Positions 1 to 64,000 of a stretch of DNA of 64,000 nucleotides are shown in pieces. The notes beneath the pieces are model-generated. The model did not search any database. It was not told the DNA's origin and worked only from the letters and a program-made list of their open reading frames with translations. Position 1 is the first letter of the stretch. Every line of letters starts with the position of its first letter. Source of the stretch: an uncultured delta proteobacterium (GTDB lineage Bacteria > Desulfobacterota > Binatia > UBA9968); NCBI GenBank assembly GCA_963816145.1, contig CAWFJP010000013.1, positions 1 to 64,000 of the forward strand, in the 5' to 3' direction. The position numbers and the translations under genes were made by a program.

Positions 1-835
1 TCAGGACCGCCCCGCCAATGGTGCGCAGGTTAACGGTTTCCACTTTACGTAGGAACACCGCGCTAAAAAATACCGTGAATAGCGGCGTGGTATTGAGCAG
101 AGGGATGATCACCGACATTTGGCCGCGGCCCAGGGCGACGAAGTTGGCGACCTGGGCGGTGGTGGCCACCAGCGCTGATCCGAGAAAGAACTTAAAGCTG
201 CTGCGGTTCATACGTAATTGGTGGGCCCGGCCGGTGGTGAAGACGAAGCCCAACAAGAGCAATAGCGAAACCGTAGTGACCATTGCCACGGCGACGAACG
301 GATCGGGAATGATTTGCAGCGCTTGCTTGCGCAGGGTTTGCGAAATCGCCGAGATCAAGGCCGCGCCGATGGGCAACAGCGCGTCGAGATAGCGCCAACG
401 TTTATCTTTTTCCTGCTTACCGGAGATCAGCCAGAGGCTGGCGACGATCAACACGGTGCCAACGTATACTTGCAGTCCTGGTTGTTCATTGAACACGATC
501 AAGGCGATGGCCGCGGCGAAGAGCGGCTCGATGCCGCGCAGCGGCCCGGCGCGAGCGACACCGATTCTGGTGATGCCTTCGTAGAAAAGTGCGCGGGCGA
601 AAAGCGGCTGCATGCAGCCGCTGATCACGTAGTAGATCATGGCCGGAGATGTTAGAAATTCCAGCGAAGTCGTGGCGATGAGATAGCTCCAGACGCAAGT
701 GATAGAGACAGCGTAGCTCATCAGCATGGCGGCGAAGATGTTGGATTGGCGCAGGCCGACGCGCACCAGCACCGAATCGATGGCCCAGCCCATGGCGGAA
801 CAGATCGCGACGATTTCAGCAAATAGCGGTGTCAA
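1..835 (-). CDS. EamA/DMT-family transporter, 3' end runs off the window
   Basis: Not in the ORF track. Manual translation from TTG at 835 gives MTPLFAEIVAICSAMGWAIDSVLVRVGLRQSN...GITRIGVARAGPLRGIEPLFAAAIALIVFNE...ALGRGQMSVIIPLLNTTPLFTVFFSAVFL, two hydrophobic EamA repeats with no stop before position 1. Confidence 0.85.
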   Translation of the reverse strand, partial: MTPLFAEIVAICSAMGWAIDSVLVRVGLRQSNIFAAMLMSYAVSITCVWSYLIATTSLEFLTSPAMIYYVISGCMQPLFARALFYEGITRIGVARAGPLRGIEPLFAAAIALIVFNEQPGLQVYVGTVLIVASLWLISGKQEKDKRWRYLDALLPIGAALISAISQTLRKQALQIIPDPFVAVAMVTTVSLLLLLGFVFTTGRAHQLRMNRSSFKFFLGSALVATTAQVANFVALGRGQMSVIIPLLNTTPLFTVFFSAVFLRKVETVNLRTIGGAVL

Positions 836-1008
836 GTTCTCAGTCTATCCGTTAAAAACTTCAGCTAAACCGAGCCCGGCGAGATTTGCAACCGATCTGC
901 CGAAGTTGCCCGCGTTTACCAACCGAACATCGCCGCCGTCTTGCACTAAGCGTCCTGTCTGGCCTAAGATCGGCCGTCTTTAACTCAGCAAATCAAGAAG
1001 GAGATGTT

Positions 1009-1446
1009 ATGGATCCAAAAGCGCAGGTCGTGCAACTCAAAACTCAACTGGTGAGCGAAGGCCATACGCGGTACATGCTCGCGGAAACCGATTTGATGAC
1101 GCTCAGAATTCATTGCTATGCCCCGGGCATCGGTGAAAACGCGCTGCACGCGCATACCAAAGAGGATCATGTCTTCGTAGTGTTGGAGGGAACAGCGCAG
1201 TTTAACACCGAACGAGATGGCAAGACTGTGTTGACGGCGACCAAGAATCACGCGGTGGTGCTGCCTGCGGGCAGCTACTATCAGTTTTGCAATTCGGGCC
1301 AGACCCCGTTAGTGATGGCGCGCATCGGCGCCGGTCAGGACAAGGCGGATCAGCGGCTCAATCCCGACGGTTCCGCGATTCCAGGGCGTGCCTCTGAACA
1401 AGGTGCAGCCAAACCAAAACTGATCGAAGGGGCGTTCTTCGAATAA
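1009..1446 (+). CDS. cupin domain protein
   Basis: Motif ENALHAHTKEDHVFVVLEG ... VVLPAGSYYQFCN; GAAGGAG RBS before the ATG at 1009. Confidence 0.85.
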   Translation: MDPKAQVVQLKTQLVSEGHTRYMLAETDLMTLRIHCYAPGIGENALHAHTKEDHVFVVLEGTAQFNTERDGKTVLTATKNHAVVLPAGSYYQFCNSGQTPLVMARIGAGQDKADQRLNPDGSAIPGRASEQGAAKPKLIEGAFFE

Positions 1447-1477
1447 TTCGCGGGTGATTCGGATTTTGGGAGGGGAA

Positions 1478-1543
1478 CCAACCCGCGCCGGTGGGGGCGG
1501 CACGGGTTGGTCCGGGGAGGAGCTTCCCCCCTACGGGGAAGTT
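1478..1543. terminator. two GC-rich hairpins between convergent genes (probable terminators)
   Basis: ccaacccgcgccg...cggcacgggttgg (1478-1510) and cttcccc...ggggaag (1523-1541). Confidence 0.5.
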
Positions 1544-1556
1544 CGCAGAGCCTAAT

Positions 1557-1766
1557 CTAAGCGATGTCGCGCATGCGCGAGAAGGTGTCTTGCAGCTTGC
1601 GCAGTTCAACGGTGAGCCAGCGCTCGTGTCGGCGATGGTTAAACAGGTGTGGCTGCAGTAGCGACTGGGGGAACATCTTAGCGCCGCATTTCTCGCACTT
1701 GACCGCGCGAAATTCTTTTCGTTCGAAAGAAATGACATTGGAGCGTTTAGTTGCTGCTGGTTCCAT
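1557..1766 (-). CDS. small (69 aa) C2H2 zinc-finger protein
   Basis: AGGAGG RBS before the ATG at 1766; CEKC-GAK-M-FPQSLLQP-H-LFN-H fits C-x2-C-x3-hydrophobic-x8-H-x3-H. Confidence 0.7.
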   Translation of the reverse strand: MEPAATKRSNVISFERKEFRAVKCEKCGAKMFPQSLLQPHLFNHRRHERWLTVELRKLQDTFSRMRDIA

Positions 1767-1800
1767 GCCGAGCCTCCTGATCAAGCTGCATCGAAGTCTC

Positions 1801-1816
1801 AGCAAGGACTATGCCA
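1801..1816 (-). promoter_or_regulatory. sigma54 (-24/-12) promoter of the zinc-finger gene
   Basis: Minus strand TGGCATAGTCCTTGCT has GG-N10-GC spacing and matches TGGCAC-N5-TTGCW. Confidence 0.7.
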
Positions 1817-1895
1817 CGGTTCCGCTTCTACGTAAACCATTTAAGACACCGACTTTGTTGAAGTTTCATTCGATGGGGGAGCCAATCGTGGGATT

Positions 1896-1917
1896 GTTGA
1901 CAGCCACAGTTGTCAAC
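1896..1917. promoter_or_regulatory. palindromic site, candidate enhancer-binding-protein site
   Basis: GTTGACA-N8-TGTCAAC, 80-100 bp upstream of the sigma54 promoter. Confidence 0.45.
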
Positions 1918-2024
1918 GTCATGCCGCTAGTGACACGGAAAGCGGCAGTGGCGCGAATTGCGGCATAGGATTGGCGTGGCAATCGATAAGGAAGCTGACC
2001 AATAGTCTTAGGCCGGGGCCAATG

Positions 2025-3074
2025 TTAGTGCGATTGTTTAATCCCAAAGAAATGCGCTGCTGTGACGCCGAATAAATTATCTCTATCCTGAGCCGTTAAA
2101 CCCGGGCGGGCTTTCAGCATAGCAATCGTATTGGGCGCGGTCCCGTCGGGGTGGGGAAAGTCGCTGCCGATCATCAAGCGCAAGCTGCCAATGCGTTTGA
2201 CCACGTCGGCCAATGTGGAGTCCTCGGAACCTAGTGAAAAGTAGAAATTGTCGAAACAGTCTTTCGGTCGTCGCGTTGCCTTTTCGCGGGCCGCCGGACG
2301 GGCGTCGTAGGCCATCTCCAGCCGGTCGAGCAGCCAGGGAATCCAGCCAATGCCAACTTCAAAGAAACCGAACTTAAGGGTTGGAAAGCGGTCGAGCAGG
2401 CCGCTAAAAATCAGCACCGAGATGGCGGTAAAGACCTCGAAGGGGAAACCTAGACAGACATCGAGATTGTAACGGGAAAAACGCTCGACACCGAGCAGCG
2501 GACCGCTGTCGACGCCATGCACTGACAGCGGCACTCCGAGTTTTTCGACGGTGTCATAGAACGGCCAGAGAAACTCGCCATCCAAATCTTTGCCGTTGAT
2601 GTTCTGGTAAATGATGATCGAATGGAGACCCAACTCCTTGACGGCGAATTCCGCTTCGATAATCGCTTTGGGAATATCTTGCAGCGGTACGGCGGCGATG
2701 CCGATGAATTTGTTGGGATAGGCTTTTAGGATTCTCGAGATTGCTTGGTTGTAAGCGCGGCAGACAGCGGCGCCCATGGCGGCGTCGACATCGTAGTAAA
2801 AAGGCGAGTTGTTGGGAATCAGCACTTGCATATCGAAACCATCCTGCGCCATGGCGGCTAAGCGCGGTTCGATTTCAAAATCGGATTTGGGCCGGCCGTT
2901 TACCCGCAACGGTTTGATATGCGCCGGCACGAACGGCGCGCGCGCCGGATAGTCGATGCGATAGCGGCCAGTGGGGAGAGCGACCACACGCGGCCCTTGT
3001 TCGGCGTATTTTTCATCCAGGTCGGCGAACGCGTCGAGCGGCGTGAAGTGAGTATCGGAATCGATGCGGATCAT
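2025..3074 (-). CDS. amidohydrolase_2 family protein (decarboxylase/hydratase-like)
   Basis: IDSDTH N-terminal motif, LSVHG, FFEVGIGW, IGSDFPHPDG. Confidence 0.9.
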   Translation of the reverse strand: MIRIDSDTHFTPLDAFADLDEKYAEQGPRVVALPTGRYRIDYPARAPFVPAHIKPLRVNGRPKSDFEIEPRLAAMAQDGFDMQVLIPNNSPFYYDVDAAMGAAVCRAYNQAISRILKAYPNKFIGIAAVPLQDIPKAIIEAEFAVKELGLHSIIIYQNINGKDLDGEFLWPFYDTVEKLGVPLSVHGVDSGPLLGVERFSRYNLDVCLGFPFEVFTAISVLIFSGLLDRFPTLKFGFFEVGIGWIPWLLDRLEMAYDARPAAREKATRRPKDCFDNFYFSLGSEDSTLADVVKRIGSLRLMIGSDFPHPDGTAPNTIAMLKARPGLTAQDRDNLFGVTAAHFFGIKQSH

Positions 3075-3095
3075 CTAAGCCTCCAAGGGTGACCG

Positions 3096-4166
3096 TCAGC
3101 TGCCTTTGCGCAAAATCAATTTATCGAATAGTTCCACCAGTTCCTGGGCGCGGTCGCCCCATTTGAGCGGCGAGACGACCTGTACTTTTCGGCTTCCGGG
3201 ATCGACCAAGTATTTAATTTCCTGGCGGCCCACCCAGCGGCCCTGTGCCGCCATGACTTCCTGGCCGCGGCGCGACAGCAAGAAATCGACGAACAATGCC
3301 GCGCTATGTGGATGGGGCGCGCGAGCGCCGATCCAAACTCCGGTCGGAGTTTTGGCGGTGACATAGGGCTCGGGAAAAACCAGTTCGATGGGCGCGCCTT
3401 TGGATTTCAAAAGATAACCGGTGTGATTGTAGCCGTCGACCATCAGGGGAATTTCGCCGGCAGCGACCAATTGACCGAGCAGGGTGTTGCCTTTACGCAG
3501 ATTCAACTGCTGGCGGCCCAATCGTTCGGCGAACTGTTTGCCCTTTTCCTCGCCGTAGAAATCCATCAGTGCGGCGATCCAATCGTAGGACTCATCGTCC
3601 ATACCGAGCAGCCCTTTCCATTTCGGCAGCAACAAATCTTCGATGGACTTGGGATAGTCCTGGGGCTTAAGCAGGTTCTTGTTGACGAGAAACAGTTGGC
3701 CTTGGGTAAACAGCGCGTTGAAGTAGCCATCGTTGTCCTTGAAGCCCGGCCGCAGCGCGTCGCGCTGCGGCGAACGGTAAGCCGCGATGATCTGGCGCTT
3801 GCGCAATGGCATCAAGAACAGTCCGCGGATGTGGGTGATGTCGAAGTTGTAAGTCTTGGCGCTGTACTCGGAACTCAGACGCGTCATGGTCTGCACCGCG
3901 CTGCCGTTGAGCAATTTCACCTGAACATAAGGATGCTCCCTCTGAAATAGATTGATCAGCTCCTGGGAATTCTCCCGGTTCATGGTCGAATACCAGACCA
4001 GCTCGCCTTCCTTGCGCGCGCCGTCGGCGAGCCGCTGCTGGCGCTCGCTGGCGGGCAGACGGTTTATTTTATCGAGGAGATCTTCGACGTTTTGACCCCG
4101 CACCGGAGATGTGAAAATGAGCGCCGACGCGAGAAGTAGAAAAGCTGGCCAAAAGCTCTGCGGCAT
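3096..4166 (-). CDS. ABC substrate-binding protein, Fe3+/thiamine (AfuA-like) class
   Basis: Signal peptide, ARKEGELVWYST, PKWKG, APHPHSAALFVDFLLS; start moved to MPQSFW. Confidence 0.85.
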   Translation of the reverse strand: MPQSFWPAFLLLASALIFTSPVRGQNVEDLLDKINRLPASERQQRLADGARKEGELVWYSTMNRENSQELINLFQREHPYVQVKLLNGSAVQTMTRLSSEYSAKTYNFDITHIRGLFLMPLRKRQIIAAYRSPQRDALRPGFKDNDGYFNALFTQGQLFLVNKNLLKPQDYPKSIEDLLLPKWKGLLGMDDESYDWIAALMDFYGEEKGKQFAERLGRQQLNLRKGNTLLGQLVAAGEIPLMVDGYNHTGYLLKSKGAPIELVFPEPYVTAKTPTGVWIGARAPHPHSAALFVDFLLSRRGQEVMAAQGRWVGRQEIKYLVDPGSRKVQVVSPLKWGDRAQELVELFDKLILRKGS

Positions 4167-4201
4167 AGGTTCCTCGTTAGTCGGGAGATCTCGTCGTAAA
4201 T

Positions 4202-5179
4202 CTAGCTTGGCGCCAGTGCCCGGTGGCAAGCTTCGACGATCCGCTCTTGGTTCGGCAAAAACTGTCTTTCCAGGGTCGGTCCGGCGGGCACAGGGGCAAA
4301 GGGAGCGGCGACACGAACGATCGGGCCATCGAGATAGTAAAAAGCTTCTTGCTGCACCTGGCTAACGATTTCCGCGCCGATGCCGCCTTGTTCGACCGCT
4401 TCATGGGCGACGATCATGCGGCCGGTTTTCTTCGCTGAGTTGACGATGGTCTCGATATCGAGGGGTGAGATCGTTCGCGGGTCGATGACCTCAACCGAGA
4501 TGCCTTGGGCTTCGAGTTCTCTTGCCGCCGCCAGCGCTGGTGCCACCATGCTCGAGAGCGCGACGACGGTGATATCCTTGCCCTCGCGCATGATGGAAGC
4601 TTTGCCGATGGCGACGCTTTCGTCACTCGCCGATACTTCGCCTTTGCTCCAATAGAGACCGCGATGTTCGATGAACACCACCGGGTTGTCGTCGCGGATG
4701 GCACTTTTCAGCAAACCCTTGGCATCGGCGGGGTTCGCCGGCATGACGACTTTCAATCCCGGCACATGGGCAAGCCAGGACTCCAGGCTCTGCGAGTGGT
4801 GCGCGCCCATGGCGCCGCTGATGCCGCACTGGACGCGCACGGTCAACGGTATTTTCAATTGTCCGCCGGACATGTAGTGGAGTTTGGCGGCGTGATTGAT
4901 CAACTGATCCATTGCGAGGGTGATGAAGTCAATGAACATGATCTCGATTACCGGCCGCAGGCCGGCAGTCGCCGTGCCGATGGCAAGGCCCATGACGGTG
5001 GCTTCGCTAATCGGTGTGTTGACGGTGCGGTTGGCGCCGAAGGTTTCGGCCAAGCCTTTAGTGACGCCGAAGGGACCGCCGAGGGCGACATCCTCGCCAA
5101 AAATGTAGACCGTTGGATCGCGGCGCATTTCTTCTTCGAGGCCGGCGCGAATCGCTTCGAGAAAGGTTTGTTCGGGCAT
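4202..5179 (-). CDS. 2-oxoacid/acetoin dehydrogenase E1 beta subunit (pair 2)
   Basis: NTPISEA, EIMFIDF, AHHSQSLE, EVIDPRT. Confidence 0.9.
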   Translation of the reverse strand: MPEQTFLEAIRAGLEEEMRRDPTVYIFGEDVALGGPFGVTKGLAETFGANRTVNTPISEATVMGLAIGTATAGLRPVIEIMFIDFITLAMDQLINHAAKLHYMSGGQLKIPLTVRVQCGISGAMGAHHSQSLESWLAHVPGLKVVMPANPADAKGLLKSAIRDDNPVVFIEHRGLYWSKGEVSASDESVAIGKASIMREGKDITVVALSSMVAPALAAARELEAQGISVEVIDPRTISPLDIETIVNSAKKTGRMIVAHEAVEQGGIGAEIVSQVQQEAFYYLDGPIVRVAAPFAPVPAGPTLERQFLPNQERIVEACHRALAPS

Positions 5180-5188
5180 GTTCCCGGG

Positions 5189-5217
5189 GTTCCAATCGTT
5201 CCAGAAGTTCCAGTCGT
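5189..5217. repeat. 9-mer short tandem repeat x3
   Basis: gttccaatc gttccagaa gttccagtc between E1 alpha and beta. Confidence 0.6.
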
Positions 5218-5231
5218 GTCAACGTTAAGAT

Positions 5232-6206
5232 TCAATCAGAGGTGACTTGCCTGGCAACCTGGTCATCGGCCGGCCATGGCGACGCTAAGGAAAACTCCGC
5301 GGCTTTTTCAGCCAAGGCCTGGGCTTCGCTTTCCATCGCTGCGAGTTCTTTGTCGGCGAGCGTTTTTTGACTTTTCAGCGCGCGGGCGACGCGGGCGATG
5401 GGATCTTTTTTCTTCCATTCGGCCAGCTGTGACAACTCGCGGTACTTGGCTGGATCGCCCTCATAATGGCCGCGCATGCGGTGGGTCAGGCACTCGACAA
5501 AGATCGGTCCTTTGCCGGCGCGGCATTTGTCTACCGCCTTGGCCATCGCCGCGCGCACGGCGAACAGATCATTGCCGTCAACGGTGTCGGCCGGTATTCC
5601 ATAGGTCTTGGCGTGCTGCGCCAGCCGCTCGATCTTGGTGTGCGCCGACAGCGGCGTGAACTCGGCGTAGCCGTTGTTTTCGCAGATAAAGATCACCGGC
5701 AGTTGCCACAGGCTGGCGATGTTGAGCGACTCGTGAAACGATCCGGACTGCCCGGCGCCGTCGCCGAAAAAGACCGCGGCGATTTGGCCTTTCTTTCTTT
5801 CCTTGGCGGCGAACGCAGCCCCCAGAGCGAGTGGAATGGTGCCGCCGACGACGCCGGTGGCGGTGATAAAGCCGCATTCTTTGGCGACGATATGCATGGA
5901 GCCGCCCTTGCCGCCGCAATAACCGGTGGCGCGGCCGGCGATCTCGGCCATTAGCTTATTGATGTCCGCGCCTTTGGCGATGGCATGACCATGGGAGCGG
6001 TGGCCGCCATAAACATAATCGTCATTGCGCAACAAGCTCAGGGCACCGACGGCGACGGCTTCTTGGCCGATGCCTAAATGGAGCAAGCCGACGATCTGGC
6101 GCTCGGCATAGAGCGCCGAGACTTTTTCTTCAAAAGCGCGGATCAGCCACATACGGCGCAGTAGCTCGATCGTTTCTTTAGGGTTTTCTTTCTTGGCAGC
6201 CATCAA
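5232..6206 (-). CDS. ThDP-dependent dehydrogenase E1 alpha subunit (pair 2)
   Basis: HLGIGQEA, HRSHGH, GKGGSMH, GDG...CENN ThDP motif, RMRGHYEGD. Confidence 0.9.
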   Translation of the reverse strand: MMAAKKENPKETIELLRRMWLIRAFEEKVSALYAERQIVGLLHLGIGQEAVAVGALSLLRNDDYVYGGHRSHGHAIAKGADINKLMAEIAGRATGYCGGKGGSMHIVAKECGFITATGVVGGTIPLALGAAFAAKERKKGQIAAVFFGDGAGQSGSFHESLNIASLWQLPVIFICENNGYAEFTPLSAHTKIERLAQHAKTYGIPADTVDGNDLFAVRAAMAKAVDKCRAGKGPIFVECLTHRMRGHYEGDPAKYRELSQLAEWKKKDPIARVARALKSQKTLADKELAAMESEAQALAEKAAEFSLASPWPADDQVARQVTSD

Positions 6207-6253
6207 TGATCGCGGGTCGCGTGCAACGATTCGGCAGGTTGGTACAACTTCTC

Positions 6254-6281
6254 AGAACTCGAAACCGAGAACCAGAAACTC
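6254..6281. repeat. 7-mer short tandem repeat x4
   Basis: agaactc gaaaccg agaacca gaaactc. Confidence 0.5.
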
Positions 6282-6283
6282 TT

Positions 6284-7255
6284 TTACGCTAGCGCGGCAC
6301 GCACGGCGTCCATGATGCGCGACTCGGATGGCCCGATATGGGCTTCGAGTCCCGGGCTGTAGGGCACCGGCACGTCGAGAGTGGAGACCCGGCGGATGCG
6401 CGTTTTCAATTTGTCGAAACCGCTTTCGGCGATGCGCGCGGCGATCTCGGCGGCGACGCCGCAGCTCTGATGGGTCTCGTCAGCGATCACCACACGATGG
6501 GTTTTCTCCACCGACGACAGGATCGTCGCCAGGTCGAACGGCACCAGGGTGCGCGGATCGACGACTTCGACTTCGATACCCTCCTTGGCGAGTTTGCCGG
6601 CGGCTTGAAGGCCGACTTGGACGGTGTAGGAAGTCGCAATCAGCGTAACATCGCTGCCGCTGCGTTTTATGTCGGCGACACCGAAAGGAATCGCTTGATC
6701 ATTGTCGGGAACTTCACCGCGGATGTCCAAGAGCCGGGTGTGATCGACAAAGATCGTCGGGTTGTCACTGGCGACCGCGGTTTTCAACAAACCTTTGACG
6801 TCGCGCGGCGAGGATGGAATGGCGATTTCCAATCCTGGAACATTCCACAGCATCGCCTGCGGGCTGCCTGAGTGCTGGGCCGCGCCGCCGCCGCGCAGTC
6901 CGTGGAACAGATGAAACACCACCGGCACCCGGGTCTGGCCGCCGGACATGGAGTAGGCATTGGCGGCTTCGTTGGCGACCTGCGGCCATGCTTCATAGAT
7001 GAAACTACCGGTGCTCAAATCGACAATGGGACGTAGTCCCGCCATGGCCGCACCGGTGGCGAGGCCGCAGAAGCCCAGCTCGGAGATCGGCGGCGCGAAC
7101 ATCCGTTCGCTGAATTTTTTCTGCAAGTTTTGAAACACATGGCGGTGCGGGCTCAAGCTCAAAAAAGTCCCGTTGATCAGATGGACGCGCTCGTCGGCGC
7201 TCATGATCTCGTCGAGGGCCTCGAATTTGGCTTCGTAGTAAGCTAGTTCTCTCAT
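6284..7255 (-). CDS. E1 beta subunit (pair 1, divergent)
   Basis: PPISELGF, AAQHSGSP, EVVDPRTLVP. Confidence 0.88.
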   Translation of the reverse strand: MRELAYYEAKFEALDEIMSADERVHLINGTFLSLSPHRHVFQNLQKKFSERMFAPPISELGFCGLATGAAMAGLRPIVDLSTGSFIYEAWPQVANEAANAYSMSGGQTRVPVVFHLFHGLRGGGAAQHSGSPQAMLWNVPGLEIAIPSSPRDVKGLLKTAVASDNPTIFVDHTRLLDIRGEVPDNDQAIPFGVADIKRSGSDVTLIATSYTVQVGLQAAGKLAKEGIEVEVVDPRTLVPFDLATILSSVEKTHRVVIADETHQSCGVAAEIAARIAESGFDKLKTRIRRVSTLDVPVPYSPGLEAHIGPSESRIMDAVRAALA

Positions 7256-7264
7256 AATTGTCTC

Positions 7265-8284
7265 TTAGGCGAAGAAGTCTCTCTCAGCCTCTTCCGGTTT
7301 TGGGTAGGGGCTGTTGGTGGCGAAGTCGACGGCGGCGGCGATTTCGCTTTTGACTTGGCTTTCAATCGCGGCGATTTCATCGCGGTTGGCGCGGTTCGCT
7401 TCGACTAGTTCACGAATATAGATCAGCAACGGATCGCAGCTGTGGTACCACTCGCGGGCCTTTTCCGGCACGTCGCTGACATCCCAGGCGAGCGCAGTAT
7501 TGGTCGGTTTCGGCACGGTGGGCCAGTTGGTCTCGCTGCCGGGAAATCGCACGGTTTGCGCTTCGACAAACTGCGGTCCCTCGCCGCGGCGAATCTTTCC
7601 TACCGCTTCGCTAATCGTTGCGTGGACCAATCCGGCATCCATGCCATCGATCTGCTGAGCCGGGATTTTGTAAGCCTTCGGCAATTCGGTGAGCGGATAG
7701 GCCGCCATGGAACTCGACTGCGCCGCGGCGACGGCGCGGCCGGCGCCGTACTTGCCATTGTTTTCGCAGAGAAACAGCAAGGGCAGTTTCAGCAGCGAGG
7801 CGATATTGAACGCTTCTGGCGCGGCGCCTTCTTCCAGCGAGCCGTCGCCGAACAGACAAACCGTGAGGCGGCCGTTTTTTTGCGCTTTGGCCGCGTAGGC
7901 GGTTCCGGTCGAAAGCGGAATGATACCGGCGACCACGCCGGAGCTGTGGAGAAATCCCAGCGATGGCGCGACCGAGTGAAACGAGCCGCCTTTGCCTTTG
8001 TTCAAGCCGTCGACGCGGCCGAGGATTTCGGCGAACAGCCGCTTCGGCTCGACGCCGCGGGCGAGCAGATGGCCATGATTTCTGTGCGTCGTGAAGAGAT
8101 AGTCATCGGCGCGCAGGCACGAGAGCGCCGGCACACCCGTGGCCTCTTGGCCGACATAGAGATGGTAGTGGCCGCCGAACACGCCTTTGTCATGCAGCAG
8201 GACGAGATTCTCTTCGAAGTGGCGAATGGTGAACATCCGCCGGCACAGCTCCAATAGATTTTCTCTCGGTAGATTCGGTAACAT
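7265..8284 (-). CDS. E1 alpha subunit (pair 1, divergent)
   Basis: HLYVGQEA, HRNHGH, GKGGSFH, GDG...CENN; the usual RxxGH loop reads RFPGS. Confidence 0.88.
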   Translation of the reverse strand: MLPNLPRENLLELCRRMFTIRHFEENLVLLHDKGVFGGHYHLYVGQEATGVPALSCLRADDYLFTTHRNHGHLLARGVEPKRLFAEILGRVDGLNKGKGGSFHSVAPSLGFLHSSGVVAGIIPLSTGTAYAAKAQKNGRLTVCLFGDGSLEEGAAPEAFNIASLLKLPLLFLCENNGKYGAGRAVAAAQSSSMAAYPLTELPKAYKIPAQQIDGMDAGLVHATISEAVGKIRRGEGPQFVEAQTVRFPGSETNWPTVPKPTNTALAWDVSDVPEKAREWYHSCDPLLIYIRELVEANRANRDEIAAIESQVKSEIAAAVDFATNSPYPKPEEAERDFFA

Positions 8285-8404
8285 GATGATCCTGACTTAA
8301 TTCAATTCGCGGGCCGTTGTCAACGCCGGTAGCATGGATTGACAAGCCGTAAATGACGGGACTAAATGCCTCTTTAAGATCGGCATTCCGACGGAGGTTA
8401 AGTT

Positions 8405-9400
8405 ATGAATCCACGGCTCATGTGGCCAGTGCTGTTGCTGTTTGCTTGGTTGCTTCCATCGACACTCTCTGCCCAATCGCGCGGGCTGAGGAAAGTTCAA
8501 GTCGGTGTGCCCGCGATCAGCATGGGCAACATTATCATCTATTTCACCAAGGATGCGAAAATTTTCGAGAAGTATGGCCTCGACGTTGAGCCGATCGCTG
8601 TCAATGGCTCGGGCATTGCCTCCAAAGCGCTGATTTCCGGCAGCGTGCAGATATCCCCCATTGCAACTCCCACAGTGATCAACTCGGTGCTGTCAGGTTC
8701 GGACATGGTGATATTGGGGCATACCATGCCGGGCGTGATTCAGTATTTGATGGCGCGTCCGGACATCAAGCGCACTGAGGATATAAAAGGTAAATCAATC
8801 GGTGTGACGCCCTACGGTGGGCTGAGCGATTTTTTAGTCAGATACCTCGCCCGCCAAAAGGGACTTGTCCCGGACAAGGATTTCGCTTTGTTGCAGCTTG
8901 GCAGCGACACCGACCGCTTTGTCGCATTGCAACAGGGACGGATTCCGTTGTCGACCTTGTCCCATCCGAATTACATTTATGCGCAGCGCCTCGGTTTCCA
9001 TATTCTCTGGGATTTTTTCAGAGAAGTAGACTATCCCTGGAGCGAGATCGCCACGACGCGCTCACAGATCAAGCAAGACCGCGACTTCGTCATGCGCTAC
9101 ATGCGCGCCCATATCGAGGGTATCGCCCGCTTCAAGCAAGAGCCGGAGTTGGGCAAGAAAGTGATTAAAAAAATGTTGCGTTTGGACGATGACGCTATGG
9201 CCCAAGATTCCTGGGAGCTGTTTGCCAAGCATCGCATTGCGGCGCCGTACCCCAACATCAAGGGCATGAAGACCAGTTACGAATACGTCGCGGCAACCCG
9301 GCCGGACGTCTATAAGCACAAACCGGAGGAGTTCATCGACGCGAGCTTTGTCGAGGAGCTCGACAAGAGCGGCTTTATCAAAAAGCTCTACGAGAAATAA
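8405..9400 (+). CDS. ABC substrate-binding protein, NitT/TauT (SsuA/THI5-like) class
   Basis: Signal peptide, KYGLDVE, DIKGKSIGVT, C-terminal FVEELDKSGFIKKLY. Confidence 0.85.
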   Translation: MNPRLMWPVLLLFAWLLPSTLSAQSRGLRKVQVGVPAISMGNIIIYFTKDAKIFEKYGLDVEPIAVNGSGIASKALISGSVQISPIATPTVINSVLSGSDMVILGHTMPGVIQYLMARPDIKRTEDIKGKSIGVTPYGGLSDFLVRYLARQKGLVPDKDFALLQLGSDTDRFVALQQGRIPLSTLSHPNYIYAQRLGFHILWDFFREVDYPWSEIATTRSQIKQDRDFVMRYMRAHIEGIARFKQEPELGKKVIKKMLRLDDDAMAQDSWELFAKHRIAAPYPNIKGMKTSYEYVAATRPDVYKHKPEEFIDASFVEELDKSGFIKKLYEK

Positions 9401-9409
9401 ATCACTCGA

Positions 9410-10352
9410 ATGAAAGTGCGCATCGGCATCCAGCTTGGCCAGTGGCCGAGCCGCGACATCCGGCCCGAGGCGGTCCTCGATCTCGTCGATGACTTCGAAG
9501 CGCTCGATGTCGACTCCATCTGGGTGAGCGATCGGCTGGTTTCCTCGGCCTTGACTCTCGAACCGATCACGTTTCTCTCCTATATCGCCGGCCGGCTGCG
9601 CAAGATGAAGTTCGGCACCAGCACGTTGGTGCTGCCGACGCGCAATCCGATGGTACTCGCCAAAGAACTCGCGACGCTGGATTTTCTCTCGCAAGGACGA
9701 CTGTTTCCCGCTATCGGTCTGGGCGGCGAAGAGTCCAAAGACTTGCAAGCCGTTGGTGTCGAGCAAGCAAGACCCGCGCTGGCCGTACCGACGAAATGAT
9801 CGTGCTTATGCGGCGGCTGTGGACTGAAGAAAACGTGACCTTCACCGGCAAGCACTTTTGCGGTTGAAAGACGTCACCATCATGCCGCGCCCCTGGCAGA
9901 AAAAGGGGCCGCCAATCTGGATCGGCGGGCGCAGCGAAGCGGCGCTAAGACGAACTGGTCGATTGGGCGATGGCTGGTTGGTCTCTTCGGTCTCGGCTGA
10001 CGAAGTGGCCCAAGGCATCGAGTCGATTCGCCGGTATGCCGCCGATGCCGGCCGGCAAGTTCCCGAAGATCATTTCGGCGTGCTGATTCCCTTCTATTTC
10101 TCTGGCAGTGTCGACAAAGCGTTCGAGATCGCCGGCCGCGCCATCCGCCCGCGCGCAGACTTGCCGATCAGCGAATTCACCGCGTTTGGCACGCCCGAGC
10201 GAGTGCGCGAACGAGTTCGAGACTACATCGCCGCCGGCGCGACCAAGTTCATCATGCGCCCCTGCGGACCGTTCGAAGGCTGGCGCGACCAGGTCAGGAT
10301 CTTGGCGCGGGAAGTAATTCAGCCACTGCAGACTTCGGCTGCGAACGAATAG
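9410..10352 (+). pseudogene. LLM-class flavin-dependent oxidoreductase with two frameshifts (pseudogene or sequencing error)
   Basis: DSIWVSDR...LAKELATLD in frame 1; RAGRTDEMIVLMRRLWTEENVTFTGKHF in a second frame (from 9775); LKDVTIMPRP...PPIWIGG...GDGW in a third frame (from 9858). Confidence 0.8.
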
Positions 10353-10616
10353 GGCTCTGTTGGCTAGGGCTATTTCGTCGCCGGGACAGGCGAAATTAGA
10401 CTGCTTGGTAAATTTTTTGTCATTGAGTTAGGTGAGAGGCCGTCCCAACGATTCTTTCTTAAGATCGTAAGAGGCGTGGAGAGCAAATCTAAGTCAATAC
10501 TCAGACCCAGGCACTCACCCCTGACCTCGACGATCAAATACTGACGAGTTGATACGATGGGAGAAGAGAAAGAAATTCTTCTGCGGGAGAAGATTTGTGC
10601 CTACATGAACTGCTGG

Positions 10617-11954
10617 CTCCCAAGTAACTCTAGTCCACTATGCTCAAGTAAGCGCTTGTCGGCCGGTGCTTGAACTAGTCACCGTGAGTTGGAAGCCAAG
10701 TTCCGCAGCACGTCGTTTGAGGTTACGCAAAAGCCGGTCACGGTAACGTTCTTCGTAAATGGCTTCTCCTTGATCGACGTAGCCGGCACCGTGCTTGAGC
10801 ATGCGGTACAGTATGCGGGCCAATTTGTAGGCAGCCGCCGTGAGGGCTTTGGGGGCACCAAGACGAGCTTTGAGACGACGGAAGTACGCGCCGAGAGCCG
10901 ACTGGCTTTGGTTGAGAGACTGGGCCGCCATACGTAGGGCGGCGGCGGCTCGGTTTGCCGAAGGTTTGGTACGACCGCTCAGGCGTTTGCCACCAGAAAC
11001 CTTGCTCCCCGGAGCCAAACCGAGCCAAGAGCCGAAGTGTTTTTCTGTAGGCCAGCGACTCATGTCGAGTCCAATCTCACCAATGACCGTCAGAGCGGTG
11101 TTAGCTTCAATGCTATCGATTTGGGTAAGATCAACGCCCGTCATACGGTAAAGATAGCTGCGCGCATCGAAGCCAACCCCACTGCGCCGGCGCTTACGGG
11201 AGCGCGCAGTCAGCGGGGTCTCGGGGTTCTTGTCCTCGAACTGTTGTAGGCAAGCCTCGATCTGGCAATCACAGGCCGCGATTTGCTTTTGGTAGAACTC
11301 GACGAGCTCGACGGCTTGCTGCAGAGAAAAAAGATGCTCTTGGCGATAGTGCCCTTCAAGGGCACGGGCCACCGTTGCCTCGGAGTTCTTGCAGCGCGGG
11401 TCGCGTAGTTTCGCCAGTTCGACCGGATCGCGCTCTCCCTTGAGAATGGCCTTGATGATTCCCATGCCTGTTAGCCCAGTAATATCGCTGACCACATGGG
11501 TGAGCTTAAGATTCATCTGCTCCAAAGCCTTTTGCATGTGCTGGATGTGATGGGAGGCATAGGCCACCAACATTGCGCGTTGCCGCAAGTAGCTGCGCAG
11601 GATACACACCTGATCCGCTGGGCGAAACGCACCGCGTAACAATCCATAGGTGTGCAATTCTTGGAGCCACTGGCAGTCCAGCACATCAGTCTTGCGACCC
11701 GGGACATTTTTGACTCGGCGGGCATCGACCAGCAGCACTTCGAAGCCCCGCTCCACCAACAGCTCGTAGAGCGCAATCCAGTAAACGCCCGTGGACTCCA
11801 TCGCCACGGTCTCGATCTCGCATTGTTTCAGCCAATCGGCCAGAGCGCACAGAGATCCGCTGAAGGCTTCGAAGCGGCGAACATCCTGCCCTTCGCGATC
11901 ACGGCCCGGGGGGACCGCGGCCCAGTGCTCCTCCGATCCGATGTCGATGCCCAC
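10617..11954 (-). mobile_element. IS110-family element, left end missing
   Basis: Recombinase with DEDD RuvC motifs (GIDIG, AMESTG, RKTD, LDC) and Tnp-domain SGG serine; probable right end gttacttgggag ~16-27 nt after the stop; no native start or left non-coding end. Confidence 0.85.
10644..11954 (-). CDS. IS110 family transposase/recombinase
   Basis: VGIDIGSEEHWAAVP...TVAMESTGVYW...VKNVPGRKTDVLDCQWLQ...FGSWLGLAPGSKVSGGK...KLARILYRML; residues upstream of 11954 are not transposase-like. Confidence 0.92.
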   Translation of the reverse strand: MGIDIGSEEHWAAVPPGRDREGQDVRRFEAFSGSLCALADWLKQCEIETVAMESTGVYWIALYELLVERGFEVLLVDARRVKNVPGRKTDVLDCQWLQELHTYGLLRGAFRPADQVCILRSYLRQRAMLVAYASHHIQHMQKALEQMNLKLTHVVSDITGLTGMGIIKAILKGERDPVELAKLRDPRCKNSEATVARALEGHYRQEHLFSLQQAVELVEFYQKQIAACDCQIEACLQQFEDKNPETPLTARSRKRRRSGVGFDARSYLYRMTGVDLTQIDSIEANTALTVIGEIGLDMSRWPTEKHFGSWLGLAPGSKVSGGKRLSGRTKPSANRAAAALRMAAQSLNQSQSALGAYFRRLKARLGAPKALTAAAYKLARILYRMLKHGAGYVDQGEAIYEERYRDRLLRNLKRRAAELGFQLTVTSSSTGRQALT

Positions 11955-11980
11955 AGGGATTTTCTGCGACGCGCGGGCGG
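11954..11980. repeat. junction motif copy 1 (related to 13492-13519)
   Basis: cagggattttctgcgacg-cgcgggcgg vs caaggtttttctgcatcggcgcgagcgg, 22/28 identical by manual alignment. Confidence 0.55.
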
Positions 11981-11984
11981 GGAC

Positions 11985-12996
11985 GGACTTGAACGCTACA
12001 TACATGAGGCACACTAGGTGGAGCCCGCTGAAATTTCCCGGAAGGCTCTTCAACTGATATTTTGGCGAGGCGTCACTTAGTGTCCAGACCGCTTTGTCCC
12101 TTCGCGGCGATTTCGAAAGCGATCTGTTGCATTTCCGCGCGCGGCATTTTGGCAAATGTTTCCAAGGCACCAAGGCAATACATCACGGCGTCCGGACGTG
12201 GCATTCCTGGTGTAAGCCTTTTGAAGCTCTGTTCGGCCATCTTTCGCAACGCATCCTGCGCAGCGTCGGCGATTTTGCTGTATTCATCAAGATCGATAAC
12301 TTTTTTGTACGCGTCATGAGCGTCTTTGGTGCGTCCTAAAGCGACGAGGACCTCGGCCAAGCCGAACATTGCCGCCTGATCTCTTGGTGCCAGCATTACC
12401 GCCTGCCGAAGATGTTTTTCCGCTTCCTCTGACCGACCAGCCTTGAAGAGACAAGCGCCAAGATTCCGCTGTGCCCAGGGATTTTGTGGATCTCTTCTCG
12501 CCGCCTCATTGAGAACGGCAATCGCTTCCGTACTGTTCCCCTGCCTTTGCAGGGCAACTCCGAGAGCAATCCTCGCGTTGGTGAAATCGGGAACCAAATT
12601 GATGGCTGTACGCAGATGCTCCTGAGCTTCGGCCAATTGTCCCATGTCGCTGAGCGCCATGCCGAGATTGTACATGATGTTTACGTCTGTCGGTTTATCG
12701 CTCAAGAACAGTCTCAATAGTGTGACGGCTCCCGCGTACTCGCCGCGTTTGAGTTTTTCGACGACTTGCGCCAGAGCGTCGGGCGACTGACGATCAGGTG
12801 TCCAACTTATCTCGATAGTTTGGTCGCTAACTTCGACCGAATGCCATCCGCCGATGGCCTGAAAATCCGTGGTCAGATAAGCTTTTACTGAGTCTCGGAA
12901 AAGTGCAGTACCGCGCTGGCGCGCCTCGATAGGCAAAAGTGAAAGATCGAAGTCCTCCGTTGCCAAGGTAAATTTCAGCACATTTGGTTCGGTCAT
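11985..12996 (-). CDS. tetratricopeptide repeat protein, frameshifted at ~12075 and C-terminally fused to the IS110 frame
   Basis: TPR units (YNLGMALSDMG, IALGVALQRQG, RNLGACLFKAG, FGLAEVLVALG); GLDTK-stop continues as DASPKYQLKSLPGNFSGLHLVCLMYVAFKS after removing one base. Confidence 0.75.
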
Positions 12997-13051
12997 AATG
13001 AAAGTTTTATAGCCTGGGTGCTGGAATATAGGAAGAGACCCGTCTCGGTCT

Positions 13052-15418
13052 TCAGGTGTAGCTTGGCTGGTTATAGGGGCGCCACTGATACCAACCCGTA
13101 AGACCCAACTGTTTGCTCCAGAGATCGATGAGCTGGCAATCCGCGGAAGTATCATCGGGCACTTCGTCGAGAACCCGGAGGAGTTCCTCGCCAGCTTTGG
13201 CAAAACCAGCCGCTTTATACGGGAGCGAAAGCCTTGGATCGGCAAGACGCCCAGCCCAAAACTCGGCGAACGCAGCGTTCATCGCAAGGTTGGATTCGAG
13301 GACCTTCGTGGGAGCAATCTTCTTGATCTCCGGACTAAGTGCCTGCAAGTTTTCTTGCAGTTGCTGCATTGCCGAATTCTGTTGAAGTTCAGAAAGCTCT
13401 GGAAACTCGCGCATAATCCACGAATCCACGCGCAAGCCAACGGGGATCGATCTCAATTGGGTCATTAGGCCGTCGAAAGGAAGAACTAAGTCAAGGTTTT
13501 TCTGCATCGGCGCGAGCGGTCGTACGTAATTCCAGATCCTGCTCCAATATAAGGTCTTGTTGTTCGACACGTACGGTTCATAGAAATCCATCAGCTGTGG
13601 GTCCAACGCATGAGGATCAGCAGCACCCTCGGTCTTCCATTTGCGGGAATACGTCGAGAGTATTCGAACGCTCGATCCCTCACTGTGGCGGTAGCGCAAT
13701 TCCGCTTCCCACTCGTCAGGATTGTCATAGATTCGAAAATCTAATCCATATTCCGATGACTCAGCTACTCTAATGCTAGCCCGCTTGCGATATGGTTCAG
13801 CGGCTTCTGCAGCTTTAGGCAGATCGTCTTCAGAGGCCGAAGGTGGGGGCGCATTACGCATAGGCGCGGAGTTAATCAATCCTTCAGTTAATCGAGGTCT
13901 CCACCGTTTGAAAAGAAACCGATTCGCTGCCGGATCGTCACCCCTAAGTACGGCTTCAATCCAAGCAACAAATTCTACTGAGCCGGCACAACGAAACTGA
14001 CAGCCCTCTAGATCGACTTCCTCTATCTCTGCAACACCAAGCTCCCGTGACCAGGTTTGAATGTCTTGAACGGTGGTGTTTTCTCGTTGACGGAATGCTT
14101 GAAGAGGGTCAAGCAAAAATACCGTGATTAGTGAACTCCGGATAATATGGTATGCCTGCGGTCCTAATGTGGGTGCAAACCCAAACTGTCCCCGGCCTCG
14201 CGGATGTTCGGGATTAATCAATGCATGTGACTCGTCCACGATCGAGACTAAGTTTTGATTGTCCTGTGCCCCATCTCGAAAAGCCTCGCCTAGTGCTTGC
14301 AAGGTCGAAAGGTTTTTACGCCATACAGAAGCATCCGAAAGAAAATTGTCGCCGTGCTTTTTGCGCAGCTGTCCCAGTCTCTGTGTTGTGATTGGTGAAA
14401 AGCTTGTCGCCTTCCTAATGACGCCACTAGCGGCTTCAACCTGGCTGGCACGGTCGAACAAATGAGACCAATTGCTGTTTTGGCTCATAGAGGTCGTTGT
14501 AAATATGACGTCGCCTTCCGGGAGACGGTTATCAGTAACTAGTGATGCCCATATGCGCGCCGCGATCACGGATTTGCCAGAACCGGGTGGGCCTTTAACC
14601 ACTACGACTTTTTTCGGCAAAGTATTGCCCGTCGGCTCTAAAATACCCTTCTCGATAGTTGCCCAACATACGCTAAAGGCCTTGCGCTGGTTATCCAAAA
14701 GCTCGAATACGTTCGCCCTAGGATCTAATATTTGAGCACCGATTTGGGAAACAAAACCTCGATCCTGACAATAAACGCCTTCTGAGAAGGCCTTTGCGAA
14801 AGATTCATTGGGAAGAGTCAAACGGGATCGAAAGAAGTTTGGAAAATTCCTGTCAATGTCTTTCGGTGCGATCGTAAATATTGGGTAAGCCTCGGTAAGC
14901 TTACGATTGGGTTCTACAATATATGGTGCCGTCCAAAAATCACGGGTAAACAGAACACAGCCATCAACGTTAGCTTGGTGTTCTGCGACCGCCGAATGGA
15001 AACGGCGACAATACTCGGTATAACCACGCACTTGATCTGACGGATGGAGTTCTTGCCTCCCCTGTCGTTCGATGAGGCCTTTGTAATATCCAGGCTTATC
15101 CCCGCGCGTGATCCAATGTTTCAGTTCCAGAATGACGACCGAAGCTCGACCGGCGTGCTGTCCAAGAAGCACTACGTCACACCACGCAGATGAAGCCGGC
15201 AACTGATATTCCAAAGCCAGATTACCGCGACTTCCGAAATAAAGGTGGAGAGGTTGAAACGACGGTGCTCTACAAATTTGCGAAAGCTTTCCTAATGAGC
15301 TTTCCCAAGCGTGCGCTTCCTCGGTGCCGTATCTACCGGTGAGTGCCTGTAAATCGCTAATGAGACCTCTGCAGTCATTTTCCACTCGATTCCGAAAAGT
15401 CTCGACTGTCATCAGCAT
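13052..15418 (-). CDS. DUF2075 (Schlafen group 3-type helicase) protein with N-terminal PD-(D/E)xK-like region, apparently chimeric at the C-terminus
   Basis: LEYQLP...CDVVLLG...ILELKHW; HPSDQV; Walker A GPPGSGKS; IVDESH; QFRCAG; after WNYV the sequence changes to an unrelated helical domain (FDGLMTQLRSIPVGLRVDSW). Confidence 0.75.
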   Translation of the reverse strand: MLMTVETFRNRVENDCRGLISDLQALTGRYGTEEAHAWESSLGKLSQICRAPSFQPLHLYFGSRGNLALEYQLPASSAWCDVVLLGQHAGRASVVILELKHWITRGDKPGYYKGLIERQGRQELHPSDQVRGYTEYCRRFHSAVAEHQANVDGCVLFTRDFWTAPYIVEPNRKLTEAYPIFTIAPKDIDRNFPNFFRSRLTLPNESFAKAFSEGVYCQDRGFVSQIGAQILDPRANVFELLDNQRKAFSVCWATIEKGILEPTGNTLPKKVVVVKGPPGSGKSVIAARIWASLVTDNRLPEGDVIFTTTSMSQNSNWSHLFDRASQVEAASGVIRKATSFSPITTQRLGQLRKKHGDNFLSDASVWRKNLSTLQALGEAFRDGAQDNQNLVSIVDESHALINPEHPRGRGQFGFAPTLGPQAYHIIRSSLITVFLLDPLQAFRQRENTTVQDIQTWSRELGVAEIEEVDLEGCQFRCAGSVEFVAWIEAVLRGDDPAANRFLFKRWRPRLTEGLINSAPMRNAPPPSASEDDLPKAAEAAEPYRKRASIRVAESSEYGLDFRIYDNPDEWEAELRYRHSEGSSVRILSTYSRKWKTEGAADPHALDPQLMDFYEPYVSNNKTLYWSRIWNYVRPLAPMQKNLDLVLPFDGLMTQLRSIPVGLRVDSWIMREFPELSELQQNSAMQQLQENLQALSPEIKKIAPTKVLESNLAMNAAFAEFWAGRLADPRLSLPYKAAGFAKAGEELLRVLDEVPDDTSADCQLIDLWSKQLGLTGWYQWRPYNQPSYT
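13492..13519. repeat. junction motif copy 2 (related to 11954-11980)
   Basis: Lies where the DUF2075-like sequence ends. Confidence 0.55.
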
Positions 15419-15687
15419 AATACTATTAACCAATCGAAGCGATGTATGGTTCGACAGACGATGGCGTAACACAGTGGCAAGCGAAAACAGCGGTACTCAT
15501 AGACGTGAAGAATAAGCCTGAGATGTCAGGCGACAGGCAGTCCGGAGCTATCTATTCAAATATTTCCAGTCGCTCAATCGTTCCTCCTAATGATATTAAA
15601 TTATACAGACAATTGCACGCTTCGAGAATTCTTTAAGCGTCAAAATACAAATTATGCGGTCGTGATGTGTTCGCTCGTGGGTGTGGG

Positions 15688-16746
15688 TCAGAAAAAAAAG
15701 TTTTCCGACCATGCGCAACAAATAGTGGGAGCAGACATGAGCGGGATGATTAAGAAACTGTCCAATTCATACAGCACGGCTGCGCCAGTGAGTTTTCCGG
15801 TGCGCAGTTGGTGAAGGGCCTCGTTCGCGGCTTCTAACGGATATCTGCTTACTTCCGTGCGCACCGGGACTTTTGGCGCCAGCATCAGAAATTCTTCGCC
15901 GTCGCGGCGGGTCAGGTTGGCAATGGACGTGACCGTGCGTTCTTGCCAGAGTCGGGAATAAGGGAAAGTTGGAATGTCGCTCATGTGGATGCCGCCGCAG
16001 ACGACGGTGCCGCCTTTGCCGACCGCTTGCAGCGCTTGCGGAATTAATTCTCCCGCCGGGGCGAAGATGATCGCGGCATCGAGCTTGTGCGGCGGCAAGT
16101 CATTGGAACCGCCGGCCCATGCGGCGCCGAGACTTCGAGCGAACCGTTGGGCGTCCTCATCGCCTGGGCGGGTGAAGGCGTAGATTTCGCGCTGCTGATA
16201 TTTTGCCACCTGGGCGACGATATGCGCCGCGGCGCCGAAACCATAAATGCCCAACCGCTTACCGTTGCCGGCTTTGACTAGACTGCGATAACCGATGAGT
16301 CCGGCGCAGAGCAGCGGGGCGGCTTCGGCGTCGCTGTAAGCATCGGGAATCGGAAAACAGAAACGCTCGTCGGCAACCATGTACTCGGCGTAGCCACCGT
16401 CGAGGGTGTAGCCGGTGAATTTGGCATCGTCGCAGAGGTTTTCTTGACCGTTCTGGCAGAACGAACAGATTCCGCAGGTCCAACCGAGCCATGGGACACC
16501 GACGCGCGCGCCGATCCTGTAGCGGTCGACGCCGCTGCCTAGTTCCGCGATCGTCCCGACGACTTCGTGGCCAGGGATGAGTGGCAGCTTGGGTTGAGTC
16601 AATTCGCCGTCGACAATGTGCAGATCGGTGCGGCATACTGCGCAGGCGTGGACGCGGATCAAAAGTTGGCCGAGACCGGGACGCGGCGTCGAGATTTCGC
16701 TTTTGCGCAGCGGTTTGCCGGGACCGTCGAAAACCATAGCCAGCAT
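15688..16746 (-). CDS. zinc-dependent alcohol dehydrogenase (propanol-preferring AdhP-like)
   Basis: CRTDLH, GHE, structural Zn CxxCxxC-x7-C, LLCAGLIGY, GIYGFG; atypical 27-aa tail after GAAVL. Confidence 0.92.
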   Translation of the reverse strand: MLAMVFDGPGKPLRKSEISTPRPGLGQLLIRVHACAVCRTDLHIVDGELTQPKLPLIPGHEVVGTIAELGSGVDRYRIGARVGVPWLGWTCGICSFCQNGQENLCDDAKFTGYTLDGGYAEYMVADERFCFPIPDAYSDAEAAPLLCAGLIGYRSLVKAGNGKRLGIYGFGAAAHIVAQVAKYQQREIYAFTRPGDEDAQRFARSLGAAWAGGSNDLPPHKLDAAIIFAPAGELIPQALQAVGKGGTVVCGGIHMSDIPTFPYSRLWQERTVTSIANLTRRDGEEFLMLAPKVPVRTEVSRYPLEAANEALHQLRTGKLTGAAVLYELDSFLIIPLMSAPTICCAWSENFFF

Positions 16747-16835
16747 GGCTGTTGTTTATCCAAACCGGCGCCTAAAACCAACCTGTATAATCGAATTACG
16801 CCGCGCCGCGAAAGACATGTTATACTGAGCGGGAT

Positions 16836-17438
16836 TTGAAACTTTGCTGGAGTTGCACGATTGTCCGAGTCGCCACCTTGGCCTTGGTCTGGACACTGGA
16901 CCTGAGCCGTGGGTTTGCCGCGCAACCGGCGCCGGTCGCAGCGATCGACGTTTCCCGCGATTTCGGATTGTTTGCGGCAAATTCGCAACGCAGGTTTTGT
17001 TTGTCGATCGGCAACCCTGAACTGAAGCCCGGGCGGCAGATAACTCTCATCTGGGTGCCGGTGGAAGGCGAGCCGCATAAGCCGGAAATCCGCCGCGGCA
17101 AGATTATCGCGAAGTTGGCGGCGCCCTGTGATAATGCCAATGCGCAGTCTGACGATTCCTCCTACCGGCTCGAAACCGGCAAGATTGATAGCGGGAGGAT
17201 TTACATCGCGGTCGCGGCGCAGCCGAATAATTTGCGAATCACTGGCGGCGAACTTAGCGCGCGCTTCGGCGTTCATGAACTGAGTTTTCGGTCGTGTACC
17301 AGTACGGAAGGTTTGCACTTCAGCGCATGGTCGGGGACTCGCCCGAAAGAGCAGCAGGTCTGGCGGCGTTATTTCTATCTTGGCTATGATGTCGAGCCGA
17401 CCTGTGCTGAGCGGGATTTTAAGGAGATCAAACCTTGA
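16836..17438 (+). CDS. hypothetical exported protein
   Basis: Signal-peptide-like N-terminus, several Cys, C-terminal YFYLGYDVEPTC; stop overlaps the next start. Confidence 0.6.
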   Translation: MKLCWSCTIVRVATLALVWTLDLSRGFAAQPAPVAAIDVSRDFGLFAANSQRRFCLSIGNPELKPGRQITLIWVPVEGEPHKPEIRRGKIIAKLAAPCDNANAQSDDSSYRLETGKIDSGRIYIAVAAQPNNLRITGGELSARFGVHELSFRSCTSTEGLHFSAWSGTRPKEQQVWRRYFYLGYDVEPTCAERDFKEIKP

Positions 17439-18559
17439 GCCAACATTCGGAAATGCGCTTGTGTGAAATTTGGTTCGTCGCCCGGACGATATTCTTTTGC
17501 CTGGCTCTTGCTGGTTGCGAACTGCTGCCGCAACTGCATTTGCCGCAGTCTACGCCGCAGATTGTTTTCGATACTGCGCCGATTGCCGATCCGGTGCTAT
17601 CGGCGCCGGTGCGGGTAAGCCGTGGCCCGGAAGCAAACGAGGACCCCAGCATCATATTGGCGCGGGATGGCCGCTTCTATGTCGTATGGTCTTCCAAGCA
17701 GCGCGATCGCGTCGATCTCTTCATCAGTAGTTCGGCGGATGGCCGCGCCTGGTCCGAGGAGCGGCGCATCCTCGATGTTCCCGCCGAGGATTACAACCCG
17801 GCGTTGATGCAGTCCCGCGATGGCCGATTTCACCTGGTGTGGTGTCAGCTACAAAGGAAAGAAGGCCGCACCGACGTTTGGTATACCACGTCGAAGGACG
17901 GGAGGGTTTGGGACAAGCCAAGGTCGATTACCAACCGTGGTATCGATTGGGCGCCGACGATCTATGAAGATAACAAAGGGGTCTTGCGGATACTCTGGTC
18001 GTCGCGCCGTTCGAGCAGTCGTGATATCTGGATGACTCGTTCTATCGACGGCGGCAAGACCTGGTTATCGCCGGATCAAGTGACGCGCAGCTCCGAGGAG
18101 GATGATTTCCCCTACGCGCTGCAGGCGCCGAACGGCGAGCACTATCTGGTTTGGACCCGTTATCGGCGCGGTTCAGCGATGCTCGAGCTGCACAAGGACC
18201 GCAGCTCCGATGTGGTGCTGGCCACGTCGCGCGACGCCGTCGTCTGGTCCGCGCCGGTGGTCGCTTCGTTCGCCGATCCCGACAATAAGTTTGTCGATAT
18301 GCTGCCGGCGCTCTTTTGCGAACCGGACCTAGGACAAGTCTTGGTCACTTGGACTTCGGGCCGCACCAGCGCGCGCGGCGATATTTTAGCCCGCAGCATC
18401 ACTGCACCGTCATCACAAGTGTTCCAGCTCACGCAGTCGGAAAGCAGCAATTATTCGTCGAAGATCGTCCCGACGCGTCAACCCGGCGAATACCTGTTGG
18501 TCTGGGTATCGACCCGCGAAGGCAAGCCCGATATCTTCGCGCGCCGATTCAAACTCTAA
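17435..18559 (+). CDS. BNR/Asp-box (sialidase-like beta-propeller) lipoprotein
   Basis: Lipobox LAGC; Asp-boxes SSADGRAW, SKDGRVW, SIDGGKTW, SRDAVVW; start uncertain. Confidence 0.75.
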   Translation: MSQHSEMRLCEIWFVARTIFFCLALAGCELLPQLHLPQSTPQIVFDTAPIADPVLSAPVRVSRGPEANEDPSIILARDGRFYVVWSSKQRDRVDLFISSSADGRAWSEERRILDVPAEDYNPALMQSRDGRFHLVWCQLQRKEGRTDVWYTTSKDGRVWDKPRSITNRGIDWAPTIYEDNKGVLRILWSSRRSSSRDIWMTRSIDGGKTWLSPDQVTRSSEEDDFPYALQAPNGEHYLVWTRYRRGSAMLELHKDRSSDVVLATSRDAVVWSAPVVASFADPDNKFVDMLPALFCEPDLGQVLVTWTSGRTSARGDILARSITAPSSQVFQLTQSESSNYSSKIVPTRQPGEYLLVWVSTREGKPDIFARRFKL

Positions 18560-18603
18560 AATCGCTGGGAACCGTCTCCGTCTTATGGCCAAGGGTTTAT
18601 CGT

Positions 18604-18909
18604 TCAATCGAGATCGATATCTTTCAGCGGCTTGGTGATCGGTTCGTCTTTGGCTTTTTTGAACAGTTCTTGAAACTTTGCCTCCAGAACTTTCGATTTG
18701 TTTTTCTCCGCCTCGGCCAACTGTTTGAATTTTTCATCGCGCCGGCCGGCTTCTTCCTTGACCATCCTGGCGGCATCTTTCAATTCCACCGCCATCTGCG
18801 GCCGCACCGGCAGCTTATGACCGAGCACCGCAGCAAGCACGGGATCGATGGTTAACGTCGCATCGCAGCAGGGACAGGTGACTTGGATCGTGGTGTTTTC
18901 GTTGGACAT
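18604..18909 (-). CDS. small hypothetical protein with CPCC motif and coiled-coil C-terminus
   Basis: AGGAG RBS; VTCPCCDATLTID; charged helical tail ending DIDLD. Confidence 0.75.
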   Translation of the reverse strand: MSNENTTIQVTCPCCDATLTIDPVLAAVLGHKLPVRPQMAVELKDAARMVKEEAGRRDEKFKQLAEAEKNKSKVLEAKFQELFKKAKDEPITKPLKDIDLD

Positions 18910-18931
18910 CTTAAACTCCTAGGCTTAAGGG

Positions 18932-19014
18932 ATGAGGCGCGAGGCGTGAGTCAATCGAAGATCAAATTGCTGCCGATTCTTAATCTTAATCGTGCCTCCA
19001 GCCTCGCGCCTCAT
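18932..19014. repeat. 14-bp perfect inverted repeat built from 7-mer units
   Basis: atgaggcgcgaggc (18932-18945) / gcctcgcgcctcat (19001-19014). Confidence 0.65.
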
Positions 19015-19021
19015 GCCTGCT

Positions 19022-19390
19022 TTATCCTCTCAATTCGATCTGTTCTCCGTCTGGGCCGGCGAAGACGACGCGGCGCCAACCGTTTTCCCGCGGTTCGCGG
19101 GCGGCGGTGTCGTGCGGCGCGCGCAAGAGTTTTACACCGTCGCGCTGCAACTGCTCCACGGCTTCATTTAAATTATCTGTCTCCAGGCAGAAGTGGAAAC
19201 CGGCCATGGCGCCATCGCTGTGGTGCGTCAGTTCGAGCACGGTATCGCCCAATTTCAAATAGCCAATCTGCAGGCCGCCACTGGCGGTCTGACGAAAGTA
19301 ATGTTTGAAGCCAAAGTGCCGTTCATAGAAAGCCACCGAGCGGTCAAGGTCGGCGACATGAATGGCGACATGGTCGATGCGCTTGAACAT
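19022..19390 (-). CDS. VOC/glyoxalase family protein
   Basis: IDHVAIHVADLDRSVAFY...FHFCL...GPDGEQIEL. Confidence 0.9.
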   Translation of the reverse strand: MFKRIDHVAIHVADLDRSVAFYERHFGFKHYFRQTASGGLQIGYLKLGDTVLELTHHSDGAMAGFHFCLETDNLNEAVEQLQRDGVKLLRAPHDTAAREPRENGWRRVVFAGPDGEQIELRG

Positions 19391-19506
19391 GGCTTTCTCC
19401 TCGGTTTAAAGCATAGGCTTTTCGTTGCGTTGAAAGCAAGGGTAATGCATCAATGTGAAATATTCCGCGCATGGCGCTACAATGTTGCTGGTTCGGAGTC
19501 GCACTT

Positions 19507-20193
19507 ATGCCGATATTTCGCCTTGTCGACGATCTTGTATTCCCGCCGCCGGATTATGCCGATCCCAGCGGCCTGCTGGCGGTGGGCGGCGATCTGTCCA
19601 GCGATCGGCTATTAGCCGCCTACCGCGTCGGCATTTTCCCCTGGTACTCCGACGACCAGCCGATCCTTTGGTGGTCGCCGGACCCGCGTCTGACGCTGGA
19701 TCTGAGCGATTTCAAACTATCGCGCAGCTTGGCTAAAACCATGCGCAAGGGCGTGTTCAAAGTCACGTTTGACCGGGTTTTCGACGAAGTGATCGCCGCC
19801 TGTGCCGCCGTACCGCGGGATGGCCAAAAGGGCACTTGGATCACGCCGGAGATGCAAGCGGCTTACATAGATCTGCATGGACTGGGCTACGCCCATTCCG
19901 TTGAAACTTGGTTCGAAGGCAGACTGGTTGGCGGCCTTTACGGCGTGTCCTTGGGCAAGGCGTTTTTCGGCGAGTCGATGTTTCATCATAAGACCGACGC
20001 CTCGAAAGTCGCGTTGGCGATTCTGGTGGAGAAACTAAAGGGCTGGGGTTTTCGCTTCATCGACTCGCAGATGACCACGGAACATATGCTGAGCCTGGGC
20101 GCGAAAGAGCTTTCGCGGCGAATCTTCCTTAAACAACTACAAGGCGCGCTGCGTTTTCCCACCAAGCGCGGCAAATGGCGCATCGACGACTGA
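19507..20193 (+). CDS. aat: leucyl/phenylalanyl-tRNA--protein transferase
   Basis: GLLAVGGDL, GIFPWY, LWWSPDPR, GTWIT, AHSVE, FFGESMF, DASKVAL. Confidence 0.96.
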   Translation: MPIFRLVDDLVFPPPDYADPSGLLAVGGDLSSDRLLAAYRVGIFPWYSDDQPILWWSPDPRLTLDLSDFKLSRSLAKTMRKGVFKVTFDRVFDEVIAACAAVPRDGQKGTWITPEMQAAYIDLHGLGYAHSVETWFEGRLVGGLYGVSLGKAFFGESMFHHKTDASKVALAILVEKLKGWGFRFIDSQMTTEHMLSLGAKELSRRIFLKQLQGALRFPTKRGKWRIDD

Positions 20194-20202
20194 TCTCCTT
20201 CC

Positions 20203-20737
20203 TCAACCCGCGGGCTTTTCCGCGGCATCAATCAAAGCGTCAAGAGATTTTTGTGTCGGGAACTCGATGGCGAGTAGGATCAAGCTCAATAGTGACAAGG
20301 CGATCTGATCGGCGACGAAGCGGCCGAGAAACGCCAAAACAAAACCATAGACGGCGATCGCTTCGATAATCGCGAAGATCACCACCTTGCGGGTCACATA
20401 GGTCGAGACGACGTAGGCGGCGTTTTGTTCGTCGACGCCGTTGAATTCTTCCAAGGCGCGGAACAGTTTGGTCTGGCGGGCGTCGCGCCGAATCCCCTCG
20501 GCGGTCAGATTTTTCCGGCGCCAATAAGCGTAGTACCCCAAGTCGACCAAAGTCAAAATCCAAAAAATCAGCCGTGACGGTTCGGCGATCGCCTGGTTGG
20601 TGCCGAGTTTGGGATTGCCGAGGAGCTGGCGCGCAATCACGAGATAGATCGGGATCGAGATCGCGAAGAAGCTCCAGAGTATGACCGCGGCGCCGCGTTG
20701 GTCGAGTAAGGATTTTTCTGAATTCGGGACGAATCAT
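20203..20737 (-). CDS. hypothetical membrane protein with a +1 frameshift near 20709
   Basis: GGAGGA RBS then MIRPEFRKI; after one extra base the frame continues LDQRGAAVILWSFFAISIPIYLVIARQ into ORF 20203..20640, with ~4 hydrophobic segments. Confidence 0.65.
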
Positions 20738-20820
20738 CGGTCCTCCTGCGCAGTTTCTATTAGCACATAGCGACCCGGTATGTCTCGTTGACTGGCAAAC
20801 TGGTTGGTGTTTAGTTTGAA

Positions 20821-20889
20821 AAGATCCCTCTCTTCGTTCGGGATGACGGCTGCTCAAGATTTGTCATTTCGAGCGATGCGAGAAATCTG
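20821..20889. repeat. pair of divergent REP-like palindromic units
   Basis: agatccctctcttcgttcgggatgac and gtcatttcgagcgatgcgagaaatct are inverted, degenerate copies of each other. Confidence 0.6.
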
Positions 20890-21019
20890 GGCGGTGCGTG
20901 ATCGCGGGACTCCTAACTTTACCGAACCACGACTACAAGCTATATTCGGCAGCCGTCACCTTGTTGTAGTCATGGCGCAGTGATATAGGCCGGCCTTAGG
21001 CGCGTATGAAGGAGATCCC

Positions 21020-22615
21020 ATGGCTGAGTTCGATATTGTAATTCATGGCGGCAGAGTCATCGACGGCACGGGCAACCCGTGGGTTTACGGCGATGTCGCG
21101 ATCAAAGATGGCAGGATCGCCAGTATCGGCAAGATTAGCCCCGACGCCGGCGTGCGGTCGATCTCGGCGAAGGGTTTGGTGGTTTCCCCTGGTTACATCG
21201 ACATGCATACCCATAGCGATCAGCCGCTGATCGCCGACGGTAATGCCGAGAGCAAAGTCCGTCAGGGTGTGACGTTGGACATCATCGGCGAAAGCCAAAC
21301 GGTGGCACCCCTGGAAGGCGCGATCCTCGAGGAATACCGCGTCGAGCATCGGAAACGGCATGGCATCGAGATCGATTGGAAAACCTTCACCGGTTATTTC
21401 GACAAGGTCATGAACGGCGGGATATCCATTAACGTCGCTTCCGGCGTGTCGCCGCAACAGGTCAAACGCGTTATCTGCGGCTTCGAAGAACGGCCGGCGA
21501 CTGCGGCCGAACAGGAAATGATGAATCGCCTGGTCGCCCAAGCGATGGAGGAAGGCGCCTTGGGTCTGACGGCTGCGTGGCATGCCAAGGGGCCGGAGAA
21601 TACCGAAGAGGTAGTTGAGATGGCCAAGGTCGCCAAGCGCTACGGCGGTTACTACGGCGTTCATGTCGGCAGCGAAGGTTACGACATGATGGAAGAGTTG
21701 GCGAAGATGCTACGAGTCGCGCGCGGCTCACAGATACCGGTCCATGTGTATCATTTGAAAATGCGCGCCAAAGCGAACTGGGGTAGGATACGCCAGGTGA
21801 TCGCCCAGCTGGAAGAAGCGCGGCGCGAAGGATTGGAGATTACGGCGAATCAATATCCCTATACTGCCATGCAACATCCCTGGCGCCGGCTGTTTCCCCG
21901 CTGGGTGCAGGACGGACCGGTGGGCGAGACGATTTCCCAGTTCAAGAGCCCGGCGTTTCGTGAGCGGGTCATGAACGATCCGGAGTTCAAGCAATATGTC
22001 GACGAGCATGGCGGCTGGGAGGGCATCGTTGCCGCGCGTCTGGACAGCGAGCCGTTAAAAAAATTCGAAGGTATGACCATCGCTGAGATCGCCAAGATCC
22101 GCGAGCAAGATCCGACCAGTGCCTGCTTCGATCTGATTTTCGAAGAGGGCGTTTTCATTCACGGCGTGCATCACACCATGAACGAAGACGATGTCAAAGC
22201 GGTCATGCGCGTGCCCTGGGTGTCGATCGGTTCGGACGGCAGCGCACTCAATCAAAAATTCCCCGGCAAGCCGCACCCGCGCAGTTTCGGCACCAATCCG
22301 CGCGTGTTGGGAAAGTACACGCGAGACGAAAATGTCCTGACGCTGGAAGACGCGGTGCGCAAAATGACTTCGTTGCCGGCACAAGTACTTGGCTTGAAGG
22401 ATCGCGGCCTTTTGCGCGAGGGGTTTTGGGGTGACGTGGTGTTGTTCGATCCCGACACCGTGACCGATACCGCGACCTACGACAACCCCAAACAGTATCC
22501 GAAGGGGATTCCCTACGTGCTAGTAAACGGTCAGGTTGTTATAGATAATGGCCACCATACTGGAGCGCGGCCGGGGCGGGTGGCGTATGGGCCAGGAAAG
22601 AAAATCGATAATTGA
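21020..22615 (+). CDS. N-acyl-D-amino-acid deacylase family amidohydrolase
   Basis: GRVIDGTG, PGYIDMHTHSD, IGSDG, PHPRSFGT, LEDAVRKMTSLPA. Confidence 0.9.
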   Translation: MAEFDIVIHGGRVIDGTGNPWVYGDVAIKDGRIASIGKISPDAGVRSISAKGLVVSPGYIDMHTHSDQPLIADGNAESKVRQGVTLDIIGESQTVAPLEGAILEEYRVEHRKRHGIEIDWKTFTGYFDKVMNGGISINVASGVSPQQVKRVICGFEERPATAAEQEMMNRLVAQAMEEGALGLTAAWHAKGPENTEEVVEMAKVAKRYGGYYGVHVGSEGYDMMEELAKMLRVARGSQIPVHVYHLKMRAKANWGRIRQVIAQLEEARREGLEITANQYPYTAMQHPWRRLFPRWVQDGPVGETISQFKSPAFRERVMNDPEFKQYVDEHGGWEGIVAARLDSEPLKKFEGMTIAEIAKIREQDPTSACFDLIFEEGVFIHGVHHTMNEDDVKAVMRVPWVSIGSDGSALNQKFPGKPHPRSFGTNPRVLGKYTRDENVLTLEDAVRKMTSLPAQVLGLKDRGLLREGFWGDVVLFDPDTVTDTATYDNPKQYPKGIPYVLVNGQVVIDNGHHTGARPGRVAYGPGKKIDN

Positions 22616-22637
22616 TAATGGAAAATTGGGAATTGGT
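22610..22637. repeat. 7-mer tandem repeat x4 (aatKgRN)
   Basis: aattgat aatggaa aattggg aattggt. Confidence 0.55.
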
Positions 22638-22660
22638 TAGGAGCAAATCTCGGAGGGACG

Positions 22661-24343
22661 ATGGATTACGATTTGTTGATTAAGAATGGTCGGGTTGTGG
22701 ATGGTTCCGGGCTGCCGTCGTATGTGGCGGATGTCGGAATTAAGGATGGAAAAATCGCCGCCATCGGCCGCCTGCATGGCAGCGCCGTGCGCACCATCGA
22801 TGCCGACGGCTTCGTCGTGTCGCCGGGGTTCATCGATCATCACACCCATATGGACGGGCAGATTCTTTGGGACCCCTTCGGCACTTGCGAGCCGCAGCAT
22901 GGCGTGACCTCGATCATCATGGGCAACTGCGGTTTGGCGCTGGCGCCGGTGAAAAACGGCGACGAAGACGCCATCGTCAAGAGCTTCGTCCGCGTTGAAG
23001 CGATTCCGCGAGTCGCGCTCGAGAAAGGCGTGCCCTGGGGTTGGAAGTCCTACGGCGACTACTTGAACAAACTCGAAGGCAATGTCGGCATCAACGTCGG
23101 CGGCATTGTCGGCCATATCGCCGTGCGCCAATTCGTCATGGGCGAAGAGTCGACGGAACGCAAAGCAACACCTGGTGAAGTCGAAAAAATGCGCCAGGCG
23201 GTGGGTGAAGCGATGGGCGCCGGCGCGTTCGGCCTGTCGACCAACCGCAACGAGCGCCATATGCGCGAAGACGGCCTGCCGGTGCCGAGCCGTTTGGCCG
23301 ACGATGACGAGCTGTTCGCCCTCTGCGAAGTGGTTAGCGCGTCCAATAGCGGCGTGATTCAGATGAATTTGGGGCGCCACTGCGTCGAGCAGATTCCGCA
23401 ATACGACGAGCTGGCTCGGCGCGTCGGCCGGCCGATCGTGTGGCAAAGCGTGCAGTATAAAGAAAGTGAGCCCGAGCTGTGGCAGAACATGCTAAGCGGC
23501 ATCGCCAAGACATTCGACGCCGGGTATCAAGCCTACGGCTTGACACACACCGTCCCGCTGATGCGTCACTTCAGCATGAAGGACGCGCAGATTTTTGACG
23601 AGTTCCCGGTGTGGAAGAATCTGATGTTTCTTCCCGAAACGGCGCGCAAACAGGCGTTCGCCGATCCGGCGACCCGACAAAAGATGCGCGACGATATGGC
23701 CGAGCCGCGGCCGGTTTCGTTTCACAAAAACTGGGGCCGGGTGTTTGTCGAGAAAACGGTCAAAGCGGAAAATCACCAGCTCGCCGGCAAAAGCGTTGCT
23801 GATGTGGCGGCGCTGCGCAAGCAAGACGCGCTCGATGCCTTCCTGGATTTGTCGCTTGAAGAAGACTTAGAAACCACCTTTGAAACCACCAATCGCGGTT
23901 TCAACCCCGAGGCGATGAGCACGATCATGAAAAGCCCCTACGTGGTCATCGGCACATCAGATGCCGGCGCGCATGTCCAGTTTGGCGCCGACTTCGGTTA
24001 CTGCACCACACTGCTCGGCATGTGGGTGCGCGACCGGCAGATGATTCCTTTGGAGCAGGCGATTCATAAGCTGACGTTTCATGTCGCGTCGATTTGGGGC
24101 ATCGAAGGGCGCGGACTCTTGCGTCCGGGATTCGCCGCCGATGTGACGGTCTTCGATCCCAAGACGATCAAAGCCTGCGCGCCGGAATGGGCCGAAGATT
24201 ATCCAGCGGCGACCAAGCGCTTGATTCAGCGCTCCGAAGGTGTGCATTACACGATCGTCAACGGCAAGGTGATTTACGACGAGGGCAAGTTGAGCGGCGA
24301 GATGGCGGGCAACGTGCTGCGCAGTGCGGCGCACCAAGGCTAA
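22661..24343 (+). CDS. N-acyl-D-amino-acid deacylase family amidohydrolase
   Basis: PGFIDHHTHMD, MGNCG, SDAGAH, RGLLRPGFAADVTVFD. Confidence 0.9.
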   Translation: MDYDLLIKNGRVVDGSGLPSYVADVGIKDGKIAAIGRLHGSAVRTIDADGFVVSPGFIDHHTHMDGQILWDPFGTCEPQHGVTSIIMGNCGLALAPVKNGDEDAIVKSFVRVEAIPRVALEKGVPWGWKSYGDYLNKLEGNVGINVGGIVGHIAVRQFVMGEESTERKATPGEVEKMRQAVGEAMGAGAFGLSTNRNERHMREDGLPVPSRLADDDELFALCEVVSASNSGVIQMNLGRHCVEQIPQYDELARRVGRPIVWQSVQYKESEPELWQNMLSGIAKTFDAGYQAYGLTHTVPLMRHFSMKDAQIFDEFPVWKNLMFLPETARKQAFADPATRQKMRDDMAEPRPVSFHKNWGRVFVEKTVKAENHQLAGKSVADVAALRKQDALDAFLDLSLEEDLETTFETTNRGFNPEAMSTIMKSPYVVIGTSDAGAHVQFGADFGYCTTLLGMWVRDRQMIPLEQAIHKLTFHVASIWGIEGRGLLRPGFAADVTVFDPKTIKACAPEWAEDYPAATKRLIQRSEGVHYTIVNGKVIYDEGKLSGEMAGNVLRSAAHQG

Positions 24344-24354
24344 GTTCGGAACAT

Positions 24355-24425
24355 TCACCACAGCGCACACAGAGATCACAGAGTGAGAATTCCAGTCGCA
24401 GGGGCGGGTTTGAAACCCGCCCTCT
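24355..24425. repeat. 9-mer repeat plus REP-like hairpin
   Basis: tcac-cacagcgca-cacagagat-cacagag followed by gcaggggcgggtttgaaacccgccctct. Confidence 0.65.
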
Positions 24426-24457
24426 TTTTGTCTGCACAATGATCGGTCCGGGAGTTA

Positions 24458-25414
24458 TTGGTGGCCGGAAGTAGTTTATTAGCGTTGATCGACGATATCG
24501 CATCGATCCTTGACGATGTTGCGGTGATGAGCAAAGTCGCCGCGAAAAAGACCGCCGGGGTACTGGGCGACGATCTGGCGCTCAATGCGCATCAGGTCGC
24601 GGGCGTACACACCGACCGCGAATTACCGGTGGTTTGGGCCGTGGCGAAAGGGTCGCTCAAGAACAAAGCGATTCTGGTGCCGGCGGCGCTGGCGATCAGC
24701 GCATTGATCCCTTGGGCGATTACCCCGCTGTTGATGATTGGTGGGGCCTATCTTTGCTACGAAGGCTTCGAAAAGATCGCCCACAAGTTTTTGCATTACT
24801 CGTCGGAAGAAGTCCATCACAAGGAACATTTGCAGGCGCTGGTCAACCCGGGCGTCGATATGGTCGCCATCGAGAAAACGAAAATCCAGGGCGCCGTCCG
24901 CACGGATTTTATCTTGTCCGCTGAGATCGTCGTGATCGCGCTGGGCACCGTAGCCAGCGCGGCGTTCGGTAAACAAGTCGCGGTGCTATGCGCCATCGCC
25001 GTCCTCATGACCGTCGGCGTTTATGGCATCGTTGCCGGCATCGTCAAACTCGACGACGCCGGGCTGCGCTTGAGCCGGCAGAACGGCAACAATCTGTGGC
25101 GCAGACTCCAGCGCGGCCTCGGCGAACTTCTGTTGAATTTAGCGCCTTACTTGATGAAGAGTTTATCGATTGTCGGCACCATCGCCATGTTCATGGTCGG
25201 CGGTAGCATTCTCACCCACGGTATTCCCGGTGTGCATAATTGGATTGAACATGTGGCTCATGGCGCGGCCGGGATTCCTGGCGTCGGTGGGATACTTGAA
25301 ACGGTTTTGCCGTTCCTGCTCGATATCATGATCGGAATTGTTGCCGGAATGCTGGTTTTGGCCGGTGTAGCTGTCGCGGGACGTATCTTTCGAACGATCA
25401 AAAGAGCCCGTTGA
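24458..25414 (+). CDS. yedI: DUF808 family inner membrane protein
   Basis: AGSSLLALIDDIASILDDV, KKTAGVLGDDLALNA, RELPVVWAVAKGS, RTDFILSAEI. Confidence 0.92.
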   Translation: MVAGSSLLALIDDIASILDDVAVMSKVAAKKTAGVLGDDLALNAHQVAGVHTDRELPVVWAVAKGSLKNKAILVPAALAISALIPWAITPLLMIGGAYLCYEGFEKIAHKFLHYSSEEVHHKEHLQALVNPGVDMVAIEKTKIQGAVRTDFILSAEIVVIALGTVASAAFGKQVAVLCAIAVLMTVGVYGIVAGIVKLDDAGLRLSRQNGNNLWRRLQRGLGELLLNLAPYLMKSLSIVGTIAMFMVGGSILTHGIPGVHNWIEHVAHGAAGIPGVGGILETVLPFLLDIMIGIVAGMLVLAGVAVAGRIFRTIKRAR

Positions 25415-25503
25415 CGCCGGTTCGGCTCAGGTTCCGATACGATAACCCTGTCAGAATCGCTATTCCCGTTTCGAGTATGCTTGAATTTCTTCCCGCCGAT
25501 CGT

Positions 25504-26574
25504 TTACCGGCCTAGGAAAATTTGGCTGAACTCTTTGCCGGTCTGGTCCATGATCGGGCCGATGAAATCGACGTCGACGAGAAACGATTCTTTCTCCACC
25601 AACTCGGGAAATCTTTGCTTGACGCCGTTACGCGCGATTACCCGGCCAAAGCTGGTGATGATCGATTGGCCTTCTTCCGACAGCGCCCAGTCATAGAACA
25701 GCGCGGCGGCGTGGGGGTGGGGCGCATGGCGCGCCAGCATGAGCTTATTGGCTTGGGCGTAGTAGGGGTCGAGAATCACCTGGTCGACCGGCGCGCCGCG
25801 TGCTTTCATGTCGAGCACGGTATGTCCCGACAGCACGATGGCGATGGGACGCTCGCCGGCGGCCAGGAGCTGGCTCTGGGCGGTGCGACCGCGCATGAAT
25901 CTTAGATCCTGTTTGGCCAGAGCTCGCATATATTGCAGTGCCTTGTCCCGGCCCATATGTTTTTGCAACACCGCGGACCACTCGTAGGCCTCGTCGTCGA
26001 GAAACATATTGCCTTTCCATCTGGGCTGGAGCAGCTCTTCGTAGGTCTTAGGCGCGTCCTGGCGCTTGACCAAGTTGGTGTTATAGCCGAGCACGATGGG
26101 GATGACGTAGAGTGAAGCGAAGTAACCGTCTTTGTCTCGATTCGGCGGATTGTAGAATTCGCGCTGCGGCGAGAAATATGGATCGACGGCGCCGATCTTC
26201 TTGATCGCCGAGGCCTGTTCGGCGGAACCGTTAGTGACATCGAAGAGATGATTGCCGCCGTTCATCTCGGTCTGGATCTTGATCACTTGGCGATTGCCGG
26301 AGACGCGGTAGGGATTTACTTTGATAAATGGATAGCGCTTTTGAAAGACGCGGATGAAGGGCTCGATCTGTTGTGCCTGGAGCGAGCTATAGAAAGAAAC
26401 TTCGCCTTCGGCTTTGGCCTTCTCGACAAGCTGTTTCTGTCGCTGCTCCGCCGGCAATTTATTCAATCGGGCGAGGATCTGCCCGGCAGTTTCCGGGGCC
26501 GCGCCGGGATAAACTGCTGGAGCTGCGCTGCTCAACACCACGATGGTGAACAAAACCGCAAAATAGCTTTTCAT
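25504..26574 (-). CDS. ABC substrate-binding protein, AfuA-like class
   Basis: AKAEGEVSFYSS, PRWKG, APHPHAAALFYDWALS. Confidence 0.85.
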   Translation of the reverse strand: MKSYFAVLFTIVVLSSAAPAVYPGAAPETAGQILARLNKLPAEQRQKQLVEKAKAEGEVSFYSSLQAQQIEPFIRVFQKRYPFIKVNPYRVSGNRQVIKIQTEMNGGNHLFDVTNGSAEQASAIKKIGAVDPYFSPQREFYNPPNRDKDGYFASLYVIPIVLGYNTNLVKRQDAPKTYEELLQPRWKGNMFLDDEAYEWSAVLQKHMGRDKALQYMRALAKQDLRFMRGRTAQSQLLAAGERPIAIVLSGHTVLDMKARGAPVDQVILDPYYAQANKLMLARHAPHPHAAALFYDWALSEEGQSIITSFGRVIARNGVKQRFPELVEKESFLVDVDFIGPIMDQTGKEFSQIFLGR

Positions 26575-26756
26575 GGCTGACCTTCCGATGGTTTTCCGGG
26601 CGCACCGATCGATCTCCGCGTCATCCTTATCCCAGCGCGCTGTGAATCTGTCAAGTGAGGATTATTATTGCGCTTTCATCGGGGGAATCATATTGACTCT
26701 AATTTACTGATTCGATAGCTTCACGGCGACTAGACGACGGTGATTTGGAGGCCGGC

Positions 26757-27608
26757 ATGGAGCAGTTGAAACCAGTCAAGAGCGGCAATGCCAAGGTTGA
26801 CGATGTCAATCTCTATTATGAGATTTACGGCCAGGGGGATCCCTTGGTGTTTGTCGCCGGCACAGGGATCAGCTGCGCGCCCTGGCGGGTGTCGCAGGTG
26901 CCGGAGTTCGCCAAGCATTATCAAGTGGTGATTTACGATCACCGCGGCCTTGGGCGCAGCGACAAGCCGGACATGCCCTATTCCACTGAATTGTTCGCCA
27001 AGGATTGCGCCGGTCTAATGGATGTCCTCGGCATCCAGCGGGCGCATATGTTGGGTCATTCCATGGGCGCGCGGGTGCTGCAGTGGTTTGCGCTCAAGTA
27101 TCCTGAAAGAGTGCGCAGCTTGGTTCTTTCCGGGCCGGGTTCGGGAAAATATGACGAATCGCTCGACTATCCGCGCGGTGTGCCGCTCGACGCGGCGCTG
27201 GAGATGATCGAAAAGGGCTACGAGAAATACCAAAGCGATCACTGGGGGCCGGGTTTCATGTTCAGCGAGCAGTTCATGAAAGAGCACCCGGATATCGTCA
27301 AGCAATATCAGGAGTTGATCGTCGACGAAGTACCGCCGCTGAAATGCTATCTGCGCCATGTGGTGGCGCGCCAATGCCATGAGACCACACACCTGATTCA
27401 CAACATCAAAGCGCCGACGTTAGTCATCGTCGGCAGCAAGGATACCCATGAAGGCGGCACCGGCGATCACGTGGCTTCTGCGCGAGTGCTGGCGGCGAAG
27501 ATTCCCGGCGCCGAATTGTATCTGGTCGACGGCGGACGCCATGGCTATCTGCGCGAGATGCCGGAGAAGGGCCATCCGCCGATCCTGGATTTTCTGCGTC
27601 GGCATTAA
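26757..27608 (+). CDS. alpha/beta fold hydrolase
   Basis: YDHRGLGRSDKP, nucleophile motif GHSMG, GSKD, GRHG. Confidence 0.9.
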   Translation: MEQLKPVKSGNAKVDDVNLYYEIYGQGDPLVFVAGTGISCAPWRVSQVPEFAKHYQVVIYDHRGLGRSDKPDMPYSTELFAKDCAGLMDVLGIQRAHMLGHSMGARVLQWFALKYPERVRSLVLSGPGSGKYDESLDYPRGVPLDAALEMIEKGYEKYQSDHWGPGFMFSEQFMKEHPDIVKQYQELIVDEVPPLKCYLRHVVARQCHETTHLIHNIKAPTLVIVGSKDTHEGGTGDHVASARVLAAKIPGAELYLVDGGRHGYLREMPEKGHPPILDFLRRH

Positions 27609-27616
27609 TTTCGGAA

Positions 27617-27727
27617 TTCACCACGAAGAACACGGAGAGCACGAAGGTAAGAAAAGTTAGCCGCAAAGAACGCAAAGGGCTCAAAAAAAGGAATCGCAGA
27701 TGTAGGGGCGACCGGCGGTCGCCCTCT
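27617..27727. repeat. 9-mer repeats plus GTAG-type REP hairpin
   Basis: cacgaagaa cacggagag cacgaag; cgcaaagaa cgcaaaggg ctcaaa; gtaggggcgaccggcggtcgccctct. Confidence 0.65.
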
Positions 27728-27773
27728 TTGTCGGTTGCCCAACGATCGACCGCACAATAACCACCAGGCTTCT

Positions 27774-29060
27774 ATGGATAAAAAAGACATTATCGACAAG
27801 CAAAAAAAATATCTGTTCTCTTGCGTCGCGACTTACTACGACGAGCCGTTGGTCATCGACCATGCCAAGGATCATTCGGTGTTCGATGCCGACGGTAAAG
27901 AGTATTTGGATTTCTTCGGCGGCATCCTGACGGTCAGTGTCGGACATGTCAATGAAAAGGTTACCAAAGCGATCGACGAGCAGAATCGTAAATTCCAACA
28001 TATGTCGACGCTCTACGCCAATGAGCCGCAGGTCAATTTGGCTGAGAAGCTGGCCCAGATCACGCCCGGCCGATTGGAGAAATCGTTCTTTACCAACAGC
28101 GGCACGGAGGCGAACGAGACCGCGGTTTTGTTGGCGCAGATCTACACTAAATGCCAGGATGTTATTACCCTGCGCCACAGCTACAGTGGCCGTTCCTATT
28201 TAGCCCTGAGTTTATCGGCGCAGTCGAGTTGGCGGCTGATGCCCAATGTCGTTCCCGGTGTGCATCATATCGCCAACGCTTATTGCTATCGCTGTCCCTT
28301 CGGTCTGACTTATCCGAGCTGCGATTTGAAATGCGCCAAAGACGCCGAAGAGGCGATTCAGACCATGACATCGCAGGGGCGGGTGGCGGCGTTTCTTGCC
28401 GAACCGATTCAGGGGGTCGGCGGTTTCATCGTGCCGCCGAAAGAATATTTCAAAGAGATTGTCGGCATCGTGCGAAAATACGGCGGCCTGTTCATCGCCG
28501 ACGAGGTGCAGACCGGCTGGGGTCGCACCGGCGGCAAGATGTTCGGCATCGAGCATTGGGGAGTCGACCCCGATATCATGACTTTTGCCAAGGGCATGGC
28601 CAATGGCGTGCCCATCGGCGCGACCATCGCGACGCCGGAAGTCGCCGACAGTATGAAGGGCAATACGATCTCGACCTTCGGCGGCAACCCGGTCACGTGC
28701 ACGGCAGCGCATGCGACGATCAACGTCATCGAAGAGGAAAACCTGGTCGAAAACGCGCGGATTATGGGCAACCGTCTGCGCGAGGGATTGGATGCGTTGA
28801 AGGCCAAGTACCCGTTGATCGGCGATGTCCGCGGCATGGGCTTGATGCAGGGTATGGAATTGGTCGGCGATCAAAAGAAGCCCGATGCCGACAGCACCAA
28901 GCGGCTGATGGAATTGACCAAAAACAATGGTCTGTTGCTCGGCAAGGGCGGCACCTATGGCAACGTCATCCGGGTCGCGCCGTCGTTGAACGTCAATAAG
29001 GACGAAGTCGATCACGCGCTGACCGTGTTGGACCGCTCGTTTGGCCAGTTGGGGCAGTAG
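27774..29060 (+). CDS. class III PLP aminotransferase (AGXT2/GabT-like)
   Basis: EYLDFFGG, NSGTEANE, AEPIQG, DEVQTGWGRTG, FAKGMANG, TFGGNP. Confidence 0.92.
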   Translation: MDKKDIIDKQKKYLFSCVATYYDEPLVIDHAKDHSVFDADGKEYLDFFGGILTVSVGHVNEKVTKAIDEQNRKFQHMSTLYANEPQVNLAEKLAQITPGRLEKSFFTNSGTEANETAVLLAQIYTKCQDVITLRHSYSGRSYLALSLSAQSSWRLMPNVVPGVHHIANAYCYRCPFGLTYPSCDLKCAKDAEEAIQTMTSQGRVAAFLAEPIQGVGGFIVPPKEYFKEIVGIVRKYGGLFIADEVQTGWGRTGGKMFGIEHWGVDPDIMTFAKGMANGVPIGATIATPEVADSMKGNTISTFGGNPVTCTAAHATINVIEEENLVENARIMGNRLREGLDALKAKYPLIGDVRGMGLMQGMELVGDQKKPDADSTKRLMELTKNNGLLLGKGGTYGNVIRVAPSLNVNKDEVDHALTVLDRSFGQLGQ

Positions 29061-29122
29061 TGATATTCCTTTATGGCGAAAATCGGGTTGTTAAATAAGG
29101 CTGGTTTTAGCGCTGCTCCTTC

Positions 29123-30121
29123 ATGAACAAGCTCATTCGCAGATTTGTCGGTGCGATTCCCGTTCTATTAGCGATCTCTTTTCTGATTTTTCTCTTGGTG
29201 CATATCGCACCGGGAGATCCTGTCACCATGATGCTGGGCGACAACGCGACACCGGAAGACGTCGCTAGACTACGCGCCGAGCTGGGATTCGACAAACCGT
29301 TACTGATCCAGTACTGGGATTTCCTGTCGCGCGCCGTGCGCGGCGACTTTGGCCGTTCGCTCAAGTTTGGCGAGCCGGTGATAAAATTAATCGCCGAGCG
29401 GCTGCCGGCAACTTTGGAACTCGCTTTTGCGAGTCTATTCGTCGCCATTTTGATCGCTGTGCCGGTGGGCGTGTACTCGGCGATACGCCATAACTCACTC
29501 CTTGACCACGCCGGAATGAGTGTCGCTCTGATCGGCGTGTCGCTGCCGAATTTTTGGCTGGGTATCATGCTCATCTACTTTCTCGGCGGCCAGCTCAATC
29601 TTTTGCCGGTGGCTGGGCGCATTGAGTATGGCATCGAGATCAAATCGATTACCGGTCTTTATCTCCTCGATAGTTTGATAACCGGTAACTTTGCCGGCTT
29701 TGCCAGCGTCGCCAAACATCTATTGATGCCGGCATTTACGCTTGGCGCTGCTTTGGCGGCGATCGTCACCCGGATCTCGCGTTCGAGCGTGCTCGAAGTG
29801 ATGCGCCAGGATTACGTGACTACGGCGCGTGCCAAGGGTTTGAGCGAAAGGAGCGTGATCTGGCATCATATTCTCCGCAATGCCTTGATCACGATAGTGA
29901 CGATTCTCGGTCTGCAATTGGGCGCGTTGCTCAGCGGTTCGGTGGTGACCGAAACGGTTTTTTCCTACCCCGGCATCGGCGATCTGTTGATTCAGTCCAT
30001 TTCCGCGCGCGACTACAAACTCACACAAGTTTTGATTTTGATGTTCGCTGTGACTTACTTCGTGGTCAATTTATTGGTGGACTTTCTGTATAGTTGGATC
30101 GATCCGAGGATCAAGTTCTGA
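29123..30121 (+). CDS. peptide/nickel ABC transporter permease (DppB-like)
   Basis: PGDPV, ERLPATLEL, TARAKGL, ETVFSYPGIG, IDPRI. Confidence 0.92.
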   Translation: MNKLIRRFVGAIPVLLAISFLIFLLVHIAPGDPVTMMLGDNATPEDVARLRAELGFDKPLLIQYWDFLSRAVRGDFGRSLKFGEPVIKLIAERLPATLELAFASLFVAILIAVPVGVYSAIRHNSLLDHAGMSVALIGVSLPNFWLGIMLIYFLGGQLNLLPVAGRIEYGIEIKSITGLYLLDSLITGNFAGFASVAKHLLMPAFTLGAALAAIVTRISRSSVLEVMRQDYVTTARAKGLSERSVIWHHILRNALITIVTILGLQLGALLSGSVVTETVFSYPGIGDLLIQSISARDYKLTQVLILMFAVTYFVVNLLVDFLYSWIDPRIKF

Positions 30122-30960
30122 TGATTTCTATACGCCATCTGAAACTTTGGGTCGGCGGCGCGATCTTAGCGCTTCTGGTCGTCTGCGGCGTCGCCGCGCC
30201 GCTGATCGCGCCGCGCGACCCGCAAGCGCAAACATTGGAGGATCGGCTGCGCCCACCGCGCTGGACCGACAACGGGATGCCGGCCTATTTTCTCGGCACC
30301 GACAATTTGGGCCGCGACATGTTGAGCCGGATCGTTTACGGCTCGCGGATTTCGTTGATGGTCGGCGCGGCGACGGTGATCTTCGCCGGCATCGTCGGTT
30401 GCACTCTCGGCGCCATTGCCGGCTACTTTGGCAGCACCGCCGATGAAATCGTCAGCAAGATATCTGAGATATTTCTGGCTTTTCCGTTTCTTTTGATCGC
30501 CATCGCCATCATGGCGTTTCTCGGCCAAGGGGTTGGTAATCTGATCATGGCGCTGATGCTGAGCCGCTGGGTGCAGTATTGCCGGGTGGTGCGCGGCGAA
30601 GTGTTGTCGTTAAAAGAGCGCGATTTCATCACCGCGGCTAAAGCGCTCGGCGCCAGAGATGCCTATGTCATCTTCCGTCATGTGATTCCCAATACCGTGG
30701 CGAGTGTCACGGTGATCGCGACCTTCGGCATGGCCATCGTCATCATCACCGAGGCGAGCTTGAGTTTCCTTGGTCTGGGGGTGCCGGTGCATATTCCGAC
30801 TTGGGGATCGATGCTTGCGGAGGGGCGAAGCTACATCAACCGGGCGCCTTGGTTGACGATTTTCCCCGGCCTGGCGATTTTTATCACCGTGTTCGGCATC
30901 AATCTTTTGGGCGATGGGTTGCGGGATATTTTCGATCCCAAGCTGCGGCGGCAGCGATAG
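30121..30960 (+). CDS. peptide/nickel ABC transporter permease (DppC-like)
   Basis: LGTDNLGRD, EASLSFLGLG, NLLGDGLRD; TGATG coupling with the upstream gene. Confidence 0.92.
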   Translation: MISIRHLKLWVGGAILALLVVCGVAAPLIAPRDPQAQTLEDRLRPPRWTDNGMPAYFLGTDNLGRDMLSRIVYGSRISLMVGAATVIFAGIVGCTLGAIAGYFGSTADEIVSKISEIFLAFPFLLIAIAIMAFLGQGVGNLIMALMLSRWVQYCRVVRGEVLSLKERDFITAAKALGARDAYVIFRHVIPNTVASVTVIATFGMAIVIITEASLSFLGLGVPVHIPTWGSMLAEGRSYINRAPWLTIFPGLAIFITVFGINLLGDGLRDIFDPKLRRQR

Positions 30961-30970
30961 AAACACCAGT

Positions 30971-31005
30971 AATGGAGAATTGATAATTGAAAATGGAAAA
31001 TGAAA
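30971..31005. repeat. 7-mer tandem repeat x5 (same family as 22610)
   Basis: aatggag aattgat aattgaa aatggaa aatgaaa. Confidence 0.6.
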
Positions 31006-31026
31006 GAATTCTCCGGAGGAACAATA

Positions 31027-32559
31027 ATGAATAGCAATATGAACCGGCGTGAGTTCTTGAAAAAAAGCGCGACTGTAGCGGCCGGCACCGCGTTGGGTCC
31101 CTGTTTTTTGCGCCAGGCCCAGGCCGCGTCGCGGGATCGGGTGACTATTTTTCATTCGAGCGTGGCTGATTCCATAAATCCTTATAACCATAGCTCCAGC
31201 CCGATTTACGGCAATTGGCAGCATGTCATCGAGCCGTTGGTCGACTTCGATGGCGGCCGCAAAGATTACATTCCCGTGCTCGCTGAGTCGTGGCAATTCC
31301 AGGGCAACAAATGGGTTTTAAAATTGCGCAAAGGCGTCAAGTTTCACAACGGCGCGACGTTCACGTCCAAGGACGTCGTCTTTTCCGTTGAAAAAATGCG
31401 AGACGAAAAAGGCGGCAGCTTGCAAGCGTCCAATTTTACGGATGTTAGCGAAATTCAGACGCCGGACGAATATACAGTGGTGTTCGTCACTAAACAGCCC
31501 AATGCGGTATTTCTCGATCGACTCAACAACCGCTTTATGCTGAGCAAAGAAGCGGGGGACAAGTTCGGGGATAAGATTTATGAAAATCTTATTGGCACGG
31601 GGCCCTATAAATTTGTCAGCTACCAGCGCGGTGGCAATTTGGTTTTCACCCGCAACGACAACTACTGGGGCGGCAAGGCGGATATCAAAGAAGTCATTTT
31701 CAAAAAAGTCACTGAAGACGCGGCGCGAATTGCGGCCTTGGAATCTGGCCAAGCAGATTTCATCAACAACGTGCCTGACCATGAGGTGGCGCGGCTAAAA
31801 AAACATCCGCGGGTGCGCATCGATCAACTTGAAGGGTTGCGCATGTTTTTCCTGGCGATCAACTTCACTTTCAAACCCTGGGACAACAAGCTGGTCCGCC
31901 AAGCGGCCAATTATGCGGTCGATGCGCCGGCGATCGTTCGCAATATCTTCGACGGCATCGGTTATCCCTGCAATGGGCCGGTAGGCGCCAACGTGCTCGG
32001 CGCCGATCCGAAATTGAAGCGCTACCCGTATAATCCACAAAAATCGAAGGAGCTATTGGCGCAAGCCGGCTATCCCAACGGCCTCGATATCCAGTTTTAC
32101 TATTCCCCGGGACGCTACCCGAAAGACCGGGAAGTGTGTCAGGTTGTCGCGGCGCAGATGGCTAAAGGGGGTTTCCGCGTCGAGCTGATTTCCCAAGAAT
32201 GGGCGCTGTTTTGGGACAGGCAGGGGGTCAACGGCGGCAGGCTACCGTTCTATTACATCGGCCGGGGTGGTTTGACCGACGCCGATACGCTCTATGATCA
32301 GTATTTTCGCACTGGCACAACTAAACGCACGAACTACAGCAACCCGGAGTACGACAAGGTCATCGATGAGCAGCAAAAGACCCCGGACAGCAAGAAACGC
32401 ATTCAACTGCTGCAACAGGCGGGGAAAATCCTCATGGACGAAGCGGTCTTCATTCCGCTTTATAATCTCGCCGACATTTACGGTCTGGCGAAGAATCTAG
32501 AGTGGAAAAAACGCGCTGACGAAAAGGTCAAAGCTTGGGATATGAAAATCAAGGCTTAG
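31027..32559 (+). CDS. family 5 ABC substrate-binding protein, Tat signal (copy 1)
   Basis: NRREFLK, LAESW, LRKGVKFHNG, IGTGPYKF. Confidence 0.9.
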   Translation: MNSNMNRREFLKKSATVAAGTALGPCFLRQAQAASRDRVTIFHSSVADSINPYNHSSSPIYGNWQHVIEPLVDFDGGRKDYIPVLAESWQFQGNKWVLKLRKGVKFHNGATFTSKDVVFSVEKMRDEKGGSLQASNFTDVSEIQTPDEYTVVFVTKQPNAVFLDRLNNRFMLSKEAGDKFGDKIYENLIGTGPYKFVSYQRGGNLVFTRNDNYWGGKADIKEVIFKKVTEDAARIAALESGQADFINNVPDHEVARLKKHPRVRIDQLEGLRMFFLAINFTFKPWDNKLVRQAANYAVDAPAIVRNIFDGIGYPCNGPVGANVLGADPKLKRYPYNPQKSKELLAQAGYPNGLDIQFYYSPGRYPKDREVCQVVAAQMAKGGFRVELISQEWALFWDRQGVNGGRLPFYYIGRGGLTDADTLYDQYFRTGTTKRTNYSNPEYDKVIDEQQKTPDSKKRIQLLQQAGKILMDEAVFIPLYNLADIYGLAKNLEWKKRADEKVKAWDMKIKA

Positions 32560-32617
32560 CGCACGTGGCTATTGGGTTGGAGAAAAATCCACGATCATTG
32601 GCAAAGGGGTATCATTT

Positions 32618-34150
32618 ATGAGTTCCAAACGAAGCGGCATCAACCGAAGAGATTTTCTGAAACAAAGCGCCATCGCCGGCGTTGGCGCTTTGGCGAGCAC
32701 GGGTTTGGCCAAATTCAGCTATGCCGCGTCGAAGGAGCGGCTCACGGTGTTGAGCAGCATCGGCCTTGATACGCTACATCCTTATGCGCATAGCTCCAGC
32801 CCGCAGTACGGTATCTGGAATAACATGATCGAGCCGTTGGTCGAAGTCGACTACGTCAAGAAAGATTACTACGGGGTCCTCGCTGAGTCTTGGCAATTCC
32901 AAGGCAAGAAGTGGGTAATTACGCTGCGCAAGAACATCCGTTTCCACGATGCCAGCCTGTTCACTGCGAAGGATGTCGTTTATTCCATTAACCGCATGAA
33001 AAATGACAAGCTCAGTCTGCAAAAGGAAAATTTTCGCGACTTCACCGAAGTGCAGGCCGCCGACGATTACACCGTGATCATCACCACCGAACAGCCCGTG
33101 GCGGTGATGATGGATCGTTTGCAGAACCGCTTCATCCTCAGTAAATCCGGCATGGAAGCCCAAGGTGACGGCGCCGAGGTTAAGCCCATCGGCACCGGTC
33201 CGTACAAATTTCAGAGCTGGCAGCGCGACGGCAATCTGGTGATGGTGCGCAACGATAGTTATTGGCGCGCCAAGCCGTCGATTCGAGAAATAGTTTTGCG
33301 CCGCGTCAAAGAGGACTCCGCGCGTGTTGCCGGCCTCCTCGCCGGCCAGGGCGATGTCACCAACAACGTGCCGGTGGAAGAGCTGGCGCGCTTCGACAAC
33401 CATCCGCGCGTGCGCGCCGAGAAAGTCGAAGGTGTGCGCATGTATTTTCTGGCGATGAATGTGACGCACAAGCCCTTCGACAACAAACTGGTGCGCCAGG
33501 CGATCAATTACGCCGTCGATCCGACGGCGATCATAAAATACGTCTACGAGGGCAATGGCTATTTGATGAACGGGCCCTTGGGCTCGAACGTCATCGGTTT
33601 CGATCCGAAGATCAAACGCTACCCCTTGGACCTTAACAAGGCTAAGGAACTGATGACCAAGGCGGGTTTCCCGAACGGCTTGGAAACCAAGCTTTACTTC
33701 TCGCCAGATCGTTATCCCAAAGCCAAAGAGGTTTGCCAGGTTATTGCCGACCAACTAGCTAAGGTCGGTATCAAAGCCGAGTTAATCTCTCAAGAATTTG
33801 TCATCTTCTGGGGCAAAGAAGGGGTGAACGGCGGCAAGCTGGGCTTTTATTACGTCGGACGCCCCGCGGCCGATGCCGATACGGTTTACGATCAATACTT
33901 CCGCTCAGGTGTCAGCCCACGCATCCAATATAAAAACCCTGAGTTCGACAAGCTTGCCGACGAAGAGCAGAAAAACGGAGATCCCAAAAAGCGCCTGGCT
34001 ATATTGCAGCAGATGGGACGCATTTTGATGGACGACGTGCCCTTCTGTCCCCTGTACACGCTGGCGGAAATTTACGGTGTCGCCCGGAACATCAATTGGA
34101 AAGCCAGACCCGATGAGAAGCTGCTTTACGCGGACATGAAGATTCGCTAA
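32618..34150 (+). CDS. family 5 ABC substrate-binding protein, Tat signal (copy 2)
   Basis: NRRDFLK, LAESW, IGTGPYKF, VRQAINYAVD. Confidence 0.9.
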   Translation: MSSKRSGINRRDFLKQSAIAGVGALASTGLAKFSYAASKERLTVLSSIGLDTLHPYAHSSSPQYGIWNNMIEPLVEVDYVKKDYYGVLAESWQFQGKKWVITLRKNIRFHDASLFTAKDVVYSINRMKNDKLSLQKENFRDFTEVQAADDYTVIITTEQPVAVMMDRLQNRFILSKSGMEAQGDGAEVKPIGTGPYKFQSWQRDGNLVMVRNDSYWRAKPSIREIVLRRVKEDSARVAGLLAGQGDVTNNVPVEELARFDNHPRVRAEKVEGVRMYFLAMNVTHKPFDNKLVRQAINYAVDPTAIIKYVYEGNGYLMNGPLGSNVIGFDPKIKRYPLDLNKAKELMTKAGFPNGLETKLYFSPDRYPKAKEVCQVIADQLAKVGIKAELISQEFVIFWGKEGVNGGKLGFYYVGRPAADADTVYDQYFRSGVSPRIQYKNPEFDKLADEEQKNGDPKKRLAILQQMGRILMDDVPFCPLYTLAEIYGVARNINWKARPDEKLLYADMKIR

Positions 34151-34189
34151 CGCCGTTGGTGTGACGCCTTGAAGCCAGGAGATTTAGCC

Positions 34190-35725
34190 ATGAAACGAGA
34201 TACAGTCGAGTTCGATCGCCGGAAATTTCTCAAGTTCGGTGTGCTCGCCGGTGCCGGCGCGTTGGCCAACTCGGTCTGCCCCGGCTCGAGCTGGTCGGCA
34301 TCGAGGGACCGCTTGACGATCCTCAGCAGCGTTGCCCTCGATAACTTGCATCCCTACGCTTACAGCTCCGGGCCGCAGTACGGCATCTGGTACAACATGA
34401 CTGAGCCCTTGGTCGATGTCGATTTCGCTAAGCGTAATTACTTCGGTGTGCTTGCCGAGTCTTGGGAGTTTCAGGGTAAAAAGTGGATCTTCAAGCTGCG
34501 TAAGAACGTGCGTTTTCACGACGGTAGCCGGTTTACCGCGGCCGACGTGATTTACTCATTTAACCGGGTGAAGAACGACAAACAGAGCCTGCAGAAAGAA
34601 AACTTTCGCGATCTGGTCGAGATGCAAGCGCTTGATGACCATACCATCGCCTTTGTTACCGAAGCGCCTAACGCGGTTTTTCTCGACCGGCTGGAGAATC
34701 GCTTCGTCATCAGCAAAAGCGCCACCGAAGCGCAGGGCGGCGAGCCCGGCGAACAGAAGCCGGTAGGTACGGGACCCTACCGCTTCGTCAGTTGGCAGCG
34801 CGAAGGCAATTTGGTCATGACCCGCCATGAAAATTATTGGGGCGTGAAAGCGGCGGTCAAAGAGATCGTGCTTCGGCGAGTGCGCGAGGACGCCGGGCGG
34901 GTGGCCGGCTTGCTCGCCGGGCAGGGCGATGTCATCAACAACGTGCCTGTCGAAGAGCTGTCGCGTTTCGATAAGCATCCCAAGGTCAGAGCGGAAACGG
35001 TCGAAGGCCAGCGGATGTATTTCCTGGCCATGAACGTAACCCACAAACCTTTCGACAATAAATTGGTCCGCCAAGCGATCAACTACGCCGTCGACCCGAC
35101 GACGATCATCAAACATATTTACGAGGGTAACGGCTACGTGATGAACGGGCCGATGGGCTCGAAAGTGATCGGCTTCGACCCCAAGATCAAACGTTACCCT
35201 GTAGATTTGAAGAAGGCCAAAGAGCTCCTCGACAAGGCGGGATTTCCCAATGGCCTGGAAGTGAAACTCTACTTTTCGCCGGATCGATATCCGAAAGCCA
35301 AGGAAGTCTGCCAAGTGATAGCCGACCAGCTTTCGAAGATCGGTATCAAGGTTGAGCTAGTCTCGCAGGAGTTCGCGGTCTTTTGGGGCAAAGAGTGGGT
35401 TAACGGCGGCAAGTCGCCCTTTTACTATGTCGGCCGGCCGGCCACCGACGCCGATACGGTTTACGATCAATACTATCGCTCCGGCGTGAGCCCAAGAATT
35501 CAATACAAGAATCCAGAGTTCGATAAAATCATCGACGAGGAACAGCGCACTGGCGATTCCAAAAAGCGCGTTGCCTTGTTGCATCAAGCCGGGCGTATCC
35601 TGATGGAAGATGTCCCGTTCGTGCCGCTCTACACATTGGCAGAGATCTACGGTACAGCGCGCAATGTCGGCTGGAACGCCAGACCCGATGAAAAAATCCT
35701 CGCCGGAACGATGAAGATCGTTTGA
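34190..35725 (+). CDS. family 5 ABC substrate-binding protein, Tat signal (copy 3)
   Basis: DRRKFLK, LAESW, VGTGPYRF; close paralog of copy 2. Confidence 0.9.
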   Translation: MKRDTVEFDRRKFLKFGVLAGAGALANSVCPGSSWSASRDRLTILSSVALDNLHPYAYSSGPQYGIWYNMTEPLVDVDFAKRNYFGVLAESWEFQGKKWIFKLRKNVRFHDGSRFTAADVIYSFNRVKNDKQSLQKENFRDLVEMQALDDHTIAFVTEAPNAVFLDRLENRFVISKSATEAQGGEPGEQKPVGTGPYRFVSWQREGNLVMTRHENYWGVKAAVKEIVLRRVREDAGRVAGLLAGQGDVINNVPVEELSRFDKHPKVRAETVEGQRMYFLAMNVTHKPFDNKLVRQAINYAVDPTTIIKHIYEGNGYVMNGPMGSKVIGFDPKIKRYPVDLKKAKELLDKAGFPNGLEVKLYFSPDRYPKAKEVCQVIADQLSKIGIKVELVSQEFAVFWGKEWVNGGKSPFYYVGRPATDADTVYDQYYRSGVSPRIQYKNPEFDKIIDEEQRTGDSKKRVALLHQAGRILMEDVPFVPLYTLAEIYGTARNVGWNARPDEKILAGTMKIV

Positions 35726-35914
35726 GGCGTCGCCAAGCACAGCGATTGTCCATCCTTGGCAATGTTGCCGCTGAACAAGAGGCTGCGTCTTTGTCCATGG
35801 TGGAGTGGTTGAAAAGTGCTCCTACCTTCCGACGAGAATGTTTGCCGTTCGCACAAAAATGCACGGCGACAACAACGATTCATAGAAAATTAGAGAATCC
35901 TTCGCACCATTCCT

Positions 35915-35930
35915 TGGCATGCCCGTTGCT
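35915..35930 (+). promoter_or_regulatory. sigma54 (-24/-12) promoter
   Basis: TGGCATGCCCGTTGCT, GG-N10-GC. Confidence 0.65.
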
Positions 35931-35944
35931 CCTTGGTTCTCCCT

Positions 35945-36490
35945 ATGGCAACAGGGCTTCTCAACACAGTACCGCCGGCGCCGGCAAGGATGCGCTATGC
36001 TTCGACTTTGCGCTGCTTTGGCCAGTTTCTCGATGGCATGGAACTCAAGGCGCTGGAAGTCAAAACTCACAACGATGACTATATTCTGCAGGCGTGGAAC
36101 AAGGGCACATCGATGGCGATGGACTTGGAAAAGCATTTCACCCCAGAGGACGTGCTGAAACTCGAGGCGGAAAAGCGCGCCAATCGCAAGCCATTTTCGG
36201 GCCCGCCCAATATGCTGAGTCTGCCGCAAGTTCTGCGCCTGGCTGGCAATTATGTCGACCGCATGCATGGGCGGCTGGTGCGGGTGTCGTGGCAAGACCA
36301 ATCGGACAAGATCCAATCGATCACGGTGCAGTGGGAAGCGAGCCAGGCTGGCCGGGAAACGGTTGAATCACAATTGGCCGTCATCGAAGAGCTGTGCATT
36401 CACATCTACAAGCAGCGCAAGAAAATCAACTTGGCTTCCGAACGCCAAGGGAACCGGCCCTTCGTCAGCGTCGGCAAGGTGAACAGTTAA
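35945..36490 (+). CDS. hypothetical protein with an internal two-fold repeat
   Basis: YASTLRCFGQFLD and LPQVLRLAGNYVD half-repeats; fills the gap between the promoter and the terminator. Confidence 0.7.
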   Translation: MATGLLNTVPPAPARMRYASTLRCFGQFLDGMELKALEVKTHNDDYILQAWNKGTSMAMDLEKHFTPEDVLKLEAEKRANRKPFSGPPNMLSLPQVLRLAGNYVDRMHGRLVRVSWQDQSDKIQSITVQWEASQAGRETVESQLAVIEELCIHIYKQRKKINLASERQGNRPFVSVGKVNS

Positions 36491-36518
36491 GTCCCAAGCT
36501 TGCCAGAATTTGACTGCC

Positions 36519-36552
36519 GAAAAAGAAGGGCGGCCCAGCGGCCGCCCTTCTT
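36519..36552 (-). terminator. intrinsic terminator (possibly bidirectional)
   Basis: aagaagggcggcc-cagc-ggccgcccttctt, 13-bp stem with U-run on the minus strand. Confidence 0.8.
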
Positions 36553-36570
36553 GCATTCTGCGCATGCTGC

Positions 36571-38214
36571 CTACGCTTGGTACTTCACTTCACCGCCGAC
36601 CATAGTCATCTCGACCTTAAGTTCTCGAATCTTCTCGGGTTGGACCGCGAACGGGTCCTCGGCGAGGACGGCGATGTCGGCGAGCTTGCCCGCTTCGAGG
36701 GTTCCTTTGTCGTTTTCTTCAAAGCCGACCCAGGACGCGGTGGTCGTGTGCATGGCGAAAGCTTCGGCGACGGTAATTTTTTCCTCGGGGATCCACACTT
36801 CCCCCCAGCGCATTTTACGCGACGCGGCGGTAGCGATGTCGCGCAGCGGATCCACCGGCCAATACCCCGGCGAGTCGGAACCGCCGGACATGATGACGCC
36901 GTTTTTCAGCAGCGTGTGAAACGGAAAAGCTTTGGTCAGCCGCCGTTCGCCGACGCAATCGAGAATCGCGTCGCCGATGTAATACGCAAAGGCGATATTC
37001 GGCACGGCGACGATGCCCGAGCGCACCATGCGGCCAATCAACTTCGGCGTGGCGAGCCAGTTGCCCATATGCTCGATGCGATGCCGATGATCTTTGCGCG
37101 GCGAATGTTCGATGGCGTTCTCATAGGCGTCGAGCGCCATGTCGAAGGCTTTGTCGCCGATGGCATGAACGCAGCAGCGCAGGCCAGCGTCGTGGCAAAC
37201 CTGCACGGTGTGATTCAATTCATCCTGCTGGATTCTGATAATGCCGTGGTTATGCTGGTCGTTTTCATAGGGCTCGTGAAAGCAGGCGTTGCGACCGGTG
37301 ATACCGCCGTCGATGCTCATTTTCACACCGCCGATGCGCAGCCACTCGTTGCCGAAGCCCGTGATGAGACCGAGATCGGTCAGGGCCTTGGTCTCGATCA
37401 TCGACTCGATGACGCGCGGCAGGATGCTCACCCGGGCGTTCATGCGCCCTTCCTTATAGAGTTCCTGGTAAGCGCGCACCGGTTCGGCGTAGCGGACAAT
37501 GTCATGCACGGTGGTGACGCCGCGTTGGAGGCATTGATTGAGCGCGAAAACGATGCCGTCTTTCAACTGCAAGTAATTAAATTCCGGCGCGACTTTTTTC
37601 AGAATCAGCTGCGCCCGTTCATGGAGTTCGCCGGTGGGTTCGCCGGTCTGTGGATCATGCTTGATATGGCCGCCGGCCGGATCGGGGGTGTCGCGGGTGA
37701 TTTTTGCTGCGGCGAGCGCCAACGAATTGCCGATGGTGACATGGGCGCCGAACGAGATCGACACCGGATGGTCCGGCACAGCGCGGTCAAGGTCATGTTT
37801 ATCGGGGAAACGATGGTCGCTGATGCGAAAATCCTGCATTGGGCTGCCATGAGCTACCAACCACGAGCCTTTCGGGGCGCTGGCCGCGGCATTGGCTAGC
37901 CGCTGCAAAATATCCGCTACCGAATTGACATCGACATAGAAGTCCCGGCAGTCGACCAGTTCCATTTCCGCCGTGCCTTTTTCCGAAAGGTGCACATGGG
38001 TGTCGGTGAGGCCGGGAATCGCGATACGTCCCTTGAGATCGATCATCTCGGTGTCGGGACCGGCGAAGCGGCGAATGTCCTCGAGTTTCCCGGTGGCGAC
38101 AATCCGCGATCCCGAGCAGGCGAGCGCTTCGCAGGTCGAGGTTTCTGTCTGAAAGGTGCGGATTTTGCCGTTGAAAAGAATCGTATTGGGATAAGGCAGC
38201 GGTCGAGAATTCAT
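36571..38214 (-). CDS. amidohydrolase_3 (YtcJ-like) family protein
   Basis: PGLTDTHVH, KMSIDGG, HAIGD, RHRIEH, GSDSP, KGTLEAGKLADIAVL. Confidence 0.92.
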   Translation of the reverse strand: MNSRPLPYPNTILFNGKIRTFQTETSTCEALACSGSRIVATGKLEDIRRFAGPDTEMIDLKGRIAIPGLTDTHVHLSEKGTAEMELVDCRDFYVDVNSVADILQRLANAAASAPKGSWLVAHGSPMQDFRISDHRFPDKHDLDRAVPDHPVSISFGAHVTIGNSLALAAAKITRDTPDPAGGHIKHDPQTGEPTGELHERAQLILKKVAPEFNYLQLKDGIVFALNQCLQRGVTTVHDIVRYAEPVRAYQELYKEGRMNARVSILPRVIESMIETKALTDLGLITGFGNEWLRIGGVKMSIDGGITGRNACFHEPYENDQHNHGIIRIQQDELNHTVQVCHDAGLRCCVHAIGDKAFDMALDAYENAIEHSPRKDHRHRIEHMGNWLATPKLIGRMVRSGIVAVPNIAFAYYIGDAILDCVGERRLTKAFPFHTLLKNGVIMSGGSDSPGYWPVDPLRDIATAASRKMRWGEVWIPEEKITVAEAFAMHTTTASWVGFEENDKGTLEAGKLADIAVLAEDPFAVQPEKIRELKVEMTMVGGEVKYQA

Positions 38215-38254
38215 TAGATGACTCCTTAATCAAATTGCTTGCCGTTGACGGCGG

Positions 38255-39334
38255 TTATTTTCTTTGTCCGAACAGCCGGCGGATCAATTGTTCCCACTGG
38301 CCGTATTTAACTTCCAATTCCTCGATGGAATATTTCTCATCGAGATAGCTCTTTTTGAAACGCTGATCCACCGTGCCGATATCGTCGCGCGGCGACCACA
38401 GGCCGCCCTTCATGATCAGCTGCTGGCCTTCTTTGGAATGGATGAAGTCGAGCAGCAGCATGGCGGCGTGGGGATTGGGCGATTTGACCGATAGACTCGA
38501 GTAGCCGACGTTGGTCACCACTGGCTCCAATGGGCGCCAATCGATGGGCGCATTCTTTTGCCGATGCACGCTGACATTGGCGTCGAAGATGGTCGGCGAC
38601 AACGGGATTTCACCGGTGACGACCAACCCGGACAAAGCCGCGCCCGACATATCTTGCAAGCGCACATCCTGCTCAGCGAACTTTTCGACGAACTCGCGTC
38701 CCATGGCGTCCAGGGCATTGCCGATCCAGCGCGTGCCCGTGGAGCTGGTCACAATGGACATCTTGCCTTTCCATTTCGGATTGAGCAGGTCGCGCAGAGA
38801 TTTGGGCGCTTCGGTTTGCGGTATCAAACTGGTGTTGAAGCCCAAGCCGATATAGGTCTCGCGATCTCCAACGAAGTAAAAGCCATTTTTGCCTTTTGAC
38901 TTCACATCGTCGGGAAAGAACCGCGCCTCCGGTGAAAAATACTCTTGCAGCATACCGTCGCGTTTGAGTATCCCCATCGCCTCGGGTGTCGTTTCGATGA
39001 CATCAGCTATACTTCGGCCGGATTTGGCTTCCTCGGTCACGCGCCGTAAAATATTTTTCGAGTCATTGCGCCACTCGGCGACTTTGATAAATGGATATTT
39101 GTTTTCGAAGTCCTTGACGAAAGTACGAAACCAGGTGTGCGAGTTGTAGAAGGTAACCTGGCCCTCGCGCCTGGCGCCTTCGGTAAGAATCTTCTCCCGG
39201 TCGGCGCCTTGGTACAGGGCGACTTGTGAAACTGTCATCGGCGCACTGGCGGCATTAACACTCCCGACATTGAACAGCGAGGCGGTCAACATCGCTACTA
39301 GCGCAACGATCCGGTGGTTGGTGCCGGTTAGCAT
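38255..39334 (-). CDS. ABC substrate-binding protein, AfuA-like class
   Basis: YQGADREKILTEGARREG, PKWKGKM, PNPHAAMLLLDF. Confidence 0.85.
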   Translation of the reverse strand: MLTGTNHRIVALVAMLTASLFNVGSVNAASAPMTVSQVALYQGADREKILTEGARREGQVTFYNSHTWFRTFVKDFENKYPFIKVAEWRNDSKNILRRVTEEAKSGRSIADVIETTPEAMGILKRDGMLQEYFSPEARFFPDDVKSKGKNGFYFVGDRETYIGLGFNTSLIPQTEAPKSLRDLLNPKWKGKMSIVTSSTGTRWIGNALDAMGREFVEKFAEQDVRLQDMSGAALSGLVVTGEIPLSPTIFDANVSVHRQKNAPIDWRPLEPVVTNVGYSSLSVKSPNPHAAMLLLDFIHSKEGQQLIMKGGLWSPRDDIGTVDQRFKKSYLDEKYSIEELEVKYGQWEQLIRRLFGQRK

Positions 39335-39372
39335 AGTGTCCTCCTCTGATCGCCGCAATTGTTCCGGCTGGC

Positions 39373-40428
39373 CTAACGTCGGCGCAGAAACAGCTGGCGC
39401 AATAAGTTTTCCCACTGGCCGAGTTTTACTTCCATCTCTTCCGAAGAATACTTTTCGTCCAAATAGTTTTTCTTGAACTTCTGCTCGACCGAGCCAACAT
39501 CTTCGCGCGGCGACCAGAGACCGCCCTTCATGATCAGCTGCTGGCCTTCTTTGGAGAGCAAATAATCGATGAACAGGAGCGCTGTGTGCGGGTTCGCAGC
39601 TTTAGCCAGAAGTGCCGCCGAGCCGACGGTGGTCACCACCGGTTCTAAGGGTCGCCATTCCACCGGCGCGCCTTTCTGCTTGGCCAGGGTGACGTTGGCG
39701 TCGAAAATCGTTGGCGACAGCGGGATTTCACCCGAGACCACCAGATTGATCAAAGACGCCGGCGCCATGTCCTGCACGCTCACCTCCTGGCCAGCGAGCT
39801 TATCGAGAAACTCCCGTCCCTGAGATTCCAGCACGTTACCGACCCAGCGCGCGCCGGTGGTGGTGCTGGTGATCGCCATCTTCCCCTTCCATCTGGGATC
39901 CGCCAGGTCCTTGAGGCTACGAGGTGCGTTCGCAGGCGGGACCGATTTGGTGTTGAAGCCCAGGCTGTTGTAAGTCTCACGGTTAGGCAGGTAGAAAAAG
40001 CCGTTCTTGCCGCGTGGCTTGAGTTCGTTAGGATAAAAGCGTTCTTCGGGCGAAAAATATTCCTGGAACAAGCCTTCGCGCTTCAACACGCCCAAGCCGT
40101 CCGAGGTGGTCTCGACGATATCGGCGAGCGCGCGGCCGGCTTTCATTTCCTCGATGACCTTGCGGATAATATTCTTGGAATCGTTGCGCCACTCGGTGGC
40201 TCTGACGAAAGGATATTTCTTTTCGAACTCTTTAACGAATGTCTTGAACCAGGTGTGAGAAGTGTAGAGCGTGAACTGCCCTTCGCGTTTGGCGCCTTCG
40301 ACGAGTATTTTTTCCCGGTCGGCACCTTGGTAGAGAGCGACCTGGCCCGCTGTCATGGGCGCGTTGGCGGCAAAGACGTTTGTCGCTATCAAGAGAATGA
40401 TAAGCGCGAATGAGAATTTCTTCGACAT
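39373..40428 (-). CDS. ABC substrate-binding protein, AfuA-like class (tandem paralog)
   Basis: YQGADREKILVEGAKREG, PRWKGKM, shared EGQQLIMKGGLWSPR. Confidence 0.85.
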   Translation of the reverse strand: MSKKFSFALIILLIATNVFAANAPMTAGQVALYQGADREKILVEGAKREGQFTLYTSHTWFKTFVKEFEKKYPFVRATEWRNDSKNIIRKVIEEMKAGRALADIVETTSDGLGVLKREGLFQEYFSPEERFYPNELKPRGKNGFFYLPNRETYNSLGFNTKSVPPANAPRSLKDLADPRWKGKMAITSTTTGARWVGNVLESQGREFLDKLAGQEVSVQDMAPASLINLVVSGEIPLSPTIFDANVTLAKQKGAPVEWRPLEPVVTTVGSAALLAKAANPHTALLFIDYLLSKEGQQLIMKGGLWSPREDVGSVEQKFKKNYLDEKYSSEEMEVKLGQWENLLRQLFLRRR

Positions 40429-40553
40429 AGGTGCACTCCCTCTCCGCCGAATTACGTGGCCGATGCTATGAGCGGTGTAGGATAATGTCAATTGAACGAT
40501 TCGGTCTCTGCCGATGGATTAGAATCGCGACTGACTCGGTTTTCGTAATTCTT

Positions 40554-41498
40554 TCACAAACGTAAAATTGCTCGGTTGGTGTTCAGCCACGCCGCCAGTT
40601 TGGCGATGCCCTCTTCCAAATAAATCTCCGGTTGCCAGGCCAATTCTTTTCGCGCCAGTGAGATATCCAACGGACTGCGCAGTCGGTGTGGCGCGACTTC
40701 GGCGGCGTTGGGATGTTTGCCGATTTCAAAATCCAAATTCGGCAAGGCTTTCTGAATCGCGCGTTTCAAATCATCACTGACGTAAGCTCTGTCGAGACCG
40801 ACGTTGTACGCCTTGCTGAGCGGGCCTTGGGTGAAAAGGGCGCGGCTGATGGCGTCGACGACATCGTCGACATAGATCAAATCATCAACCGGACGGGTGA
40901 GAAATGGTCGGCAGGGTTTGCCGAGGATGCCTTTCTTCAACTCTAACGGGATGCTGCGGTAAAGGCCCGGCCCATAGACCGAGGAATATCTCAACGCGAC
41001 GAAGTCGACGCCATGTTTTTCTTTATAGAAATTACCCATCCATTCCGAGACGGTTTTCGCGGCGCGGTAGAAATAGGTCGGATAAATTGTCACAGCGTCG
41101 TCTTCTTTGACCAGGCCGCCGTCAGGTTTGTTGACCTGGCCGTAGATCGACGCCGAGCTGGAATAGACGACACGCTGGATTTTTAGATCTTTGGCCGCTT
41201 CGAGAATATTGGTCATGGCCTTGTAGCAGTAGTCCAGCACGCTGGGCGTCTCGTCGCGCGGCGGGTGGGCGGCATGAAACAGATGGGTCGGCCGTTCCGT
41301 TTCACACAGCGCGCGGAAGGCGGCGCTGTCGGTGACGTTCATCAGCTGGCTTGTCGTTTGGATTCCAAGGAGCGCAAGATCCGGTGCCCGCGGTACGACA
41401 TCGATGGGAACGACCTTATGACCCTGCGACTCCATGAGCTTGGTAAAATGGGAGCCGATAAAGCCGTTGGCGCCGGTGATCAAAACTGTTGAAGCCAT
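40554..41498 (-). CDS. NAD-dependent epimerase/dehydratase (extended SDR)
   Basis: ITGANGFIGS, SSSASIYG, YRAAK, LRYSSVYGP. Confidence 0.9.
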   Translation of the reverse strand: MASTVLITGANGFIGSHFTKLMESQGHKVVPIDVVPRAPDLALLGIQTTSQLMNVTDSAAFRALCETERPTHLFHAAHPPRDETPSVLDYCYKAMTNILEAAKDLKIQRVVYSSSASIYGQVNKPDGGLVKEDDAVTIYPTYFYRAAKTVSEWMGNFYKEKHGVDFVALRYSSVYGPGLYRSIPLELKKGILGKPCRPFLTRPVDDLIYVDDVVDAISRALFTQGPLSKAYNVGLDRAYVSDDLKRAIQKALPNLDFEIGKHPNAAEVAPHRLRSPLDISLARKELAWQPEIYLEEGIAKLAAWLNTNRAILRL

Positions 41499-41559
41499 GT
41501 GATTCTACCCAGCTGTTTTTCTGTTTAAGATACGTCTTTAGTACCCAGGCCCAGTCAAT

Positions 41560-42705
41560 TTATGCCACGCCGTAGAACTTCGCGGCATTTTGCCAAATCA
41601 ACTTCTGTTCGATCTCGCTGGCAATGCCCTGGAACTGCGCTTTATTGATCTCCTTGGAGTGCGGCCAAGTGGCACCGCCGTGCGGGTAGTCGCTGGCCCA
41701 CATGTAGTTGTCGATCATCTTGAGCGACTCGGCGGCGAGCACGCCTACGCGGTCGTCTTGAAAAGTCACATAAACTTGCCGCCGCACGCACTCGCTCGGC
41801 AGCGCGTCGATGGTGGGCGAGTCCGGCGCTTCGGAGCGGGCGCGCAGCAACGAACCATCCAACTTATTCATGAACGGTTGAATCCAGGCGAGATCGTATT
41901 CGGCGAGCACGAACGGCAGTCTGGGAAAACGATCGAGCACGCCGCCGAAAACCAAATCGGTCAACAGATTCAACGGCTCCAAGATGGTCCGGCGCAGGGC
42001 GTTGCGCCCTTGTTGCAGTTTGGAAATGACTTTTAACCGCGCCGCCATACGGTCACGGCCTTGAAGAATATTGATGTGAAAATGTATGGGATAGTTCATG
42101 TCTTGAGCGAGCTGCCAAAGACGGTCGTAGTCCGCGTCGCCATAGCACATTCCTTCTGGCAAACCTGATGGCAGGACAATCCCTTTGAGACCCAGCTTGG
42201 CGCAACGTTTCATCTCCTCCATGGACCAATCGATGTCGAGGGCGGAAAGCAGGCCCAATCCGATGAGACGCTTGGGCGCCGTTTTGCAGTAGTCCGTCAT
42301 CCAGTCGTTGTAGGATTGCAGTCCGGCTTTCTGCAGCGGCGTCTCATCGCCCTTCAAGCTATAAAAATTGCGTGCCATGCTGGGATAAAGCACTTCGATC
42401 TTGACGCCGTCGAGATCCATGTCTTTGAGACGCGCCACCGGGTCCCAGGGGCCGCGCCAGCTTTCCCAGGTGAAATTTTCAATCACTCGGCGCACGCCGC
42501 CGGCCTCCTTCTCCACACCCGCGGTGAAGGTCATTCCCACCGGGTCAGGCTCATGGCCGTCGAAGACCATGTACAGGCCTTTCTTCCCCGGCGGATCTTT
42601 GACGAAGTGCGGGCCATGGGAGCGCAAGTTTTTCGGTATGCGCTCCCAAGCTTCGGGCGGTTCGTTGACATGGGAATCGGCGGAGAAAAATTTTGCTTCG
42701 TCCAT
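41560..42705 (-). CDS. amidohydrolase_2 family protein
   Basis: SADSHVNEP, EVLYPS, IHFHI, WASDYPH. Confidence 0.9.
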   Translation of the reverse strand: MDEAKFFSADSHVNEPPEAWERIPKNLRSHGPHFVKDPPGKKGLYMVFDGHEPDPVGMTFTAGVEKEAGGVRRVIENFTWESWRGPWDPVARLKDMDLDGVKIEVLYPSMARNFYSLKGDETPLQKAGLQSYNDWMTDYCKTAPKRLIGLGLLSALDIDWSMEEMKRCAKLGLKGIVLPSGLPEGMCYGDADYDRLWQLAQDMNYPIHFHINILQGRDRMAARLKVISKLQQGRNALRRTILEPLNLLTDLVFGGVLDRFPRLPFVLAEYDLAWIQPFMNKLDGSLLRARSEAPDSPTIDALPSECVRRQVYVTFQDDRVGVLAAESLKMIDNYMWASDYPHGGATWPHSKEINKAQFQGIASEIEQKLIWQNAAKFYGVA

Positions 42706-42736
42706 TATCGGCCTCCTGTGGGTTGGCTACTCATGC

Positions 42737-43756
42737 TTATTTGCTCTTGGCGAATTTGTAAACGTCATCGATAAAACCACTGTCTTCCAACTTACGATAA
42801 ATGCGCTCGTCGATCAGTTCTTCCGCTTTGATTTTGGCCACGCTCGGGTTATAGCGCAAGACCCGCTGAATGTTGCGCAGGCCGTCTAAACCGGGGTAGG
42901 GCTTGCGCGCCAAGGTGCGATCGAGATCCTGCAACGCTTCCTTGGCGGCGGCGATATCGGAGAACTTCAAGCGCTCGGTAAAAAAGCGAAGCACGGTCTC
43001 TTGATTGGCCGGGTTGTAAACAAACGCGGTGGCTTCGACGAGGCCCCGCAATACTGCTTCGGCGACCTCGGGCTGTTGTTGCAGATAATTGCGCGACAGT
43101 ACCAAACCCGAGCTGGCGAAGGGAATTTTCGCGCGCGACAGTTCGGCGAGGACTTTGAAACCTTTCTTGCGCAGCTCGCGCGTGAACGACGGTTCGGTCA
43201 AGATCGCATCGACGCGGCCGGAGGTGAGTGCTTGCGACAACACCGTCTGATCGCCCAGGGCTTGCAGCTTGATGCGATCGCGCTCGGGATTGAGCTTGAA
43301 ATTTTCCAAACCCAGGATGGCGCCGATCCAGGTGGTGCCACCGATGTTGGTCACACCGATTTCCCTGCCGCGCAAGTCTTCGATGATTTTCAGCTCTGGC
43401 CGGCTGACGATATCCCAGTAAACTTCGTGGGTAAAAGTCGCGACGATCTTGAGATCGTGGCCGCTCGCCGAAGCGTTCAAAGTTGGCGCGCCTCCGGTAT
43501 GGCTGAGCTGCACCTCGCCGGTTGTCAGTGCCATTACTTGGATGGTGCTGTTGCGGACATAAATAGGCTCCACTTCGACGCCATGTTTCTTGAAAAAACC
43601 ATTTTGCACGGCGAACCACAGTGGCGCGGCGCTGACGCCGACGTTGGACTGACTGAGCCGGACTTTCGCTCGTGCCACCGCCCCATAGCTGGTCGGGGTG
43701 TTCAGCATCGTGGCGGTAATGGCCGCTAGGAAAACTATAATCACTTTTGTGCCCAC
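42737..43756 (-). CDS. ABC substrate-binding protein, NitT/TauT class
   Basis: GFFKKHGVEVE, DLRGREIGVTNIGG, KLEDSGFIDDVY. Confidence 0.85.
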   Translation of the reverse strand: MGTKVIIVFLAAITATMLNTPTSYGAVARAKVRLSQSNVGVSAAPLWFAVQNGFFKKHGVEVEPIYVRNSTIQVMALTTGEVQLSHTGGAPTLNASASGHDLKIVATFTHEVYWDIVSRPELKIIEDLRGREIGVTNIGGTTWIGAILGLENFKLNPERDRIKLQALGDQTVLSQALTSGRVDAILTEPSFTRELRKKGFKVLAELSRAKIPFASSGLVLSRNYLQQQPEVAEAVLRGLVEATAFVYNPANQETVLRFFTERLKFSDIAAAKEALQDLDRTLARKPYPGLDGLRNIQRVLRYNPSVAKIKAEELIDERIYRKLEDSGFIDDVYKFAKSK

Positions 43757-43763
43757 TGGAAAT

Positions 43764-45104
43764 TTACACCGGCCGTGACTTCAGCGATTGGGTCAGGGAC
43801 CGGATCGAAGCCAGCGATTCGAGGGTCTTAACTTGATCAACGACTGCTGCGCCATTGGCCGTGTCGATAATGCCAAGGGTGGCTGCGCTGAATTTATCGG
43901 CGACGGCGTTCCAGCCGTGTAGATCGCTGGGCACCTGTAGCTTTTCTTCCAAGCGCGCGCCGTTTTTCAATTGCACTACTAATGCCGGCCCGCCCGGTGT
44001 ATGGTGCATACGCCCCATCAATTCTTGTACTACGGATTGTTGCACATTCGCGTCGATGAAGTCCTCAGGTTTTAACTCGCGGTGAACCAGCGCCATGGCG
44101 AGACAATAGGCCATGCTAAATCTGCCCTCGTAGCCGCGCTGGGGGATCTGGCGCACCAGAGGATAGGGCTTTTGATCGCATTCGATGGACTCTATGGATT
44201 CCGGCTTTAGGTCGTGTTGGCGCACGAGCCGTAACATCGCTTCTAACCCATTGTGAGTCGCCGTGCAGGATGCGTAGGGTTTGATGCGCAGCTCCTGGGC
44301 CAAATGGAAGTTGACACCAAGATCACGCGCCAGCGATGCGACGATCTCGTCGGGGATCGGACCCAACGCTTCGAGTAAACCGAAGGGGCCTTCGATCGCC
44401 GTGTCGTCGCTAGAAAAACCGCTCTGCGCCAACAGCGCGCAAGTCACACCGGTGGCGGCGGCGTGGCCGGTGCGAAACGGTTTGGCCATGGTGCCGCCGT
44501 CGCGGGTCAAGGCGCCGCAGGAGCCGGCCGCCAAGCCAATCGCCGCCAGGGTCTCGTGCGCCGATAAACTTAAGGCGTAGCTCGCCGAGCAGGCCGCGGC
44601 GATGGGACCGAGGATGCCGTTGGAGTGCCAGCCTTTAGCGCCGGGGCCGATGCCGTCGGAGCGCCGGCCGAACAATGCGTCGAGGCTGTTGCGCACTTCG
44701 CGGCCGACGATGAAGGCCGCGAGCATCTTGGCGCCGGAAAGATTCATCTGCTCGGTGACCGCCAAGGACGCCGCCAACGTGTAGGTGGTCGAATGATTGC
44801 GGTCGTCGTAGTCGAGCCCGTGGGCGAGGATGCCGTTGATGAGCGCGGCGTCGCGCTGGCTCACCGATTTGCCTGTGCCCCATATGGTGCAAGGACCGGC
44901 GCTGGTGTTGGCGCTAGCAAACTTCAACAAATTCGCGCCGACTTCCTGGCGGGTGGCGAGCATGGCGACGCCCAAGCAGTCGAGGATTGCCAGCTTGGCG
45001 TTCTCTAGCGCCTTGGCGGGCGCGGCTTGCAAAGAAAAAGTTACGGTGAAGTCGGCAAGCTTCTGTGAAAGTTTGTGCGCGCCGTTTCTCTTTTCTCCGG
45101 ACAT
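43764..45104 (-). CDS. MmgE/PrpD family protein
   Basis: ILDCLGV, AALINGILAHGLDYDD, GTMAKPF, IKPYASC, RFSMAY. Confidence 0.88.
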   Translation of the reverse strand: MSGEKRNGAHKLSQKLADFTVTFSLQAAPAKALENAKLAILDCLGVAMLATRQEVGANLLKFASANTSAGPCTIWGTGKSVSQRDAALINGILAHGLDYDDRNHSTTYTLAASLAVTEQMNLSGAKMLAAFIVGREVRNSLDALFGRRSDGIGPGAKGWHSNGILGPIAAACSASYALSLSAHETLAAIGLAAGSCGALTRDGGTMAKPFRTGHAAATGVTCALLAQSGFSSDDTAIEGPFGLLEALGPIPDEIVASLARDLGVNFHLAQELRIKPYASCTATHNGLEAMLRLVRQHDLKPESIESIECDQKPYPLVRQIPQRGYEGRFSMAYCLAMALVHRELKPEDFIDANVQQSVVQELMGRMHHTPGGPALVVQLKNGARLEEKLQVPSDLHGWNAVADKFSAATLGIIDTANGAAVVDQVKTLESLASIRSLTQSLKSRPV

Positions 45105-45125
45105 GACAACTCCTCAATTTTAACG

Positions 45126-46172
45126 TTAGTGGCCCTTGGCATACAGTGAGTCGATGAAACCGCTCTCGTCGAGCTTGCGGATGAAGCGGTTATCGATGAC
45201 ATCTTCAACCTTGGCGCTCATGACTTTGGGGTTGAGGGTCGCCATCATCCTTTGGATATTGCGCAAACTTTCAACGACGCCGTAGGGCTTCTTTTCAAAG
45301 CCGATCAACAGGTCTTGATAGCCGTCTTCCAGGATCGCCACGTCGTTGAACTTCATGTGGCGCATCATGGTTTGCATCACAAGGTTGCGGTTGGTTGGCG
45401 TGGTAACGACGGCTTGTGCCTCGAGCAGTGCCTTTAACACGCTTTCAACGACGCCAGGATTGTCGCGCAAGAAAGCGCCGTTGACCGCGAACGCGGTGCT
45501 CATGAAAGGAATTTTTGCGCGATAGAGTTCCGCCAGAATCGTCATGCCCTTGAGTTTGGTGCGGCGGCTGAGAAAAGGGTCGAGCAGTGTCGCGTCAATA
45601 TTGCCCGCTTCCACCGCTTGGGCGAGCAAGGTTTGATTGCCGATGCCGTTGATACGAATCTGGTCGCGGGTCGAGTCTAAACCCAAGTGCTCAAGGGTCA
45701 GATAGGCGGCCATCCAGGTGGTACCGCCGATGTTGGTGACGCCGAAGCGTTTGCCGCGCAAATCTTTTGCTTCTTTGATTTCCGGACGGACGACCAGATC
45801 ATAAGCGAGCCGGTTACCGGGCGCGGCGATGATTTTCAAATCCTGTCCGCTGGACACCGCCGAAAGCATCGGCGAGCCGCCGCTGCTGGCGAACTGAACT
45901 TCGCCCGTGGCCAGCGCGGTCATTTGCAATGGACTACTGCGCAGATAGATCACTTCCATCTCGATGCCATGCTTGGCAAACAGCCCCAGTTCCTGGGCGA
46001 TCCACAGCACGGTGGAGCGCGCACTCACCGCCGACTGACTAATGCGGACTTTGACGGTGTTTGGCTTGGCGGTCTTTTGCGGTGATTGCGCCGCGTACAG
46101 GTGAGCCGTTGGCCATAGCGCAATCAGCAGCAGCAAAACGAAATAATGAAGATTCTTCCTACGAGCACCCAT
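45126..46172 (-). CDS. ABC substrate-binding protein, NitT/TauT class
   Basis: DLRGKRFGVTNIGGTTW, RKLDESGFIDSLY. Confidence 0.85.
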   Translation of the reverse strand: MGARRKNLHYFVLLLLIALWPTAHLYAAQSPQKTAKPNTVKVRISQSAVSARSTVLWIAQELGLFAKHGIEMEVIYLRSSPLQMTALATGEVQFASSGGSPMLSAVSSGQDLKIIAAPGNRLAYDLVVRPEIKEAKDLRGKRFGVTNIGGTTWMAAYLTLEHLGLDSTRDQIRINGIGNQTLLAQAVEAGNIDATLLDPFLSRRTKLKGMTILAELYRAKIPFMSTAFAVNGAFLRDNPGVVESVLKALLEAQAVVTTPTNRNLVMQTMMRHMKFNDVAILEDGYQDLLIGFEKKPYGVVESLRNIQRMMATLNPKVMSAKVEDVIDNRFIRKLDESGFIDSLYAKGH

Positions 46173-46178
46173 TGACTG

Positions 46179-47225
46179 TCAGTTTCCTTTAGCAAAGAGA
46201 CTGTCGATATAACCGCTCTCATCGAGCTTACGAACGAAGCGACTTTCGATAATGTCCTCTGCTTTTACCCGCGTGACTTTCGGATTCAAGCCACCCATCA
46301 TGCGCTGAATATTGCGCAGTCCTTCAACGGAAGGATAGGGCTTCCTCTCGAAGCCGACGAGTATGTCATGGTAGCCCTCTTCTAGAACGGTCGGATCGGC
46401 GATCTTCATCTGGCCCGCCATGGTTTGCAGAACGAAATTTTTGTTGGCTGGAGCGGCAATGAAGCTTTGCGCCTCCAAGAGCGATTTCACAACACTTTCA
46501 ACAATCTCGGGGTGTTCCTTAAGATAAGCGCCGTTGGCGATGAGACTGGTGTTGATGAACGGGATTTTCGCACGGTGGAGTTCGATTAACACCGACAAGC
46601 CCTTTTGTTTGAGCCGCCGGCTGAGGAACGGATCGAGCAGCGTGGCGTCGATATTGCCGGCTTCCACCGCTTGGGCGAGGATCGTCTGGTTGCCGAGCGC
46701 ATTGATGCGGATCTGATCGCGCTGATGATCGAGACCTAGATGCTCCAACGCCAAAATGGCGGCCATCCAGGTGGTACCGCCGATGTTGGTGACGCCGAAG
46801 CGTTTGCCGCGCAGATCCCGCGCTTCTTTGATTTCCGGGCGAACCACCACATCGTAAGCCAGACGGTTACTCGGACTGGCGACGATCTTGAGATCCTGTC
46901 CACCGGAGACCGCCGATAGTACCGGCGCGCCGCCACTACTCGCGAATTGAACATCACCCGTGGCCATCGCAGCCATCTGTAAGTTGCTGCTGCGCAGGTA
47001 AATGGTTTCTACTTCAAGGCCATTTTTTGCAAAAAGACCCTGTCCTTGGGCGATCCAAAGCACTGCTGAACGAGTGTTAACCGCGGACTGACTGATGCGA
47101 ATTTTAACAAGGCCAGGTCTGGTGGTTTTGGGTGTAACTTGCGCTGCTTCTGCGAGGCAAGTGCTTAATAGCAACGTCAGCGGAATGATCGCGATACGTT
47201 GAAACATCTTCTGGACCCAATCCAA
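46179..47225 (-). CDS. ABC substrate-binding protein, NitT/TauT class (tandem paralog; start possibly 47207)
   Basis: DLRGKRFGVTNIGGTTW, RKLDESGYIDSLF. Confidence 0.85.
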   Translation of the reverse strand: MDWVQKMFQRIAIIPLTLLLSTCLAEAAQVTPKTTRPGLVKIRISQSAVNTRSAVLWIAQGQGLFAKNGLEVETIYLRSSNLQMAAMATGDVQFASSGGAPVLSAVSGGQDLKIVASPSNRLAYDVVVRPEIKEARDLRGKRFGVTNIGGTTWMAAILALEHLGLDHQRDQIRINALGNQTILAQAVEAGNIDATLLDPFLSRRLKQKGLSVLIELHRAKIPFINTSLIANGAYLKEHPEIVESVVKSLLEAQSFIAAPANKNFVLQTMAGQMKIADPTVLEEGYHDILVGFERKPYPSVEGLRNIQRMMGGLNPKVTRVKAEDIIESRFVRKLDESGYIDSLFAKGN

Positions 47226-47256
47226 TGTTGCTCTACAGCCGAAAAATGCCGGGTTA

Positions 47257-48324
47257 CTAGCGCTTGCTGATAAACAGCTTGCGTTTCAATCCTTCCCACT
47301 CGCCGAACTTCTTTTCCATCACGTCGGGAGGATATTTGCTTTCGATATAGAGTTTCTTGAATTTCATCTCAGGGTCGATGACGTCGTTGCGCGCGGAGCT
47401 AAGACCGCCTTTGACGACCGCCAGTTGTCCTTCTTTCGAGTGCAAGAAATCCAAAAATAATAGTCCGGCATGGAAGTGCGGTGCTTTGGCGACTAACCCC
47501 GACGTGCCGGTGGTGCCGATCACCGGATCGATCGGCTTCCACTCCACCGGCGCGCCTTTCTGTTTGGCGACGCTGATGTTGGAGTTAAAAATGGTCGGCG
47601 ACAATGGCACTTCCCCCGACACGACCAGCTCGGCGAGCGCCGCGCCGGAAATATTTTGCACGTTGATGTTCTGAGCCGCCATTTTTTCGAGAAATTCCAG
47701 ACCGAAAGTTTCGACGACGGCGCCGATCCATTGCGTTCCAGTCGTCGTCCCAGCGATCGACATCTTACCTTTCCATTTCGGGTCGAGGAGATCCTTCATG
47801 GATTTCGGCACATCAGCCGGCGCAATGATTTTGGTGTTGTAACCGACGCTGATGTAAAGTTCGCGGCTATTCCAGTAGAGCACGCCCGTTTTGCCTTTGA
47901 CTTTGACATCGTCGTCGTAGCGCGTGAATTCAGGCAGAAATACTTCCTGAAACATTCCCGTACCTTGCATGAGCGCCATGTATTCTGGGCCAGTCTCGAC
48001 GACATCGGCAATCTGCCGCCCCGCGCCGGCTTCTTCGGTCAACCGCTTGAGCAGTTCCTTGGAGTCGCTGCGGTAGACGTTGGCCTTCACGAACGGATAC
48101 TTCTTGCCGAATTCTTGGGTCACATGGCCGGCCATCCAGGTGTTGGACGTGTAAAAGGTCACCTGGCCTTCTTTCTTAGCGCCGTCAATGAGAATCTGTT
48201 CCCGGTCCTTGCCTTGGTAGAGCGCCAGCTCGGCCGGGCTCGTCGGCTTGTTTTGTGCGCCGTGCGATTGCGCCAACGGTAAACCGATGATTACCAATAG
48301 CGATGCAAGTAGCCTGTTTACCAT
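47257..48324 (-). CDS. ABC substrate-binding protein, AfuA-like class
   Basis: Start MVNRL after GAGGAGG; YQGKDREQILIDGAKKEG, PKWKGKM. Confidence 0.85.
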   Translation of the reverse strand: MVNRLLASLLVIIGLPLAQSHGAQNKPTSPAELALYQGKDREQILIDGAKKEGQVTFYTSNTWMAGHVTQEFGKKYPFVKANVYRSDSKELLKRLTEEAGAGRQIADVVETGPEYMALMQGTGMFQEVFLPEFTRYDDDVKVKGKTGVLYWNSRELYISVGYNTKIIAPADVPKSMKDLLDPKWKGKMSIAGTTTGTQWIGAVVETFGLEFLEKMAAQNINVQNISGAALAELVVSGEVPLSPTIFNSNISVAKQKGAPVEWKPIDPVIGTTGTSGLVAKAPHFHAGLLFLDFLHSKEGQLAVVKGGLSSARNDVIDPEMKFKKLYIESKYPPDVMEKKFGEWEGLKRKLFISKR

Positions 48325-48353
48325 GAAGCCTCCTCGGGGCTGTCGAATATCGA

Positions 48354-49529
48354 TCAATCGAAGTAGCCGTGTTTGTGCGCCCACAACCAGAGATAGGCGA
48401 TTTTTTCGTTGTAAAGCTCGGAATAGCCGACATGGCCATAGCGTGGGATTAGAATGACATGGGCGCCGCGTGTGGTTGCGGCATATTTCCTGCCCATGAA
48501 CATCTCGCGCTTGTTTTCCAACGGCGCGCCGCCGTTGACCCAGTGGCCTTTGTCGTTCTCGCCGGCGACCAGCAAGACACGAATCGATTTCAACCAATTC
48601 GCATCCGGTTCCTGTAAGTGGTCGAAGAATTCCTCACGCGGCAGTCCGGTGCGTTTGGGGTATTCCTCCAAGATTCCAACGGCCGCGTTGTGCTGGTTGT
48701 CGCACAAACTGGTTTTCATTTGGGAACGTAGCGGGCTGACCAGACGGATGTAATCGTCGGCGCCGCCCCAGGGCGTCAAATCTTCCGGATCGATGTAGCC
48801 AGAGTTCTTGAACGAGTCCGGCGAGCGCCGCGACACATGGTCTAGTGGAATCTCCCGATATTTTTCCGCGCCGGTCTGGTCGCGCCACTCCTTGCGCCAG
48901 CCGTCGGGACCGCCACTGCCAAAACCGACTAGACCGACGACTTTGGTTTTCTTGCTGAAACGTGTCAGGTGCGCGGCCATGGGACCGCCGGTGGAGTGGC
49001 CGAAAGCGATGATGTCACGCTCCGCCAGATGTTGGTCGGTAAGCGTACCGGCCCCATGGAGAATGACGTTGAAAGTGCATTTCAGGTTGCGGTCGGCAAT
49101 TTCCTCCTGACTCAGCTCTCGATCCAGGAGATAAATCGGCATGCGCTCGGGGATGGGAACTTTCCACACGCCTCCTGGCGGATAATGGCCCGGATAGGTG
49201 AGCGTGAGGACTTTGAATCCCTGGGCGGCCGCAACCCGAGCCAGACCCGGCCGTCCGTCGGGCGTCAAGTCCATGATCTTTTCACTGCCCGCACCGCCAT
49301 GAAAAAACACCAAGGCGCGGCGCGGATCGGTTTCCTGCTCCGGCGTGTAAAGCGTGCCGTGCATGTCCCAGTCGTAACCGTTGCGTTGAAAACGAGCGGT
49401 TACATCGGTGCTGGTGAACTTTCTGTCAGCGTAGGGCGGCGCGATGGCCAGCCATTCGTCCCAAGTGAACTTCAACAACAGCTCGTTGGATTTCAATCCC
49501 TCTAAGTATTTTTCAGTCGCGCTACCCAT
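48354..49529 (-). CDS. alpha/beta-hydrolase-fold protein of unknown function
   Basis: FFHGGAGS, GHSTGG nucleophile elbow, AGEND, YGHVG. Confidence 0.7.
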   Translation of the reverse strand: MGSATEKYLEGLKSNELLLKFTWDEWLAIAPPYADRKFTSTDVTARFQRNGYDWDMHGTLYTPEQETDPRRALVFFHGGAGSEKIMDLTPDGRPGLARVAAAQGFKVLTLTYPGHYPPGGVWKVPIPERMPIYLLDRELSQEEIADRNLKCTFNVILHGAGTLTDQHLAERDIIAFGHSTGGPMAAHLTRFSKKTKVVGLVGFGSGGPDGWRKEWRDQTGAEKYREIPLDHVSRRSPDSFKNSGYIDPEDLTPWGGADDYIRLVSPLRSQMKTSLCDNQHNAAVGILEEYPKRTGLPREEFFDHLQEPDANWLKSIRVLLVAGENDKGHWVNGGAPLENKREMFMGRKYAATTRGAHVILIPRYGHVGYSELYNEKIAYLWLWAHKHGYFD

Positions 49530-49543
49530 GACCGTGTCTCCGC

Positions 49544-50377
49544 TTACGATTTGCTCGCGTATGTATCGAGGTAATATTTGGCGATCTCACCTTTGGTGGC
49601 GAACCAAACATCGGGAAAGCCTTTGGCGTAGCGAATGCATTCTTCCCATACTCCGATCAAATGCGGCCGGCCGCCGATATGGGCGTGGACCAGGCAGTCG
49701 ATCAATTTGGGCGCGCCCGCTTGGCCCTCGGCGTACAAGCAGTCGAAGGCGGCTTTGAAACTGTCAAAATAAACCCGTGGCGGATTCTTGGGTGTGAAGA
49801 TTCCCGAGAGATCATTGGCGTAATCGAGCCGCGGCATGATGATCAATGGCTTGCCATGGACCATGCGAAACTGCGGGATGTCGGGTCCAGGCAAGTCGCC
49901 GGTCCAGAAAATGCCTTCATCGACAAAGTTTCCGAAGGTGTATTCGTTGATCCGATGGCCGGGGCTGACCCAGCCGACCGGCCGTTTACCGGTCACCGAT
50001 GCGATGGCGTCGAGTGTGCGTTTGATCAAAGCTCGTTCACTGGCGGCATTTTCGACGTCCGACAGCGCCTGATCGTTGGCCCAGCCATGTCCGACGATTT
50101 CATGGCCGCCGGCATGAAGTTCTTTCAAGGCGTCGGGAAAATCTTCGGCGATGCGGCCGTTGGTGTCGATGGTGCCTTTGACGCCATTGCGGGCAAAGAC
50201 ATCCATGATGCGCCAGATGCCGGCCTTGCCGCCGTATTCACCGTAGGCGAGCGATGCATAATCCGGCTTAGCCTCGCTGCGGCGATATTGCGAAGATTTT
50301 TCAAAGGCCTCGAAGGCGACGAAGAAGCTGACGGCGATCTTGGCATTATTGGGCCACTTGATGGGAGAGAGTCTCAT
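49544..50377 (-). CDS. polysaccharide deacetylase / PuuE-like (CE4) protein
   Basis: KWPNNAKIAVSF, EYGGKAGIWRI, HEIVGHGW, GWVSPG, HAHIGGRP, DVWFAT. Confidence 0.88.
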   Translation of the reverse strand: MRLSPIKWPNNAKIAVSFFVAFEAFEKSSQYRRSEAKPDYASLAYGEYGGKAGIWRIMDVFARNGVKGTIDTNGRIAEDFPDALKELHAGGHEIVGHGWANDQALSDVENAASERALIKRTLDAIASVTGKRPVGWVSPGHRINEYTFGNFVDEGIFWTGDLPGPDIPQFRMVHGKPLIIMPRLDYANDLSGIFTPKNPPRVYFDSFKAAFDCLYAEGQAGAPKLIDCLVHAHIGGRPHLIGVWEECIRYAKGFPDVWFATKGEIAKYYLDTYASKS

Positions 50378-50387
50378 GATCGATTCC

Positions 50388-51401
50388 TTATTGTTTGGGC
50401 GCGCCGAAAATGTTGCGAAACTGCTCGTAGCTCTTGTTGAAATCGTCGCCGGCGCTGAACTCATCGATGACGAAATTCAATTTGTCCAATCCCTGCACGT
50501 TGGTCGGCACGGCGCGGCGAGTGGGCACGCGGCCGAACGAGGCGATGATTCTTTGTCCGTCCTCGGACAACATGAAATCGACAAACAGCTTGGCGGCGTT
50601 GGGATGGGGCGCTTTGGCGGCGACGCCGATCGGTTGAAATTTGGTGAAGACCGGCTCTTGCGCCACCCAGTCCACCGGCGCGCCTTTACGTTTTGCGTCC
50701 TCGGCGTTGTGAATATAGGTGTTGAGCACCAGCGGAAACTCACCGGCGGCAAGCAGCCCGGTGATGATCGTCAGCCCTGAAAAGAGGCGAAACTCCTGAG
50801 CGCCGAGCCGCTTCATGTAGCCCAGCCCTTTTTCCTGGCCGAGCCGTTTGAGCTTCCAAGAAAACCACTCAGGTTTGGTGCCGTCCATGGCGATCTTGCC
50901 GCGCCATTTAGGGTTCAGCAGATCGTCGTCAGTAACCGGCACTTCGCTGCGCTTCACCATCCGGGTGTTGTAAGCGATGACGTTCGGCATCATATAGATC
51001 GCCGCCCAATATCCGTCGGCGTCGAAGAAGCCTTTTTGCAACTGTTTGGTCTCGGGTGAATGATATTTTGCCAGTAGGTTTCGCTTCTTCAAAAAATAGG
51101 CTTGGGTCTCGGCTGACTGGACGACATCGAAGTCGAACCGGCCGGCTTGAGTCTCGGTCATGATCTTGGTGAGCAACCGTTCGCCGACGGCGCGAAACAT
51201 TTGAACCTGCAGGAAAGGGTACTTGGCGCGAAAGGCATCGTTGAGTTTTTGCGCCTGGTCGACGGTCATCGATGTGTAGAGGACGAGAGAACCTTCTTTT
51301 TTGGCACCTTCGATGAGTGATTCATGGTCATTGGCAATAGCCGGTGTTGTGACTAAAAGACCCAATAACACCGAGAGCGCTAGGCTGGTGGTTCTGTGCA
51401 T
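50388..51401 (-). CDS. ABC substrate-binding protein, AfuA-like class
   Basis: AKKEGSLVLYTS, PKWRGKI, APHPNAAKLFVDFMLS. Confidence 0.85.
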   Translation of the reverse strand: MHRTTSLALSVLLGLLVTTPAIANDHESLIEGAKKEGSLVLYTSMTVDQAQKLNDAFRAKYPFLQVQMFRAVGERLLTKIMTETQAGRFDFDVVQSAETQAYFLKKRNLLAKYHSPETKQLQKGFFDADGYWAAIYMMPNVIAYNTRMVKRSEVPVTDDDLLNPKWRGKIAMDGTKPEWFSWKLKRLGQEKGLGYMKRLGAQEFRLFSGLTIITGLLAAGEFPLVLNTYIHNAEDAKRKGAPVDWVAQEPVFTKFQPIGVAAKAPHPNAAKLFVDFMLSEDGQRIIASFGRVPTRRAVPTNVQGLDKLNFVIDEFSAGDDFNKSYEQFRNIFGAPKQ

Positions 51402-51494
51402 GGTTCTTTCTCCCATTGAAACTCGTGCCGGATACTATCAAGGCGACGACGAGAGGGTCAACCGCGTTGCCCAGGGAGTTACTTCGCAAGAAAT

Positions 51495-51525
51495 AAAAAA
51501 GGGACACCCATGGGCATCCCTTTTG
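51495..51525 (-). terminator. intrinsic terminator after the NuoF-like gene
   Basis: Minus strand aaaagggatgcccatgggtgtccctttttt. Confidence 0.75.
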
Positions 51526-51548
51526 TTACCGAATTCAATTCTTAACCG

Positions 51549-52799
51549 TTACGCCCTAGCCAGCAGCGCCTGGAAGTCTTCGGGGAAAAGCTTGAGGGCG
51601 CTTTCAATCGGTGGACCCGGCATGGCGATCAGGTTGCAGAACCCTTTGCCTTTGTTGAAGGCGAGCAGTTTGCCGAACTGTTCGAGCATGGCAGCATTGC
51701 CTTGCCTTTGCTGAACTCTTTTCATCAGCATCGCAAGGCTCTTGGTCTCCATCTGACACGCCGGACATTGGCCGCAAGACTCGGTGGCGAAAAATTCGGT
51801 GATGCGCACTAGCTCATCGACAATGGAATCACCCTCGCGGACGATATGGACGACACCGCAGCCAAGCATGGAGCCGGCTTCGCGCATGGCGTTGGGTTCC
51901 AGCGGTGTATCGATCTTGTCCGCGGGCAGGTAGGCGGACGACGGCGAACCCGGCATGATCGCCTTGATCTTTTTGCCATCCTTCAGGCCGCCGCCGCATT
52001 CTTCAATCAGATGGCGCAGCGGTGTGCCGAAGGGGAGCTCATAGATGCCGGGACGTTTGACGTCCTCGGTTTCGTTGAGTGAGAACAGCATGGTGCCGGG
52101 ACAATCTTTGGTGCCGAAGCCGCGGTACCAATCGGCGCCCTTAAACAAGATGCGCGGCACGTTGGTTAGGGTCTCGACGTTGTTTACCGAGGTCGGTTTG
52201 CCGAACAGGCCGACGGTGACGGGAAACGGCGGTTTTTGCCGTGGCAGCGGCTTCTTGCCTTCGATGACTTCGAGCACCGCGGTGTCTTCGCCGGCGACAT
52301 AGTTATGCGGCGCGGCGATGATCTCGATGTCGAGGTCGTAGCTGCCGCCAAGAATTTTTTGACCCCAGTAACCGGCCGCTTTGGCTTCGCGCAAAGCATC
52401 ATTGACGCTTTGGATCGCCGTTTCGTACTTCGCGTTGATGTAAAGATAGGCTTTGGCTGCGCCGATGGCGTAGGAGCCGAGCACTGTGCCTTCGATGACT
52501 AAATGCGGCAAGTTCTCCAGCAGCACCCGGTCCTTTCGGCTGCCCGGTTCGTCTTCGCCGCCATTCATCACCAAATAATGCGGCTGCTCAGGAGCCTCGC
52601 GGGTGAACTGCCATTTTTTCCCCGTGGGAAAGCCCGCGCCGCCATGGCCGCGCAATCCTGCGTCAGAAATAACCTGAATGACGTCCTCAGGGGTTACCTG
52701 AAGCGCTTTGGCTAGCGCTTCATAACCGCCGCGGGCCTGATACTCTTTCAGTCCTTCGCGGCCTTCTACCACGCCCTTGGGGAAAAGGATGCCGTCCAT
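51549..52799 (-). CDS. stand-alone NuoF-like FMN/[4Fe-4S] NAD(P)H dehydrogenase subunit
   Basis: GLRGHGGAGFPTGKKW, NGGEDEPGSRKDR, YVAGEDTA, PRQKPPFP, NNVET, ESCGQCPAC...GFC. Confidence 0.92.
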   Translation of the reverse strand: MDGILFPKGVVEGREGLKEYQARGGYEALAKALQVTPEDVIQVISDAGLRGHGGAGFPTGKKWQFTREAPEQPHYLVMNGGEDEPGSRKDRVLLENLPHLVIEGTVLGSYAIGAAKAYLYINAKYETAIQSVNDALREAKAAGYWGQKILGGSYDLDIEIIAAPHNYVAGEDTAVLEVIEGKKPLPRQKPPFPVTVGLFGKPTSVNNVETLTNVPRILFKGADWYRGFGTKDCPGTMLFSLNETEDVKRPGIYELPFGTPLRHLIEECGGGLKDGKKIKAIMPGSPSSAYLPADKIDTPLEPNAMREAGSMLGCGVVHIVREGDSIVDELVRITEFFATESCGQCPACQMETKSLAMLMKRVQQRQGNAAMLEQFGKLLAFNKGKGFCNLIAMPGPPIESALKLFPEDFQALLARA

Positions 52800-52803
52800 C
52801 GGC

Positions 52804-53133
52804 TTAGAAAACCCCCGTATCGAGTAGTTGGTAGATCAATTCCTTCAAAGACGAATCGATGGTGTCCAAGCGCTGCACATGGGGACCGCCGGCGAGGTGC
52901 GCGACGATGTCGTCGAGATCTTCGCTTTTGACATGAGCATACCAGTTCTTTTCAGGATAAATGACCACGTTGGGCCCTTCTTGGCAGGCACCAAAACACA
53001 TGTACGGTTTGACATCGACATCGGTCAGCCCTTTGGCGGTAATTTTTTGTTGCAACTCCACCGCCAACTGCTCCGACCCCCGGGCCTTGCAATCGATATT
53101 CTGACAAACGAGACAGCTTTGACTCACGGGCAT
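52804..53133 (-). CDS. thioredoxin-like [2Fe-2S] ferredoxin (NuoE C-terminal domain-like)
   Basis: CQNIDC...CFGACQEGPNVVIYP..WY. Confidence 0.9.
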   Translation of the reverse strand: MPVSQSCLVCQNIDCKARGSEQLAVELQQKITAKGLTDVDVKPYMCFGACQEGPNVVIYPEKNWYAHVKSEDLDDIVAHLAGGPHVQRLDTIDSSLKELIYQLLDTGVF

Positions 53134-53190
53134 CTCCTTCGGTCCTACTTACTAATGCTCGATTCGATATGCAACAGCTGAATTTGAAAC

Positions 53191-54297
53191 TCAATTCAAT
53201 TGCATTTGCGAGACCCAGTCTTTGCCCTTGATGATATCGGCGAGGATTTTTTCGTCTTCGGCATTCGGAAGCGCGTCATAGAGGTGCTTCTGATAGTCTT
53301 CTGCGCTGAGCAGCTCGCCGGTAACGCTATAGGTCTTGCCGACATGTTCGCCGATGGAGCGGTTGAATTTTAAGTCGGGCGCCTTCAGCTTGGTCTCTCC
53401 GTCCGGCACCAGTTGATTGAGCTGGTCGATCAATTGCTGCGATTCTTTCATGTAATGTTCGCGGGCGACATCGTTGAGCTTGTCTTTCTCCGCCGGCACG
53501 GTCGCGCTGTGTTCGTCGTAGCGGCCTTTGATGCCCCAGGTGTAGGCCCAGTGGGCCGACGATGAGTGGTCCGTGCCGAAAAGATCGTAAGCGGTGGAAA
53601 GCCACTTGTTAAAATATTTCTGCACGATCGGCACGGGAATTTTTTTGGCCCTGAGCACCCGAGTCAGCCCGGTGTGTCCGGTGAACATATGAAAATGCTC
53701 TTCTTTGAGCATCGCCGTGACGCTTTCGGCGAGCGGGGCGAAGGACGAGTGGCTCAGCATGGTTAACTGATATTTGCCGTCGCGATCGACGAATTCCGTG
53801 TAGGTGAAAAAGTCGAGCCAGTTGTTCACCGGCGCGTTGAACGAGCCGAGCAGCCGGTCGCCCCGAAAGGCGCGGCGTTCGAGCATTTTGCGCGCTTCAA
53901 GCTTGCCGGAATCGCCGAAGTAGTTCACCAGCAGGTAACACATCTGCCAGCCATGGCGCATTTCTTCGCTGTTGACCCGAGTCAGAGCTTTACGGTCGTA
54001 TTCGGTGGGCGCAGTATCGAGGAGGTTTTTTTGCTGCTCGACGGAAGCGAATTCGGTATCGCCCTGGTAGACTATGAGATTCATCAAGGCATCGCGAATC
54101 GATTGATTGGGGATTTGGCCAACTCGCTGCCATTTCTGCTGGCCTTTGAAATCGCCAAACTCGATCTCGGGGGAATGGAGCTCGCCCAGTTTGGTTTCGA
54201 ACTTATAGCCGTCGAGCAGTGCCGCATCGTAGCCGATGTCTTTTTGCCACTGATGGAAATAGTCGATCCAGTCATCGAAAGTTGAGATTTTGATCAT
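53191..54297 (-). CDS. boxB: BoxB-like (PaaA/PaaC superfamily) diiron aryl-CoA epoxidase subunit, short form (368 aa)
   Basis: QGDTEFASVEQQ, VNSEEMRHGWQM, DRDGKYQL, MLKEEHFHMFTG match recalled BoxB diiron motifs (QGDTEPASVEQQ, EEGRH, DRDGK, EEAHH). Confidence 0.8.
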   Translation of the reverse strand: MIKISTFDDWIDYFHQWQKDIGYDAALLDGYKFETKLGELHSPEIEFGDFKGQQKWQRVGQIPNQSIRDALMNLIVYQGDTEFASVEQQKNLLDTAPTEYDRKALTRVNSEEMRHGWQMCYLLVNYFGDSGKLEARKMLERRAFRGDRLLGSFNAPVNNWLDFFTYTEFVDRDGKYQLTMLSHSSFAPLAESVTAMLKEEHFHMFTGHTGLTRVLRAKKIPVPIVQKYFNKWLSTAYDLFGTDHSSSAHWAYTWGIKGRYDEHSATVPAEKDKLNDVAREHYMKESQQLIDQLNQLVPDGETKLKAPDLKFNRSIGEHVGKTYSVTGELLSAEDYQKHLYDALPNAEDEKILADIIKGKDWVSQMQLN

Positions 54298-54319
54298 GGA
54301 GGGTCCTTTCAATAGGGCA

Positions 54320-54337
54320 TTCGAACGATCGTTCGAA
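54320..54337. promoter_or_regulatory. perfect 18-bp palindromic operator, PaaR(TetR)-type
   Basis: TTCGAACGATCGTTCGAA contains CNAACGNNCGTTNG and overlaps the predicted transcription start. Confidence 0.75.
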
Positions 54338-54340
54338 AGA

Positions 54341-54369
54341 TTTATAGCGGGTTGCCGGGAGGAAATCAA
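54341..54369 (-). promoter_or_regulatory. sigma70 promoter of the boxB-like operon
   Basis: Minus strand TTGATT-17 nt-TATAAA. Confidence 0.65.
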
Positions 54370-54423
54370 CTGCCCGGCGGCGTTCGGACGGAGGTGGGCT
54401 CTAGGCGCGCGGCGGTTCTCCGC

Positions 54424-56823
54424 CTAGCGATACATTTCCAACAGCTCGACCATTTCCAGCTGGCGAATTTGCTCAAACAGATAGCGCTTGATTTCGCCGA
54501 CGGTATCCATGCCAAGGACGATCTGCGCCGTCGCTTGGGCGGACTGATAACTGATGGACCGAATGGCCTTTTTAATCACGGGAAGATACAGCGCGCCCAT
54601 GCTGAACTCTTCTAAGCCCATGCCGAGGAGCACCAAGGCGCACAGCGGGTCACCGGCCATCTCACCGCACATGCTGACGCGTTTGCCAACTTTCTTGCCA
54701 GCAGCGATGGTTGTGTTGAGTGCGGAAAGAACGGCTGGATGCAGCGGTTCATAAAGATTGGCGACTTTGCGGTTACTACGGTCGACGGCCAGGAGGTACT
54801 GGATGAGATCGTTGGTGCCAATACTTAAAAAGTCGACTTCACGCAGAAACCGATCTGCCAATTGCACCGCGGCCGGCACCTCAACCATGATGCCGAGCTC
54901 CATCTGCCGGTCGTAGGGGGCGCCTTCGCGTTCCAATTCAGCTTTGGCCTCGGTTAGCAGGTCTTTGACTTTTTGAATCTCTTCGAGACTGGAAATCATC
55001 GGCACGAGCATGCGCACCAGCCCGAGATCGCCGACGCGTAGAATAGCCCGCAACTGGGTTTTGAAAATTTCTTCAACTTCTAGCGAGATGCGGATCGAGC
55101 GCCAACCCAAAAAGGGATTGGGCTCGGTAGCGACATTGCGCATGTAGGTTGGATATTTGTCGGCGCCGATATCGAGCGTGCGAATGGTGACCGGCTTATT
55201 CATCATGCCTTCGACGACGCGCTTATAAAGCGCGTATTGCTCTTCTTCACTGGGGAAATCACGGTGCGATAAAAAGGGGATCTCGGTGCGGTATAGGCCG
55301 ATGCCCTGGGCGCCATGGAAATGCGCGAAGGCGACATCGCTTAATAGCCCGACGTTGGCGTAGAGCGAGACGCGGTGGCCGTCAGTCGTTTGCGCGGGAA
55401 GATCTTTAAGTTCGCCGAGTTCACGATTGAGATCCGCGTAATCGCGTTCCAAACGATCGTATTCGCGGATCACCTCGGCGTTTGGGTTGACGTGCACGCT
55501 GCCGGCGTTGCCGTCGACGATCAGTAAATCGCCCTGGTGGACCTTTTCCATCAGATCTTCGACCGCAACGATGCTGGGAATCTCAAATGACTTGGCCAAT
55601 ATCGAGGCATGGGAGGTGACGCCGCCGGTGGCTAGGACAATACCCTTAAACTTGTCGCCTTCGAGCATGCTCAAGTCGGCGGGTGAAAGATCCTGCGCCA
55701 CCAAAATAGCGTCGTCCGGCACATCGTAGGGTTGCCCGTCGCCGCCGGAAAGTGTTTCTAACAACCGCTGCGCGGCGTCTTTGACGTCGGAGGTCCGTTC
55801 GCGCAGGTAGCTATTGTCGATCTTGGCGATGGATTCCATGTAACGTTCGAAGACCACCCGGACGGCATATTCCGCGACATAGCTGCCTTTGCGAATCTGT
55901 TGTTCGATCTGGTGAATGATCTGCGGATCCTCGAAAATCAGCCGATAGACGTCGAATATCGCACCTTCCTCGGCGGAAATCAGGCTGCTCATGCGCCGCT
56001 TGACGACGTCGATCTGGTCGATGCCGCGCTCCACCGCGCCGCGAAAGCGCTCGATCTCATGCCGGGGATTGCGCGATTTTTTCTTCTTGATCGCGTTCAG
56101 TTCCATGCGCGGCTCAAGGACAAAGGCTCGCCCGCGGCCAAAGCCCGGCGATGCCGCCAGGCCGGTCACGCGCCCGCGCCATCTCTGTTTGACCTTTGTC
56201 GTTGGTTCCGGCGGAGCGCCTTCATAGGAGCGCAGCTTGCGCATCGCCTCGTTCATGCGCTTCTGATATTCCTTGCGCTCCTCTTCCTTGGAGCGCAGGT
56301 TGTCGGTGAGCCGGGCCTGGAGGATGATACTGGCCGCCTGGCCCGAGATCGTCGTCAATAGGCGAATCTCATCACGGGAAAACTCGCGCCGGCGGGAAGT
56401 TTGCACCACAAGCACGCCGAGCGGCGTTTTCTTATCGAACAGCGGTACGCCGAGGAACGAGTGGAAATGCTCTTCGTGGGTTTCAGGAAAGTATTTGTAG
56501 CGCTTGTGTGCCAGGGCATCGACGACCATCACCGGCTTCATTTGCTCGATGACTAGACCGGTCAAACCTTCGCTGGTGCCCATGGATACTCTACCGACCG
56601 ACTCGGGATCGAGTCCCATGGTCGCGCAAAGGGTCAGGCGATTCTTCTTGGCATCGAAGATATACAGCGAGCACACTTCAGTCTGCATCCGTTCGGCAAC
56701 CGTGGCGACCAGCCGGTCTAAGGTTTCTTGCAGGTCGTGCGAATGGCTTATCAGTGTGCTGATGTCCGCGAGTATACCCAGGTGGGGGTGGGTAGTGCGG
56801 GCGATCTTGGTGTTTTTTGCCAT
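54424..56823 (-). CDS. ptsP: phosphoenolpyruvate-protein phosphotransferase EI(Ntr) with GAF domain
   Basis: N-terminal GAF (VCSLY...EGLTG...SFLGVPL), TSHASIL phospho-His, GIGLYRTE, RTLDIGADK, EPNPFLGWR, SIGTNDL, MCGEMAGD. Confidence 0.95.
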   Translation of the reverse strand: MAKNTKIARTTHPHLGILADISTLISHSHDLQETLDRLVATVAERMQTEVCSLYIFDAKKNRLTLCATMGLDPESVGRVSMGTSEGLTGLVIEQMKPVMVVDALAHKRYKYFPETHEEHFHSFLGVPLFDKKTPLGVLVVQTSRRREFSRDEIRLLTTISGQAASIILQARLTDNLRSKEEERKEYQKRMNEAMRKLRSYEGAPPEPTTKVKQRWRGRVTGLAASPGFGRGRAFVLEPRMELNAIKKKKSRNPRHEIERFRGAVERGIDQIDVVKRRMSSLISAEEGAIFDVYRLIFEDPQIIHQIEQQIRKGSYVAEYAVRVVFERYMESIAKIDNSYLRERTSDVKDAAQRLLETLSGGDGQPYDVPDDAILVAQDLSPADLSMLEGDKFKGIVLATGGVTSHASILAKSFEIPSIVAVEDLMEKVHQGDLLIVDGNAGSVHVNPNAEVIREYDRLERDYADLNRELGELKDLPAQTTDGHRVSLYANVGLLSDVAFAHFHGAQGIGLYRTEIPFLSHRDFPSEEEQYALYKRVVEGMMNKPVTIRTLDIGADKYPTYMRNVATEPNPFLGWRSIRISLEVEEIFKTQLRAILRVGDLGLVRMLVPMISSLEEIQKVKDLLTEAKAELEREGAPYDRQMELGIMVEVPAAVQLADRFLREVDFLSIGTNDLIQYLLAVDRSNRKVANLYEPLHPAVLSALNTTIAAGKKVGKRVSMCGEMAGDPLCALVLLGMGLEEFSMGALYLPVIKKAIRSISYQSAQATAQIVLGMDTVGEIKRYLFEQIRQLEMVELLEMYR

Positions 56824-56968
56824 GGTTGTTGATTATAGACGAAGATAGAGTTTTCTATAAAACATAAATTTTGCGGATTCGCCAGGTAGCCCAGCGTCGT
56901 TGGAGCGCGGCAAGCCGCCGTTTACCGGCGGAAACTACATTTTTATCCCACTATGATATATTGACCCC

Positions 56969-57379
56969 ATGAGTCAGATCGCCGGTTTGCGAGGCATGCG
57001 CCATATCGCGCTCAAAGCGCGCGACGTGGTACGGGCGAAAAGATTTTACCAAGAAGTGCTCGGCATGAAAGTGGTCTGGGAGCCGGACGACAAGAATGTC
57101 TATCTATCATCCGGGTGTGACAACCTGGCGATCCACGAAGTTGCCGAGGGCTTTGCGCAGTCCGCTGAGGAAAGACAGCTCGATCATCTTGGCTTCATCG
57201 TCGAGAGCGTCGAGCGAGTGCGCGAGTTGGAGCAGGAATTCGTCGGTCAAGGGGTCACGATCGTCCATCCGTTCAAGATCCATCGTGACGGCAGCGCATC
57301 GTTTTATTGCGCCGATCCGGATGGCATTGTCATTCAAATGCTCTACGAGCCAACCTTGAGTTCACAGAATATTAGCTGA
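56969..57379 (+). CDS. VOC/glyoxalase family protein
   Basis: MRHIALK...FYQEVLGM...LDHLGF...FYCADPDG. Confidence 0.9.
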   Translation: MSQIAGLRGMRHIALKARDVVRAKRFYQEVLGMKVVWEPDDKNVYLSSGCDNLAIHEVAEGFAQSAEERQLDHLGFIVESVERVRELEQEFVGQGVTIVHPFKIHRDGSASFYCADPDGIVIQMLYEPTLSSQNIS

Positions 57380-57386
57380 GGGTCTT

Positions 57387-58751
57387 ATGCTTTACGAATC
57401 CGAACGGGGCGATTTTTCGCTGATGTTGTTGGGCGATGTCATGCCGACGCGGCGCTTGGCGGTATTCGGCGAGGAGCGTTACTTAAAACTGCGCGAAATT
57501 TGCGTCAGCGCCGACGCGACTTTCGCCAACTTGGAAACCGCCGTGCATCGTTACCTCGATGGGCACCAGAACATCAGCGGCGGTACTTACATGACGACGG
57601 AGCCGCAGCTGCTTGAAGACTTAAAGTGGTTGGGCGTCAGTCTGGTTTCGACCGCCAACAATCATGCCTTCGATTACGGCGAAGATGGGATCATGGCCAC
57701 TTGCGGTTATTTGGACAGCGCCGGCATCGTGCACGCGGGCACCGGCAGACATTTGCGTGAGGCGCGCGCGCCGGCCTATCTCGATACGAAACGCGGCCGG
57801 GTCGCCTTGATCGGCGTGACGGCGACCATGCCCGGCCACGCCGTCGCCGGCGCGCAGCGGCCGGACACGCCGGGACGAGCCGGCGTCAACCCTCTGCGCC
57901 ACAGCTTAACTCACGTCGTCGACCAGCGCGGCCTCGATGAACTACGTCGATTGGGCACGGCGCTGGGTTATGACGCGGCGCGCACGCGGCGTATTAATCT
58001 CGGCGACGCTCACTCGCGCGTCGGCGTGCAGAGCGCGAGCGAATACAGTTTTGCCAACATGCGCTTTGAAAAAGGCGAAAGCTTCGGCCTACGCACGGTC
58101 GGACATAAGCGCGATGTCGAGGAAAATCTCCAACAGATCAAAGAAGCGCGACGCATGTCCGATTGGGTGGTGGTGAGTTTACATTGCCACGAGATTGGCG
58201 GGGACAAATTGTTGACCGCGGCGCATCGAAGCGAGATTGACGAGTTGGCCGATTTCGCCGTCGACTTCGCCCATCGCGCGATTGAGGCGGGGGCGGATAT
58301 TTTTGTCGGGCACGGACCGCAGGAGCCTTTTGGCATCGAGGTTTATCAAGGCCGACCGATTTTCCACAGCTTGGGGACGACGATCTTCGAACTCGAAACA
58401 CCTCGCTATCTCGCCGACGAAGCCTACGCGCGCTACGGGCTCGGCGGCGACGCGGGCCCGGCCGACTTCGCCGACGTGCGTTATCAAAACGATCGTGTTG
58501 GCCATCCCGCCGATGCGAACTACTGGAAGCAGGTGGTTGCCAAGTGCGAATTCAAGGCGCGAAAACTCGTGCGCGTCGATCTCTATCCCTTGGATCTCGG
58601 TTTCGGCAAACCGCGCTGGCAACGTGGCCGGCCGCTGTTGGCAGATGAAAAACTAGGACGAGAAATCATCGACAAAGTCGCCGGCTTGTCGCGGCGCCAT
58701 GGCACCGAGGTCAAGTGGCGGGACGGCTGCGGCGTGATCTTGTTTGATTGA
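57387..58751 (+). CDS. CapA (PGA_cap) family metallophosphatase-like protein
   Basis: GDVM, ANLE, ANNHAFDYG, VSLHCHE, GADIFVGHGP, PIFHSLG. Confidence 0.88.
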   Translation: MLYESERGDFSLMLLGDVMPTRRLAVFGEERYLKLREICVSADATFANLETAVHRYLDGHQNISGGTYMTTEPQLLEDLKWLGVSLVSTANNHAFDYGEDGIMATCGYLDSAGIVHAGTGRHLREARAPAYLDTKRGRVALIGVTATMPGHAVAGAQRPDTPGRAGVNPLRHSLTHVVDQRGLDELRRLGTALGYDAARTRRINLGDAHSRVGVQSASEYSFANMRFEKGESFGLRTVGHKRDVEENLQQIKEARRMSDWVVVSLHCHEIGGDKLLTAAHRSEIDELADFAVDFAHRAIEAGADIFVGHGPQEPFGIEVYQGRPIFHSLGTTIFELETPRYLADEAYARYGLGGDAGPADFADVRYQNDRVGHPADANYWKQVVAKCEFKARKLVRVDLYPLDLGFGKPRWQRGRPLLADEKLGREIIDKVAGLSRRHGTEVKWRDGCGVILFD

Positions 58752-58776
58752 GCTGCGCTCGGAGGAAAGATAACGG

Positions 58777-59610
58777 CTACTTTTTTCTGAGCTTGGGATT
58801 GAGCACGTCGTTGATCCCGTCGCCGAACAAATTGATGCACAGCACGAGCAGAGAAATCGCCAAGCCGGGAAACAGCGCCAGCCAGACCGATGCGCTGATC
58901 CGTTCCTGAGCTTCGCTCAACAGCGAGCCCCAGCTGATCAGGTTGGGGTCGCCTAAACCGAGAAAACTCAATCCCGCCTCTAAGAGAATCGCCCGCGCGA
59001 CTAAAATCGACGCCACTACCACCGCCGGCGGAATCGCATTGGGGAGAATTTCCCGAAAAATAACTTTCGCATGGCTGGCGCCGATGGCGCGGGCGGCGAC
59101 AACGAATTCGCGCTCGCGAAAGGTGAGAAATTGTGCGCGCACGACTCGGGCGACTTCCGGCCAGCCCAGAATGCCGATGACGAGGATAATTTTTTCGATG
59201 CCGGTACCGAGCATGGCGACGACTAACAGAGCGAGAAAAAATCGCGGCACGACCAAGACGTATTCAGTCACGCGCATCAAGACGATATCGGTACGGCCGC
59301 CAAAATAACCGGACAGCGAACCGATCAGGATGCCGAGCGCCATCGACGCAGCGGTGGCGAGAAAACCAACCAGCAGCGGCACCCTGCTGCCATGGATCAC
59401 CCGGCTCAAGGTGTCGCGGCCGAGATCGTCGGTGCCCATCCAGTGATCGCCGCGCGGCGCGATCAGAGTCTCGTCGCCTAGGGCGAAGGGATCGTACGGT
59501 GAGAGCCGGTAGGCCAGCGCCGCAGCTAAGACGAAGCCGATGATTAGATACAGACTCAACTCCGCCGCGCGGTTTCTGCGAAACTGTTGCCAGAGTTGGC
59601 GCCAAGACAT
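58777..59610 (-). CDS. peptide ABC transporter permease (DppC-like)
   Basis: HWMGTDDLGRD, EAGLSFLGLG, NLFGDG. Confidence 0.92.
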   Translation of the reverse strand: MSWRQLWQQFRRNRAAELSLYLIIGFVLAAALAYRLSPYDPFALGDETLIAPRGDHWMGTDDLGRDTLSRVIHGSRVPLLVGFLATAASMALGILIGSLSGYFGGRTDIVLMRVTEYVLVVPRFFLALLVVAMLGTGIEKIILVIGILGWPEVARVVRAQFLTFREREFVVAARAIGASHAKVIFREILPNAIPPAVVVASILVARAILLEAGLSFLGLGDPNLISWGSLLSEAQERISASVWLALFPGLAISLLVLCINLFGDGINDVLNPKLRKK

Positions 59611-59644
59611 GGTGGGTTAGCCTGGTTTAATCGCGGTGAAGCAG

Positions 59645-59818
59645 CGATCGAGGTGTGCCCCGCCCGTAACGAAGGCAAAGCAGTCGTGCCTTGAAGAGGC
59701 AAGCGGGCAATTTGCTCATGAGATTAGCTGCGAGAAGATCGATCATCCTGCCAACTCCCAGCAGGAAATGAAACATTCGCGTCGGCGCCTTCGTTCCTCC
59801 AGAGTCACACCTCGATCG
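59645..59818 (-). other. structured intergenic element (candidate ncRNA or MITE)
   Basis: 13-bp perfect terminal inverted repeat, nested 9-bp inverted repeat and internal hairpins. Confidence 0.5.
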
Positions 59819-59862
59819 ACAGAGTGCTGTTTGGTTTCCTCGTAACATAATCCGGGCTGATC

Positions 59863-60837
59863 TCACTTCTGATATTTCACGCGCGGATCGAGCCAGAGGT
59901 AGATCAAGTCGACGAGCAGATTCACCAGAACGACCAGCGCGGTAGTCATTAGAAAATTTCCCATCAAGACCGGATAGTCGCGTTTGACGATGGACTCGTA
60001 CATCAGCCGGCCGATGCCGGGCCAGCCGAAAACGGTTTCGACCAAGACCGAGCCGGTAAAAAGAAAACCGACATCGACACCGATGATGGTCACCACGGGC
60101 ATCAAGGCGTTGGGCACCATGTGGCGCGTGATGACATCTTTTTCATGCAATCCTTTGGCGCGGGCGACCGTTACGAAATCTTCGTAAGCCACTTCCAACA
60201 TGCTGCTGCGCATCATGCGCGCATTCACGGCCAGATGTCGGATCGCCAACGCGGTGAACGGTAGGGCGATGTGAGCGGCGCGGTCGAGCACGAGCGCCGT
60301 GCCGCTCAGATCGACGCCGATGGTTTTGATGCCTTGCGCCGGCAGCCAGCCGAGCTCGATCGCGAAGGCCGCCATCAGCATTTGACCGAACCAGAACGCG
60401 GGCACGCAATAGCCGAAGAGCGAAAAAGCGCTGATGGCATTATCCGCTAACGAGTAGGGTTTACGCGCGGATAGAATGCCCAAGAGAATTCCCACGGCGG
60501 CCGAGAAAACCAGTGCCGGCAGCATCAATTGCAGCGTTGCCGGCACGCGGTCCATGATGACGCTCAGCACCGGCTGGCGATAGTAAAAGGAAAAACCCAA
60601 ATCGCCGGAGAGTATATTTCTGACGTAGAGCAGCAGCTGAATATAAAGCGGCTGGTCGAGACCGAAAAGTTTTCGCATCGCGGCGAGATAGGCCTCGGGC
60701 GCGGGAAACTCGCCGACCAAGGCTTGAATCGGGTCGCCGGGGGCCAGGTGAATCAGGAAAAAATTAAAGACGATGACGCAAACCAGCAGCGGTAGGGCAT
60801 GGAGCAAGCGGCGCAGGACGAATGTGAGAATCGGCAT
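59863..60837 (-). CDS. peptide ABC transporter permease (DppB-like)
   Basis: APGDP, ARAKGL, ETVFGWPGIG, RDYP, LDPRV. Confidence 0.92.
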   Translation of the reverse strand: MPILTFVLRRLLHALPLLVCVIVFNFFLIHLAPGDPIQALVGEFPAPEAYLAAMRKLFGLDQPLYIQLLLYVRNILSGDLGFSFYYRQPVLSVIMDRVPATLQLMLPALVFSAAVGILLGILSARKPYSLADNAISAFSLFGYCVPAFWFGQMLMAAFAIELGWLPAQGIKTIGVDLSGTALVLDRAAHIALPFTALAIRHLAVNARMMRSSMLEVAYEDFVTVARAKGLHEKDVITRHMVPNALMPVVTIIGVDVGFLFTGSVLVETVFGWPGIGRLMYESIVKRDYPVLMGNFLMTTALVVLVNLLVDLIYLWLDPRVKYQK

Positions 60838-60908
60838 TTGCGCTTCTCTAAACGCTCGCGCTTTCAGATTTCAAATTGCCAGACTCGAACTCGACGTTAA
60901 TTGGCCAA

Positions 60909-62570
60909 TTAGTCGCGCTCGAAGTCACCGTCTTTTAGCGCCGCGCCTTTGACCCACCAGATCTCGTCCATGCGCTCGTAGGTCTCGGTGCTGGTGAGGG
61001 CGCCGCGGAACTGATCTTTGATGATATTCAGTTGCAACCTGTCGGCGACAGGGATGGTCGGCAGATCGCGCATTAAAACATCTTGAACCTCATAGTAGGC
61101 TTTGACCATGTCGGGTTTCTTGGTCGCCGCCACCGCTTGGTCGAACAGCTGGTCGACCTTGGGATTACTGTAGCGCGTGAAGTTGGTGAAGGGCTGGCCG
61201 GTGATCGACGAGGTCGCATACAACCGCGCGGTGCCCAGGGCGGGATGGCCGCGGGTGGTGAGCGGGCCAAACCACAGATCGAAGTCGTATTTCTGAAAAA
61301 TCTTTTCCAACATCACCGAGCGCTCGAGCCGTTCAAGTTTAATGTCGATGCCGGCAGCCTTTAATTGCTCGCGCAAAATCTGCACCGGCCTCTCAGCGTT
61401 ATCGTTGCCCGCTTCAAAACTAAGCTTGAGAGCGAAACGTGTGCCGCCGGCGCCTCTCGGATGGCCCGCTTCATCGAGCAGGGCGTTGGCCTTTTTCAAA
61501 TCGAAGGGATACTTGGGCACGTTGGCGTTATAAGCCCAGGGGATGCCCGGCGGGATCACGCTGTCGATGACCTTGCCGACGCCGCGCAAGCCCTTTTCCA
61601 CCACGAATTTCTTGTCGATGGCATGGGCGATGGCGACGCGAACTTCTTTCTTGGCTAAAATCGGATCGCCTTTTAAATTAAAATTCACGCCGATCAGCGA
61701 CGGCGAGCCGATGTCTTTGATGACGGCGTTTTTCAGTTTCCTGAGCCGGTCGACATGCTGATACGGAAAAGAATTGCTCGCGAAGATCGCATTGATCTCG
61801 CCGGTCTCAAACGCGATGGCGCGAGTGGCCGGGTTGGGAATGATGCGATAAATCACGCTGTCCAAGAACGGCCGGCCTTTCTTGAAATAATTTTCATTGC
61901 GCACCAGCGTAATGTGGCTGCCTTTGTTCCATTCCTTAAATTTAAACGGCCCGCTGCCGATGGGCTGGTCATTGTTGCGTGGATTTTTAAACACGTCGCC
62001 GCCTTCGTAGATATGCTTGGGCATGATGCAGCCGTCGTGGGCGGTGAGGATTTCAAGAAATGGCGAATAAACTTTTTTGAGACTAACCTTCACCGTGGTC
62101 GCGTTGGGGGTCTCGATGGCTTTGATGTTACGGTACGCTTCGCGGCCGCGCGCGTTGTATTTGCCGACGAGGTTCTCGAAGCTGAATTTTACGTCGGCCG
62201 AGGTGAGCGGCTGGCCATCGTGCCATTTGACGTTGTCGCGCAGCTGAAAGGTGTAGACCAAGCCGTCCGGGGAAATGTCCCATGACTGGGCCAAGTCGGG
62301 ATGAGGATTCGATTCCTCATCCATGTGCAGCAAGCCGTTGTAAATGTTGGACGTTACCATGGCGACGATCTGGCTGCTCTCGATGCCGCAGTTGAGCGTC
62401 GACGGATCGGCGGCCATGCCCAGGATCAAGGTGCCGCCCCGGCGCGGGTTGCCTTCGACCGGACCCGCCGACGCGACGCCGTGGACGACGGCGAGCAACA
62501 GCGCCAAGAAACCAGCGAGCAATGAGTAGCGTCGTTTTTCCGGCAATTTTATGTTCATTAAAATTTCCAT
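60909..62570 (-). CDS. family 5 ABC substrate-binding protein
   Basis: RGGTL, LAQSW, LRDNVKWHDG, IGSGPFKF. Confidence 0.9.
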   Translation of the reverse strand: MEILMNIKLPEKRRYSLLAGFLALLLAVVHGVASAGPVEGNPRRGGTLILGMAADPSTLNCGIESSQIVAMVTSNIYNGLLHMDEESNPHPDLAQSWDISPDGLVYTFQLRDNVKWHDGQPLTSADVKFSFENLVGKYNARGREAYRNIKAIETPNATTVKVSLKKVYSPFLEILTAHDGCIMPKHIYEGGDVFKNPRNNDQPIGSGPFKFKEWNKGSHITLVRNENYFKKGRPFLDSVIYRIIPNPATRAIAFETGEINAIFASNSFPYQHVDRLRKLKNAVIKDIGSPSLIGVNFNLKGDPILAKKEVRVAIAHAIDKKFVVEKGLRGVGKVIDSVIPPGIPWAYNANVPKYPFDLKKANALLDEAGHPRGAGGTRFALKLSFEAGNDNAERPVQILREQLKAAGIDIKLERLERSVMLEKIFQKYDFDLWFGPLTTRGHPALGTARLYATSSITGQPFTNFTRYSNPKVDQLFDQAVAATKKPDMVKAYYEVQDVLMRDLPTIPVADRLQLNIIKDQFRGALTSTETYERMDEIWWVKGAALKDGDFERD

Positions 62571-62583
62571 CGTATCGCTCCGG

Positions 62584-63945
62584 CTAATAAGTAGAAATTT
62601 TGCGATCGTTACCGTTCATACAACTCATCAATGCGCCAACGTCGTCGACGTTTTCAAGCCGGTCAATCAATCCGGCCAGCTGTTCGGCGCGGCCGCGGCT
62701 TAACGCTAAGGTCGCGCAGTCGAAGAATTTGCCGTGAATCTCCGCCTTGGAGTGCAGCGTCGTGCGCTCGGCCACTTCGATAGTATGAACCGCGCCGTTC
62801 TTGAGTGTCACCGTGATGCGGTCGGGCGGTTCGGCTTGGCCCGGCTGCTGTTGGTTGGCGCGATGGCGGACTTTCGCCATGGCGGCACGCACGCGCGGAT
62901 CGTGAATGTTTTCGTCAGTGAATTGCTCAAGCGTGACCTTGCCGTCAAGTAAAGCGATGGCGAGGATGAACGGCATGCTATTCGGTCCGGCGATCGCTTC
63001 CTGGGGATCGGTGCGCGCCAGCGAGCGCTGATGAAAGTCGCTTTCGACGCTTTCGACCTCATCTACCGTGAAGCCATGTTGTTGGCGCAAGGCCAACAGC
63101 CCTTCGATGGGCCGGTGCGCCGGCGTGCAGGTTGGAAAGCGCTTGATCGGCGGCAGGTTTTCCATGTAAAAATATGTGCCCAAGTCTTTGGTCAGTGCAT
63201 CCCAGTCGCACTCGCCTTCGAGACAAAGCGCGCTGACAAAACCCATCGGCGCTTCGAGAATGGTCTGATCGGCGCTGAAGCCTTTTTGCGCCAGCAGCGC
63301 CGCGGTGACGCCGTTGCGCGCGGCGTTGCCGGTTTGCAGCGCCTTGGCCATGGTGCCGAAGTTGCGCCTGACGCCGCCGGCGCCGGACACGGCGATGCCG
63401 AACGCGGTCGTCATCTGTTTGGCATTTAAGCGCAAAACTTTCCCCGCTGCGGCAGCTGCGGCCAAGCTGCCGGTGGTCCCACCGGCGAACCAGCCGCGCG
63501 ACGTCGGGCCACCTTGGTTTTTGCGCCGACCGGCATCGAGCGCGGCGTCGAGGCGAAAACAGATATCGCGTCCGAGGATGTAGGCTTCCAAGAGCGTCGC
63601 GCCGCTGGCGCCATGGTCTTCGCCGCTGGCCAATGCCGCCGCAACGGTGTGGGTGCTACCGTGGATGTTATCGTCGAAGTCGAGGGCGAACGCGAGCGCG
63701 CCGTTGGCCCAAGCCGCGAGCGCCGGCTCGGTGCGGATTGGACTACCGATGACACCCGCTCTCGGTGCCGCCGCCGCTTCGCGCAAGTATTCAGTCAGAA
63801 TCCGCGCCACCGCTTGGCGCGAGGCGGCGAGGGTGACGCCTAAGACATCGAGGATAACCAGCTTCGAAATTTCCACCGCCTTGGGTGGAATGTCTTGCAG
63901 CCGGGTGTCGACGACAAATTGCGCGAGAGTTTCAGTCGGGCCCAT
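62584..63945 (-). CDS. MmgE/PrpD family protein
   Basis: ILDVLGV, ANGALAFALDFDD, NFGTMAKAL, IKRFPTC. Confidence 0.88.
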   Translation of the reverse strand: MGPTETLAQFVVDTRLQDIPPKAVEISKLVILDVLGVTLAASRQAVARILTEYLREAAAAPRAGVIGSPIRTEPALAAWANGALAFALDFDDNIHGSTHTVAAALASGEDHGASGATLLEAYILGRDICFRLDAALDAGRRKNQGGPTSRGWFAGGTTGSLAAAAAAGKVLRLNAKQMTTAFGIAVSGAGGVRRNFGTMAKALQTGNAARNGVTAALLAQKGFSADQTILEAPMGFVSALCLEGECDWDALTKDLGTYFYMENLPPIKRFPTCTPAHRPIEGLLALRQQHGFTVDEVESVESDFHQRSLARTDPQEAIAGPNSMPFILAIALLDGKVTLEQFTDENIHDPRVRAAMAKVRHRANQQQPGQAEPPDRITVTLKNGAVHTIEVAERTTLHSKAEIHGKFFDCATLALSRGRAEQLAGLIDRLENVDDVGALMSCMNGNDRKISTY

Positions 63946-64000
63946 GGTTAGTGATCCTTTTGCATCGCATACGCTGCAAATTAGGTGCTCGCCATCAAGC

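Follow-up and report, generated by a model that had tools for sequence, protein, structure and literature searches.

A predicted aryl-CoA epoxidase operon of a soil bacterium with a PaaR-like operator and a minimal complex I N-module as putative reductase

The operon described here, from a soil bacterium, is best read as encoding an aryl-CoA epoxidase that would be subject to PaaR-like repression and would use a minimal complex I N-module as its reductase. Its three products, a BoxB-like diiron protein, a [2Fe-2S] ferredoxin and a NuoF-like flavoprotein, appear to work together as the components of an O2-dependent oxygenase for the ring of aryl-CoAs. The most probable activity is the epoxidation of benzoyl-CoA or of a closely similar compound, and for this reading we see more support than doubt. 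The stand-alone NuoF-like protein is probably a hitherto undescribed electron supply for such an oxygenase. No published description of a NuoF-type reductase serving an O2-activating diiron enzyme was found in the literature, in agreement with an earlier reading of the sequence alone, which did not recognise the arrangement from characterised systems.

How could electrons reach the diiron centre in such a system? NAD(P)H would reduce the FMN of the NuoF-like protein, from where electrons would pass to the [4Fe-4S] cluster of the same protein (C342, C345, C348 and C388) and further to the [2Fe-2S] cluster of the ferredoxin (C10, C15, C46 and C50). The ferredoxin would in turn reduce the diiron centre of the BoxB-like protein (E82, E112, H115, D171, E200 and H203), which would then activate O2 and oxygenate the aromatic ring of the CoA thioester. 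A PaaR-like TetR repressor bound to an 18-bp palindrome over the transcription start would block transcription from a sigma-70-type promoter until released by the acyl-CoA substrate. The regulator and the ring-opening enzymes would be encoded elsewhere in the genome.

The three open reading frames are co-directional, lie in the order BoxB-like, ferredoxin, NuoF-like (Table 1) and are separated by gaps of 57 nt and 4 nt, respectively. Pfam and NCBIfam profile matches bear out the identities that the sequence-only reading had given to them. The hairpin of the terminator is part of a fold of -23.5 kcal/mol in the 90 nt after the NuoF-like stop codon. As listed, the BoxB-like frame spans 53191-54369 (392 aa) and opens with a TTG at 54369, where the -35 hexamer also begins; ATG 54297 is the likely start, since nearly all of the 120 best homologues have the resulting length of 368 aa. 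For the ferredoxin GTG 53127 is likelier to be the start than ATG 53133, because it is found six bases after a GGAG and agrees with the N-termini of the orthologues.

Table 1. Features of the operon (positions in the 64-kb window)
Feature	Position	Strand	Details
Promoter	54341-54369	-	-35 TTGATT (54369-54364), 17-nt spacer, -10 TATAAA (54346-54341); read from the sequence
Operator, perfect 18-bp palindrome TTCGAACGATCGTTCGAA	54320-54337	.	9+9 nt, 100% complementary; just downstream of the -10
BoxB-like diiron aryl-CoA oxygenase (short BoxB-like family), predicted	53191-54297	-	368 aa
Thioredoxin-like [2Fe-2S] ferredoxin (NuoE C-terminal-domain type)	52804-53133	-	109 aa (ATG 53133) or 107 aa (GTG 53127)
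Stand-alone NuoF-like FMN/[4Fe-4S] flavoprotein	51549-52799	-	416 aa
Intrinsic terminator	51497-51524	-	12-pair stem, 4-nt loop, T-run

The operon had been called self-contained, and promoter, operator and terminator of its own are all there, having been read or scanned in the sequence. The pathway, however, is incomplete: genes for a CoA ligase, a ring-opening hydratase, an aldehyde dehydrogenase or a TetR regulator were found neither in the window, i.e. the whole stretch of 64 kb that was analysed, nor in the 16 loci most closely related to it, which counts against the proposed reading. These 16 loci, with at least 70% identity, are referred to as clade A. They belong to a survey of species-representative genomes in which at least 590 related loci were found and the best 80 were examined; the other 64 of the 80 are termed clade B. 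Within the window 53 open reading frames were scanned, comprising 51 of the 82 listed frames of at least 150 aa (the longest non-overlapping ones) and two shorter ones. Complex1, PaaA/BoxB, enoyl-CoA hydratase and FNR-type domains were absent from the 50 frames other than those of the operon, consistent with the previous statement that the window contains no further nuo, boxA, boxC or paa gene.

To which family does the oxygenase belong? It matches PF05138 (PaaA_PaaC) with 47.2 bits at a gathering threshold of 28.5 (residues 88-324 of the 392-aa frame), and in the PDB it matches BoxB (3per, E = 1.4e-50). Against the BoxB equivalog TIGR03225 it scores 241 bits at a cut-off of 499.1, in two stretches, the best of which covers profile positions 84-322 of 471. 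An AlphaFold model (pLDDT 94.6) aligned by Foldseek with BoxB 3q1g/3pm5 (TM 0.89 by query, 0.70 by target) shows that the fold of BoxB from Azoarcus evansii (3PER, 3PM5, 3Q1G) is shared over the whole protein. The two EExH-type motifs that had been noted before are indeed found (E112/H115 and E200/H203), and the six iron ligands, which correspond to E120, E150, H153, D211, E240 and H243 of BoxB, do not vary in any of the 47 aligned sequences. One article lists these ligands of BoxB together with seven second-shell residues of the benzoyl pocket (PMC5489048), and five of the seven are identical in the oxygenase, namely Q78, T81, S85, F153 and F163 for Gln116, Thr119, Ser123, Phe193 and Phe203. 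The other two, Y166 for Phe206 and V170 for Thr210, are fixed in 12 of 12 clade-A rows of the alignment. Tyrosine at position 166 is also found in 23 of 26 clade-B rows, whereas all four long BoxB rows have phenylalanine; position 170 is valine or isoleucine in the family, as against threonine in three of the four long BoxB rows and methionine in the fourth. The score below the equivalog cut-off, the length of 368 versus about 470 aa and the two pocket changes set the oxygenase apart from BoxB, and judged by its sequence it is not a BoxB orthologue but a member of a distinct, shorter sister family.

As a system, BoxAB also resembles the operon in that a single-subunit oxygenase receives electrons from a separate iron-sulfur flavoprotein, as stated in a review (PMC4498308). 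The oxygenase is nevertheless some 100 residues shorter than BoxB, with about 30% identity over the structural alignment, and in place of BoxA, which has FAD and two [4Fe-4S] clusters and uses NADPH, there is a NuoF-type FMN/[4Fe-4S] protein and a separate [2Fe-2S] ferredoxin. BoxA, boxC and boxD are all absent from the window and from the 16 clade-A loci; in the same review BoxB is described as requiring BoxC to overcome inhibition by the BoxB product (PMC4498308). With the PaaABC(D)E systems of E. coli and Thermus thermophilus the operon has in common the PF05138 domain and the logic of CoA-thioester epoxidation. PaaA is only a distant match to the oxygenase (E about 1e-7, TM about 0.55), the partners PaaB, PaaC and PaaD are missing here, and PaaE, according to that review, is a class IA reductase of the FNR type with FAD and [2Fe-2S] (PMC4498308), unrelated to NuoF. 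A further short and uncharacterised member of the BoxB/PaaA superfamily is the SSO1313-type 'ring oxidation complex/phenylacetic acid degradation-like' protein of Sulfolobus solfataricus (4MUD; E = 5e-20, TM 0.51 by query and 0.83 by target), but with 235 aa it consists of the core bundle only and is far more distant from the oxygenase than BoxB.

The NuoF-like protein contains the domains PF01512 (145.9 bits), PF10531 (SLBB, 34.6 bits) and PF10589 (57.7 bits) and stays below the cut-off of all three NuoF equivalogs, with 410.3 bits versus 558.65 for TIGR01959, 333 versus 749 for NF008436 and 317.2 versus 389 for NF010120. It can be aligned end to end, at 300-335 bits, with Nqo1, Aquifex NuoF, HydB and NfnB, the best PDB matches being NfnB (9n5u, 335 bits), Nqo1 (2fug, 331 bits) and Aquifex NuoF (324 bits), and shares FMN domain, SLBB domain and [4Fe-4S] motif with the N-module and its offshoots in NAD-linked hydrogenases, formate dehydrogenases and NfnABC/HydABC. 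Retained are NNVET, KPPFP, GxGGAGFPTG and CxxCxxC...C, including all four cluster cysteines, as had been pointed out from the sequence. It differs from these systems in that its gene stands alone, without genes for NuoG-like or other partners and with no nuo, hox, fds or hyd operon neighbours in the window or the 16 clade-A loci, and in family-specific changes of the nucleotide and FMN loops, where N-G-G-E instead of N-A-D-E and Y-V-A-G-E-D instead of Y-I-C-G-E-E set it apart from Nqo1 and count against the role proposed here. The loops in question are GHGGAG (residues 51-56), NGGEDEPGSRKDR (79-91) and YVAGEDTA (167-174), all three of which had been regarded as altered. This applies to YVAGEDTA and to NGGE(D/V)EPG, both present in 134 of 134 family members, the full 13-residue loop having one or two variable positions among them. 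It does not apply to GHGGAG, which is a minority variant and not a family trait since only 40 of the 134 carry it, the canonical GRGGAG being found in 91 and neither pattern in the remaining three.

The ferredoxin matches PF01257 with 35.6 bits (cut-off 24.8), only profile positions 68-144 of 145 being covered, and with 35.6 bits is below the cut-off of 142.4 for the NuoE family TIGR01958. It is of the thioredoxin-like [2Fe-2S] type found in NuoE of the complex I N-module but corresponds to the C-terminal cluster domain alone, lacking the N-terminal half (helical domain) of NuoE, and has in addition a new C-terminal helix. Its four cysteines (C-x4-C ... C-x3-C) are shared by all 19 sequences compared, and the model (pLDDT 88.9) has a beta-alpha-beta thioredoxin-like core followed by a helix of residues 94-105. 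The C-terminal tail LIYxLLDxG is conserved, also in two clade-B ferredoxins. Since two clade-B loci (L026 and L040) have the same type of ferredoxin with the C-terminal helix beside the oxygenase but no NuoF, the ferredoxin would seem to be the direct partner of the oxygenase. In complex I itself the NuoE-type cluster lies off the main exit path of the electrons, which counts against the electron path proposed here.

How well is the linkage conserved among relatives? Clade A is monophyletic both in a careful 51-row tree (support 100/99) and in a quick 89-row tree (SH-aLRT 98), and the oxygenase tree that had been suggested as a check accordingly places the NuoF-linked loci in one clade. The ferredoxin gene is directly downstream of the oxygenase gene in all 16 clade-A loci and is followed by the NuoF-like gene in 15, while in L014 the contig stops 23 nt past the ferredoxin; the three-gene order, likewise proposed for checking, is thus kept together with the spacing wherever the contig is long enough. 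All 16 loci come from uncultured genomes. As ptsP is found upstream in 11 of the 16, the synteny partly reflects close kinship; in L012-L015 a divergent TctC-like gene and a Tct-type transporter gene take the place of ptsP. Within clade B none of the 64 loci has a NuoF-like gene within 8 kb, and the same-strand genes within 2.5 kb included no reductase of the FNR or BoxA type. An adjacent reductase is therefore not a requirement of the family: clade B suggests that these oxygenases can draw on a general electron donor or on one encoded at a distance, and gene proximity by itself is no proof of a role for NuoF. The idea of a repurposed complex I N-module as reductase gains from the linkage in clade A and loses from its absence throughout clade B. 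Frequent neighbours in clade B are genes for a TetR regulator, enoyl-CoA hydratases, an aldehyde dehydrogenase and a 3-hydroxyacyl-CoA dehydrogenase, joined in some loci by a thiolase or an AMP-ligase gene. In keeping with a CoA-thioester substrate, 31 of the 64 loci encode between one and three enoyl-CoA hydratases, the one adjacent to the oxygenase being best matched by PaaG (230.6 bits). A BoxC equivalog was found beside none of the relatives, their neighbouring hydratases scoring below the cut-offs and best to PaaG or generic enoyl-CoA hydratases. In three long database proteins an enoyl-CoA hydratase or an aldehyde dehydrogenase is fused to a BoxB-like domain.

Upstream of the operon, the promoter pair was missed by a consensus scan because the scan demands a T at position 6 of the -10. 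TTGA is strictly conserved in the -35 of all 15 clade-A upstream regions that were aligned, with a TA-rich -10 at equal distance, and the core of the operator is invariant or nearly so in the same 15, the rest of the region averaging 44% column identity. Moreover, of the 24 clade-B loci with a TetR gene, 21 have the same core where that gene starts, at a background of 0.036 per 260 nt. Base for base, CGAACGATCGTTCG at 54322-54335 fits the PaaR consensus CNAACGNNCGTTNG of T. thermophilus as quoted in PMC6651687. The resemblance to the PaaR system extends to gene order, as a TetR gene heads the loci of relatives in the way paaR heads paaABCD. Neither the window nor the clade-A loci contain a TetR homologue. 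The palindrome also matches the LexA box of Gram-positive bacteria.

Could the operon be SOS-controlled, and thus induced by damage or stress instead of being a catabolic operon induced by its substrate? The half-sites CGAAC-N4-GTTCG, the form of the Gram-positive/actinobacterial LexA box, speak for it, as do DNA-repair-type neighbours in some relatives (Mug/UDG-like in 12 loci, MutY-like in 8). We regard it as highly improbable, as the MutY adjacency is limited to one subclade of close relatives, there is one exact palindrome site per locus and none at recA, lexA or uvr in the locus DNA examined, and both the position at relatives' TetR genes, as expected for an autoregulated TetR operator, and the complete fit to the PaaR consensus point to a PaaR-like site. 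A different doubt concerns the substrate. The same redox chain might serve a substituted, heteroaromatic or non-aromatic acyl-CoA, or catalyze a hydroxylation or, in reverse, the deoxygenation of epoxides, an alternative that is unlikely but has to be taken seriously. The oxygenase falls short of the BoxB equivalog, the changes to Y166 and V/I170 are family-wide, and the hydratases near the relatives, none of them a BoxC equivalog, are PaaG-like or generic. In addition, PMC5489048 ascribes control of regio- and stereoselectivity to the Thr210-Asp211 peptide of BoxB and discusses a deoxygenation by this enzyme. On the other hand, the residue that forms a hydrogen bond with the benzoyl-CoA thioester, Gln116, is invariant or nearly so, as are the two ring-packing phenylalanines, and the relatives encode a PaaG-like isomerase, aldehyde dehydrogenase, 3-hydroxyacyl-CoA dehydrogenase and thiolase, the enzymes required for a route through an epoxide and ring opening, which favors epoxidation of an aryl-CoA.

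With regard to the electron supply, the oxygenase might depend on a gene outside the operon, for a reductase of the BoxA or PaaE type or for a general ferredoxin, the ferredoxin/NuoF-like pair being merely co-transcribed, e.g. as diaphorase for another enzyme. The 64 clade-B loci do without an adjacent NuoF-like gene, and BoxA is described as acting catalytically and transiently, so that adjacency would be unnecessary (PMC4498308). Such a division of labor is nonetheless very unlikely, given that order and spacing of the three genes are kept in 15 of 16 clade-A loci despite changing flanks (ptsP versus TctC-like/Tct-type), that a single promoter and operator precede and a single terminator follows the three genes, and that no other candidate client enzyme is conserved beside the pair. 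Finally, ferredoxin and NuoF-like protein could be spare or displaced parts of complex I, or a diaphorase module of a hydrogenase or formate dehydrogenase, in line with the automatic annotation of the latter protein as NADH-quinone oxidoreductase subunit F and with its Pfam domains, which are those of NuoF. This is hardly credible, however, as neither the window nor the 16 clade-A loci contain a further nuo, hydrogenase or formate dehydrogenase gene, the NuoF-like protein misses all three equivalog cut-offs, the ferredoxin is devoid of the N-terminal half of NuoE, and the family-specific loops of the NuoF-like protein are fixed in all 134 sequences.

The oxygenase, the ferredoxin and the NuoF-like flavoprotein are encoded by three co-directional minus-strand genes within 51497-54369, as the sequence-only reading had claimed, and the promoter, operator and terminator that it had ascribed to the operon could all be located. 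The TTG from which the oxygenase reading frame is listed is unlikely to be the start, since it is the beginning of the -35 hexamer, and the ATG agrees with the length of almost all of the best 120 homologues (of 4690 matches), which is 368 residues. For the ferredoxin, the GTG at 53127, six bases past a GGAG, appears the more likely start, as the N-terminal length then equals that of the orthologues. The promoter was missed by a consensus scan because the scan rule demands T at the last -10 position. An Rfam scan of 51300-54500 returned nothing credible, the sole match being sraL at 20.2 bits against a threshold of 39. The GC content of the operon (0.556-0.557) lies inside the range of the window (0.49-0.60).

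Coordinates of the genes and signals of the three-gene operon
Feature	Position	Strand	Remarks
Oxygenase gene	ATG 54297 (start)	minus	368 aa; AAAGGA before the start; ORF listed from TTG 54369
Ferredoxin gene	52804-53133	minus	109 aa
NuoF-like gene	51549-52799	minus	416 aa; start 4 nt past the ferredoxin stop
Promoter	54369-54341	minus	TTGATT, 17-nt spacer, TATAAA; read directly from the sequence
Operator palindrome	54320-54337		TTCGAACGATCGTTCGAA; perfect, 18 bp
Terminator hairpin	51524-51497	minus	12 pairs and a T-run

The oxygenase has 4690 matches in a large protein collection, the best 120 of which are all 82-96% identical to it, and 970 representatives at E ≤ 0.001 in a 50%-identity library. 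When one genome per species was scanned, at least 590 related loci emerged; the best 80 (L001-L080), all from metagenome-assembled genomes, were analyzed and split into two groups by tblastn of the window proteins: clade A (L001-L016) with 70-91% and clade B (L017-L080) with 56-64% identity. In clade A the ferredoxin gene follows directly downstream of the oxygenase gene in 16 of 16 loci and the NuoF-like gene comes next in 15 of 16, which bears out the claimed linkage; in the exception, L014, the contig stops 23 nt past the ferredoxin. None of the 64 clade-B loci among these best 80 has a NuoF-like gene within 8 kb, and related ferredoxins are limited there to three loci: L026, on the same strand downstream; L040, on the opposite strand upstream; and L077, where the match is weak. 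Clade A (only L016 left out, owing to an apparent frameshift that splits its gene) forms a single branch with SH-aLRT 98 in a quick tree of 89 rows. A more careful tree was built from 51 rows: the window, 15 clade-A and 30 of the 64 clade-B sequences (hand-picked across subclades), three long BoxB proteins and two representatives of the short kind; four long-branch rows were excluded. It gives clade A support of 100/99 and recovers it as a single branch in 100% of bootstrap trees. Clade A is nested within the short family, which is separate from long BoxB. In L016, the genome locus nearest to the window, the oxygenase gene (L016:8001-9105) lies in two frames covering residues 1-267 and 267-368, an apparent frameshift or assembly error.

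The flanks of the clade-A loci vary. The ptsP gene found upstream in the window is also upstream in 11 of 16 loci; in L012-L015 its place is taken by a divergently oriented TctC-like gene, beyond which lies a gene for a Tct-type transporter, and a convergent aat gene lies downstream in these four and in L007, L009 and L011. The three-gene core is thus kept where the flanks change. The hairpin with T-run after the NuoF-like gene is present in some clade-A loci only. Taxon labels in clade A include Binatia, 'Deltaproteobacteria', Thermodesulfobacteriota, one Udaeobacter and one Eisenbacteria. Since eleven loci share the ptsP flank at 69-82% identity, we infer that most of the clade-A loci probably belong to one Binatia-like lineage and that some labels may be binning errors. 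In the window the gene directly upstream (54424-56823) encodes a GAF-domain PtsP, the enzyme I of the nitrogen PTS (NF008283, 617.5 bits, above the cut-off of 583), and its adjacency probably reflects descent, not function. Downstream, polysaccharide-deacetylase/PuuE-like and alpha/beta-hydrolase genes (48354-50464) are syntenic in the four loci nearest to the window, L001, L003, L004 and L016; the terminator and a promoter-like site at 51461-51432 stand between them and the operon. In the deeper clade-A branch L012-L015 the divergent TctC-like gene faces the oxygenase promoter and operator (e.g., L012:6754-7854, L015:4560-6584), a fused TctA/TctB transporter gene is found farther upstream in L013 and L015, and the Tct-type genes are possibly an uptake system for the substrate acid.

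The oxygenase matches Pfam PaaA_PaaC with 47.2 bits and the NCBIfam BoxB model with 241 bits, far under the equivalog cut-off of 499.1; the gene family had thus been recognized correctly from the sequence, but BoxB proper is ruled out. Its best solved-structure match is BoxB (3per, E = 1.4e-50, residues 42-264), followed by a short Sulfolobus protein (4mud) and PaaA. The residues that bind iron and hold the benzoyl group in BoxB were taken from the lists in an excerpt of PMC5489048. In the alignment with 3per all six iron ligands are kept (E82, E112, H115, D171, E200, H203), as are five of seven benzoyl-holding second-shell residues (Q78, T81, S85, F153, F163), with Phe206 changed to Tyr166 and Thr210 to Val170. 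Across 47 aligned sequences neither the six ligands nor Q78 and F153 vary. The short family as a whole typically has Tyr166 and Val/Ile170; four long BoxB-type representatives carry Phe at the former position and, at the latter, Thr in three cases and Met in one. An AlphaFold model built on the 47-sequence alignment (mean pLDDT 94.6) superposes on BoxB over its full length with a TM score of 0.89 by query length and 0.70 by BoxB length at 29-30% identity, and far more weakly on PaaA (TM about 0.55). The score below cut-off, the kept ligands and pocket and the structural superposition together make the oxygenase a compact relative of BoxB, almost identical to it in the active site, but not a BoxB orthologue. 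The Tyr166/Val170 pocket suggests that substrate or regiochemistry may differ from those of BoxB. One 367-residue relative (P0165, 33% identity) lacks the ExxH iron ligands and resembles PaaC, the inactive partner of PaaA.

The ferredoxin covers only the C-terminal, cluster-binding part of the NuoE-type, thioredoxin-like [2Fe-2S] family (PF01257 positions 68-144 of 145) and scores well under all NuoE cut-offs. All 19 of 19 orthologues share its cysteines C10, C15, C46 and C50, and a C-terminal LIYxLLDxG motif is equally conserved; in the model (pLDDT 88.9) a thioredoxin-like core is joined by a C-terminal helix (residues 94-105). The NuoF-like protein contains all three NuoF domains and the four cluster cysteines (C342, C345, C348, C388) and can be aligned over its full length with NfnB, Nqo1, Aquifex NuoF and HydB (300-335 bits), remaining below all three NuoF equivalog cut-offs. 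Its nucleotide and FMN loops had been described as altered. This stands for YVAGEDTA (134 of 134 family members) and NGGE(D/V)EPG (all members), but GHGGAG occurs in only 40 of the 134, the canonical GRGGAG being present in 91 and 3 members falling outside the loop pattern. Further FMN/NADH elements known from the Nqo1 alignment are retained (GAGFPTG, KW.F, KPPFP, NNVET).

The neighborhoods of the relatives bear on the kind of pathway involved. After clustering of the ORFs of all 80 loci and naming of representatives by Pfam and NCBIfam, one to three enoyl-CoA hydratase genes were found in 31 of 64 clade-B loci. For the hydratase adjacent to the oxygenase the top-scoring models are those of the epoxide isomerase PaaG (230.6 bits, cut-off 345) and of an 'alternative oxepin-CoA hydrolase' (210 bits, cut-off 300). 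Aldehyde dehydrogenase and 3-hydroxyacyl-CoA dehydrogenase genes occur in nine clade-B loci each, genes for a thiolase, an AMP-ligase or a CoA-transferase in one to three each, and tblastn places a TetR gene in 24 of the best 80 loci. By label, the phyla with such pathway genes are Acidobacteriota, Gemmatimonadota, Armatimonadota, Planctomycetota and Binatia. In three proteins longer than 645 residues a BoxB-like domain is fused to an aldehyde dehydrogenase or an enoyl-CoA hydratase; every one of them occurs as one sequence only, and one joined domain is partial in P0391 and P0392, so that the fusions may be gene-calling artefacts. Among the proteins above 645 residues none joins the oxygenase to NuoF or the ferredoxin, and no FNR-type or BoxA-type reductase was found among 80 further same-strand neighbors within 2.5 kb. 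Taken together, neighbor genes, TetR and long joined proteins assign the short family to pathways of Box/Paa type that oxidize the ring of CoA thioesters. The remaining clade-B contexts (MutY-like, rhodanese, ArsC/Spx-like, LytB) are plainly housekeeping and uninformative.

Several clade-B loci show further features. A UDG/Mug-superfamily protein (PF03167, 170-180 residues; 111.8 bits to TIGR00584, cut-off 402.6) is encoded inside a TetR-headed run in 12 loci (L039, L043, L051, L059, L066, L068, L070-L072, L079 and others; e.g., L070:6540-7070), mostly between two enoyl-CoA hydratase genes (e.g., L039, L066, L070), an odd site for a DNA glycosylase fold. In an Acidobacteriota subclade (L024, L025, L027, L032, L033, L035, L036, L042, L044, L045, L048, L053, L062) a MutY-like gene (HhH-GPD plus NUDIX_4) lies directly past the oxygenase in eight loci. 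Apparent BoxB-like/MutY fusions of about 745 residues are frame artefacts, as in the checked case, L044, the long ORF starts out of the oxygenase frame. A Binatia genome carries a second ferritin-like gene of PaaA/PaaC type after the oxygenase (L037:4950-5750; 266 residues, PaaA model 76 bits), the product of which may be a structural subunit.

The palindrome upstream of the oxygenase is conserved in 15 of 15 alignable clade-A regions, where, at a mean identity of 44%, the only columns free of variation are those of the palindrome core and of TTGA in the -35 element; the L011 sequence is cut within the palindrome and L008 and L010 differ by one base. Many clade-B loci also contain a single copy of the core CGAACGNNCGTTCG, located where the operon-heading TetR gene begins. 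Allowing up to two mismatches of twelve between about 200 nt upstream of and 60 nt inside the called TetR start, a site is found in 21 of 24 TetR-bearing loci against a background of 0.036 per 260 nt over all loci, and L072 has an exact core site slightly beyond the counted range. The best PDB matches of these TetR proteins, 5k7f and 3vpr (database label 'TetR family'), are presumably acyl-CoA-sensing regulators. The palindrome could also be read as a LexA box of CGAAC-N4-GTTCG form; the position of the site at TetR genes argues against this reading and for a TetR-type operator. It agrees base for base with the pseudopalindrome CNAACGNNCGTTNG, derived by Sakamoto et al. for Thermus thermophilus PaaR and quoted in an excerpt of PMC6651687, according to which PaaR is a TetR repressor that heads paaR-paaABCD; the title of the paper by Sakamoto et al. 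names phenylacetyl-CoA as its effector. As tblastn of the clade-B TetR gave no match in the window or in any clade-A locus, the clade-A regulator would have to be encoded elsewhere, and the conserved operator offers a handle for locating it and the remaining regulon.

How could electrons reach the oxygenase? For this system we infer the following route of electrons, together with its nucleotide, substrate and effector. NAD(P)H would reduce the FMN of the NuoF-like protein, the [4Fe-4S] cluster of which would hand electrons to the [2Fe-2S] cluster of the ferredoxin; this would pass them to the diiron site, where O2 would be activated and the ring of an aryl-CoA oxygenated. The palindrome would be occupied by a PaaR-like repressor until an acyl-CoA releases it. 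In complex I the [2Fe-2S] cluster of NuoE type is a side branch; here it would form the exit of the path. Against this mechanism, the short family manages in clade B without an adjacent reductase. The same tailed ferredoxin, C-terminal helix motif included, stands beside two clade-B oxygenases without NuoF (L026 and L040), which makes the ferredoxin the likelier direct partner of the oxygenase. Against the proposed mechanism also speak the altered FMN/NADH loops and the fact that the window and the clade-A loci contain no ligase, ring-opening enzyme or aldehyde dehydrogenase. The operon is thus an incomplete pathway and not self-contained as first described; of that interpretation linkage and gene identities stand, but the oxygenase is not BoxB proper and the function is predicted. 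According to an excerpt of PMC4498308, BoxB requires BoxC to escape product inhibition. On balance we lean towards the reading that a minimal complex I N-module, made of a stand-alone NuoF-type FMN/[4Fe-4S] protein and a NuoE cluster-domain ferredoxin to which a docking helix has been added, acts as reductase of an O2-activating diiron oxygenase, a class of reductase not described before, and drives aryl-CoA ring oxygenation in mainly uncultured Binatia-type bacteria.

Diiron aryl-CoA epoxidases are the entry of aerobic 'hybrid' routes for benzoate and phenylacetate, and NuoE/NuoF-type modules handle NADH input or output in complex I, hydrogenases, formate dehydrogenases and NfnABC/HydABC. To our knowledge only two aryl-CoA epoxidases have been characterized, with a reductase of FNR type (PaaE) or with FAD and [4Fe-4S] clusters (BoxA). 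In the excerpted text of PMC4498308, BoxA is a FAD protein with two [4Fe-4S] clusters and PaaE a class IA FAD/[2Fe-2S] reductase. Neither is related to NuoF. A literature search, with most subscription journals outside its scope, did not find the arrangement described, which is weak evidence of absence in print. New here is a known oxygenase type with a reductase module not described for such oxygenases, in a lineage known only from uncultured environmental genomes. If the reading holds, a NuoF-type reductase would be a third, unrelated solution besides PaaE and BoxA, and the enzymes that have borrowed the NADH-input module of complex I, so far anaerobic redox enzymes, would come to include an oxygenase. 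The short family is large (4690 matches, at least 590 loci), and its substrate and electron supply bear on aromatic carbon turnover. A NADH-driven, three-protein epoxidase with a single-subunit oxygenase could serve as a simple biocatalyst.

Elsewhere, the window is unusually rich in genes for solute-binding proteins (SBP_bac_5, 6, 8 and NMT1-like), many without adjoining permeases. Also encoded are several amidohydrolases, two pairs of E1 alpha/beta dehydrogenase subunits and two MmgE/PrpD proteins. Examples from this gene set lie at 3096-4229, 8405-9400, 25504-26574, 31000-35725, 38255-40491, 42737-48597, 50388-51416 and 60909-62570. An IS110-family transposase gene (10644-12173) lies beside genes for a TPR protein and an 806-residue Schlafen-group-3-like helicase (13052-15472), and as GC falls to 0.49-0.53 the region 10644-15472 may be a mobile or defence islet.
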